Assembly (NCBI GenBank): GCA_001643675.2
Contig: LSRY02000009.1
Coordinates: forward strand, 868,001-932,000
Length of the DNA stretch: 64,000 bases
Origin: Monocercomonoides exilis PA203
Lineage: Eukaryota > Protista > Preaxostyla
Direction: 5' to 3'
The translations under genes were made by a program, and so were the position numbers. Shown here piece after piece: positions 1 to 64,000 of the stretch. The first letter of the stretch is position 1. Each line of letters begins with the position of its first letter. The notes under the pieces are model-generated. The model made no database searches, had not been told where the DNA came from, and worked only from the letters and a program-made list of their open reading frames with translations.

Positions 1-316
1 CTTCAAACTCTGCCTCAGAAATGTCAAACTAAAAAATCATCTTTGGATGAAACTAACTATTCAAACGCTTTGATTGATTAATTAATGCGCAACTCGAGGT
101 GACAATAAAATTATAGCCAGAAGTCTTTGAGGCATTTCATTTTGTGCTGCTTTCACACTGTGAAGATGAGATTTTCGTTTGAAAGGAACATCACATTTGC
201 CACATTGTGTGTATTTCATGCAAAATGGGAATATGATATTTAATATTAAAGGCTTCTCCAGTGTTTCAGTTTGTTATTAACTGATGTCCATTCTCAGATG
301 AATTGATGCTCATTCT

Positions 317-320
<4 letters not shown>

Positions 321-382
<62 letters not shown>
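321..382. repeat. (CT)n microsatellite
   Basis: Uninterrupted CT dinucleotide run of 62 bp. Confidence 0.95.
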
Positions 383-385
<3 letters not shown>

Positions 386-408
386 TTTAACATGCACAGA
401 ATTGAAAA

Positions 409-1364
409 TCAAAGTGAGTGAAAAGTGAAGCAGAACTCCATTTGTACAGCCTTATTGCCTCTCATCCACAAATTCACCTCGCAATGAACATTAATCGCGA
501 TCAGCTGGTCAACGACTGCTTTGGATATGATTGAATTGATGGGTGTTTTAAAGCATGGTGTGTTGTTATCGGTGATATCTGTGGTACACCACACGAACAG
601 CAGTATGTTGTTCACCACAGTTTCTTTCATATTTACCGGGTTCATTCTCATCACTATCTGGGTGTCAAACTGCAAAAACACTTTTTCTTTCATTCAAACT
701 TTCTTTAACTTGTTCATTATTTCAAAAAATATATTCTGATGTGAACAAGTCGAGTTTCTTCTTCTGTTATTTTCGTGCTTCACCATTATGGAATCTTTCT
801 TTTCCTTTTCTGCTTCATCAATGAATTTGCACAGTATCGTTGAAGTGATGGATGTGACAACACTTCATCGAATGCAAAGATCTTCAACATACGCTTCTGT
901 GAAAGAATACATCAACAACTGATTGTTCTCTCCAAAAATGAATGACGAGATATACTTCATTCCCGTTCCTCTGTTCCTCTTCGGCTCCTCAAATGAACGG
1001 AGGGTATTTGGATTCCATCGAAAAAACTTTTCACAAAATAAATTTGTTGCAAGCAAATGCGCCATTCGAAATCATGTCACTATCAATGGACCATTTTTGT
1101 GTGAAGGGAGGAAAGAATGTTGAAAGAGTCGTTGAGATTAAAGAAGTCAAAGATAATGACTGACGTATTCCCTGTTTGGCTGAATTTTATCTTTGATTCA
1201 GATGATATTTTTTTAATGTTCTCGTCTTTATCTTTCCACTCATCGGCTGCTCCGTTTCTTTCGCCTGCGATCCACTTAATGCTTTTTATCACTTTCAGAG
1301 TGTTAATTGACAATGTTTTCATCATGAAGTCGTAAGATGTGGTCAAACATTGCATTTTTTCCAC
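409..1364 (-). pseudogene. Fragmented ORFs of an unidentified, probably decayed gene
   Basis: Three consecutive short minus-strand ORFs (1083-1364, 865-1065, 409-693) with protein-like composition, broken by stops and frame changes. No recognisable motif. Confidence 0.3.
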
Positions 1365-2289
1365 ACAATTATTTTCGATAATGACTTTGTGATGAATGCT
1401 CCTCCGCCAACAGCTATCTATTGGATTGAAAACAATTCAAAAATCATGTGGGCTTCAGAAGAGGAAAAAAGATAATGATGATAAGTTTTTAAAGAAGGAG
1501 AAATAATTCGAGAAAACGAGCGTGATTATTTTTGAAATCATTTCTTTTTTCGGTGTATTAAAATAAAAATTCACTTATGAACATAGCTTGAAAATTTATA
1601 TTTGCAAACTTTTTGAGTTATTATTGTTTCAAAATCAAACGTTTGAAATGTGCTCAAGAAAATATTTTTAAAGACAGTGCGATAACTTATCAATGTTCAC
1701 AAGCAAAAATGAAAAACAAATAATTTTATTAAAAAACCTAACAGAAAAAATATTTTGTCGAAAATAATCACACACGAAAAAAAATAAAGAATTCATTATC
1801 ATGAATAAATGTTCACATCCAAATAGACACATTTTCTTTTTGTAATTTTGAAATAAAAGGTTCTCTACAAACCTTTGAAAGTTTCTTCTTTTCAAATTTC
1901 CTGATACAATTTAGAATTCTGTATCTTTCAATATCATCGTTTCTTCCAATTTTATTCGAATGATAACTTTTCCTAACGGATTGGAAATTTCAAAGATAAT
2001 ATTATCTTGAATGATTACACAACTGCATCATTCGTTCAGACAACTTTCTTTGGTTTCTTTCTCAACGATTCGCATTTAAATAATATGAACAAATTTTCTC
2101 TGCTTCATCTTTCATTTTCTTTATTCAGCAATATCCAAAAGATATATTTAATGAACACAAAACAAATTATTAAATATTAAAATGAAATAATTGACTTATA
2201 TTTTTTGACCAAGAAGGAGATCGACATTATTATAAAAATAGCAGTAATTGAATTGAACAAATTATTGTTTTTCTCGTTTGTGATTAAAA

Positions 2290-2573
2290 TTTTGATGTTC
2301 ATTTGTGGAAAAATACTGACTTTCAAGCTTCTTTTGCTCGAAGCATTGAAAAATTGCTTCACTCATAACTTTATTTTGCTTTCTCAGATTACAAAATAAA
2401 TTTGATTTTTATATCCGTAAACAAGTATCGTTGAAATCAAAACATGAAGTTTTTGTGTCATTACGCGAATGTCAAAAAATGGACTGATTTTTATTGTGTT
2501 TTTTGGAATAAAAAAGTCAATGAAAAGTGCATAATTTTTCAATGAATATGCCTGAAGTGAAATATTTTGCCCC
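2290..2573. mobile_element. Diverged terminus of an element related to foldback element E (49101-50202)
   Basis: Its reverse complement starts GGGGCAAAATATTTCACTTCAGGCATATTCATTGAAAAATTATGCAC, versus the E end GGGACAAAATATTTGACTTCAGGCATTTTCATTGAAAAATTATGCAC. Similarity continues ~280 bp inward and stops exactly at the terminal CCC, which is followed by ATTT. The partner end was not found in the window. Confidence 0.65.
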
Positions 2574-2657
2574 ATTTTTGAAAAAATTCATATTGTTGTC
2601 TTTTTCATTCGAATCTTTTTTATTTGTTTTTTTTTTATTTTATTTTATTTTTATTTT

Positions 2658-2688
<31 letters not shown>

Positions 2689-2895
2689 GTGAAATCGTTT
2701 CAAAGAACAATTTTTGAAAAGAAAAAATTTTTGAAAAAAGAAGATTCATACGACAGTTTGATTATCTCGACAGATTTAATTTTTCTGCTGACTGATCTTG
2801 ACAAAGATCTGAAGATAACTTATTTAAAAAATGCTTTTTTGGTGATTTTTTGGATAAAAATAAAATAAATATGAAAAAGTCGTTAATACTCGAAT

Positions 2896-3156
2896 GGGTG
2901 ATTCTTTTTGATTTCATATTGTTTCTATCAAGTTTTACGAAATAAACTATAAGCACAAACATTTTGAAATCAATCATATGTTTTGGTAAAAAAAAAAACA
3001 ATAAATGCACTTCCCTATTCAGATGAGAAAACATGTGTTTGAAAGTCATTAATTTGTAAGCATTTTTCGCTTTTTTGACAATTCTTTTGAAAATATGTGT
3101 GACAAAGAAAATTATATATTCCCCGAAAAAATATATGATTTCATAAATTATCACCC
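2896..3156. mobile_element. Putative 261-bp MITE with GGG termini and imperfect 4-bp TSD
   Basis: Left end GGGTGATTCTTTTTGATTTCATAT; right end (rc) GGGTGATAATTTATGAAATCATAT (19/24). Flanks GAAT / AAAT. The left end matches the element A TIR at 15 of the first 16 nt. Confidence 0.5.
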
Positions 3157-3713
3157 AAATGCAATATGAAATTTTTTTAACAATATAAATCAATATAAAA
3201 TGAGTTATTAAAAAATAACATAATAAATTACAAATTAGAAAAAAATTTGAAATTGTCTTTTCGGTCGACTTGTGGATGTGCTTTGTGAAAAGCAGGTCTT
3301 CCGCAAAGGCTTATTGACACTGTGTTATAAAGCACTGAAAATCAACGGAAAAAAATGAATGAAAATGTTCTTGAACAGAAAAATGTGACTTTGCTCGAGA
3401 ATTATAATTTGAATCGAATTAAAATTCAGTTTTGATTGTTTTGTGTTTTATAAAGAAGACACGATTGAAAAAAGTCGACATTAGGTTCATTTTTTCGTTT
3501 TGTTATTTGTCAGGTTATTTTTTGAAAATGTGTGATATCAGTTATTCCTTTTTCAAAGAATAAACACGCTCCAAAAAGTCTCGCACATGCAAATAGTATT
3601 TGCAAATAATTTTTATTTTCTTTGAATTTCTTATGAACCCATTAACCAGCAGATCAAATTCATATTATAAAACAAAAAATAAATGAATAAATGAATAAAA
3701 GAGAATCCATATG

Positions 3714-4720
3714 GGGAGATTTTTTTATCCGGACATTTTTTTTTAATCCGGGCATTTTTTTTTTATTGGCGTTTCTCACTAAATAAAAACTGAAAATAGA
3801 AAAAGCATATTGAACCAGGTTTGAATACATATTAAATGTTCATACAAAAAAATTTTTTTGTCAATTTTTGTTTTTGATGAAGATCTTGGGAATTTTTAAT
3901 CTATTTTTGATCATTTGTTTTGCTCGTTTTTAACCGACTCTCTTTTTCTGTCAGTTTTTAGCTACTGGTCCATAAATCATTCATAATTATCTTTAATAAT
4001 ACCAAATCTTTTTTGTTTTTTCTTATTTTTTCACGAGTTTTTCGCATTTCATTGTTTTTGAAGAAAATTGCAAAAATCTTAAAATAATGAGCTACACAAT
4101 ATTTATTAGATATTTTTTTCAGATATGCGTCAAATGATAAATACTTGCAGAAAATATGCACAACGTGAAATTTTTATAAAATGTTGTTGTTTTAACAGTA
4201 CAAATAGATTTTTCTTAATGACTAAATAGCTCATTTTGTTCTTGATTTAATAAAACATGACAAATCATTTCGATTTGTCATGTATTTTAATATAATTTGC
4301 AAATTATTTTGGTATTTTCATTGAAAGAATAAATAATAGTCGAGAAAAAATGAGTTTTTTGTAATTTTCTTCAAAAACAATGAAATGCGAAAAACTCGTG
4401 AAAAAATAAGAAAAAACAAAAAAGATTTGGTATTATTAAAGATAATTATGAATGATTTATGGACCAGTAGCTAAAAACTGACAGAAAAAGAGAGTCGGTT
4501 AAAAACGAGCAAAACAAATGATCAAAAATAGATTAAAAATTCCCAAGATCTTCATCAAAAACAAAAATTGACAAAAAAATTTTTTTGTATGAACATTTAA
4601 TATGTATTCAAACCTGGTTCAATATGCTTTTTCTATTTTCAGTTTTTATTTAGTGAGAAACGCCAATAAAAAAAAAAATGCCCGGATTAAAAAAAAAATG
4701 TCCGGATAAAAAAATCACCC
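3714..4720. mobile_element. Non-autonomous foldback MITE, pogo-like termini
   Basis: Near-identical ~360-bp inverted arms (3714-~4076 / ~4356-4720) with a ~280-bp spacer. Ends GGG(A/T)GATTTTTTTATCCGGAC resemble the pogo TIR GGGTTATAATTTTATCTCGAC at 23076/25095. TA follows the right end, TG precedes the left end. Confidence 0.85.
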
Positions 4721-5037
4721 TATTTTAAAAAAATATTTTAAAAATCTCAAGTTTTGAATGGATTAAAAAAAGAACTTCAATAATAAATCCAAAATCAACA
4801 AAATATGAATAACAAAATTGATAATCCTTCAAAATGATATTAACAGCTGCTTCAATAACTAATCAACAAAATCACAGCAATAAATAACAACAATCTCATC
4901 AACAGAATTGCAACTGCAATTCTAATCACAAAATAGAAACACTTAAAAAATAAATAAAAAGATAATAATAATAATAAAAGTTCTAAATAGAGAAGTACAT
5001 TTATTGTTGGCCTGCCATTCATTTGTCCATCTGCTGC

Positions 5038-7419
5038 TCAGACAAGCCACGAAAACGAACCCTTCCGAAGAATCTTTTCCCAAAGCACATGAATTTCGTG
5101 ATTAGCGAGCGGTTCATTAAAATTCCCTTGATTCCTGTTCATTTTTGCGTTTTCTTTCTTCTTCTTTGCTTCCTCCTCTGCTCTTTTCTTTTCTGCTTCC
5201 TCTGCCTCTGCTTCTTTTTGATCTTCCTTATCATAATACTTGTTGATCTCATCAATCTCCGCACTCAGTTCTTCAACACTCAGCCCCCTTTGAATCACAT
5301 TTATCAGCCTCTGTTCTTTCTCTTTTTCTCGCTTCTCCTTCGCTTTCGCCTTCTCTTTCGCCTTCTCTTTTCTTTCTTGTTCTTCCTGGTTTTTTCTAAT
5401 TTTTTCCGCCTTTCTCCTTTTCCACTCCTCTGCCCGTATTTCCTGCATTTCTCTACCTCTCTTACACGGAGCTAATTCCTGCCACACAAGCAGCTCTTTG
5501 TTTGAATCCACTCTTTGCTTCACCCACTTTACATCTCCCATCAGCAAATACAGCGCTGCCCAGAATGCAGCCAGCACAACCACAAACCACACCAGCATCG
5601 GAACCAGCGACAGTATCATGTTTCTTTCCATCTTGTGCGCTCGCTCAATCAGCTCGTCGGTCACAATCACTGCTGACATGAACCGTTCTGCTCCTTCCCA
5701 CGCCTTTCCACTCGAAGTCGGTGGGTCAAACTTCCCAATCCCGTCCAAGCACAGAAGAGGGATCAGAACAATGGCAATCCCTATTGCAGATCCAAACACA
5801 ATCCCACAGCAGCGCACGCTCTTGCTGCATATCGTTTCGAAATCATAATTTTGTGATGGCTCCATGTTGAATGCAAAAAGATGCATCGTGATGATTGTCA
5901 GGAACAACGGTATGAAAGTAATTGTCCACGAGCTTGTGAAATTGTCTGTTTGATCGTCCACATGCAGCAAGCATTCCAATCGCACATATTCACGTCCACA
6001 TTCACACATACACACACAAAAAATAAGAAAGAAAGAAAGAAAAAGAAAAAGAAATAAAATGAATAAATGAAATGAATAAAACATAATTTTTGTGCGAAAC
6101 AGATACAAAAAACAAACAAATAAATAAATAAAAACGTAATGCTACTCTTCTCTTTTTTCTCACACTCACTCACTCATCCACCCTCCTTTAACACTTTGCA
6201 TACAGCACAGTTTCACAGAAAAGAACACCCACGTAAAAGCGATTCCAATCAGAGAAATAATAAGCATGAACAAAGAGAAACAATAATGATATGGAAATCT
6301 TGGCCAGCATGATACATAAATCCGTTCAGATATCATTGAACCATAGAAAAGCAAAAAAATGAACAAAAGATTGAACAAAATTGTATCTGAGTTTGAAATC
6401 GTTCGCCCATCTTCTGTGAATTTTTGTGTGACTGTCTCTGTGTCTGCCACTTTTCTGAAAAGCACATCATTAGCAGTCTCATTTTCCATCGCACTCCTTT
6501 GAGGATACGGCTTTGTCACTGGACCATCAACCAGGCGATTGCGAATGTTGAATGTGTGTTCATCCCCATTCACAAAATTGTCAATATCACTGCTTGAGAA
6601 AACCACACAAAAAAAGAATCCCATAGCTACTGCATTCACTGCAAGCGTAATCCAAAAACACTCTAGCTTCACCAAACACTGAATTAAGAAATAGAAAAAC
6701 AATGCAAGCATCACGATTGAAACACTAAACTGGAACTTCGATCGCGACAGGCTGAATGAAAAGACCGATCTGGTAACTTTGTTCGTCAAAAGATTCGACA
6801 CATGCCCATCATCAGACAGCTTGTCGAAAACTGGCCCCCGGATAAAATTCGTTGAGTAGAAGATGGCAAAGAAAAACAAGAAAAGAAATAGCGCAAGAGA
6901 CACCCATGTTAATGTGAATACAATTAAATACAACCAAGGATTTTCGATAGTTCTTTTCAGATCTTGAAAATCCTTCCAGAAGCCTTGTCTCTTTCCAAAC
7001 AGCACTTCTGGAAAAGTCCCATACAACCGAATGGTATCCTTCCATCCTTTCGGGCTCAATCCAAATCGGGTCTTGTCCGCAACATCCTGAATACAATTTA
7101 AAGCAAAATATAAATCAATAAATAAACAAAAACGAAAAGAAGCCCATCAAAAAGATAGTCACTCGCTGTGCCTGCTCCAACACAGCATAAAATGCACACA
7201 TCCGCATTGCTTGGATCGTACGTGTCCAGATCCTGGAACTCGCTCTGACTCATGTAGATGTTGTCTCTCAGCCGCGGCAACTCCTCAACGACAATTTCAT
7301 GCCAAAACCTGCATTCAGTCAAATCCCGTAAATTTTGATCATAAAAAAATTAAATGCATGTCATACTCGTCTGTATCCAGCATCTTTCGGAAAAACTTTG
7401 ACGTCCCCATCAGCCTCAT
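5038..7419 (-). CDS. Multi-exon, multi-pass membrane protein with C-terminal charged coiled-coil tail (uncharacterised)
   Basis: ORFs 7098-7322, 6166-7059 and 5038-6108 can be joined by GT-AG introns (approx. exons 7419-7367, 7311-7201, 7087-6174, 5946-5038). Several hydrophobic segments, followed by an E/K/R-rich tail. Splice sites are inferred by eye. Confidence 0.65.
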
Positions 7420-8310
7420 TTTCGTTCTTGTGTCGCATTTTTTCAAAATTCTTCCAAATTTTCAAAAATATTTCAAAACCCAACTAAAAATCTCACACTG
7501 CTTCCAAATATCCATCGGCACTCCTGCACCACGTGCGTTCAAGCACAAACCGTCCGATAACTGCAAAACAGCAAAAAACAAAAATGCAAACTTTTCGCAT
7601 CCACCAGTCCACAATCCTCATCTGACGAGCTGCTGGACGTCGGATCTTCAATGCCTGTAACCATGGGAATCAACTCTCGGAACGCTCTCTCATTTCCTGT
7701 GTGGCTGAGAACTTCTGAAGATTTCATCGATCTGGTGAATAAATTGTTTTGCCAACTGATTCGCAGTTGCTCAACCAACCACATTCACTCATTTTGTTCA
7801 CTGGTATTTTTGCATAACCTGGTGATATTTTTGGAGTGTTTTTGTGCTTTTTCGAATTCAATAGAAAAATAAATTAAAGGTACTTTCTTCAAAAAATAAT
7901 GAATAAAATCCAACAGACTCAATGGCAGCGCAGCAGTCACAGGTGAGGATGGGCGGAGGAAGGGGAAAGTGTGGGGCGCAGACGTGTGGCGCAGACACGC
8001 ACGCCAAAAAAATTTCTGATTCAGTTTTGGAGTTCGGGCAAGAGGGACGGGGGCAGAAGACACATATAGTGTTAACGAAATGGCTTGCAGTTTTGGTGCA
8101 TAAGGTGTTTGGGTTTCGTTTTTTTGTTCAGCGACAATCCACCTGAGATGCAAAAAAGGCGTGTTCGAAAGAAACGGGAGTAGTCTGCGGTGGAAAGAAA
8201 AAGGTTTGAGTGCTCGTTGCTGTTTGTGCGCTGCACGGTATGTTTGCAATTGTTTCATACCATTTTGCTTTTTTCCCCCTCGTTTTGCAATGCAATTCTG
8301 ACTTTTTGGT

Positions 8311-11231
8311 AGACAAAGGCGACGAAGAGGAAGAGGATGAAGAGGAAGGCGATGAAGAAGAATTCGGGAGCGAAATAGACGAGGACGAGAACTCGTAGGA
8401 CGAGTTGGCTGAAGAAGAAAAGGGGCTGGAGGAGGGAGCAGGGCAAGAAGATTTTGAGCAGGAGGGCATGGCTGATGAAAACACTGAGTTGGAGAGCAAC
8501 CAGAAAGAGCCAATGGACCAGCTGGACGAGGACGATGAGGACGATGACGTCGAGGAGGATGAACATACCGGAGAACGGTCAGATGGCAACAGCAAGGATG
8601 ACGCTGAAATGAGCAGGAGTGGCATGGAGGATCGGATGGCTGAGAGCGAGGAAGAGAAGGATGAAGCGAGCGGAAAAGAGAGCAAAGAAGCTGAATACGC
8701 TACGAGCAGCATGCAAGAGAAAAGAGAGGAAGCAAGTGACGAGGAGCCTGACGTCTCATCTCCTTCTGAAGACAGGCTTCATCTTCAGCCAGTGACAACT
8801 TCAGAAGAGGTGAGGAGGGAGGGTTCTGTTGTGGATGAGAAAGGAAGGAACGAGGCAGAGAAAAGCGATGCTGAGGCGTGTGATGAGGGTGCTGCGGCGA
8901 CTTTGAACAGCACACAAAAGCAAAAGGGAAGGAGTACAGCTGCATCATTTTTGATGTCTGTCCAACAGCTGCAAAAGTTTCATCAACCACAACACCAGGA
9001 GGAGGAGGAGGAAAGGGGAAGGCGACTGGAAGAGCATCATCAGCTGAAGTGGCTGAGAGTTGCGGGCTGGATGCGAAGCAGGAGGCGAGGAGGCTGAAGG
9101 CGAAGTTGGAGGGAAAAGACGAAACGATCCTTCGTCTGCTGAAAGAGAAGAAGGAGGAGGCAGAGGAGATGGGGAAGGAGCGAGAGCTGGGGAAGAGCAG
9201 AGAAGAGTTAGCGGAGAGGAGCAGGGAAAGGGAGCGGGAATGAGAGAAGAGCAGGATTTGGGAGCTGGAGGAGGTAGAAAAGCGGGGAGAGCAGGAGGAG
9301 GTGAGGGAAGCAGTGAAAGAAGAGATAAACCAGCTGAAGAGTGTGATGAGAGGGATGGAGAAAGAGAAGGAGGAGCTGGGAGCGAGGCTGCTAGAAGCGA
9401 AGAGGGAAATGGAGAATCTGAAGAGGGAGAAGGCAGCTGCGACAAAAAGGGCAAAGTTGAAGGAGGCGGAGTTTGGAGAGGGCGCAGGAGGAGGAGAAGC
9501 GGAGGATGGATGCAGAGGCGCCTCTGAAGGGGAAGATTGGAAGGGTTGGGAAGGAAAGAGATCGCGATCGGTGGTGGTATGAGACAGCAGAAAAGGAGTG
9601 GAACAGCGAAAAGGAGGGATTAGAGGCAGAAATACGATCGCTGAAGCAGCAGGTGCAGACGCTCCAACAACAACAACAGCATTCCACTGAACACTCTTCT
9701 CCATTGCTCAAATACACAGCTGGAGAAGAAGTCGCAAGCAGAACGAACCAGCCATCTGTTTATTTTAAGAGCGATAATCAGGCGAATGGGGCATCCTGCG
9801 CTTACAGTGAAGATCCTCCGTCTGCTCTTTCTCCACCGATTCAGGTTCAGCCATCAACGCATTCACCTTCTTCTTCTTCTTCTTCTTCTTCGTCTTCGTC
9901 TTCATCATCATCATCATCATCTTCTTCTTCTTCTTCTTCTTCTTCTTCTTCTTCTTCTTCTCCTCCTCCTCCTCCTCCTCCTTTTACTTCTTCAACCTCT
10001 TCCTCTTTTTCTCCTTCTTCTTTTTCTTCTGCTGCTTCTTCATCTTCGTATTCTTCTTCTTCTGCAATTTGCCCTTTTCCACCAACTGCCCCATCTTCAA
10101 CTTCTTAATTGCCTTCTTCATCAACACTTTCTCCAACTTTTTCGATGCCATTATCACTTTCTTTGCATTGGGTCGGAATATCGGCCTTCTGATTCATTAA
10201 AGCTGTTCAATCGGAAGCACAGACAAATTGAACCAAATTTTATTTCATTCACTTTTTATTCTCTCAACATCATCATAATCGTCATCAATGCCTTTTATTG
10301 TTTCGCTAAAAATGAATCAGAGCTGCTTTCCTCTCTGCAATGGAGCATTCAGCCCTGCTTCAGATCTTCGTAAGGCTTCCGCGCTCCGGCTGTGCTGAAC
10401 AGGGTGAATGATTTGAATGTGAATGAGCGGAGGAAGGAAATTCTGGGGGAACGTCGCATTCATTCACTCGCTTTCTGACGCCGCCAAGAAGCGAAGAGAG
10501 AGGAGTTCAAATTCAAATGGAAGAGGCAAAGAAAGCGAAGTTCAGTTGCAAGACGAATGCTGTGCAGAGGAAAGGGAAGCAGAATGAAGGCCAAAGACGA
10601 AGAAGAGGACGAAAGAGAAAGACGAGTTTTGCACATTTCAAGTTGACGCTTTCGACCAAGGCTTGCACAGGCACAACGGAAAGAAGGCGGAGAGAAGAGT
10701 GAAGGTGATGATGATGACGACGAATTGCAGCAGACATTCTGCTTGTTCGACAGCGCACTCTCATCTGCCAAGCTGCACACTCAAAGTCCCACAACCTCCT
10801 TGACAATTATCACATCTCCGTTTTCTCCCTTGCCGCACGCACAATTGTCTGCACCTTCTGTTCTTGTTGGAACTCTGCAGAACCCATTCATGCTGTAATC
10901 TCCCTCCGCCGACTCCTCTTCATTCACACAGAAGTCCCACTGCACATTCAACCCAAGCTCTTCTTCTTTATCGTCCATGCCTTCATTTTCCTCCTCTAAC
11001 AATTCGGTCATTGGGTTCTATCGCTCTCGAAGTGCTGCAGTCAATAAAAGTGCAAGGAATCTGCAAAAGTTAGGGAAACAGCAGATAGCAGACAGTCAGG
11101 AGAATTCATTTTCTGAATGCAAATGGAATAACTCAAAAACAACTGGAACATCATCATCTGTAATTGATAGAGTTTCGAGTGGTGGGGCGAATTACATGCA
11201 TAATCAAGTATCTGGAACAATATCATCGTAA
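8311..11231 (+). pseudogene. Disrupted acidic/coiled-coil low-complexity protein gene
   Basis: Successive E/D-rich and E/K/R heptad ORFs (8405-9097, 9049-9243, 9301-9582, 9473-10108, 10517-10702, 10977-11231) linked by in-frame stops (e.g. TAG 8396, TGA 9241) and frameshifts. Confidence 0.55.
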
Positions 11232-11602
11232 TATCTAACCTTTTGCAATTGGATACTGTTTTTGGTATTTTTTTCTTATTTGATCAATAATGTGAAATAC
11301 GGAGAGAAAAATAAACAAACAAAGATAAAAAATTGAGAAATGATCGATTATATTTTGTAGATAACAGCAAGTCCATTTTGATTGCTATTATTCGTTGCAA
11401 ATTGAAGAATATGATTTATCATCGTTCATTTTTTAAAAATAAAACAGAATTTTTTGATCGAAATACATTTAAAACAAATCTTATCAATTAAATGGTTTTT
11501 TTAATAATATACAAATATAATTCATAAATTTAATAAGCACTGTTTGAGAAAGTGATTCTTGAGAGTTTTTTTGAAAACTACAATAAATATTCTTCGTTAA
11601 AA

Positions 11603-11711
11603 GTTATTCCGAAAAGACGGAGTTTATTCCAATTAATTTTTTATTCCAATAAAATTATTTATTCCGAATAAACTTTGTTTATTTGAATATGTTATTTTTA
11701 TTCGAATAAAA
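11603..11711. repeat. Cluster of six short semi-palindromic TTATTC(C/G)AATAAA-like motifs at ~17-20 bp spacing
   Basis: ttattccgaa, tttattccaatt, tttattccaataaa, tttattccgaataaa, tttatttgaatat, tttattcgaataaa in tandem. Confidence 0.5.
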
Positions 11712-12159
11712 CCTTTCTATTCTCATTGTATCTGTTGTTCAAACAAGAAATAAAACTTCATTTTGCGCTTATAAAGGGTAGTTTTTGAATAAAATTTCAT
11801 TTCGAAAATTTTCTTCCATTTTCTTTTTCAATGAAAAAGAATTTTGAAGAAATTTCGTTAATTGTTCTTCAAAGCAAAATTTCATGAAGGATAGGCTTTG
11901 CAGAAGTTTGAAAATACGAAGATGAGGTTTCCAAGTATTTCTTCCTTTTGTTATTTGTTTTTCTTTGAATCACAAAACAGGCAACTTGAAAAGAAGTTGT
12001 TTAATTCTCATTGAACTACAAACTTTGATGCAAACTCCTAATGAAAACTTCTTCTTCGTATTGTTTTTCCTTCTTTGTTTTTTTCATTTGTACTTATTAT
12101 CATGGCTATTTATAAGTCAGCTAATGGAGTTGTCGAAGGAGAAAAAAAAGGAAGAAGAA

Positions 12160-12208
<49 letters not shown>

Positions 12209-12334
12209 GAAAGAGAAAGAAACGATAAAAGCAAAAACATCATCATCTTCTTCTTCTTCTATCTCCTCTTCTTCCTCTTCCTCCACAGACGCATCCTCTT
12301 TGCATTCCTCTCTTTCTTCTTCTTCTTTCGCTTC

Positions 12335-12765
12335 GCATGTGCAAGCAGACTCAGCTGAATGCAGCAGCATCTCCATTCTGTTTATGTTTCTTCTCTCCAT
12401 CCAGCTGTTGTTCAGCATTGTTCTGAGCGATTCAACAATTTTGATGGAAAAAAATAAGAAAGACATATTCAAAGGCAGATGCTGTCAAAAAAAAAACAGT
12501 CCAACAAATACGATGAGGATGAGTGTCTTCGCAAGTTACTGCAAGTTGCTGAGTCTGAATTGATAAGGATCTGCAAGACGAATCTGTTTTTGAGTGAAAT
12601 ATATTTTTGAAATTCGCAAAATTAACCAAAAAATTATCAAAGAAAAGAATACAAAGAAAAAGAAAAATATGAAGTTCAAAATGAGGCAATGCAATTTTTC
12701 AAAAAAATGCTCGTCTTTTCGCCTCTCTGATTGAAGCAGTCTGCCTTTTATCATTTCTACCCAAC
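12335..12765 (-). pseudogene. Decayed gene 5' segment, diverged inverted paralog of 15845-16285
   Basis: Shared blocks such as GCAAGCAGACTC(A/G)GCTGA and GCCTCTCTGATTGAAGCAGTCTG occur in opposite orientation at the two loci. Confidence 0.55.
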
Positions 12766-12945
12766 CATTTGTTTTTCATTAGCAAAAGTCAAAAGAACTT
12801 CTGTGCATCACTAAAAGAGAAAGAAAAAAAGAGATAGAACAGAAAGGAAAAAATTAGAAATTATCATTGCAAAAAATGTTGCATTTATTTTTATTTTTGA
12901 TGATCTCTTTCTTTCTTTCTTTTTCTTTTATTAATTTTTCAAAAA

Positions 12946-12976
<31 letters not shown>

Positions 12977-13050
12977 ATATTTTTGCCATTTTGAGAAGCG
13001 TATTAAAAAGACAGTTTTTGAGTAACAAAATAAATAAAAATCACATTTTC

Positions 13051-14507
13051 TCAAACATTTACAAAGTTGTGTCGAATAATAAATGATAAATAAATACGTT
13101 ATGATTTGCAAAAATGTAACTAAACTTTTCATAAAAGCTTGTTATGATATCTTCGAATCCCTCTTCTTCCATCTTTTCAAACATTTTCCTTTTCAACTCT
13201 TTTCTTTTCGCTTCTTCCATTTCATTGTACGTTTTTTCTTCCAACCTCATTGAAATAAGAACAAAAAATGATAAGCTATCAAATGTCATCTTGTCATTCA
13301 ACGTTGGTCGCTGAATTTCCTCCAATACAACATTAACAGCCCCACTTTTCAACAAGTCTTCAACTTTCACAACTCTATTGAATGCTGCAATTCCCAAGGA
13401 GGAAATGCACAAATCGCCAATTTCTTTGTAATTATCCTTCACCACTTGATATACCTGAACAACGCAGTCTATTAGCTTTGCAAGTTCTTCGTTCCACAAT
13501 TTGCATCTGAGGAAATAATTGTTCAATGTATGGAGCCATCTTCTCAAAATATGCTCTTCTTTCGTTTCTTCTCTTCTTTTTTCATTCTCTTCTTCTTTTC
13601 TCTTCCAATCCACATTTCTTGTCAACTCTTCTAGTTCTCTTACAGCTTCTCTCGGAAAATGAAGTTCATTCACAATAACTCTTTCCAAGCTTTTATCGTT
13701 GAAAAATCTGTCTACAAAAAATTGCCAAATTGATTGATAGGCAAGCCTTGTCATATTCTGATATTCCTGATGATGTTCGATGATTTCTGTAATTTCATTC
13801 AAATACAGTTCTCTTTTCATTTCCTATGCAAAAAAGGAAGAAAAAAATTATGATAGCAAAAAGGAAATTAAATTTCACACACATAATCTCTAATGTTGCT
13901 CAACGCTAGCAAAGCCATTTCCACTTCTGTTTGAACTTCCTCGTTTTCCTCCTTATTCAATGCAGCTTTCAGAAGGCAAGGCACACATATTGAAAGTAAT
14001 TCTGAAGAGAAGTCATAACTAAGAGTGACATTGCATTCACAAAGATCAATCAGCAGTTTTTCATTCTTTCCTTCTTTTTTCTTATTTTCTTCAATTATCA
14101 TTTCTTCAAATCTTCTGCTCAGCAAAGAACATTTAAAGGCATAACTGAACCAGTCCAAAAGAACTTTACAATATCCAATGCGTTTCAGCAACAACATTGC
14201 ATTTTCCATTGACATTTTCTCTTCTTTAATTGTTTTATTAATATTGTCGAACAGATCGACAGTATAAATAGATTTGAATTCATCTTTATTCATTCCATCA
14301 ATTATTTCATTCATTTCCCCAATTTTCTGCTTCTGTTCGATTTCTGAACAATGCTCTATTAAAGAAAATAATTCTTCCAATATATTGCAAACATATCAAT
14401 TAAAGTGCTTTTAAAAAAATTGAAAAAATGAATAAACTTAATAATTTCTCATCACTTGATAGCTTCTGAACATCATCATTGGGTTTATCTTCACTGCACA
14501 TTTCCAT
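13051..14507 (-). CDS. Member of the expanded 'LFSELE.C...VEMALLALS...KMEEEG(Y/F)ED' uncharacterised helical protein family
   Basis: ATG at 14507; intron 14437-14374; ORF 13868-14380; second intron ~13882-13824; ORF 13059-13820. Clear paralog of 19465-20864. The last codons may be frameshifted relative to the family ending FVNV*. Confidence 0.75.
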
Positions 14508-15844
14508 TCTGTCTATTTTTAGTAAAGATCAATTTGCCGCAAAATTTCAAATGAAAAACAGAAAAACAAACAGAAAAACAAACATTGTTGACAATTGACA
14601 AAACTAAAATATAATTATCAAACTCAATTCTTTTGCTCAATAAAAATCTGCGTTAAAAAAGAAATCACAAAGAAGCCAACTGTATTGGTCGTATTTAGCC
14701 AAATACGAAAGAGTTTAATTTCTGTCTGATCGAACCAACAATAATTTATGCCTTGGATCTGGATTGCATTTCAAATGAATAGTTGATCGTGATGGAAAAT
14801 ATAACACATGCCTAAAATTGAATATTAAAAAAATTTCCATTTCAACATTTTGAGCAATATGAAGAAGAGGAGAAAAGACTTTGAAAAGAACTTTGCAAAG
14901 AGGAGACAAAAAAGAAGCCGTTTGATGATTAATCGTGCGTATGCTTCATTCTCCAACAAATCAAAATGCAGGCATTAGAAATTCAATTTTTGCACTCGCA
15001 TTTTGTGTTATCTGAAAGCTCTCCTTGATAGAAATGATTTTACCTGTTATTTCGGAGTGTTTGCTGGTTTCCGTGAATGTTTCAGTTTTAATGTGTTAAG
15101 CACGGTTATAAGCTATCGGGATAGTTTTATTATTAGTTCGTTTCTTGAGTGGGTTATTCAGGATGAAGAAAAATTGATGGAGGGAATCAAGCTTTCGTTA
15201 ATCCACATTTTAATGGTGCTCGGAAACATGATAACTGAATCACTTTGGGAACAGAATCAAGGCAATAATGAACAATATCGTTGATCGGGCAATGAAAGAG
15301 CTTTCATTCCAAAAGATTATAAATCTGAGCGAAGATGAAAAAAAAATCGATATGGTGAAGGGAGATTGATGCAGTATCAAGATCAATTTACAATGGAAAT
15401 CTTGAGTACATTCGAACATATCAATCATTTAATGGTGTTGCCGCTTGACGTGTATTTTTCTGTGAATACGCTTGTTACGTTTTCTGGAAAATCATCATTT
15501 TGGATTGTTTTGATGGTTGTTGTTGATTCACCGATTTCGGCGTGGACTTCGAAGCAAAGGCGGAAACAATACGTGCGATATAGGAATGAATCTGACAAAA
15601 TATGCATGACTGCGATTGAGGAGCTTGATAATATTAAGGTGCGTTATCCAATTTATGAAACAATTTTGCATTTTTAAAAAAAATAAAAAAGAAAGAAATC
15701 ATCAAAATAATAAAAAATTACTCAAACTTTTTCAGCAATGATGATTTCATGTTTTCTATTTCCAATTTTGTTTTTCTTTCTTTTTCCTGTTTTTGTGTTG
15801 CACAGATGTTCTTTTGACTACAGTCTGAATAAATAAACGACAGG

Positions 15845-16285
15845 GAAGAAATGATAAAAAACAGACTGCTTCAATCAGAGAGGCAAGAAGATGAGCTCAT
15901 TAAAAAAAAGGTATAACAACATTTTGAAATGCAAATTATTATTCATTATCTTTTTATCTTAATCTTAATCTTTTTCTTTTTTGAATTTTCTGATTTATTT
16001 TGCAAATTTATATATAATTTTCACTTATAAACTGATTTTTGCAACAGATGATTGTCAAATCCATCCACGAAAACTTACAGTCACTATTGAATGCGCTCAC
16101 ATTCATCTTGTTTGTTTCATTGAGCTTCTGACAACATTTGCCTTTTGAAAGTGTTTGTCTTGTTTCCTTCCATCTGAATCGATGAATCATTCAGAAAACA
16201 GCTGGAAGGAATCCAAATTGAAGAAAGCAGACGCAAACACATTGGAGATGTTTCTGCAGTCAGCCGAGTCTGCTTGCAGGTGAGA
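15845..16285 (+). pseudogene. Decayed gene 5' segment, diverged inverted paralog of 12335-12765
   Basis: See paralog; similarity is visible by eye over ~430 bp. Confidence 0.5.
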
Positions 16286-16689
16286 AGGGGAAGAGGGAGA
16301 AGAGGGAGAAGAGGGAGAAGAGGTTAGAATTATCAGTCCGTTTAAAAAAGGAGTGGAGAATGTGTGTTTTCATCTGATATCATGGCATGACCGAAGGTTG
16401 ATTCTCTTCCTTCGATGATGTACTTTGCCAGCCATTTGTTGACTGGTTGTCTGTTTTTTTTATGCGGCAAGAGGAAATTTTGGAGGACAAGAAACCAAGC
16501 CGAGTCGATAATTACCAAACCATCGGAGACGGGAAAATATTTCAAGGCCAAAAAGATGGTTTGATTTTTCTTTTCTTTTTTGTTTTGTTTCATTCATTTT
16601 TCTTTTAAGATATTTTTTGAATGAATACGGAATGACTATGAACAGGAATGACACGGAAAGAAACCTGTTTATCCTTTTTCAAAAGAACC

Positions 16690-17000
16690 AGAAGTTTATG
16701 AGATTATTCTTGTTTGTATCGCATTCAACGACGGCGTTCGTGACTTCTGCCATCTGCCTTGCATGACGCATATCCTGTCAATGCTTTAGATGAGCTTGAA
16801 AGAGAGAAAAAGAAGTTTGTTTGGTATATTTGTTCGGAATGTTAGGCAGAAGCGACTCTTTTGTTGGAGCTGATAAACTGGCTGGGCATTCACATTCAGA
16901 GCACATTCATCTTTTTCAATCGATCATTCTGACTTGGAAAAGCTGATATCGACTACTTTTCTTCACCTTCTTCTTCTTCTACTACTACTACTACTACTAC

Positions 17001-17032
<32 letters not shown>

Positions 17033-18054
17033 CTTCTTCCTTTTTTTTTTTCTTCTTCCTTTTTTTCCTCTTCTACCTCTTCTTCTTCTTTTCATTCCTT
17101 CATCACCATCAGCTCAATAGCTGCAGGCAACAGAAACACATCCACCATCATCTGCTCGGCTGCCTCCAGCCCCTTTTCCAATTACTTCTCCATAGTTTCA
17201 TCCACTTCGCACACTGCAGCCATTCGCCCCATCTATTCTTCGTCCAGCTTCTCCGTCACACGCATCGACTGTTGCAGCAGCAATGCAAGTCGCACAATCG
17301 TCGAAGGGAGCAGCGACTGGTCGAACAGATCGAAGATCGAAGGAAATGCTGTTCGCGTCCTCCACCTCAAACGTCCTCTTCCTTCTTTGACTGCGCTCCC
17401 ACAGAGGATGCATGAGACGAAAGCCGCGCTGTCAGTGGAACTGAAAGGAATACAGAAAATTCCACATGTCTCACCAAAAAATTCCATCACAGTGTTTGAG
17501 AGAACAGAAGCATCAACAGAAACAGCGGCATGCACTGTTCATTCACCGCAGCTGCCTCAGGCAGCACAATTTGCAGCCATCTCTCATGTTGTCCATTTCT
17601 GTTAATGATAAGTTTTTTAAGCTCTGACTGAAGAATGTTAAGAACTGATTGCAGGCTCAGATGGGGGTGATGATGACTGTTCATCCCTGTCACCTTCTCC
17701 ACTCCACTTCAAAGCTGCATAAATGGCGATGAAGCAGACGAAGAAGATGGAGACGTTGAGAGAAAAAAAGATTGCTGCATTTAGATGGCAACAAGAAGCT
17801 TTTTCAGACACATTATCACTTCTGTTTGCAGCTCCACCAGAAAATCATGCTCAACATCAGCATTTGGATCACAAAGGATAATCACATGTGAGTTTTTTCA
17901 GTGTTCGAGGGAAGGGAACAGATGGATCAGGGTTGCTTTCAGGCAAAGAATTGAAGTGAAAAGAGGAGGATGAAGAAGAAGAAGAAAAGGATGAATGTAT
18001 TTGCAACGAGGAAACCTTGTGAGGCAGATGAGGAGTTAGCAGAAGATTGAAAAT

Positions 18055-18093
<39 letters not shown>

Positions 18094-18277
18094 TGGATTT
18101 ATCTGCAGCAAAAGAAGAAGTTGTATCTGAATCAGATTCTGCTGCTTGGAATAATATTGAAAAACAGAAGAAATTAAGAAAAGCATTTGATTGTGAGTAT
18201 TTTGTGGAGGAAAACGAGCTATGTTCATATGAAAAATATTGAAAACTGATAGGAAAAAATGTTTGGAAGGTTTGCAA
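16690..18277 (-). pseudogene. Fragmented coding remnants (possibly surface/beta-helix-type protein)
   Basis: Overlapping short minus-strand ORFs with higher GC and Cys/Gly/Ser content, interrupted by frameshifts and simple repeats. Confidence 0.3.
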
Positions 18278-19464
18278 TTTTTATTGATATTTTTGAATTG
18301 TTATTTTTTTATTCAGTGAATTTTCAAAAAAATGATGAGGAATCAGATTAATTCGAAGAAGAAAAAAAGAAATGAAATAATTTTGCCATAGAAGAGAAAG
18401 TTTCACTCCATTTCTGAGAATTCAACTTGAATGGTGAATGATGAACTGGTTTTGTCAGAGCCTTTCATTTTTTGTCACAATCATACTCAAGCCAGCTAAA
18501 AGGGGGGAGAAATAAAGGATAAAAGCAACACATTGTTCCATGTTCAGCTGAGTCAGCATGAAATATTGTGTAAATTCGTCTTCTGAAGATTTTCATTGGT
18601 CAGTGTTTTTTCATCTGATTGCACTCCAATCACAGCAGAAATATTTCATTATTCAGTGTTTTTTACGAGCAGCTTGACAAATTCTTCACAAATGGAACCA
18701 CGAATTTTGAAGAAGCTTCTTTGACAAAGTTTTCAGCTGGAAATACCACTGAAAACAGTTAATTTGACTCAGTTACAACATTAGACACACCAACAGAGCG
18801 AGACTTTTTATCTTCATCATCTTCTTCTTCTTCCAGAAAAAACAGTCTATTTTCTCAGTTTCCACAAGCCTGGGAGCTGTAAGGGATGATTCAAATGGAA
18901 TTGGTTCGGTTGCGCAAAATGAAAAAAGAGCACTTAAACCACAGAAGAGCTAAAGAGCTGCATGTGATGATGGAGAATATGAAGAGAAAGAAGAAGAGGA
19001 AAGAGAGACAGAACGTTAACAGAAGAAGAATTTGGGTTTTTGTGATTGAGAAGTGGCAAAAGAACGACCATTCACCAAAAGAAATCTTCTTTTTTCTTCA
19101 TAAGGTTTTGATTTTGTATCTTCAGATAACTGAAATCATGTGGAACAAGGAATAACAAGGGAAGAAGCTGAAGAAACACAAAACCACTCAAAGGAGCAGA
19201 GAAGAGATTTTACAAGTTACTGAATGAAAAAGGTCTCACAAATTTTTGTCTCATGAAACTTGACGTGCAGATGCACCATTTGAAAAAGAGGAAAATGAAA
19301 GTCATTTTAAGTCTCTCTCTTTTTCTCTTCATTTCATCAAAATGAAGCGAGACAAAAATAAAAAATTAAAATGAACACTCAAATGATTATTTACGATTTT
19401 GCAACATGATGAAAAAAGAAAAATTGAATAATTGGAGTTACAGAATAAATAACATCTTATTTAT

Positions 19465-20864
19465 TCAAACATTCACAAAATAATCAGAAATATTCAACGA
19501 TAAAACAGTTATCCAAAAATGTCTGTTTAGAAAATTAAACATTTTGTGAAAGCTTGCAATTGTATCTTCGTATCCTTCTTCCTCCATCTTTTCAAATATC
19601 TTCCTTTTCGTTGCCTTCCTTTCCTCTTCTTCCTTATCATCTTCCTTCTTTTCTTTCAATTTTATTGAAACATTCTCAAAGAACCGTAAGCATTCGGTTG
19701 TCATGCCTTCATTATATGTTTGTCTCTGCATCCCCTCCAAAACAACATCAACAGCTCTTTTCAACAAGTCTTCAACTGGTACAAATCCGTTACCCGCTGC
19801 ATTTCTCAAGGAAGAAATGCACCAGTAGCTAATTTCTCTGAATTTATCCTTCACTGTTCGATATTCCTGAACAATGCTGCTGATGAGTTCGACAAATTCT
19901 TCATTCCACAATTTGCATGAGTCAAAAAAGGACTTTATTGTTTTCGTCCATCCCGTGATTACAAGCACTTCATTCGCTTCTTCTTTGCTCATTTCTTCTT
20001 CTTTTCTCTTCCAATCGATGCATCCAATCAGCTCTTCCAATTCTTTTGTTGCTTCTCTCACAAAATGCAACTCATTCATAGCAATTCTTTCGATGTGTTC
20101 GTCGCTGCAGAATCGGTCAATCAAAAATAGCCAAGCAGACTGATTAGCAAGTTTTGTAAGATTTCTGTGTTTCTGCTGATGTTTGATGATTTCTGTAATT
20201 TCCTTCAAATAAAGTTCTTTCCTTAAAAACTAATTAGAAATTAGAAAATAGCAATAATATCAAAAAAGAAATAACAATGTTCATACACAATGTCCCATTC
20301 CGCTCAAAGTCAGCAAAGCCATTTCCACTTCTTTCTGAGTCTCTTCGCTTTCCTCTTTCTTCAATGCAGCTTTCAGAATGCACGGCACGCACACGCAACG
20401 CATTTTCGAATTTATGTAACCATTCAGAAAAATATAGCATTCACAAAGATCAACAAAAAGCTTCTCGTTTTTCTCTTCTTTTTTCTTTTCTTCTTTAATA
20501 ATCATTTTCTCAAATCTATTGGCCAACGAAGATTTCCCAAAGCTTGGAATGAAAACATTTTTAAGCTTGATGCAACATCCAGCATGCTTCAACAGCAATA
20601 TTGTATTCTCTATCGACATTTTCTTTTCTTCAATCATTTTGTCTATTTTATCAAACAGCTCTGACTTGAAAATGGATCTGAATTCTTCATTGTTCATTTC
20701 ATCAACTATTTCATTCATTTCTTCGATTTTCTGCTTCTGCTCTTCCTCATCGCAATGCTCCAGCTCAGAAAACAATTCTTCAAAAAAAAAAGAAAGAAAT
20801 GCAATAAGCAACAATTCAAATGCAACAATGAATGCAAACCATTGAACTTTTTTGTGCTGTCCAT
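19465..20864 (-). CDS. Second member of the 'KMEEEGYED' uncharacterised protein family
   Basis: MDSTKKFN|ELFSELEHCDEEEQKQKI across a GTTTG...AAG intron; second intron near 20287-20229; ORF 19465-20208 ends LSLNISDYFVNV*. Confidence 0.75.
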
Positions 20865-23075
20865 CTCCTGTATTTTTTGCAGAAAATTTCATTCAGAAAA
20901 CAACACCATTTTGATATTCACAATGAAAGTTCATTTGATTGGATAGAATAAGTTAATGAAAAATTAAACCTCGCAAAAAATGAAAGAAATATATGCATTC
21001 AAACTGTTTCATCAAGCATTGACATTTTCGACTTGTAATTTCAAAGAAAAAGAACACTTTGTTCTTTCTCTTTGTTGTTATGGATGCTTTGATCGATAAG
21101 AATAATTCATATATGTTTGTCTTCTTGATAGATGAGAGATTGAGAAATAAATAAGTTAATCAGGGTGGGCAGAAATATTTTGAGAGATTGCACGAGACAG
21201 CGATGGTGGTGAATTGACGATGGAATTGTGTGAGATGATTTTCATGAAAAGCATCTTTGTAGTTAATTCTTCAATTTTGTTTTCAAATGAAAATATCATC
21301 ATGAACGTGAATTTTATTGTTCTATTTATTTCAAAGATGTTTCCTTGTGCAACCTTCTTTAAGAATAGGAATCAGATTTGTTGTTGAAATGGCCAATCTC
21401 CGCTTGAGAGAGCAATACGATGAGAATGGAACTGATTATCATATAAAAATTGGGAAACAAAGGAATATGCGTAAATGCCATGATTTTCATAATTTTTATT
21501 GAACAAGAGATGAAGACAAATTTGCATAGCGTTTTGGAAAATGATGAGGAAAACGGTTTTTTGTGGTTTTTGGCGAAGAAAGTGGATGACAATCTCAAAA
21601 GCGAGATTTTTTATGAAAAAAAGGCAAGGAAACAATGAACAGCAATGAAACAAGATAATAGCATTTCTTGGAGAACATTTTGCTTTTCTGATTGAAAGGT
21701 TCGCCCGTGTTTGGAGAGTTTTAATGAGTTGAACATCGTTGCGCCTTCTCATGAAGTTGAGACAGGTGAAATGGAGATCATCAGCATCTGTTTCAGCCCA
21801 TGCTTTTGAAAGATTTCCAATACAAGTCCACGCAGCTTCGTTTGTTTCTTATTTTGAGCATTGGCAACATTTTCAAAAAGAACAGACAGAAGTCTTATGA
21901 CTTCGGTATCACGGCTCTCTTTCAATGATTTGGAATGGGAATATTCATCTGTGCTTTCAATATTATCAGCATCTTCTTCCTTCCTCCTCTTCCAAAGAAA
22001 GCATTGTCTCCAGAACTGACACGCTGTCTCGGGCGTTGAGTGTGACGGGGACGGAGATAGAGATGAAAATCGATTTGACTTTTCGTTTTTCAGTCGAGCT
22101 CCTCGTGAGTGGAGTGGTTGTTGGTGTTTTTGAGGGCAGAGTGGAAGTGAGAAAGCACAGCATATTTTCGAACATTCCTCTGAGAGGAGAAACTGTGATA
22201 AAGCAGATGAAAAGAGCAAGAAACTGAAAAAGAATGAGAATGTGCAAGGGAGATGGCAAGGAAGAAGAAGAAGAAGAAAGAGAAGAGGAAGAAGGAGAGG
22301 AAAGAGAAGAAGAGGAAGAAGGAGAAAAAGAAAAAAGAAAAAAGAGAAAAAGGAGAAAAAGAGGAAAAAATTGAAGAAAAATCAGATAAAACATAAAATA
22401 TTTCAAAGGAAAATTCAAAAAACTCAGAAAATTCATCAAAATCAGCAAATTTTGCAAAATCAAATTCAATAAAGTCACTTTGTTTTTGTTCTCCTTCCAC
22501 AAATATCACAACCCCTCCTCCTTTTCTTCCTCCGAAACATTCTTTTCGTTCTTCTTCTTCTTCTTTCGGTTACCTCTTCGATCACACTGAACTGGTTGAT
22601 CTTTACGTCAAAGAAAACATATCGTGTGAGGAAGTTTGCTGGTTTCTGTGTTCCAAATTAACACTGCTCATGGAACAGTTGGAGATGTGAAAGGAGTTGA
22701 AGTTAAGGCGTTTGCGAGGGAGATGAGGTGGAATATGCTGAGGTTGTTAAAATTGAAACTTGTGATGAATGTGTGGTTGAGGAAGAGGGAGCTGACTGAG
22801 AGGAGAAGATAATAAAGAAAATGAACAAAACGAATTCGCAAAAAAAACTTAATGGTTCTTTTTTTCGTTTCAGAAGCGATTAAGCAGTGTTATGAAAGAT
22901 TAATTTGGAAAACATTGGAGATTAAAGAAGACAACACGAGTAATATTTTCAGATGGGAGATTTGAATGAAGTGGAGCAGAAACAGAAAAAAGATGAACAG
23001 CGTATGGAGAAGACAGCAAGAAAATCATTTCTTATAAATAATTATGAAAGAAAAGTCGAGATTGACTCTTTTGTA

Positions 23076-25095
23076 GGGTTATTATTTTATCTTGACACTT
23101 TTTCTTTATTCTGACCCAAAAAATGAAGTGAAAAAAATTCAAAAAACAACACAATTAAAAGAAAACAAAATCAGAATTAATTCTTCTGATAACTTTCCTT
23201 TTTCCTTCACCTCGATTTAATGCATTATCTTTCTTTTCATCTTCAAAATCATCGTTTTAACATGAAGAAATCTTCTTTTTATTTTTTTCTTATCATCCAC
23301 AACAGTCTTCACTTCATCTTTCTCCTTTTCATCCATTTCATTTTTCCTTTCAATATTCATTTTCAAATGATTTTCCCATTTCTCTAAAAGATTTTCGTCG
23401 GTTATCACTTTTCCATAAAAGTTGAATCTATTTCTGCGAGATGGAAGAGGGTAAATCGAAGATTCGGGCAGTTTCAAAAGAACTGGCCCAGAAGAATTGT
23501 GAAGAACACCACTGCAGACAAAAGCTTTCTGAATTACAGAAGGTGATAATGCAGTGTGGATAGCTTGAGGCAGAACGTCGGAAATTGCAGCTCGTTTGGA
23601 GGAAGATGAAGAAGAAGAGGGAGCCTCAAATCTGTTTGTCAGCTCAGATTTGAACACAGCAAACACTCCTCTGTCCAGTGGTTGACAGAGGTGTGTGCTG
23701 TGTGGCACGAAGGTTAAAACGTCGACTTGTTGTTTTTGGAATTCTCGCCAGATCGATGGATCTGCGCGAGATGCATGCGAGTCAAGAAGGAGAAGAATGT
23801 GTTCATTTTCAAGTGACATGCGCTTTCTTCTTTCGATGATGGAAGGCAGAAGAACGGTGAGAGCATACCTTTTAAAGCACTCATTGTCCATCCAGCCGCT
23901 TCCATTTGCCCAAATTTCCAACGTCGGAGATAACAGGCTTTTCAGCTCTTCTGGCAGCTTTGCACTTGGCCACAAAATGACTGAAGGAAAGGCATATCCG
24001 TCCGCTGCAACAGCTGCCACGAATGTAGAATTAATCATTCTTGGTGGTTCTTTCGTAAAACCTGCTTTTGTATCTGCTGTATGCACTACAAGCTGTTTAG
24101 AATCTGTAGGAACGCGCGTTGAAGATTCATCGACATTTACAATCAAAGCTGGATTGTAATGGAACTTTTCGTGCAGCTCGTCGAGTGTTTTATACCAGGG
24201 TTTTAAAACACTTCTGCACGAAACAGCCAGTCTGTTAATGTCCAAATTCTTCGGCGTTCCAGTCTTCAGCTCCGGATGACGCTTGACAAAGCCGTAAGTT
24301 GCAGACATTGAAACTTCTGTAAATGGTGAGTCTTCATCATCGTTGTCGTTTATAACATTTTCTATCTGAAAAACAAATGATTAAAACATATAAATAAAAA
24401 TTAAACAAACCAATTCTCTTGTTTTTTTCAAAGTTAAACATGTTCCAGACTTTGCTTCAATGTGAATAATATCCAAAACTCTTTGTTCCTTTTCGCCAAC
24501 AACTGCTGCAGGTCTGCCAATTTTTCCAACCAGCCTTCCTTTTCTGAGAGCTCTCACAGCATTTTTGATACCTATGCGGCTGAATTCCTTTGAATTAATT
24601 GCATCCGTCATGCGAACAACTCCATCAACAACGATATGAGCCATTCGCTCCAGCAGACTGTGATACTTCCTGTACTTACGCGAAGACATTGCGCGATGCA
24701 GTTTTTTCTTACCTTCTTTTAATTTTATTTCTGTTGATATTTTCATTTTTTTAATAATATTTTTAAGATCATAATAATTTTTTATTTTTTTGATTGAAAT
24801 GAAATGAAAAAAAAATCAAAAAAAATAACATTTTTAGTAAACGAAAGGTTTTATGCCCCATGTAACCCTCCAATTCCACACAGAAGTTCAATGAAGGGGC
24901 TAAACCCCCCCATCTCCCCCCCCCCCCCCCCCCCCATGCGAAATTGGGTTTGTTTCAAAATGTATTTATTATTATCTATTGAATTCATATATATACTTAA
25001 AAATCTTTAAAAATATGAAATTGTGGGAAAAGTTAATGATTAATTAAAAAAAAAGGTCAAGATAAAAAAAAAAGGTCGAGATAAAATTATAACCC
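23076..25095 (-). mobile_element. pogo/Fot1-like (Tc1/mariner superfamily) DNA transposon, 2020 bp, TA TSD
   Basis: 41-bp imperfect TIRs (GGGTTATTATTTTATCTTGAC... / rc GGGTTATAATTTTATCTCGAC..., 34/41) flanked by TA at 23074-75 and 25096-97. Encloses a DDD transposase. Confidence 0.92.
23217..24746 (-). CDS. DD35D pogo-type transposase (DDE_1-like), two exons, ~494 aa
   Basis: Exon 24746-24411, 45-nt intron GTTTG...CAG (24410-24366), exon 24365-23217 in frame. Motifs NVDES, LLLDSHASR and PHSTHLCQPLD, with 35 residues between the 2nd and 3rd Asp. Confidence 0.9.
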
Positions 25096-25409
25096 TAATT
25101 ATTTATTGCTGTTTCCCTCCATTTCGTTTATTATTTTTAAAGTCGTTAAACTGCGCAGATTTGACAGGAACTTTGAAATGATGTTTCGGCTCAAAAAAAT
25201 TCTTTTTCACCTAAAGCATAAAAAAGGAATGTTTTTTTCAATAAAAAAATAAAACAAATACATATCACAGAAATAAAAGCTAAATACTAGCAAAAAATCA
25301 ATTTTTCTCTTTGAGCAATAAATACAACAATAGATTTTATTTTTTCAATTTTCGATCTTTTTTATGATGTCAAAAAAATTCACACATATATTTATTTTGC
25401 AAATCAAAC

Positions 25410-25447
25410 AATAGTGATTTTTCAAAATTGAGTGATTTATTTATCCC
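25410..25447. mobile_element. Possible solo GGG-type element end followed by ATAT
   Basis: rc reads ATAT GGGATAAATAAATCACTCAATTTTGAAAAATCAC, loosely similar to the element E and A/B ends. No partner found. Confidence 0.3.
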
Positions 25448-26191
25448 ATATTTTTTGAAATTTGGAAAATTGGTCTTAATGAATAGAATGAGGGTGTTGT
25501 GTTTGTGCTGTAGATAAAAATGAAGAATTGAATAAAAAGAACAGTTTCAAAAAGAGCTATGAAGTTCATTATTCTCTCTATTCATCTGCTTCATCTGCTT
25601 CATCGAGGTTAATGAAATTCAGAAGCGAAAAGTTGAAAGCTGCTGTGTTTACTGAAAATATGAGAAATCCTTCGTTGTGATAATTTTCTAGCCTTTCTTT
25701 TTGTATTCAATAGTTTGCAATTTTTTTTATAGAAATTCATCTGCTTGTTGCAGTGAGTGAATAAGTAGCAAAGCATGTGACAATCGTCTCGTTGCTGCTC
25801 TTATCGCTTTATCTGCTTTTGTTGCTTCTCAATAATCAAACAGATCAAGGGTTTTGTTGCTTCAAGCTGTTCTGTTTGGATGAAATGGGTTGTGTTGCCT
25901 TGTGATGTCGAACTTTTTGTGATGCTTTCTTCTACAGTGTTTTCTCTTCTTCTGTCACTTGGTGTGTGTATGTTCCCGAAGTTGGTGAGCAGATGGATAT
26001 TTGAAGAAGCATATGCTAAAACTTGAGCATTGATTCTTTGATGGGTTTGAATTGCCCATTACTATGAAATAGAGTTGGTCGCATGCTCAATTAGATAGCA
26101 AAGATATGCAGAAGGTGCATACCCCGTGGGAATGAAGTATAAAGAATCTTCTGTTTTGTTTGATCAGTTGCTGATATATCCAAGGGTTACT

Positions 26192-28002
26192 TCACTTGAA
26201 ATACTGAAGAATCCGCTTGTGGCTTTTTATTCGAACAAGATTTCCTAAGTTGAAGAAGAAGCTGTAAAAATGTAACAATGTAAAAGGAGAAAAAGATAAA
26301 GTGTAACAAGTGATAAAAAAATAAGATGAAAATGATGAAAATGATGAAAATGATGATGAAGAAGGGTCATTTGAAATCTGAATGCACGCGTCGATGCCAG
26401 TTGTTTCTTCGCTGTCTGCCAGCCCATTCCCCGAGAAAATGGAGAATCTCACTTGCCCGACACCTTCTGTGCTGCACTCCTCCTCGTTCACTGCTGCGCA
26501 TGCCCCTCTTTTCTCCCAAACATTCCTCTCCTTTTTCTTCTGTTCGAAATGTCTTTCTTTCTCGTTTTCTTTTCCTTCCCAATCCATCTCCCCATTCTCA
26601 TTCTCTTTCTCTTCCACTTCATTCATCATCATCATCTCCTTTGCCATCATCTCCCTCACCACCCAGTGCAGCCCTCCCCCAAACCCGCTGCTCTCACACC
26701 CCACCCACCAGCACTCCCCCATCACACACACCCCGCTGCACCCCTGCACAGAGCTGCCTCCACCCATCCCCCCTGCCACACAGCACTTCTCAAACTGGCA
26801 CCCCACAACACATGCTGCATCACTGTTGCTGCCTCCATTGCTTCTTCCTTCACTTCTTCCTCCTGTTGGCGAAGAAGGAGGCGCAAAAGAAGACACATGC
26901 AGTCCACCCCCTGCCACCCCCGCTGAGCACCCTGTGAAGTTCGTGCTGTTCGCACAGAAGCTGCGCCTGACTGACGTGGCACACACGCCTCCGCCGCTTT
27001 TCAGAGGCGATGTGCAGTTCGCAAAGGCAGACGACGAGACAAGGAAGGCGCCGAACGAACGGCCGAAAACAGCTCCCCCCGACGACAGCGCAGTGCAGGA
27101 CTGGAACGTGCAGGAGATCACACTCAGCGACGCATCGTCAATGCCCTGAACAGCAAGCGCTCCGCCGTCAAATGCGCCGCTTCCAGTTTGGTTCCAAATG
27201 CAGAACGAAAAAGTGTGGTTTCCTGATTCGCCGATTTGCTCCCGTTTCATTGTAGAATTCCCTTGCACACTTAATGTTGCTAAATGGCTGCACGCTATAA
27301 AAGACGTATTGAACGCTGAAAGTGAAGAAAATCCCGAATTTATGTCTCCTACGATTCCCCCATAAATCACATCCAACACACTCTCGAATCTGCTCCCGCT
27401 AATAATAGTCTTCCACAACTCATTCCCCCATTCTCTTCTTCCGAGCCCTTCTCCGTTCCCTGCCCTCCTGCTCATGTTCCGCATCTCGCATAAATCCACC
27501 TTCCACTCCCCTCTCCTCAAATCTCCCAAAAACGGACCACCACACAGTTCCATGCACTCAAACGAGCTCTGCTCAACACGCACTCTCCCAACATTCAACC
27601 CTCCATTTTTCCCCTCGCAATCTTGTACGAGCGGCCAGACTGCGCAGTTTGGATGATTTGTTATAACAGAAAAATTATTCAATAGCAAATATCCATTTGA
27701 CACCGAAAATGGCGAGCATCTGGAATTTCGATTCTCCACAACAGCATTGTAAACATGTGTTGATGACAAAGCGCAAATTGTGATAATATTTAGATTTTCA
27801 TATTGCAAGAAATAAGCACTACTTAATGTTATTGAAGAATTATATAATTTCAAATCTTCTCGAAAAGAAATTGAAGAATAAGCGCTCTAGAATTGTATCG
27901 AGAATATTAATAATAACGTTGAAGGATAAACATATAATAATATGAACAAATATCGAGGTATTTAACAATGAAAGTGAAAATAAACATATTGTCTAAAGTC
28001 AT
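26192..28002 (-). pseudogene. Truncated inverted copy of the 5' ~1.6 kb of the giant receptor-like gene at 51371+
   Basis: ORF 26192-27853 is nearly identical to the N-terminus of the + strand gene until ~26330, then diverges and stops. Confidence 0.85.
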
Positions 28003-28412
28003 ACATCAAATAATTCCCCCTTTAAAATTTTGCTTTTACAAGGAACATAAAACCGAATTGGTGTGCTAATAGCATCTAATGATGCAAAGAACAAAAAAAT
28101 AAAAATAAAAATAAAATTCATTAAGTTATGTAATGGGGCTATTAGCAAATCAACAATTCATATTCATTTTTAAAAAGAAAAAAATGAATTTCCCTTTAGG
28201 CTTCGGTGATGATTGAAAACATCTTTTAAAGATAATATTAAAAAATGAAAGATAGAGCTGTTGAAGATAAAATTGAGAAATGCATAAAAAATTCGTCCAC
28301 TCCGGGAATTGAACCCGGGCCATGAGAGTGACAGTCTCATATTCTACCGACTATACTAAGCGGACTTGTTGTTTTTGTGAATTTTTTATTATCAAGTAGT
28401 AAAATACGATAT
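26330..28412. repeat. Outer part of the left arm of a ~3.25-kb inverted duplication (pairs with 50961-~53040)
   Basis: Reverse-complement match (positions sum to 79373). Identical translated ORFs on opposite strands in the ORF track. Confidence 0.95.
28294..28365 (-). tRNA. tRNA-Asp(GTC)
   Basis: 72-nt cloverleaf: acceptor GTCCGCT/AGTGGAC, discriminator G, anticodon arm TGAGA-CTGTCAC-TCTCA, T arm CCGGG-TTCAATT-CCCGG. Confidence 0.95.
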
Positions 28413-28749
28413 GGGTAATTCTTTTTGAAAAGTCGCCACAGATCAAAATATTGTCCCATCGCAGTAAATATAAATACACTCCGTGACCATTATTCAACAT
28501 TTGTTTTTCATATTTTAAATTTGTGTTTTTTTTATCATGAAAAACAAAAGGATAAAAAAAAAACCTTTTTCCAAAAAAATTTGAATATTGCTTTTTGATC
28601 AATTTTATAAATTTGATTTAATGGTGATATTACAATTTTTATTTGTCATTGCACTTGCTTCTTTGCAACACATTTGTGGTGTAATCGATTTCAAGAGTTT
28701 ATGAATTGAAAAATCAGTTTGATTTATCAAATACTAAATTTTATAGTTG

Positions 28750-31700
28750 TTGTGTTTATCTTCTTTTAGAGAAAAGCGATTACGTTGGGTACGGACGAAT
28801 CAAGTTTTTGTTTCTAATGGACTATTCTGCATTTACTGTTTCATATGTGGAAGAGGATTTGCTGACATTTAAATTCAAAATTACATCTGCGGAACATTGT
28901 TTAATTACTGCTTTTTTCCATTACAATGCATGCTTAAAAGGCGGACATGACGCTATTCTCCAAAATTCTTCAGCTTATAACAAGTGATTCCACATGCTAT
29001 TTAACAAGGAAAACATCAAAAGGAGAAAGTGCAAAATATAACTCAGTTGATATGAGTGAACAGCTTAATTTCAAATGAGGAAGAATTAGATTCGTTTCAT
29101 TGGTTCAAACACAACCAAATGAAAATGATTTATTCACTTCCTCAACAACATCCAAACTACACCAGATGGCATTCTTCCAACACCTTTGATTCCGTTTAAA
29201 AAATTAATTCTCAACACATTTTTATATGGCACCTATTTCGATCCAAAGAATGACACATCGTTTGCTCCTGATTACGTCTTTTTGGTGTTGAGAAAAGGAG
29301 AAAAAGGTACAGAAAGATATTTGTTTGTTCATGCTCCAACTTCGCATTCTTTTATGAACAAACAAGAAGCGACATCATTCATAGAGAAGAGACAACTGAT
29401 TACGAGAAAATTGAGCACAATGAGAACACAACAGCATAAGATTCTTGTTTCTATAAAGCAACAGGAAATGAAAGAAATAAAGGAAATTCATCAAACGAAA
29501 ACAGAGTGAAAGAAGGAAGTGCCTTGATTGCAGCTGTTCAGAGAGAAGTTGAACAGAAAGGAGAGAGAAGCAACCCTTATACTCAGATTGACATCGCTTG
29601 CATTGAAATAGGCAGCATACCAAAGGTGATAAAACACATTCTATCAACACTCACTTCTTATGTGATGATGTTTACAGACATTTCTAATATTGTCATTTTT
29701 TTGGAGATTTAGAACAACACAAGGCAACTGATCACAACAAATTTCACAGAGATTTGTACTTCTCTAAATTCAGATTCAGATTCATATTCATATTCAGATA
29801 CAGCAACGTCACAAACAACGATGACTGCCACAGTATCATCGAATTCTGCATCCCCTTCAACACCTTCTGCTCCACCACAATCTTCAATAGCAGACTTGTC
29901 GTTCAGCATTCTGCAAGAAATATTCTCGTCAGCTGCAGATGTTGTGCATTTCTTCCTGTTTAGCTACTCCTTTTCCTCCTCTTTCAAAGAAATGCCTCTT
30001 CTTTTCAATGGTTCAAATGATCAAAATACTCATTTCCTGCTATTTGAGTCAAGAAAAACAATGCATCGAATTATGCAGCAGCAGACAGAACTGCTTGTGA
30101 TGAGAAAAGAGGAAATACTGAATGAGATGCAGACGCTGAATGAATGGCTCAGATTAGTTGATTTGAGTTCTAGACATTCAGTTGACAAAAGAGGAGGAAG
30201 AATTGGAAAGAGCCATTCCACCAAATGTAATTGTGACAGGTTTCATCAAAGCAAAGTTTACCCAACTGCAATTCTTGTTGGAGCTTAATTCTGCTGACAA
30301 ATGGAGATGAACAGATAGTCCTAAAAATGTAATTCAGAAACAGATAAAGCTGATTTGCTTGCTTCATTTCCAGCTTTTCTTGATACGCAAAAGCATCGTC
30401 ATTGTTATGGATGTTCTTGTGCACATTTCAACAGACAACTTGGGTGTGTCTATGCTAAAGATATCTGAATTCTCAGAAATGGCAGGTGCTCAGATGATGG
30501 CACAAGGCGGGAACTACGAATGGCTCTGCGAAATATTCTCAGAGCGGGAAAAAGCGAAGATAGAAATCAAAACAAGGAGGAGCACTTTGCAGACGAATAG
30601 AAACGATGAAGGAAAAGGCACTGCCAATGAGTCAGACGAAGCACCACAAAATGAGAAAGCCACATCTTCTGATGGAAAAAGTGTGCATTCAGGAAAAGTG
30701 ACAGAATCACAATACAAGGCAAACATTGCGTTGCGGTTTATGGAACAAGAACAAAATGAGAAGGATGCATTTTGATACAGAAAGAAAAGATTGCGGCAGT
30801 TTCCAGGTGCTGATTCTTGCTCACTCAAAGTTATTTTCTCACCTTCCGTAATTGACATATTTGACTATCCAATTGATGCATTCGCGTGCGAGATATCGTC
30901 ATCAATGCTCATAGAACAAGAAAAAAGAGCATCATATTTTGAGGCTACTCTCATTTTGATAGAGTCAATCATCACTTTCATCTATATCATGAGGAGCATG
31001 GGAGTGAATATTGAAGGACTCCCAAATGACCAAACAGAAGACGAAGAAAATAACAACCAACAAGATGGAAACGAAGAAGTCGACAGGCATTATCATAAAG
31101 ATGAATCGAGAGAAGAAGGAGTTGGAGTTGGAGTTGGAGAAGGAGGAGAAGGATCATTTGAAGAGGGAGCTATTGAAGACGAAATAGAAGAAGAAAGGCA
31201 GATAGGAAGACAATACATGGAGAATGAGAACGAGCCAAAAAGGGAAAAAAGGAAGGAATTGGAAATGAAGATGGAGACAAAATTGAAATAAAGCCTCAAC
31301 AACAACCACACAAAGAAGTTGAATGCAAAGAAACAAAAAATGCAACTTGTTTTGAAGGCACTACTGTTCTGCGGACGAGCGATCTTAACGAGTTTATTAC
31401 ACAGCATACACACTATCGACCAGAAAACTCTGCAGAGAAGAATTCTTCAGTTGCGGTCGAAGCGTTTCAAACTCTTTCAGAGATACAACACAAGTCGTCA
31501 GAAAATAAGAAAGCCGAAGAAAGTCAACAAGAAGACAACGAAAATGCTTTGACATTTTTCAATAAAGCAGAAAGAATGAGATTAAATAGCTGAATAGCAA
31601 CTGTGGAAGAGAATGTTTGATTGTTGAGCCTGTTGTTGGGAATACAGAAGCTGAAGTGATGAAATACACAAGCGAGTGGGATCAACGTCATACAGAAAGA

Positions 31701-34700
31701 GAAAAAGAAAGAGAAAGGAAAAGAAAGAGAACGGGATATGATTTGGGTTCATCTTTGGCATTTCAAACAAACAATGCAAGCCATCTTGACAGCATAACGT
31801 GGAGAGAAAGAAGATGGATGATGTGGGAAGGAAAGGTGCTTCAAGTTGTTTGCCGCAAAGTTGATGAGCCTCCAGTGTCAACAATACGTGAAACTAACAT
31901 GAAAAGATTACAGGAATACTTGATTAAAAAGAGAAAGAAAGAAAATGAACAAAAGTTGACGAATATTAAAAATAAACTTTCGAGCAAGTTTTTTGGTTCA
32001 CAAAAGAAGCCATACGAAGATGAGGAAGTGAAATCCACTAGCAGATTTGCACTTGCAAACGAAGAGGTTTCAGAATTGTGTGCGAATAATAACGGGCAGA
32101 TTCCAACAAAAGAATGCATTCAAGAGCTTACAAAAATAAGTGCAATACATCCCACTGTTCAGAATCAGAGCGGAGGTTACTATGAAATCCACAGATTCAC
32201 TCGCTCGCCTGATTCTTCACCTTCTGGATATATCTGTGATTTTATCATTCCTATTCTTACGGCTGGCCCTCGCTCCACATTCTGTTATGCGCTTTTTACT
32301 CTTCCGCTTTCTATTTCTGAGGTTCTTTCTTCGAAGATATCGTTAAAGCCGATCATCAAAGAGATTGTTAAGCTTTCTTCGAAGATCACTGTCTCCAAAT
32401 TGAAGTGGATCGATACAAATTCAAATGAAGAGATGAATAACTATTGGAAGAACATGTACACCAAACAGGCAACGCCACAAGAAGAAAAAGAAAAAGAAGA
32501 TGGAATAAACGAGAGCGAATCTTCGTGCAAAACTACCAAAGTTGCAACTGTTGAATCACAGATATCAAATGGCGGAGCATCCAGAGAAAGAAGAATCGAC
32601 AAAAGCTAATGAAAAAAACTTACAGCAGGAAAAGAAGAAAAAACAGTATCTGAATCAAAAATGAATGGTGAAATCGAAAAGAACAGAAAATCGGAAAATT
32701 TGAAAGAACCAAACGATGAAGATGTTGGAAACAAGGAGCAAATTACTTCTTTGCGGCAAGATCCATTTCTTCCACTTTATGAGCATTATCATTCACACAC
32801 TTTGAGCAGCATTCCTTCAGGCACTTTTGTAAACAATGTGATTCTTTCTTCACCAAATGAAGCACTTTTGCTCGAAACAAATAATAAAACATTGCTCTGT
32901 ACTAATGCCACCACAACTGTTCTTCTCTCTGAATTGCTCCAAAATTGCACAAAGAACATTCAATTGCTTGATGGAAATGATTCTTCTTCAAGCAATAAGA
33001 ATGGAGAAGATAGAAAAAATACCGGTAAAGCATCACTTTCAACAATTGAATCTGTTTCAAATCAACTTTTGCCTCTGAAAAGTCCATTTGTTCCTCCGCC
33101 ATCTGCAATTTGCCATTTTACAGTGGATGACTTTGCAGTAGTTGTTGAATGCCGACGGATTGAATGGCTTGCAGATACTCCAAACAGAGCAGAAGTGGAG
33201 TAGGAAAGCCCACTCAGAGCGAAACTATGGCTAAAAGAGATTGTGGAAGGAGAGTACATCGCAGCATAGGCGATGTAGTTGACTGTTCCACTTCATCCTG
33301 GAGCGTATTGGTGCACGGAAACAGAAGCCGAATACTGGGAGTGAATCAAAGATGCGATGAAAGAGAAGTATAAATCAATGGATAATTGCATTTCAATCAC
33401 AGAATTCTTTACTATCAATCCGGATCATTGCTTCTTTGAACGTCTGGCTGAACTTCAAGCACTGACAAAGTTTCTCGTAGGAATGTTTAAGCCAGTGATG
33501 ATTTTTGGAGAAATATCGAACGGAGAGAAGAGGATAAAAGGATGGGAGATGTTTGAAAGGCTGAAGGAGCTGAAAGAAAACAGAGAGACAATTCAGCGTG
33601 TTGTCAAAAGAAGACAAGATTGGCCAATGCGACGAGCAATGCAGAAAGAGGCAGAAAGAATAATGGAACAAGACAGAATGACGTGGGGTCATCAGCACCC
33701 TCTCAAAGAAGAGCACAAAATGTTGATCTACATGCAGATACCAGCGAGCTTTGACCAAAAGCTCAAGATTCTCAACTCTCTGGCCTTTGAACAGAAGCAA
33801 AAGTTGTATCAGTGGCCAAATAGAACGGCAGAGATATCAGAAGAAATAGCACATGACAAAGCAATCATTCGGAAGTTCAAACGAGAAAAGCTGCGAGAGA
33901 TTAAGGATCTTCTCAGCAAAAAGACATTTTTGACACGATTGGAGAGGAAAGGCGAGGAGAAAAAGGAGTTAAACAACTTGAAGCATCTTCTGAAGCAACA
34001 AGCAGCACATCTCAAATACCAGAAACAAGAAGAAAAGAATTCCTTCTTTAAAACGATTGATAAGATTTTGAATGGAAGCCAAAGAGGTCGCAGCGAGATG
34101 CTTGTAGCACCATCTCTTTCTTCTTTTAAAGAAGGATTAGTTCGAAGACGCAGAATATCAACTTCTCTGTCTTCATCATCCTCAGCAGCCATGTCGCCAT
34201 CTCTGGTCCTTTCACCTTATTCCTCCTCTTCAAATTCAGAGTCGCCTTTCAGTCATTCATCTGCTCATCCGCTTTCTCTGTCGCCTCATCGTTCGCGATG
34301 CCATCACCACCACATCCACGTTCACCATCCCAGAAACCACAGAAAGAGCACACAGAAAATACAAAATTCTGCTTTTAATGCGAAGAAAGCTACTCGCCCA
34401 GATAAGAAATCGAAACGGAAGCTAATTCCAAAAGCGAAGAGCCAAATTTCACCATCTTTGGAAAAGGAGAAGTTTTATAGTGATGAAAGATTAACCAAAT
34501 TGCATCAAATAAAGAAACTAGCTTGCTTGTGAAATCTTCCGTGTTCAATTTATTGGATCGCAATTCATTATCACCTTCATCTTTGTACTCGTCGCATACT
34601 TCTCCTTCTCGCTCTTTCTCAATAAGATGTGAGTCCACTTCGTCCATTTGTTCCACTCTCTCGTGTGTTGAGCTTCCGTGGGAAGAGGCTGCAGAATATT

Positions 34701-36440
34701 CAGAGTCAGACGAAGAATGTATGCTCCAGGAACGACACGTCAGGAAGATGGAGAAGAGAATAACCATCAGGCAGCAAAAATTAGCAGAGCGGAACAGAAA
34801 ACAAGAGCTGAAAAGAAGACTGTAGAGGAAGCTCAGAAAGGAGCGATTCTTCATCTTAAATGGATTCAGCATGTGAGCCAGCTCAGAGAGATCAACGACA
34901 TCAGAGAAAAGATGAAGATTAAAGAAGAGCGGTGGAAACCTATTTCCAGAGAAACAAAAGCAGAGGAAAAGAAAGCGATTGATTGTCTGAAGCGACAAAA
35001 AGAAGAAATGCAAAAGAAACACACTTCAATCGAAAAACAGTGCTCGAAATTGATCGATCAAATTGTTGAGCTGAGAAAGAGAATCAACAAACTATCTTTG
35101 TCAACTTCTCCAGAGAAAGAGCCAGATGAAAAGAAGATGATGAAAGTGGAACAAAAAGTATTCCAAAAGATCAGGAGTTATGAAGAAGGAATGGATTGAG
35201 AAATGAATGAAGAGCAAACAAAAAGCGATTTGGACAAAAACGACAAAAGAAAGCTATCAAAAACTCAACCAGTAGACACTACAAATTTTATTCCTCTTAC
35301 AACAATTGCCAGCATTTTGGAAGCAGAGAAGAAGGAAGAAAAGGTTGCAGAAGCCGAAAACGATTCCAAAAATGATAAAACAAAAACAGATGAAAAGCCA
35401 ATATATAAATTGGAAGAAAGTAAAGAAGAATAGTAGCTTATAAAAAAAGAGCTAACAAAGCAAACTGAGGAGGAAAAGGGAAATGAGGAAAGCTCTATTC
35501 TTAGCAAAGGGGATCAATTACCATCACAACAAACTCAGAAAGAGCCAGAAGAAGAGCAAAAATTAACAAAAGCGGAAGAAGCTTCTGTCGAAGAAGCCAC
35601 GAACAAAGCAAACACAGCTACCCAATCAGAAGACATTGAAATAATAGACACAAGTTTGAAGACTTCGAAGCGTTCGTCGACGTCTCCATAAGACAATGAC
35701 GAAGACGATGATGATGACCTTCCATTTTCTCGTCTGAGAAATGGAACAGCCTCTTCGCGAACGAGGCTGTTCACTTTGTCCTGCCTCACATCTTCCATCG
35801 TCGCTTCGATGAATCGCAGCAACGATCACGTTTCTTTATCAACACAGGCATACTTCTTCTCGGCTCTCTCAACGATGATTTCTGAGCTGCGTTGCGAATA
35901 CCCTTTTCCACCGCGTTCACGCTCACCCAGAAAGCCCTCCTTCCATCTCCTCCATTGCCCCTTTTCTTGAATTATTTGAAGAAACGAAGACACAGAGAAG
36001 GCAGACCGCGACTCGGAAAAGGGTCAAAGCAGTGCGAAAGAGCAGCAGAAACACTGTTACAGATGATGAGCGTGCAACTGCTCACTGAATCAAGAGGGAA
36101 TCTGTCAAAAGGAGACAAAAGAAAGCTGAATCAGCTGGAGAAGATTCTGAATGAAGGCGAATAGGGGAACAAGAGAGGCAACAGTCCAAGCGACAGGATT
36201 ATGCAAATAGCGATGAAGATGGACGAGATGGGGAGAAGCAGAATTCATAACCATTGGAGAAGAAACGACAGTGACGACGACGATTCAGACAGAGACTTTG
36301 ATGGAGATTTGGATGAGATTGAAATGCTTGTGAAAATGAGGTAGTTGGAGTCGGATCGTTTACGAGATAATCAAAAAGAAGGTTCGTAAACAGATATCGA
36401 ACCAAAAAGAGAAAGACAGAAGATAATGATGAAAATTTAT
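28750..36440 (+). pseudogene. Large disrupted uncharacterised gene carried as cargo in element A
   Basis: Chain of + strand ORFs (29186 ... 31617-32609, 33357-34532 ... 35892-36164) joined by many in-frame stops and several frameshifts. No domain recognised. Confidence 0.7.
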
Positions 36441-36573
36441 AATTGGTTGCTTTATTTGAACAATTGTTTATGAAACGATAAACTATTGAAATGGAGAAAA
36501 TAAATAAAGAAAGTTATCAGTCGATGCGTGTCGTCATAATCTGATGAACTCAAAATGTTTGTAATGATACTAA

Positions 36574-39282
36574 TTAAGTGGAACTGCAACCATTATCTTC
36601 ATCTTCATAATCTTCTTCATCTTCATAATCTTCTTCATCTTCATAATCTTCTTCATCATCATTGTCTTCTTCATTATCTTTTTCTTTTTCTTCAACGTCA
36701 TCGTCTTCGTCTTCTTCATCAGAAAGAATAACAGCTTCCTTCCTTCTTTCATCATCTTCAAAATCTCATTGGCAAACATTTTGAGAATAAGTGCATCTTG
36801 GTTCATTATCAAAATTATCTGTTTCTTCGTCTGTTTCTTCTTCGTTTCTCGGGATTTCAAAACGCTTGCACTTTTCTTTTTTCCCTTCATATCTTCCAAG
36901 AATAAGTGCAAGCGTTTGTTTCCCAGTGGGAAATGACAAGCAAGAATACTTCTTGCTTGTTGCTTGTTTCTTTGCTCTTTCGAAAGAAACAGCAACCCTC
37001 ACTTCACTCCATCTTGTATTTTCTTCTTCGTTGTATGGAGCAGCGAAAATTCTTCCTTCTTCGCTGCTCCATAAAAGATTTAATTTTAAATCTTTAACCC
37101 TCAGCTTCGGTGAGACTCTCACCTGAAGCCGAGGGGTGTATGGGAGGAAGTGCCTATTGATTGAGGCACTTCCTATCTCATCTGTTGATGAGTCAAATCT
37201 TTTTTTGAAAAAAGAGATTAGCTCATCAACAGATGAGATGTCCTCTCGAGAGTTCCGCGTTTCTCTCGAGAGGACCCCAAATTCTCCATCCACTTCGCTT
37301 TTTCCGTGACCTTCAGCAAAAAAGGAAAGCGAAGTGGATGAGAATTTTTTTAAAACAGAAGATGAAGGATAAAGAACAAAGTGGAGGAATGCTCCATTTC
37401 GAAAGTGTGGGCCACAATCAGCCCACACTTTCAAAGAGGTTATTTGTTTAAATTGATTTTTTGTTTTACTGAGGACTGTTTCAAGGCAGTCAACTGCGTA
37501 TCTGCTGTCTTTTGATAAAACAGTTGAAAAGAAGTTGAAACAATTTTTGACAATAATGTTTTTTTGAATCATGTAAACAATTATTCCCAGATGAGAGACT
37601 TCTTTCTTTTCATAGAAATCTCGAGATATTTGAGTTTGTCTGATTGGAAGAGTCCAGTTTTGCTTGAAGTCAAGCAAAACCAGAATCTCACTTTCTTTTA
37701 GCTCATCAAGATTTTTGTTGAACTTTTCTCTTTCTTTCTTTTCAATAATTTCGTGCTTTTTCAAGATTCTTAATTCTTCCTTTTCATCATCTGTTAATTC
37801 GTTTGTTTTCATTTTTATTTCCAAACAATTCTTTCGATAACACAGATTGCATATATCTGTTCTGTTTTTTGATTTCTTCACGTGTTTAGACATTTTGCAA
37901 AAATGAGAAAAACTTATATTTAAACCTGTTTCTTTTCTCATATTTTTCCAAAGTTCATATTTTGTGGAAAAGAAAATTCTTTCTTCATTCTTTAAAAAAA
38001 TTCTTCCATCTATTTCATTCATCAAATTTGTGTTTCTATTGATACAATCTCGTTCGAATATAATACGGTTTTTTCTCTGTTATTCTTCTGTTGTAAGTAA
38101 AGTTGTTTCCTTAGAGATAAATATGGTGGATGATGCAACTGGTGCGGATGATGTTAACAGTGAGATAGATGAGTCAGAAGATGTGAATGAAGAAAATAAA
38201 GCAGATGAAGCAGACGAGGCAGATGAATCAAATGAGGCAGTGGAGCGAGCTGGTTGTGCTGCTAAGGCAGAAGGGGTGAATGAAGAAAATAAAGCAGATG
38301 AAGCAGACGAGGCAGATGAATCAAATGAGGCAGTGGAGCGAGCTGGTTGTGCTGCTAAGGCAGAAGGGGTGAATGAAGAAAATAAAGCAGATGAAGCAGA
38401 CGAGGCAGATGAATCAAATGAGGCAGTGGAGCGAGCTGGTTGTGCTGCTTAGGCAGAAGGGGTGAATGAAGCTGATATTGAATTGATGTTGAATTTGTTC
38501 CTAATTGTTTTTTGTATTTGATCTTGTTCGATATATGGATATTTAAAAGTGTTTGCATGTGAAGTAGATAAATTCGTTGAATTGGACAGTTGAAATAAAA
38601 TGGGTGAAGAAATGTTCTCAACTGTCAAGTGTGATGGATTTTTCAAAAAATCAATATCATCATCTGACAAATCAATGAGTAACTTTTTGTTTTTTTTTTG
38701 AGTTTTACCACTTTCAGTTGTATTCCGCTTTAACCACCATTCACAAAATAGAAAATCATAATTCGATAAAGCTGAATATTTATATTATTTTATTGAAGTT
38801 AAAGATGTGAAGTGCAAACGATTTCTAACTTTTGGTAATGCTTTTCTTTCACTGTTTTGAACAGAGTAACCGTGAAGTTTGAGCATCCGTTTTGCATGGT
38901 CAACATTATTTTTTGTGCAATTCCATTGAGAATTGCGCAAATCTTTTTCTGTAACAGCATTCAAAAACGACTCCAACAAAAGAATCTTGTTCTTTTTATC
39001 AAGAATGTCGTATAACAAACCGGAATGAAACAGCAATTTGTTAAACTTTTCTATCCATTGAAAACGATTTTCAAAATTATTTTTTAATGACTGAAAATAC
39101 TAATAGATACAACCATTCAATGCTTCATTCAAATACTGCAGTATTTTGTTTCCTTCCAAAGAATGCTCCAAAAAATATTGAATGAACAATTTTTCTTCAT
39201 TTTTTGTACAAAATTGTAAAAATTTGAAAAGTTCTTCACATAGTTGAGATTTCCTGCTTGAAGATAATTGCGAAAAAAGCAT
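36574..39282 (-). pseudogene. Sola-like DDD transposase gene with in-frame stops
   Basis: ATG at 39282; 48-nt intron GTTTG...CAG 38819-38772. Otherwise one continuous frame with TAG 39100, TAA 38449, TAA 38080 and TGA 36766, then an acidic tail to TAA 36574. Core motifs DICNLC, LLDFKQN...FY, WADCGPHFRN and FFAEGHGKSEVDGEFG resemble Sola (closest to Sola2 HGK..xDG) transposases, from memory. Confidence 0.8.
38183..38471. repeat. Three 93-bp tandem repeats inside the transposase (31-aa Ser/Ala-rich units)
   Basis: GTGAATGAAGAAAATAAAGCAGATG... recurs at 38183, 38276 and 38369, with a partial copy at 38462. Confidence 0.95.
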
Positions 39283-40719
39283 TTTTTAAAAAAAATTTCT
39301 TTATTAATGGGAACGGAATGATCAACATTTTTTGATCATTTTTGATCTAATTTTCAGATCAGTTAAACGTTTGCGACTTTTCAAAAAGAATTACCCATAT
39401 GGCACTTTCTTTTTGAAAAGTCGGAAAACTTTAATTTGCCACCCTTAAAAGATCACAAAATTCAAAAATTCTATTTTGTTGTTCAAATCAATTATCTGCT
39501 GTTATTTGTCAAAAAACTATCATTTTCAAGTTGTTCTGTATTTAAAAAAAAAGAAATCAATTATTCTTTGCATATTATTATTATTTATTTTCGATCAATC
39601 ATAGTTATTCTGTGAGTTATTGCAATGAAAGAAAGGCACAATTGGTAGAAATGATGGAGAGCTCAGAATAACAATTGATTTCTTTAAAGAAAAACACGCA
39701 AACTTTGTTGAAATTCTCTTTTTTCAAAACAAAATAAGGAGTTTGAATATGTGATAAATTTTGCCAATATCACAAATCAATAGTCAATTTTTTGAAAATG
39801 AAGGTGCAAATTTTTTTAGTTTGTTTTGAAATTTTCATTTTTGGCTTTTTTGTAATCAGACGTACACATTTAATCTTTATTTTGAAAAAAATTGTTAAAG
39901 TTTTGAATTTGAATTACAGAACAAACAATGAAAGAAGTTGAAGAATGAAAATTTTGAAAACACTTTAATGGTAGTTTCTTACGATCAAATGTTCGCCCCA
40001 ATAGCAGAAAATGCATCTCTAAAATAATTTTTCATCTGAATTATCGGTTTCAATGTCTCCTGTGACTTCTTAGATAAATGACAATGCATTTCATCCATCT
40101 TCCGCAACCACAGCTTCTTTTCCTCCTTCTTTAAGAAATTTGCCTGATTCGCGTACACGCTTATCAAATTACAACCTGTTGCTAATGAAGGCCAAAACGA
40201 TGAGAAATATGAATGAAATGGTTTACAGACGCCAACGCTCTCGCGCTTTCCAGATTCATGAACATAAAACATCAAATAGCAACCAACTTTTTCACAAATC
40301 TCTTTATAACCATAGTTATGGAATCAGTCTTTCCCTCTTTTTCTTCACACTATTGAATGCCGTTTCATTGCTCCGTGTATGCTGAATACAATTGAGACAG
40401 AAGTTGTCTACAATGATTACTACATCATTCAAACAGCAAGCAGCCAACGAGTGAAGAGGAAGAGGAAGAAGAAGAATTAAAAGAAGAAGAAAATAAAGAA
40501 GAAAGAAGCGGTTGATGTGGTTAGGGTGCTGCTCATAGGCAGTGCAGCAAAAGAGAAGGAAGGTATCAGCTGCTGTAGTTTGAAAGAAGAGCTTGTGGAA
40601 TATGCAGATGAAGATGTTGTTGTTGCCACACGGGCTGGACTGAAATAAACTTCTTTCCTTCTCCGCTATTGTAGCTCGTCGTGGGAAATTTTTCAGTCAT
40701 TTTTGCCTTCGAAGGATGT

Positions 40720-41277
40720 TTAATTTCTTTTAAGCACAGTTTGCTTTAAATGCTTTATTAACATTTGCGGGTCGCATATAAACTTCAGCATATCGAGCAC
40801 CGACTCTTTTTTCTCAATTATCACCACGAAGAAGAGCATCGCAATGATCTGCGAAAAGTCCACGGAGAAATGCGGAATGAGAGGCATCACATACAAAATG
40901 AAGCGGTAGTCTGCGAGCACCCGGCGATACACCCTGTTCATCAGCTGCATGATGATGTTCTGCCTCCTCAGCACACACATCAGCACGGCTAGGTCACCCA
41001 GAAGAAATTCCAGTGCACAGATCGTCCGTATCAACTGGAATAGAGTGGAAGTCGACTCCACAGTAATCAGGAAGATGATCGACAAGCCCTGTGCAGTGTT
41101 GCTCATTCCAGACGTAATCACTGCCAATCTCTGTTTTGTCAGGTAGCTGTCGAACAGGTCGTGCACGCAGCTCATCTGCAGAGCAGAAGAGGAGGAAATA
41201 ACACTGTTGTTTTTGTTGCTATTCCCACTTCCATTGCCGCTGCGTGGCGGATAATTAATGTGCAGTTTGTGGTTCAC
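40720..41277 (-). pseudogene. Unidentified gene fragment (cargo of element B)
   Basis: 185-aa ORF with globular-like composition and higher GC. Neighbouring frames are broken. Confidence 0.35.
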
Positions 41278-42299
41278 TTCATCTCTGGTTTTTCAAATGT
41301 TAGGCTGATTGCATTTTTTTCTTCGTTAGTTTTCTCTTTTTTTCTCTGTCGTCTTTTCAATTTGCACTTCTTTTCCACTTTCTTTTGACTGCTCCATCTT
41401 CTGCATTCAAATTACTCTGCACTGAACTTCCGCTTCTTCAACCACATTAACAAGAAGAGCCAAAAACAGAAGCAGAAGAAGGTGATGTGGTTGCATTTGC
41501 AATTCCGCCAGCCCCAGAATACGACTAGATCCTCCCCCGTGTGCAGAACGACTTGTGCGGAGTACGTTTGAATGATCGCACCTGATGATAAAACTCGCTG
41601 TACAAGTGAGACAGCTTCAGCATAGCGTAGACGCCTGCTTCGCCATGCAGCGAAACGCCTCCAAAGGCAGAGGTGAGGCTGATGCAGCCAAGCAGTCAAA
41701 ACACAGTCGCACGCTGCCGCTCAAACTGTGCAAAGGGGGAAAGAACTGCTGGAACGTCAGCCCTATTGCACTCGCCATATTCAAAAGGAGTGTTATTGCG
41801 AAGGAGAGCTGGCTGCTCAAGGCATCGAAGTTGCGATATTGGCTGCTTGTGCAATTATTGCTTCTACTTCTGCTATTGTAACTGTAACTGCAACTGCATC
41901 TTCGGGATGGTGCCGACTGTCTGGCTTAAGAAGAGTGAAGGGGTTGAAAAAGGAGCTTTTACGTGCAAAGACAAGTCAGAGTCCATAAGCTGGATCTGCA
42001 GGTTGTGTTATTGTGCTTGTTGTAGGTGCAGCAGCAGCAGCTGTTGTTGAAACGGAACCTATTAAAATTGCATATGCAAAGCTTCACCTCTGTTCACGAC
42101 AACTCTGCCAATGTTATCAGGAGCAGAAGCCGGTTGAAGATGGTCTGCTTGAGCAGTCGCATTGATTAGAGTTTCCCGTGCACGTTGAACTCCATATGCT
42201 GATCTTCGAATACATTGAAGTGGATATGAGGGCGCTGCTTGAAGAATGACGGGGCAGAAGAGAGGGGAGGGGATTCATGGTAAGATGATAAAGAGGAAA

Positions 42300-43192
42300 A
42301 AGAAGAGGAAGTGAAAGAAGAGGAAGTGAAAGAAGAGGAAGTGAAAGAAGAAGAGGAGGAGGAAGAAGAGGAAGAAGAGGAAGAAGAGGAAGAAGAGGAA
42401 GAAGAGGAAGAAGAGGAAGAAGAGGAAGAAGAGGAAGAAGAGGAAGAAGAGGAGGAAGAAGAAAGCAATGAACGAACAGTTGCTTATTCGGGCTTTCTCG
42501 TATGCCTCCACTAATTCTGCGTGGCGGACTCATCAAGACACAAGACACACGTCGTCATCCACAAGAAACCTCTTCCATACAACTCGGATCACTCTTGTCA
42601 CTCGCATCTCTTGCATCATTCGTTCCACAACTCGCAAGGTGACAATTGTACATCCTTCAAAACCGAGCAAAAAGCTAACAAGCAGCTGGATGATCCACAG
42701 GAAGATCCCCCTAAGTGTCCTCGTTTTCTTCCGAACTTGTCTTAAGAAAACTCATTTGACGCAAAGGAAAAGAAAAATCAGACGCTTGTTATTTCTCCGG
42801 CACTTGTTCCTTTTTGTTTGTAACCAGAGACGATAACGCAATGTGCGTTACAGGTTATGGGAGTGCTCACGTCCAATAACGAAATGCCAAGCCTTTTGAG
42901 CTTCTCCTCTTTGGCGAGGCAGATGCGGTATAGATGCAGCTTTAGAAGAAGCAGAACACAAATATTTGCTGCCAGAAAAGGATGAAGAAGCATTTATGAT
43001 GTTCAGTCAAGCGAATCGCTGGGTAGCTCAGAGTTGGAGAGGATAATGAATTACTGGCAGAATCCGCGGAAGACGTCATCGGAATTCAACAGCTCCGTAA
43101 TTTTCAATACGCAGCTTCCAGTGAACTTCTTCTTTTTCTCGATGCAGAAGCATGAACAGTGCCTTCCAATTACAACAAATAATCCTCCTTGA
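42300..43192 (+). pseudogene. Unidentified poly-Glu-containing gene fragment (cargo of element B)
   Basis: One frame continues through several in-frame TAA/TGA after the (GAR)n tract. Confidence 0.35.
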
Positions 43193-43659
43193 ATTCAATA
43201 AATCTTCTATTGCATTGAATTGTTGATGCAAAAGAAAAATAATAATAATTAATACGTAATTATTTTTTATTTCAAGTAACTGTTTTTCAAAATAATCAAC
43301 AAAAAGAAATGCAACAAACATCGTTATTTATTTATCAAAAGTCTTTCCCATAAAAGAAACACAAAATATTGTGATTCATGCTATTTATTTCATGAAACAT
43401 GTTTTGAGTCATTTTCTTGCAACTAAATTATTAGCATGTTAAATTAAACAACACAATTCAAAATATAAAAAGAATGCATATATGAAAAATAAATAAAAAG
43501 CTTCACAATGCTTTTGATAGATGAAAACAGGAAAAATAAAAAAAAACCTCCTATCAGATTAATTATTAAAAATTCTATTCTGGTTTATTCAAAAAAAAAA
43601 TAAAATGCAAGAATCGTGTTATTTACTAAGTTTGTGCTTTATAGAAACATTAATGTAAT

Positions 43660-43723
43660 TTGACATATTATTTGTTATTTGATGGAAAATAATTGCCAGA
43701 TGATCTCTGATTTTTCAAAAAGA
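43660..43723. mobile_element. Degenerate internal copy of the element B right subterminal sequence
   Basis: GATCTCTGATTTTTCAAAAAGA at 43702-43723 equals 48310-48331, with weaker similarity upstream. The terminal AAGTGCC is absent. Confidence 0.55.
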
Positions 43724-44479
43724 TTTTTAAACCAGTTAATTTTATTCTATATTCATGATACCCATGTTGAGAGTCTTTCTTCTTTCCGGTTTGTTTTTGA
43801 AATTTGAAATTTTGAAAAACTATCACATGAAAGGATTGTTATTTATCAAAGATCAATTTTTGATAATTTTAGAAGGGTCTGTGTGAAGGGAAACAAACTC
43901 TGTGAATTTTAAATTATGAAGTGTTTAGATAAGGGTTTAATTATCTTTTGGCGTTATGTATTAGTAATCTTGTTTCAATTTATTTTTCACATATAAAGCA
44001 AAATGCATTATTGAGTGAAGAGTGTTTCTTATATCTTAACTCATTCACTCTGATTGCAAATGAAATGCTCTGATTTTCTTGGTTTGTTATTGCTGGAGCG
44101 TTCATCGTTTTTATCCATTTGAATATTATTATTGTATGTTCTTTTGGATAAGAATTTGAATTGTTAGTTATAAAATACATCAGATGAATTAAGTCGTGGA
44201 GAAAAGAAAACAAACGTTGAACATTCATTGTCACAGCACATACCAAAAAATTCTCCGTTCAAATTGAGCGTTTGTTGAACACATTATTAATGACATTTCT
44301 CCTTCAAGTACAAAAATTGCATATCGACCAGACATTGAAAAACCTTCATTTTTTTTTATTCTCCTCATATTCTTCTTTCACAGAATCTGCTGAGATTTTT
44401 TTGGAAAAGCCGCTGAATACAGTGTTCTTTAGTTCAAGGCTTCCACTTGAGTGTTAGTGAAACCATAAACAGGTTGTTA

Positions 44480-45540
44480 ATATGTGGAAACGATGAATGT
44501 GGAGAATAGATCACGGAGCGGTGTTGCATGTAAACTAGATGAACATTCACGGTAGTTGCAACAACCTACTGACAAATAGATCTGATCGAACGAAGAAGCA
44601 TCTGCCTGTAGAAGGACCCAAGCGAAAGCAGCTCGAGCTCAAGATACTCTTTTGCAGGAGAAGAAAAGTTCAATAAAGGGAAAAATGAGAAGCCTCTGTA
44701 CTTGTTGTTTCTAGCAGTTGATGAGATTAACAGGATATTGGACTTTGGGTTTAAGCCAGATGTGGAGAGGATTATGGAATTCACCTTTGGATTACGTCAG
44801 GATGCTTCAAACAGCAGCAAAAAAAACAGAGAAGGTGAAAGTGAACATGACAAAGCATTCTTTGGATGGCCTGATCCAGCACAAAGCCCATCTTTGCCAA
44901 TTCCGTCACAGTCGCCGCCTCCAGTTTCCTTCGGATCATTTTCTTCCTCCTCCTTCCTTATTCGCAAGGCCCGACTTCTTCCTCTGTCAACCTCTCCGCT
45001 GATATTTTTGACCAACAGTCCTTTTGTTCTCTGCGACATTGCCGCTGTGGGTCAACCGTCTGTACCGACACTTTTTGCGTTGAAAGCCTAATTCAGTGTG
45101 GGTTGTTCTCGTGGAATCAGGTGTATTAGCCGCAGCATCAAGCGTGAAGCAAAAAGAAATGAAAATCTAGTGTGAGAAGCTAAGTGGAATTATTGGAAAA
45201 TGTTCAAGGACTTTTGAGAAATCTACAGATTGTTCGTCATCTTTTCTGACAAGAAGGCCTAGGCAAGCGCGCTTTGTGTGTGCCGTTGAAGTCTTTCCGC
45301 TGTCATTAATCGCATGGCTATTTCACCAAGGCTGATAGGGAACAGACACTGAAGTCTTTTTTAATGGGTTCCATTTAAGTAACTTTTACAACAGATTATT
45401 ACCAACGAAAGACATTGATTATCCGCAAATTGAACCGATTATTGTTATATTTGCACTAAAGAAAATAGAGACTGACGTTTATTGTTCTGGAAGAACATGT
45501 TGATGCATACGAGGACGTATATGCATTGCATTGCATTACA
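44480..45540 (+). pseudogene. DEAD-box RNA helicase remnant (cargo of element B)
   Basis: Degenerate motif Ib (TVVATT..IDLIERR), motif II region LAVDEINRILDFGFKPDVERIM, motif III VLLFSATLP (~45018-45044) and a motif V-like DIDYPQI, spread over different frames. Confidence 0.75.
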
Positions 45541-47199
45541 AAATATAAGAGTTCTCCCTGAGATGATAGAAAGGAAGAGCTGATTTCGTTACGAGCACAT
45601 TTCGGCTACTTCAGTAGTGCAGATGATATGAGCAGTTGGAAATGATGGCACAGAACAGATTGTGGCTGTTTCATGTTAACTGATTTCATTCTTCATATAT
45701 GTTGAACAGCTGACGGCAAAAAACTTGAGGAAGAAGAAACAGATGATTAAAACAGAGCTGAACGAAGGGGAGAAGATTTGTGAGGAAAAAGATGATGAGG
45801 ATTCAAAAGACGAAAAAAAAGAAGAGGAAGGAGGAAAATTATTGAAAAAGAAGCTTAATGAGGAAGTCAGAAACATAACGAGAAAAAGGAAAGAAAATAT
45901 GATGAGGACGCAGTAAAATACTGCACAAAGAAAAAAGAAAGGTTTGGAAAGAAAGCTTAGCAGAAGGTGTTAATTATGATGCCTCATGCCGATTCACAAA
46001 AAGTTGGAAACAAAAAGAAACTTCAATTGTTTTATTTTTTTTCCTCTCAATTGCTTTCGCAGCAAGGGAGGAGAAACCCTTCCAGATCTGGTCATCTGGG
46101 AATGCATTGTACAATCTTCGCGCTTTCTTCCCATGGAGTATGATCTATTTTGTGCAGCGCAGCAACTTTATTCGGATAGAAGATCATCTATTTTTTTTTT
46201 TCTGTTTGAAAAAAATGGATTCATTTGTCAGTGCATCTGACTCGTGCTGCTTTTTGTCTCAGACAACTGTTTCAGAGCTGCCGAAGCTTGTCGCCAGAGA
46301 AGAGGTCTCTGCTGTAATCAGGGAGCGAGACAAAAATGTAGGGCGGAAAGGAAGAATCAAAGGGAGAAGCATCAGAGGAGGAGGGGCTTTTGGAAATTGG
46401 AGTGAAAGCAGGAGCAGTGAAAGATGTGGATGAGAAGAAAGATGTTTTGATTTTGGAGGTGGGTATGGAGAATGTGGATCGAGTGGAGGATATTGCAGAA
46501 GAGGAGGAGGGGGAGGGGTGGAGGAAAATGAAATATAACATAAATCAGCTTTTTTGAATCATGCTTTTTCGAACTGATTCGACATTTAATCAACTCAATC
46601 ATTCATATTTTGCATTTATTATATAATTTCAACTTTTCTAAAATTTTAAAACATTTTATTTTGAAATATGCAAAAACAACAAAAGCTTGCTTTTAAAAAA
46701 TATTGAGGACAAGTGAATTTTAAACATGAATATTCAAATATGAAAGAATTGCTCAAAAAAAAAATTGCACATTCTTTATTAATATAAGGAAAAAACTTAG
46801 TGACGCTCAATATGACAAAACTTAAAACTCGATATCTGATACAAGAGGAAATGTGATAATGTTCAAAACCAAACTTTGTTGAGAGAAGCTCTCTCAATAT
46901 TACAAATGAAAATAATGAGATCGGTTTGGAAACAAAAATGTTTTTCAAACAGAGAACACTTATATCCTGCATTTATTCACCTTTCAATTTTTGAACATCC
47001 TTTTCTGTTTGAAGTATTCACAGTTGGGCTTTGCTCGCCATCTTATGTTGTTTCCTTCAGGTCAATTGCATTCAACATCTTCACAAACGCTGCTCTTTCA
47101 CTTAAGTTCCCAACAAACAAAAGCTGCAGCTCGTTCAGAATCTTCCACTCTCACGCTTCTGATGGAGTGTGCACTTCAGCAAACACAAAATATGATGAG

Positions 47200-47821
47200 A
47201 CGCTAGCTACTCAAGATTGGACTCTCCAAGTTCGCTTTTTTCTTCCACACATACTTGGCTCCATTTTCCCTAAAATTGCACTTTTAGCGTCAGACATCCC
47301 AACAGCATCGTCCCAATCGAGAATGCAACAAAGCTCTTTGTTGCTCCCATCTTCTTGTTGATCACCAGCTCAGGTGCCTTCCACATCAAACACTCATTTC
47401 TGAATCCTTCATCATCTTCAAACGCTGATGAAGGAGGAGGTGAGTCTGTGAATCTCTCGCTCATCAACGAAATATTGGAGGAGGAAGAAACAATGCTCAA
47501 TGAAGAGATTGAAGACGAATCTGAACTGTCATCAGAAGAACACTCAGAGTGTATCGCAATGCAGATAACCATGTGTTATGAGAACAGCAATGGGAGACTC
47601 AGTTTGGTCAATGATTGAAGTGGGTTTTCCATTTCGTCAAATAAGTGGAGTGCTCCATTTGCCACCCAGAATAATATCTGAGCAGCTGTTCGTTCTCTTT
47701 CTTTCAATGAATCAATTACCATCCTTTTCTTATCATTTTTTTCACAAAGTTGAATAAACAGCTGAGCAATTTTCACAAAAATAAGTATTGTTCTAAGTGC
47801 CGTTTTTTCAACTTTTTTCAA
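47200..47821 (-). pseudogene. TKL-like (pseudo)kinase C-lobe fragment (cargo of element B)
   Basis: ILFWVANGALH..., ECLMWKAPELV, VAFSIGTMLLGCLTL (subdomains VIII-IX). In-frame TAA at 47576 and a premature stop at 47270. Confidence 0.75.
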
Positions 47822-48841
47822 AATGATAATTCTAAAAATACAAAAGAATGATTAATTTGTTATTTTCTTTTGTTAAAAAATGATTGTTAAAAAAATAAAA
47901 CAACAAAAAAGAATAATGACAAATTATAGAACATACATGATAAATACAATTTCAATGCAAATGATAACTCATTTTTTGATTCACGCTCTATTTTCAAACA
48001 AGTGTACAATCACTCAAATTATTGTTTATTATCAAAGAATAATGAATTATAAGTACCATTAAAAACAGTGTAATAAAAAGATGTTTGAAAAACATACTAT
48101 GAAACCAATGACTTCTTCACATATCAATGAAAATATGAATTGTTAATAAAAAATCAATATCCCTTAAATTTTTATATTACAAAAAGCTATTTTGGTTTGG
48201 GAAAAAAGGAAAAAATGAGAAATGTATTTTGCTTGTGATAAATATCAAAATTGTGCACGATCGTTTTTGGATATATTATAATTTATTTGAAAAAAAACAA
48301 TAACGGGAAGATCTCTGATTTTTCAAAAAGAAAGTGCCATATATTAATCAAGATGTTGTCTTTTTTTCTCTTTTTTTTTCATTTTATTGTTAATTGATTT
48401 TTATTTAGGTTTTGTATTATTATCCGATGTTTTCCGGTTTGTCATGTTCCTTTTAAATTTAATATATTTATATCATACAATTTTGTTGTTTGGTATTTTT
48501 GAAAAAGTTAGGATAAATCCTTTTGATGAATTTGAAACATAAGTTTTTGAAAAATTTTTCTTTTATAACATTTATTCTTCTTTTTAATGAATTATTACAG
48601 CACGCATAGCATTTTGGAATTAAATATTCCAATCACAATAAAAGAATAAAGAGGCTTTTCTCTCATAGAAATTTTTATGTATTTCGAACATTCATTTTAT
48701 CCAAAAAGTTTGATTTTGTGTTAATTATTATTATCACATGTAAGATTACAGAAAATCAGTTATTGATCATTACCTTTTTTTCATTGGAACCTAAATTTTA
48801 TTGATTATTCCTAGCTATTAGAACTCATTTTATAAAAACAT

Positions 48842-48865
48842 GGGTAATTTTTTTCCAAAAGTTCC
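48842..48865. mobile_element. Diverged element-A-type end (mirrored at 50438-50461)
   Basis: ACAT + GGGTAATTTTTTTCCAAAAGTTCC versus ATAT + GGGTAATTCTTTTTGAAAAGTCGC. Confidence 0.55.
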
Positions 48866-48885
48866 TTTTGTTTAATTTTCAAATA

Positions 48886-48927
48886 GGGTCAGTAATTTAT
48901 CATATCCACTTTTTTTTATCGAAACCT
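48886..48927. mobile_element. Diverged pogo-type end (mirrored at 50376-50417)
   Basis: TA + GGGTCAGTAATTTATCATATCCACTTTTTTTTATCGAAACC versus TA + GGGTTATTATTTTATCTTGACACTTTTTCTTTATTCTGACC. Confidence 0.5.
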
Positions 48928-49100
48928 AAATTTTGTGGCTCACAGGAGCACTTTTCGAAAAAAATAAATAATAGAATACATTCAAATTATTTTTATTTAC
49001 TATTCCTGAGAACATTTTTGATTTTTTTGATTTTTTTAATTTTAGTGAAAAGATCAGCCGTTTTTTGTTTTATTTTTTTAGATCAAAGACTTGCTCATAT

Positions 49101-50202
49101 GGGACAAAATATTTGACTTCAGGCATTTTCATTGAAAAATTATGCACATCAGATGAACTTTTTGTGATCAAAAATTTGAAAAAAAATGGGTTTATTTTTT
49201 GAAATACATGCGATGTCACACAACATGTTGTTATTATATCAATGATATTTGCTTGCAGATATGAAAATCTTATTTATTTTGATATCTGGTTTAGTTAAAA
49301 AAATGTTATAAGTGAAACAATTTTTTCAAACTTTGTGCATAAAAAGCTTGAAAGTCCATATTTTCCCCCATATTTTCACGAGCTTTTTGTTTTGAGATTT
49401 TTTAGTGTTGTTATTGTTATTGAACAAAACTTCTTTATAATTTTGGTTATTTTTAATTGTTAAACACTTCGTTTTTTTATTATTTTTTGTATTTCACTAA
49501 ATTTCGACAAATTGAAGATTTTTTTGTGACAATTGAATCACTTTGTTTATTTATGTTGAAAAACAGTTGAAAAAAAGGATTGATATGATCGTCACAAAAA
49601 TTTTGAAATAAAACAACATGATTTGAAGCAAAGAAAGTGATAAAACGCAAATACAAGTATTTCAGTTTTATAATCACTGTTATAAAAATATAGAGATTTT
49701 TTTCCTTTTGCATATCTTTATTTATTGATAATTGATATATTCACCCATTTCAATAAATGAAAAAACATATTTATTCAATTACATTCTTCAATTTGTCGAA
49801 ATTTAGTGAAATACAAAAAATAATAAAAAAACGAAGTGTTTAACAATTAAAAATAACCAAAATTATAAAGAAGTTTTGTTCAATAACAATAACAACACTA
49901 AAAAATCTCAAAACAAAAAGCTCGTGAAAATATGGGGGAAAATATGGACTTTCAAGCTTTTTATGCACAAAGTTTGAAAAAATTGTTTCACTTATAACAT
50001 TTTTTTAACTAAACCAGATATCAAAATAAATAAGATTTTCATATCTGCAAGCAAATATCATTGATATAATAACAACATGTTGTGTGACATCGCATGTATT
50101 TCAAAAAATAAACCCATTTTTTTTCAAATTTTTGATCACAAAAAGTTCATCTGATGTGCATAATTTTTCAATGAAAATGCCTGAAGTCAAATATTTTGTC
50201 CC
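49101..50202. mobile_element. Element E: ~1.1-kb foldback MITE at the palindrome centre, flanked by ATAT
   Basis: ATAT-GGGACAAAATATTTGACTTCAGG ... rc-ATAT; 418-bp arms with a 266-bp spacer. The boundary is independently defined by the relative ending at 2573. Confidence 0.7.
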
Positions 50203-53040
50203 ATATGAGCAAGTCTTTGATCTAAAAAAATAAAACAAAAAACGGCTGATCTTTTCACTAAAATTAAAAAAATCAAAAAAATCAAAAATGTTCTCAGGAA
50301 TAGTAAATAAAAATAATTTGAATGTATTCTATTATTTATTTTTTTCGAAAAGTGCTCCTGTGAGCCACAAAATTTAGGTTTCGATAAAAAAAAGTGGATA
50401 TGATAAATTACTGACCCTATTTGAAAATTAAACAAAAGGAACTTTTGGAAAAAAATTACCCATGTTTTTATAAAATGAGTTCTAATAGCTAGGAATAATC
50501 AATAAAATTTAGGTTCCAATGAAAAAAAGGTAATGATCAATAACTGATTTTCTGTAATCTTACATGTGATAATAATAATTAACACAAAATCAAACTTTTT
50601 GGATAAAATGAATGTTCGAAATACATAAAAATTTCTATGAGAGAAAAGCCTCTTTATTCTTTTATTGTGATTGGAATATTTAATTCCAAAATGCTATGCG
50701 TGCTGTAATAATTCATTAAAAAGAAGAATAAATGTTATAAAAGAAAAATTTTTCAAAAACTTATGTTTCAAATTCATCAAAAGGATTTATCCTAACTTTT
50801 TCAAAAATACCAAACAACAAAATTGTATGATATAAATATATTAAATTTAAAAGGAACATGACAAACCGGAAAACATCGGATAATAATACAAAACCTAAAT
50901 AAAAATCAATTAACAATAAAATGAAAAAAAAAGAGAAAAAAAGACAACATCTTGATTAATATATCGTATTTTACTACTTGATAATAAAAAATTCACAAAA
51001 ACAACAAGTCCGCTTAGTATAGTCGGTAGAATATGAGACTGTCACTCTCATGGCCCGGGTTCAATTCCCGGAGTGGACGAATTTTTTATGCATTTCTCAA
51101 TTTTATCTTCAACAGCTCTATCTTTCATTTTTTAATATTATCTTTAAAAGATGTTTTCAATCATCACCGAAGCCTAAAGGGAAATTCATTTTTTTCTTTT
51201 TAAAAATGAATATGAATTGTTGATTTGCTAATTGCCCCATTACATAACTTAATGAATTTTATTTTTATTTTTATTTTTTTGTTCTTTGCATCATTAGATG
51301 CTATTAGCACACCAATTCGGTTTTATGTTCCTTGTAAAAGCAAAATTTTAAAGGGGGAATTATTTGATGTATGACTTTAGACAATATGTTTATTTTCACT
51401 TTCATTGTTAAATACCTCGATATTTGTTCATATTATTATATGTTTATCCTTCAACGTTATTATTAATATTCTCGATACAATTCTAGAGCGCTTATTCTTC
51501 AATTTCTTTTCGAGAAGATTTGAAATTATATAATTCTTCAATAACATTAAGTAGTGCTTATTTCTTGCAATATGAAAATCTAAATATTATCACAATTTGC
51601 GCTTTGTCATCAACACATGTTTACAATGCTGTTGTGGAGAATCGAAATTCCAGATGCTCGCCATTTTCGGTGTCAAATGGATATTTGCTATTGAATAATT
51701 TTTCTGTTATAACAAATCATCCAAACTGCGCAGTCTGGCCGCTCGTACAAGATTGCGAGGGGAAAAATGGAGGGTTGAATGTTGGGAGAGTGCGTGTTGA
51801 GCAGAGCTCGTTTGAGTGCATGGAACTGTGTGGTGGTCCGTTTTTGGGAGATTTGAGGAGAGGGGAGTGGAAGGTGGATTTATGCGAGATGCGGAACATG
51901 AGCAGGAGGGCAGGGAACGGAGAAGGGCTCGGAAGAAGAGAATGGGGGAATGAGTTGTGGAAGACTATTATTAGCGGGAGCAGATTCGAGAGTGTGTTGG
52001 ATGTGATTTATGGGGGAATCGTAGGAGACATAAATTCGGGATTTTCTTCACTTTCAGCGTTCAATACGTCTTTTATAGCGTGCAGCCATTTAGCAACATT
52101 AAGTGTGCAAGGGAATTCTACAATGAAACGGGAGCAAATCGGCGAATCAGGAAACCACACTTTTTCGTTCTGCATTTGGAACCAAACTGGAAGCGGCGCA
52201 TTTGACGGCGGAGCGCTTGCTGTTCAGGGCATTGACGATGCGTCGCTGAGTGTGATCTCCTGCACGTTCCAGTCCTGCACTGCGCTGTCGTCGGGGGGAG
52301 CTGTTTTCGGCCGTTCGTTCGGCGCCTTCCTTGTCTCGTCGTCTGCCTTTGCGAACTGCACATCGCCTCTGAAAAGCGGCGGAGGCGTGTGTGCCACGTC
52401 AGTCAGGCGCAGCTTCTGTGCGAACAGCACGAACTTCACAGGGTGCTCAGCGGGGGTGGCAGGGGGTGGACTGCATGTGTCTTCTTTTGCGCCTCCTTCT
52501 TCGCCAACAGGAGGAAGAAGTGAAGGAAGAAGCAATGGAGGCAGCAACAGTGATGCAGCATGTGTTGTGGGGTGCCAGTTTGAGAAGTGCTGTGTGGCAG
52601 GGGGGATGGGTGGAGGCAGCTCTGTGCAGGGGTGCAGCGGGGTGTGTGTGATGGGGGAGTGCTGGTGGGTGGGGTGTGAGAGCAGCGGGTTTGGGGGAGG
52701 GCTGCACTGGGTGGTGAGGGAGATGATGGCAAAGGAGATGATGATGATGAATGAAGTGGAAGAGAAAGAGAATGAGAATGGGGAGATGGATTGGGAAGGA
52801 AAAGAAAACGAGAAAGAAAGACATTTCGAACAGAAGAAAAAGGAGAGGAATGTTTGGGAGAAAAGAGGGGCATGCGCAGCAGTGAACGAGGAGGAATGCA
52901 GCACAGAAGGTGTCGGGCAAGTGAGATTCTCCATTTTCTCTGGGAATGGGCTGGCAGACAGCGAAGAAGCAACTGGGATCGACGCCTGCATTCAGATTTC
53001 AAATGACCCTTCTTCTTCATCATTTTCTTCATTTTCGCCT
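49785..53040. repeat. Uninterrupted right arm of the inverted duplication; contains the empty ATAT site at 50961-50964
   Basis: rc reads ...AAAATACG ATAT ATTAATCAAG..., i.e. 28401-28412 joined directly to 48343 onward. Confidence 0.95.
51008..51079 (+). tRNA. tRNA-Asp(GTC)
   Basis: Identical to the copy at 28294-28365. Canonical cloverleaf with A/B boxes. Confidence 0.95.
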
Positions 53041-56000
53041 TCATTTTCGCCTTCATTTTCGCCTTCATTTTCGCCTTCATTTTCGACTTCTTCTTCTTCT
53101 TATTTTTCCTCCTCCTCTTCCTCTCATCTTCTCCGCTCATCCCTCGATGAACTCCCCTCTTTCTTCTGCCACTGCCTCTCCACTTCCCTTGCTTCTTCTT
53201 CCCCATCCAAAAATCGTGTCCATGTTATCCTCAACACTCTATCTGGATTTCGTGATGATTGGCTCCCCACTGAAATGTACCGCTGTTATGTCTCTTCCTC
53301 TGGAGAAGATGCTGTTTCATACTGCGGATGGACTGAAAAGCTGCCTTGTTTGACAATCAGAAAAGCAGCTGGGCAGTGTGGAGTGCTGGTGGAGGATGAA
53401 GGGAATGCAAATGCAGATGGAAATGGAGAAGGAAAAGATGAAAATGAAAATGAAGATGATGATAGAATTCATAGAAGAAGTGGAAGCAAAAGCAAAAGCA
53501 AAAGCAATGAACTCATCACTGAATGCTTTATCCATCTTTCCCCTGGACTCCACACGAGCGAAACATCTACCCTTTCCATTGGCTACAAACACCTCTATTT
53601 AACTGGCTCCTCCTCTTCCTCTGGCCGTTCTGTCATTCGGATAACATTCGGTGCTCCGCTGATTAGACTCACGGCGATGGGGCAGCTGACACTGGAGAAG
53701 GTTGGCATCTCTTCGACTGCTCAGCTCAATGGCCCTGTTGTGGAGGTGGATGAGATGTCGCTGCATTCTGTGGAGATTGTGAACTGCACGGTGGAGAATG
53801 TGGTTAGGAAGGGGAGGGGTGGAAGGAATGAAGAAGAAGAAGGAGAAGAAAGAGAAAGAGAGAAAGAGGGAGAAGAAGAAGAAGAAGATTATAATAATTT
53901 TTATAAGAATAAATCTTCATTTACTAATTTACTTCAATCAACTGAAGAATATTCCCCTATTTCTCTTTCCTCAAACGCCAATGGCCAAATCTTCGGCTCC
54001 GTTTTGGATGTTCCTCTGGGAATGTGTTCAGTTTCAGTGAAGGATTCTTCATTTCTTTCGTGTTGCTCGCCTTCCTCCACTTCTGGTGGCTGTTTGCACT
54101 TCAGCTCTGTTTCTGCCTCAACAGCAGCTGTTCTAGTGAACTGCTCGTTTTCATCGTGTGTTGCATCAACTGCTTCGATTTCTGTGAGGGAAAGAGGAGA
54201 AAGAGGAAATGAAGGAAGAGAAGAAGGAGAAGGGGAAAGAAAAGGAGAAAGTGAAGGTAAAAGAGCAAACGAAGAAGAAAGTTCAGATTCAGCTGGAAGA
54301 GGTGGGGCTGTGTATTTGGAAGTGCTGTCTGGTGGAACATTCACATTTGAAAATCTTTTTTTCTCTCAGAACAACGCCACAATCGGAAGAGATCTGTTTC
54401 TTGTGTGCAAATCACTTGTGGATGATGTCACAAATTTATCATTCAGTTTCGCTTTGAATCCAAATGGAACAGCTAAACCTCTTTCGCTCTATGGAAGTGA
54501 TGCGACGGAGCGGTTTGAAGGAAAAGATGTGGATTTGTTTGCGTTTCTGGTGGGGTATTTTGCAGCAACTGTACATGTTTCATCTTCTGCATCGGTTTTA
54601 TCGCAGAAGAAACAAAATTCCAATAGGAAATTTGAACAATCAGTTCATTTAAATAGAAATTCAGATGAACAAGCCACAAATAAAATCAATGAAAAAAATG
54701 ATGAAACAAACAAAAAACACTCAAATCCAGAAGATCCAACAGAACCAGCTGATTCTCTTCGCATCTGGTGTGGAATGCCATATGCCCCCTGCTTCACTCT
54801 TTCTGAAGCGATGCCTCGTTTCCTGCCGACAGCGCTGGTGAAGACGCTGGCTGTGGTTGGAGAGGCAGTTGTGGATGAAGAAAGAGATCTGAGCAACATG
54901 GAGATCACAAGCTATCAGCCAGAAAGGAAGAATTTGGAGAATTCTGAAGCAAATGGAATGAATCAGGGAAAACAGAATTTTATAAATGAAATGAAATTAA
55001 TTTCGAACGATGAACAGGCAACGCTCTTATTTGACACAACCACAACAGACACTGAAACATTCACTGGAGCTATTAGAAACAGAGCAACACTCAAATTCTC
55101 CACAATTATTTTGTCATTCGCTTCTTCTCTGACTCCAAATGAAGACATTCTCATTGAATCTCAGGGGACTTTGCTGTCGATGATTGATTGCATTGCCTCT
55201 AATTCTGATGCTGCTAACTGCAATTTCATCGTTTTCTCTATCAAAACTGGGCTTTTGAGTGTAGAATCATCTGAGTTCAAATCAACAGCAGGAACATTCA
55301 ATTTTCCTTTCATTCAAATTTCTTCCTCTGTTTCCTCCGCTTCCTTTGCCCAAACATCTTTTCACGATATTGTGATTGTTTCATCCAGCATCATCACATA
55401 CAAACAAGATGTAACTGCGACCAATTCAATAGCTAATCTATCAAACATTATGATTGAGCTAACCAAATGCAATGTAACTGCTGTAAAAGGTGCTTCAAAA
55501 CCTTGTTTCATTTCAAGCGAAGCCAATTTGTGTGTCCAAACAGCAATCACAAACTGCACATTCACAAATAGCACTTCTTCTTTCGTCGAAGGAGGGGCAA
55601 TGAATGTTGTTGTGAATGAAACTTCTTCTTTCTCTGTGAAAACTTCATTTTTCACCACCCCCGTTGCCTTTCATACGACTTGCGGGCATTCCCTCTGTGT
55701 CAATTGCAGCAATGCTCCTTCTTTCTCTTTTGTCCAGTCAACTTTCTCTCCATTAGCATCAACCGCACGAACAAGCTATGTTTCTATCGTTTGCACAGAA
55801 CTTGATGCCTCTCGGTGCTTTTCCTGTTTTGTGTTCGACCCATTCGATTTCTTCAGCGAAACCTCATCAGAATTTGTCGAGTTTGCCAACAGTTCCTCTC
55901 AAACGTCCCTTCTTTCTCTTATCAACGCCCAACAAGCAGAATCAGTAGCGGTTTCATCGTCCATGGGAAAAGACACATTTGATTGTGCGACCATTGCTAA

Positions 56001-59000
56001 TCCCTGCAAAACATTTGGAGTTGGCTGGCGAAGGCTGAAGGCGACAGGATCAGCACCAAGCTTGCTGGTGAGGGGGACAGCTGTTGTTGAAGAAGAAGTG
56101 GCATTGGGAAATCGAACAATCACAGCAGCAAGTGAAGGAGAAGAGGCTATTTTAACAGTTTCTTCGTCTGTACAAACAAGAACGGGGTCAGAAAATGCCG
56201 TGTTTATTAACAAATTTGAAGGAGGAATGAGTCATTTGCGTGTCTCACTTCCTTCTCTTTTTGATTCTCTTCAGAAAATGCTGATTTTCCTGGCAAGCGG
56301 AACATTTCAGATGGACAGCTGTTCTGTTACACCACTTCTGAATAACACAAACAAACAGTTTTCAATCAGCTTTCAGCTTCTTCGTGGCATTGGTGGTACG
56401 CTTCAAATAAAAGAATGCTCAATCGGAACAGCCAATTGCGACTTCATCTTCGATTCCACGCCAGTTCGGCTCACAAAAACAGATTCTGTTTTGAACAACA
56501 CATTTTTCACTTGTTTGAGAACAGAAAATTCCACAACAGGAGGAGCAATCTATGCAGAGCTGGCTGATAGCACAGAATTTCAAACATCCAATGTGACATT
56601 CAAAAAGTGCTGTGTTTCAGACATTGTTGGATTAGGAGGTGCAATTTACTTGGATTGTTACACTTTTAACGAAACATCTGATCCAATGGAACTGAAATTT
56701 GACTTGTCTTCGTGTTTATTTGAAGGGAATGTTGCATTTGTGGGGAGAAACTTGTTTCTTCTCTTTGCAGCAGCTGCTGTTGGCGATGAAGAAGATTGCA
56801 GAAGTTCCATTTTCTATTCAGGAAACGAAAAAAGCAACGTAAACAAAGTGTGTATGAGCAGCATTCTTCCACCTTATTCTTCAGGAGGAGGAGGAGGAGG
56901 AGGAGAAGACGATGATGACAGCGATTACACAGGAAGAATAATGGATACCCCTTCGCCTTATCTCATCGGCCTTCGTCAGTTTGAGCGCCAATACGAAGGA
57001 AAAACATTGTTTGTTTCTTCTCTTTCACAAAATTCATTCATCGGCTGTGGAGGAGAGCGATTTCCATGCAGTTCATTCCAACTGGCTGTTGATCGGATTG
57101 GCGCAAACTCACAAAGAACAATTGCCGTGAAGTCAGAATGTTCCATTGAAAACAATGTTGCCTTGTCAAATGCGTCGGTTGTGTCAGCAAATGAGTTTCC
57201 GGCTGCATTCAGCATTGAAATTAACACAAGTGCTAATCCAACAATGAATGCTATCACAATCACGCAATCAACAAGAACTAACTTCAAACTGCTCAATTTC
57301 TATGCTGTGAGGCAGTTTGTGAGCGACACAGCTGTTTTTGCAGTGGAAGAGTCTGACGTGTTGTTCGAGTCTTGTTCGTTTGTCGACATGTTTTTGAATG
57401 CAAATGCTGAATTTGTGGTGATATCGCAAAGAGGAGGCAGTTTGAACTTGACAAGAATCGACTTGCAGTTTGCAAGGAACATTGGATTGCAGTGCAAAAA
57501 TCCATTGGTCAAGTTTTTGGATGCAGAAGCGATTGAAATGAATGATGTGAAGATTTCCAACTGTGCTGTGGGGAGTTTGTTTACGTTTGAATCTTCTCCT
57601 TCTCCTTCTCCTTCTCCTTCTCCTTCTCCTTCTCCTTCTCCTTCTCCTTCTCCTTCTGCTTCTTCTTCTTCTCCTTCTCCTTCTGCTTCTTCTTCATTTT
57701 CTCCTTCTTCCTCTTCTTTTCCGTCTCTTTCTATAAATTCTTCTGTTAATTCTTCTTCTTCTTCTTCTTCTTCTTCTTCTTCTTCATTTTCATCGTCATC
57801 ATCTTCTTCGTTTCACTCATCTCATATCACCTCACATTCACAATCACATTCACTTTCACATTCACATTCACCCAACTCCGTTCCTTTGCTCAACATCACG
57901 TCATCTTCATTCATCAACATCACCTCCAATTCACCTTCACCGACTGTTATTCCGCTTCCCTCTCAAAACACAGCCATTTTCATTTCAAACAGCTCTTTTC
58001 TCAACCACACGTACTCAAACTGCTTGAAAGGCGGGACTTGTTTTGTGAACGTTGACAATTCAGCAGCCAGTTTGATTGTTTCTGACAGCTCCTTTGAAAA
58101 CTGCTCTTGTTCCAGTTCATCAGGAAGAGGAGGCGCAATTTGTGTGAACATCACCACACCGGAATCAATCAGCAACGAGCGAATGTTTTTTGCACAGCTC
58201 ATTTTCAGTGGAAATGTCGCTCAAACAGGAAGGGATCTCTTCTTCTTCCCAACAGTCCCGTTGCAAGTGAATGAGACACACTTCGTGATTGACTGGAATC
58301 AAGACACTTTCTATGCATTTCGCTCTTCTTCCTCTTCTTCATCTTTTTCTTTCTCTTCTTCCTCTTCTTCATCATCCTCTTCCTCTTCTTCCTCTTCTTT
58401 TGTGTTAAGTGACAGCTCAATCTGCGAACAGAGCACAGATCCACTTTCCCCAGTGGATGTGAGCATTCTCGAGAGGATTATGAAATATTCAAACAGAACA
58501 GTGTTTGTGACTGGAAGCGGAGGAGGAGGAGGAGGAGGAGGAGGAGGAGGAGGAGGAACACAACAGCCAGACACGAAATTGTGTGGTTCAGAGGCAAGTC
58601 CTTGTTATGCACTGGATTATGCGGCTAACCATTTGCTCCCTGTCAACGATAGATTCATCATCATTTTGGAGTTTGTTCCTGTTTTAGCGAAGATTTCGTT
58701 GAACAACGTGGCTCTTTCTCCGCTCGAAAGCAGCGCAAACATCACAATCAATGCAAGATATTCCATCGGAACATCACCTCCTGTGTTTACTTGTTCGAAT
58801 AATGTCAGTTTCTCTTCAATTGTGTTTCTCTTTCAGGCGAATTTCTCGTCACGAGAAGGGTCCGAAGAGCTTATTCAACAAGGAAATGGCATTTTGTCAC
58901 TCAAAAACTGTTCATTTGTGTTTGCTGAGGAAGCAATGGTGATGAATTCTTCGTTGATTGGCGTGGATTCAGGGGAATGCGAGCTGAATGGAGTGAAAGT

Positions 59001-62000
59001 AGCAGACATTTCATTTCGAAAGGAGACCGCGTCGTATTTTGTGGGGAGAAATGCAAAGTCCAAATTTGAGTCGTGCTATTTCAATGGAGGGGTTGCTGTG
59101 GAGTCGATGTATGTTGCAAATGAAGAGAGGGAAGAGAGGGAAGAGAAGGAAAGAAGGGGGAAGAGGGAGAAGAGGGAGAAGAAGGAAAGAGAAAGAGAAA
59201 GAAATAGAAAAGTGAATCATTTCGATGACGATTTGGAAGAAAATGATGTTTGTTCTTTGAATCAGAACAGATTTAGTTCAAAATCCGCTTTAAAAACAAA
59301 CAAATATTCAGTCACTTCATCATCATCAACATCATCATCATTTTCTTCTTCTTCTTCTTCTTCTTCTTCTTCTTCTCCATTATTTTCTTCTTCTTCTTCT
59401 TCTTCCTCATCTTCCTCTCTCTGTTCCTGGGACTCCGGCCTCCTCTCCTTCTCTGGCCCTCTCACCTCTCTCTCGATGAACAATGTCTCCATCTCAAATG
59501 CTTCCACAGGCGGAATGCTGTTCAATGGCGGCAAAGCCACTCTAACTTCAATGCAATTCACTGACAACAACCCTTCCTTTGAGCTTTATCCTTCTGTTCG
59601 GAGAAATATCAGATGCGTCTCCGGAGAATTATACTTGGTGAGTCTGAGCAGTTTGAGCGATGGGGCGAACGGAATTTCTCCGTTGTGGATTAGCAGTGGA
59701 AGCAGCACTAATAGTAATAGTAATAGTAATAGTAATAATATTAATAGAAATGAAGAAGGAAGAGAAAGAGAAAGAGAAAGAGGAAGAGGAAGAGGAAGAG
59801 GAATAATAAACAAAGGAATAATAAGCAATGATGACATGATCAGCAGCAGGAGCAGTTATTTGAATGAAGATGGAGGATGCATTCTGAGTGGGGTGATGAC
59901 ATCACGCGGCTCAGCATTCTTTGAGCCCATTTTGGAAGAGGTTGAGTTGGGACAAAAAGAAGAAAAAGAAGAAGAAAGGAAGATTTTATTCAAAGGGAAG
60001 TATTTTATTCCTTGTGACTTGGCATTTGAGGTTGTTTGTGCATTGTCGAATGGAACAAACGAGAAGAAGAAATTCGATTTGTCTGCTTTTTCATCAGAAA
60101 ACGAAGTTTCTGGTTCTTTTCCTTCATCTTTGATCGATGACGCAGCATACGACACAGAAGTTGATGTCCATCTTCTTTTTCTTTCTTCTTCTTCTTCTCC
60201 TCAAAAGACAACCTCTTTCGTCCTCAAGAACATTACTCACAATCCACAGGCAAATCTTCCCGTGTGGATGCAAGTTCTGGGGTGGCCTTTATTTTCTTCT
60301 CTTTTGATTCTTCTTGTCATTCTGATTGTTTTGATGATAACTTTGCTGTGCTTCAGACACCATTCGAACAAAAGAGACGAGAAAATGAGGAAGATGAAGA
60401 AGAAGATTGAGAAGGAGAACGAAGAAGAGCTGAGGGAGCAGAGGTTGCAGCTGTTGAGGAGGGAAGCTGGGATTAATGAAGAAGAAGAAGGAGAAGGAGA
60501 AGAAGGAGAAGAAGGAAGAAGAAAAGGAAGAAAAGGAAGAAAAGGAAAAGGAAGAGGAAAAAGAAGAAACAAAATCAAATCCAGAAGAAACAACAATAAC
60601 AATAATAATAGCACATTAATCTCTTCATCTTCCACTCAATCACAAGACACAGCAGATGAAACACTTGGAGAAGAAATGCTGCTTCTTCTGAATCCGTTCC
60701 TCCAAAAACTGGCCATCTGCCGCTGTTTCAACTGCTCCTCACTCAAAATTGTGACGGTTTTCAATGCGAAACCGCTGAAGTTGTTCTTTTTGAGAGGGAA
60801 AGAAGAAGAAGAAAGAGAAGAAAGAGAAAGAGAAGAAGAAAGAGAAAGAGGAGAAGGAGAAAATATTGGTAGAGGTTCAATTTTCTCTTATTTAAATTCT
60901 TCTTCTTCTTCTTCTTCTTCCTCTTCCCCTTCCTCTTTAACTTCATCATCATCTTCCTCTTCCTCTTCCTCTTCCTCTTCCTCTTCCTCCTCTTCCTCCT
61001 CTTCATCAACCTCCTTCCCTTCTTCTCTTCTCACTCGTCTCATTAATTCTGCCTGGGTCCTCTCTGAAATCGCTTTTGGCTGCGAACAACTTCTGAATTC
61101 TGAGTCATTTTCATCTGATTCATCAAATTCAGAAAATTCTTCTTCTTCTTCTTCTTCTTCTTCTTCTTCTTCTTCTTCTTCTTCTTCTTCTTCTTCTTTA
61201 TCTTCTTCTTTGTCTTCAAATTCTGACTCAAATTCTTCTTCTTCCTCTTCTTCTTCTTCTTCCTCCTCCTCTTCTTCTTCTCTTTCTTCCTCTTCTTCTT
61301 CTTCTTTATCTTCTTCTTTGTCTTCAAATTCTGACTCAAATTCTTCTTCTTCCTCTTCTTCTTCTTCTTCCTCCTCCTCTTCTTCTTCTCTTTCTTCCTC
61401 TTCTTCTTCTTCTTCTTCTCTTTCTCTCCTCTTCCTCTCCCCCTACACCCTCTACAAATCCCCCAACAATTCCATTTTGATCGATTTACTGCCGAAATTA
61501 ACATCCAAATGGAAGAGCAAAAGAGAAGAAGCAGAAGAATTTGACTTGGCAGACGCTGAATTGGAAGAAGACGACGACGAAAACGTGTTTTTTGAAGGGA
61601 AATGGATGAGGTACAGGGCACCGGAGTTGAGGAGAAGAGGAAGAGGAAGAAGGAGAAGGAGAAGAAGGAGAGGAAGAGAAGAGAAAGAGAAGGAGAAGAA
61701 GAAGGAGAAAGAGAATTATAATGAAAATGAAGAAGAAGAGGAAGAAGAAGAAAACTCAGATACTTCTGAATTATTACCACATCAGCATTCTTCTTCTTCT
61801 TCTTCTTCTTCTTCCTCCTCCTCCTCCTCATCATCATCATCTTCTTCTTCTTCCATTTCAATTTCAGATTCATTTTCTGATTCAGATACAGAAGTCAACC
61901 AAGAAATTGACTCAAATTCTGAATCAGATTCAGAAAACGACTCAGATTCTTCTCTTTCTCTTTCTTCTTCTTCTTCTCCATTTAATTCTTCTTCTTCTTC

Positions 62001-62412
62001 TTCCTCTTCCTCTTCCTCTTCCTCTTCCTCCTCCTCCTCTTCTTCTTCTATCAAACCCACCGAAAAATCCACAGTGTTTTCATTGGGACTTATTTTGTAT
62101 GAGTTTTCGAGTGGAAAAATTCCGTTTGAAGAAGAAGAAGACGATGCGGAGGTGTTTGAGAAGATGAAAAGAGGAGAACTGCCTGAAGGAATAAAGAGGA
62201 TGGAAGAAGAAGAAGAAGAAGGAGGAGGAGGAAGAGAAGGAGGAAGAGAAGGAGGAAGAGAAGGAGGAAGAGGAAGAGGTGAAGAAGGAATGCAAATGAA
62301 TGAAGCAAGCAATACAAGCAATACAAACATGGATGACATTTCAGAACTGCAAGGCAATTCGAACATTTCAGCTGTTGACGCAACAATAACAATGGAATCA
62401 TCATCATCATCA

Positions 62413-62456
<44 letters not shown>

Positions 62457-64000
62457 TTCCTCTTCCTCTTCTCCTTCTCCCCTCTTCCTCCTCTCCTCTT
62501 TCCATTCATTGATTTCCAAATGTCTTCGTCTTTCGCCTTCTTCCCGTCCTTCTCTCGAACAGTTCAGAAACACTCTGGATTCTCTTGTGCCACACGATTG
62601 GGCGAAGGAGCTGAAAGAAAGAGAGGAAGAGGAGGAAGAAGAAGGAGAAGGAGAAGAAGAAAGAAGAGAAGGAGAAAGAGGAGGAGAAGGAGAAAGAAGA
62701 GGAGAGGGAGGAGAAAGAGAAGGAGAAGAAGAAAGAGAAGGAGAAAGGAGGGAAGGAGAAGAAAATGACAGAAATCAAACAGAAATCAGAATAAATTCAC
62801 AAAATACCCAAAATTCACCGTTTTCTTCTCAACAACTAGCAAATTCAAGAAATCAGACAAAAAATGTGAACAAAATGAACAAATCGAAGCAAATTCCAAA
62901 GGGAAGAGGGTTTATAAGCACAAATACAATGAATGCTGATAATTCTTCTTCTCTTTCTTCTTCTTCTTCTTCTTCATTAAATTCTTCTTCTTCTCTTTCT
63001 CCTTTACTGTCACCATCACCATCATCATCATCATCTTCTTCTTCTTCCTCTTCTTCCTCTTTTTCATCATCATCTTCTTTTGTTTCACCACAAGATTCTT
63101 TATTTACTCCATCACACAACAATTTGTTGTTCTTCTCTTCTTCTTCTTCTTCATCATCATCATCTTCTTCTTCTTCCTCCTCCTCCTCTTCTTCTTCTCC
63201 TTCTTCCTCTTCTTCTTCCTCTTCTCTTCTTCATCCATCTTCTTCTTCTTTTCATTCACAAAACAAAGAAATCAATGAAAATGATATGACAAACATTGAA
63301 TTTGACAGAAATAGCAAAGAAGAGAGAGAAAGAGAAAGAGAAAGAGAAAGAGAAAGAGAAAGAGAAGAAGAGGAAAGAGAAGAAGAGGAAAATGAAGAAG
63401 AAGAAGCAACAGAAGAAGAAGAAGAAGAAGAAGAAGAAGATTTCAAAGAATTACTAACATTTTCTGAACGGCAAAGAAATAAAGAAAGAGAAAGAGAAAG
63501 AGAAAGAGAAAGAGAAAGAGAAAGAGAAAGAGAAAGAGAAAGAGAAAGAGAAAGAGAGAAAGAGAAGAAGAAGATGGAAAAAGAAAAAAGGAGGTTGATT
63601 CAATTTGGAGGAAGCAACAGAAGAAGAAGAAGAAAAGAAAGCGATGCTTATTGGCCAGGCGGTTATAATTCTTCTTCTTCTTCTCTTTCTTCTTCCTCCT
63701 CTTCTTCTTCTCTTTCTTCTTCTTCTTCTTCTTTCAAACAAACTCACAGTTTTCCTAACACATTTTCGAATGAACAAAATTCCAATGAAAATGTTCATTT
63801 TGATTTTTCTTCTTCTCTTCCGCCTTCGTTTTTCTCTTCCACTCCAATTAATTTGGATTCTATGAATGAAAAATCAATTTCTTCTTCTTCTTCTTCTTCT
63901 TCTCTTTCTTCTTCCTCTTCTAATTCAAATTCTTCATCTTTTTCCAAACCAACCCAAAAATTGGGGCAAAAATCAAAATTGAGTCAAAATGTGACAGCTG
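51371..64000 (+). CDS. Giant (>4170 aa, 3'-incomplete) receptor-like protein: beta-helix/PMP-like ectodomain, single TM, TKL-like pseudokinase
   Basis: Frame +1 appears open from 51487 to the window end: no stop in the stretches read, and the ORF track lists nothing in this frame. Probable first exon 51371-51406 and intron 51407-51486. GGA(I/V/L)/FxxC/FxxN repeats and recurrent CG....PC.T motifs; TM ~60289-60354; kinase-like EIAFGCEQL, RYRAPEL, KSTVFSLGLILYEFSSGKIPF and LISKCLRLSPSSRPS. Confidence 0.88.
61197..61412. repeat. 108-bp tandem duplication in a poly-Ser insert
   Basis: TTTATCTTCTTCTTTGTCTTCAAATTCTGACTCAAA at 61197 and 61305. Confidence 0.8.

Follow-up and report, generated by a model that had tools for sequence, protein, structure and literature searches.

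We observed that the left arm of a palindrome in Monocercomonoides exilis PA203 reads ATAT-[element A, 10,984 bp]-ATAT-[element B, 8,938 bp]-ATAT, whereas the sister arm holds a single ATAT at 50961-50964. How did two large elements come to share one target site? All positions refer to the 64-kb window, the whole stretch of DNA analysed (contig LSRY02000009.1, 868,001-932,000). The three ATATs lie at 28409-28412, 39397-39400 and 48339-48342; the middle one is common to A and B, and an imperfect palindrome of 72 bp (39363-39434) is centred on it. On the left, the outer part of the arm (26318-28412) holds the 5' part of a kinase gene and a tRNA-Asp (28294-28365), and the inner part resumes at 48343-49518. 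The right arm (49785-53059) runs without interruption, with its tRNA-Asp at 51008-51079. Inward of 26478 the arms differ by a single mismatch (28140), and the remaining differences are all clustered at their outer edge. Since this clustering is what arm-to-arm conversion predicts, we dropped arm identity as a means of dating the insertion. The initial annotation had described the three ATATs against one, and its coordinates were confirmed exactly. The empty site puts a 4-bp target-site duplication (TSD) at this locus beyond doubt.

Element A (28413-39396) lies on the minus strand with its 5' end at 39396, and its 24-bp terminal inverted repeats (TIRs) are perfect (24/24; 3' repeat at 28413-28436, plus strand; 5' repeat at 39373-39396, minus strand). 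Element B (39401-48338) lies on the plus strand with its 5' end at 39401 and its 3' TIR at 48308-48338 (minus strand). The 31-bp TIR length first given for B holds, but the match is imperfect: 19/19 at the outermost positions and 27/31 overall. The orientation of A is set by its own transposase gene and that of B by its 5' end, which also stands ahead of a transposase at another family locus (L001). The two elements are head-to-head, and not the tandem (head-to-tail) pair initially proposed.

Both belong to a family with the end pattern GG-N5-T(C/T)TTTTTGAAAA, and the only four full ends of this type within 64 kb are the two of A and the two of B. The same pattern search found no such ends in L005 (MONOS_18616) or in the short contigs L002-L004. 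Paired ends with 4-bp TSDs do occur on other contigs, as the initial annotation had anticipated. Two solo full-length copies of A, in L007 (5032-15913) and L008 (5023-16401), share ~97% identity and are bounded on either side by ATAT within unrelated flanks. A solo relative of B (L009, 3797-20429) matches it at 82-88% across most of its length, again with ATAT on both sides, and L009 also has A-type ends around an entirely different 7.2-kb interior. In keeping with separate mobility, dozens of read contigs (38+22 in X1, 47 in X2) depart at 39400/39401 from the window sequence into unrelated AT-rich DNA. The TSD at L006 is AACT, and relatives probably also use AGGT. The best explanation is that the family duplicates 4 bp of the form ANNT, mostly ATAT. 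Taken together, we consider it likely (probability roughly 85%) that A and B belong to one Sola2 cut-and-paste family and move separately, that they inserted sequentially, head-to-head, and that they carry host-gene passengers.

The transposase gene of A, dead in this copy, occupies 36576-39282 on the minus strand and is interrupted by nonsense codons at 38451, 38082 and 36768. It encodes a DxCxxC..H motif and a DDD triad (D119, D203 and D246 of ORF 36769-38025) kept in 99-100% of ~150 homologues. In a by-eye comparison with the published supplement, its spacing of D(84)D(43)D compares with D(87)D(43)D in Sola2_DFa-2; the motifs match as well, and motifs and spacing also agree with PPa-1. Judged by motifs and DDD spacing, the encoded protein is a Sola2-type transposase, which bears out the Sola assignment made at the outset and narrows it. 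The protein placed at 36766-38025 was correctly recognised; its extent was not, as the frame runs from ~39282 to 36576 and is broken in A. Two short introns are predicted as probable close to the 5' end of the gene, and the linker contains a 93-bp tandem repeat (38172-38471, minus strand) whose unit number varies among copies. Pfam DUF7869 gave a weak match below the cut-off, and a PDB sequence search returned none. The predicted structure (pLDDT 85.5) aligns with Metnase and Mos1 over 169-171 residues (Z 10.7, rmsd 2.9), and the model has the integrase/mariner-type RNase H fold. In the sister copies of A the transposase frames are open over 682 and 835 codons; both slip by +1 or +2 within a poly-A run at 38700, so no fully intact transposase is demonstrated. 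A non-standard genetic code was ruled out: read with the standard code, one frame stays open for 4,171 codons, and other copies have TGG where A has TGA at 36768. Sola2 termini are typically, but not strictly, 5'-GRG. A starts GGG and B starts GGC; the GRG termini initially reported thus hold for A and fail for B. The rule is not universal, because published Sola2 PPa families start (T)GTT (PMC3627910).

Next to the transposase, A carries one very large decayed reading frame (approximately 28814-36345, plus strand). Many of its stops are common to all three A copies. Pfam and Atlas gave no match and homologue searches returned only M. exilis copies, a blank that is uninformative on much longer parents; none of these searches found a functional parent of the cargo. 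This frame could be an accessory gene of the element, comparable to Fanzor1 in dictyostelid Sola2 and dead only in these copies. Against L006, pooled dN/dS is 0.43, under the neutral expectation of 0.67-0.80 (0-6 of 300 simulations were that low), and L006 is open across some of A's stops, both of which would suit such a gene. We regard it as unlikely nevertheless: the frame is broken in all four copies (three of A plus L006), no domain is recognised in it, and related ends enclose unrelated interiors in L001 and L009. The selection may also predate capture or have entered by conversion from a live gene.

Within the 8,938 bp of B we found no transposase match. Its first cargo (approximately 40000-43100, minus strand) is a decayed, multi-copy host-like coding sequence; it includes ORF 40720-41277, which is 73% identical to MONOS_17680, and RNA-library contigs match B exactly at 40534-41479. 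Farther in, at 43218-43730 (plus strand), lies a dead internal 3' end that keeps the TIR core and has lost the terminal GG. It matches the working 3' subterminal region of B at 59% over 520 bp, and the same relic is present in L001 (17044) and L009 (7333). The second cargo is a DEAD-box (DDX21-like) helicase relic (approximately 44300-46500, plus strand) whose parent was not located. The third (47000-47760, minus strand) derives from a giant receptor kinase gene, of which it retains a relic of the kinase-domain end; it matches a 3,359-aa PK_Tyr gene in L006 by tblastx (52-70%, E 9e-44). A host kinase paralogue was found. The earlier proposal of a family of large elements moving host-derived sequence is upheld.

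For the assembly of the pair, we propose that a first element entered the ATAT of the left arm when the palindrome was already present. That insertion would have left an ATAT on either side, and a second element, facing the other way, would then have gone into one of these, so that a head-to-head dimer with three ATATs resulted. Since B has no transposase, it would have been mobilised in trans, and A's transposase gene may have broken either ahead of A's most recent transposition or since then. The interiors would be passengers, dead pieces of host genes. B may have been enlarged by a two-element route: with its inner 3' end decayed, a more distant 3' end would have served instead, and the intervening DNA with the helicase and kinase pieces would have been taken in. 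This resembles the Pack-CACTA capture of Catoni et al. 2019, in which, as relayed in PMC12187468, two neighbours are excised jointly once their inner ends decay; by analogy, the dead internal end of B fits that model. The route also requires a leftover 5' end from the second element, unless that was deleted; a search of B for one gave only weak AT-rich matches. Interior tracts may later have been exchanged between copies by gene conversion. Variants private to one A copy agree with L006 in blocks; dating A by the 2.9% divergence between copies was dropped, because much of it lies in these conversion-like blocks.

Alternatively, a single 19.9-kb composite using the two outer ends could have brought in A and B together, with the inner ATAT older. 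Given so strong a preference for ATAT, agreement between inner and outer TSDs is uninformative here, and B itself appears to be built from two joined elements. Yet each of the three further copies examined stands alone, the inner ends are both intact, the outer ends are the 3' ends of different subfamilies, and a dimer would first need a double insertion at another place. Of the two options offered by the initial annotation we therefore retain sequential hits and reject the composite unit, which is very unlikely because A and B each occur solo with their own ATATs and a composite needs two 3' ends. Site choice by tRNA (Pol III) targeting, the insertion lying 43 bp upstream of tRNA-Asp, is more improbable still: there is no tRNA in five family loci (L001, L006-L009) or in L005. 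Rfam returned the two tRNAs and nothing else. Least probable of all is an assembly artefact fusing two repeat copies. Both ends are high-copy and none of the listed read contigs bridges 39400, so the A|B joint rests on the long-read assembly (PMC8767320); yet the three ATATs are exact, the empty site matches exactly, and an exact contig covers B at 39726-40065 at about single-copy depth.

Sequential insertion also invites a more speculative idea, which we consider doubtful: the family may home not to any ATAT but to one beside an existing family end, with dimers as a step towards fusion, inner-end loss and uptake of host DNA. If so, stacking and cargo growth would be one process, and the family a main engine of gene-family shuffling in M. 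exilis. Unclassified repeats make up about 35% of the M. exilis assembly, and much of this fraction overlaps kinase genes (PMC8767320). As the A/B locus shows, part of it is Sola2 elements that carry and copy dead gene pieces, including the kinase relic, and several annotated 'genes' (MONOS_9158, 13310, 2288 and 17680) are transposon passengers. None of the mechanisms at this locus is new; it illustrates cleanly how transposons are known to behave. What is new is Pack-type capture of host fragments by Sola2, extending such capture to this superfamily and to a metamonad, and Sola2 in an oxymonad. The initial annotation knew of no description in metamonads, and our literature searches turned up none that deals with Sola in an oxymonad. 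Its 'giant cargo-carrying' label is right as to cargo and overstates novelty as to size, because Sola2 elements of 10.3-15.3 kb with a second gene and AWWT TSDs are published from dictyostelids (Bao and Jurka 2013, PMC3627910).

These dictyostelid elements (Sola2 DFa-1/2/3 and PPa-1/4/5) share with A the NRTDxCxxC..H, DFKxN, WxDxxxHF and HGKSxxD motifs and the D spacing. Like the A/B family, they have 4-bp AWWT-type TSDs, including ATAT, short TIRs (12-22 bp), and shared ends with variable interiors, the transposase being lost in some. Their passenger is a Fanzor1 gene, whereas those in M. exilis are dead helicase, kinase and giant-frame pieces, and the GGG/GGC ends and oxymonad host also differ. 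AWWT is a hallmark of Sola1 (PMC3845634) reported for Sola2 as well (PMC3627910); the ATAT of A and B fits it and the AACT of L006 does not, and in a comparison with Sola2 references only, the motifs of A match a published Sola2 protein. B resembles Pack-TYPE elements, especially Pack-CACTA: it is non-autonomous, with pieces of several host genes between TIRs and a TSD. The superfamilies reviewed as Pack-TYPE are MULE, CACTA, hAT, Harbinger and Mariner, mostly in plants, with Sola absent (PMC12187468). A differs in carrying a transposase beside its cargo; that cargo recurs in three copies and L006, and A fits only loosely because it belongs to a transposase-bearing type of element and is itself a broken copy. 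Finally, transposon dimers sharing a TSD, inverted ones included, arise from target preference (McGurk and Barbash 2018, PMC5932611). As in those dimers, a single TSD, equal to the outer ones, lies between intact ends, and the monomers exist alone; the A/B pair differs in being a head-to-head heterodimer of two large subfamilies, with its empty site kept in the sister arm.

We re-read the junction sequences of the two abutting Sola2-family elements, A and B, and they bear out the layout of the initial annotation, with three ATATs around A and B and one in the sister palindrome arm. As annotated, element A (28413-39396, 10,984 bp) has a perfect 24-bp inverted repeat at its termini; the 31-bp repeat claimed for element B (39401-48338, 8,938 bp) matches at 19/19 and then 27/31 positions, so it is perfect over the first 19 only. 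The ATAT copies, flanking and separating A and B, start at 28409, 39397 and 48339. Together, A and B lie within an inverted duplication of 3.27 kb whose arms are separated by a 266-bp spacer: they break up one arm, and the uninterrupted arm has a single ATAT at 50961-50964. An arm-versus-arm comparison showed one base mismatch inside 26478, with the remaining differences concentrated at the outer edge. This empty site reads as a faithful pre-insertion record; since the arms appear homogenised, it does not date the insertion. The pair itself is real and well resolved. A 269-bp MITE whose ends are GGG and which is flanked by an ATAT duplication occurs in both inner arms (49101-49369, and a mirror copy with its 5' end at 50202), whereas A and B occupy one arm only. 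Relatives of this MITE lie at 2301-2575 and in two family loci on other contigs (L008 16810-17085; L009 12078-12322). The insertion site is 43 bp upstream of tRNA-Asp. tRNA-directed targeting was rejected, as none of the other family loci examined has a tRNA gene, and the proximity is treated as local chance.

Solo copies were found by tracing the cargo of A and the interior of B to other contigs. Two A copies (L007 5032-15913 and L008 5023-16401) are about 97% identical to A, with perfect terminal repeats, ATAT on both sides, unrelated flanks and no B. A relative of B (L009 3797-20429), 82-88% identical along most of B and 72-74% in its 3' portion, is bounded by ATAT at each end with no A next to it, and a mosaic relative (L006 7519-16848) is flanked by an AACT duplication. 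Judged from these sequences, A and B evidently each move alone. Dozens of read contigs leave the window sequence at 39400/39401 for unrelated AT-rich flanks, and family ends are therefore widespread. None of the read contigs listed bridges the A|B joint (39397-39400), which neither supports nor refutes it, as contigs break in repeats. The L009 relative lies within an inverted duplication (3121-20815; 386 bp, 98.7%) and contains a MITE split by further insertions, including a 7.2-kb A-type element flanked by ATAT(T) and ATAT. At L007, a family MITE of 240 bp (17971-18210), decayed at one of its ends, is found 2 kb past the A copy; this MITE and the far end of A enclose 13.2 kb with an ATAT on either side, which makes the segment a ready substrate for another round of capture.

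The A transposase begins adjacent to 39396, and at a further family locus, L001, a B-type end at 7378 lies directly upstream of a transposase (47% identical). Both ends at the joint are therefore 5' ends; they are 27/34 alike and together form a 72-bp imperfect palindrome, and A and B lie head-to-head. The initial annotation offered two origins. Since solo copies exist, the simple reading is its two sequential hits on one tetranucleotide, in which A and B would have inserted one after the other at the same ATAT; double insertion, inverted dimers included, is described for P elements (PMC5932611). Their order is not readable from the target-site duplications. The other origin, one composite unit mobilised by its outer ends, would need to use two 3' ends, and the solo copies (two of A, one relative of B) also argue against it.

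The 419-aa ORF of the A transposase has 863 relatives at E<=0.001. Residues D119, D203 and D246 are present in 99-100% of about 150 homologues, and the DxCxxC..H motif and HGK likewise hardly vary. The predicted structure of the ORF product (pLDDT 85.5) adopts an RNase H fold of the integrase/mariner type (Z 10.7). By eye, the Sola2_DFa-2 and Sola2_PPa-1 proteins share these motifs and their order (supplement, PMC3627910), and the D(84)D(43)D spacing compares with the D(87)D(43)D that we counted in Sola2_DFa-2; this comparison with two published proteins points to a Sola2-type transposase. Proteins encoded in the window cluster with MONOS genes of M. exilis (GCA_001643675.2), and the genetic code is the standard one. 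The transposase gene lies on the minus strand and extends from about 39282 to 36576. In it, two stops common to all copies are probably intronic, since they fall at the L001 frame change and within GT-AG stretches. Nonsense codons at 38451, 38082 and 36768 in the window copy are absent from the sister copies at L007 and L008, whose frames stay open for 682 and 835 codons, their sole flaw being a slip in a poly-A run close to the 5' end. Exact-match RNA-library contigs, which cannot prove transcription, are almost absent from 37288-39257. A related metagenomic transposase (L002 616-3069, P0004) has an insert where A has 93-bp repeats; by eye this resembles an OTU-type cysteine protease (DGECG...HYW), with no Pfam match.

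The cargo of A is a single decayed frame of about 7.5 kb, convergent to the transposase, for which domain and homologue searches recognised no family. Many of its stops are common to all three A copies, and some are read through in L006. Because comparison with L006 gives a pooled dN/dS of 0.43, where neutrality would give 0.67-0.80, the cargo appears to be a formerly selected gene that is now a passenger. Variants private to each A copy match L006 in blocks, pointing to gene conversion among family members. At L009, A-type ends surround an unrelated 7.2-kb interior, so that ends are alike and cargo differs.

Element B lacks a transposase. Its cargo comprises an unknown multi-copy sequence, the relic of a DEAD-box helicase (the counterpart in L001 matches Helicase_C at 1e-11 and GUCT faintly) and a relic of a receptor kinase gene, from its kinase-domain end (E 9e-44). 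RNA-library contigs match 40534-41479 exactly, and contigs cannot prove transcription. Between the first two cargoes lies a dead internal 3' end (43218-43730; 59% over 520 bp to B's working 3' end), with counterparts in both L001 and L009. Such an end is what the Pack-CACTA capture model would predict, where a neighbouring pair is excised jointly once inner ends decay (PMC12187468). The second inner end required by this two-element model was searched for inside B and not found. Two paralogous genes (13118-14335 and 19533-20739; 72%), whose family also has members within the L001 element (13608-14416) and next to L008, are possibly the source of transposon cargo or copies from it.

Other elements were observed in the window. 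A Pogo/Tc1-like element (23075-25098) has 43-bp inverted repeats and, between them, a DDE_1 match at 23217-24308 (E 6.5e-15). A foldback element of about 1 kb (3713-4720; 368-bp arms, 98.6%) begins ATAT|GGGG, and its spacer of about 270 bp is similar to that of the large palindrome. An open frame of >4,170 codons (51487-64000) has a weak kinase match near residue 3,500, and a truncated duplicate of its 5' part lies in the left arm.

According to the M. exilis genome paper (PMC8767320), unclassified repeats make up 35% of the assembly. Our literature search found no report of Sola2 in an oxymonad or of Sola2 capturing dead host fragments. The large size and gene carriage of A and B are not new, since dictyostelid Sola2 elements that measure 10.3-15.3 kb, carry a second gene and have 4-bp AWWT target-site duplications have been published (PMC3627910). 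In large size, 4-bp duplication and extra carried sequence, A and B resemble these dictyostelid elements.
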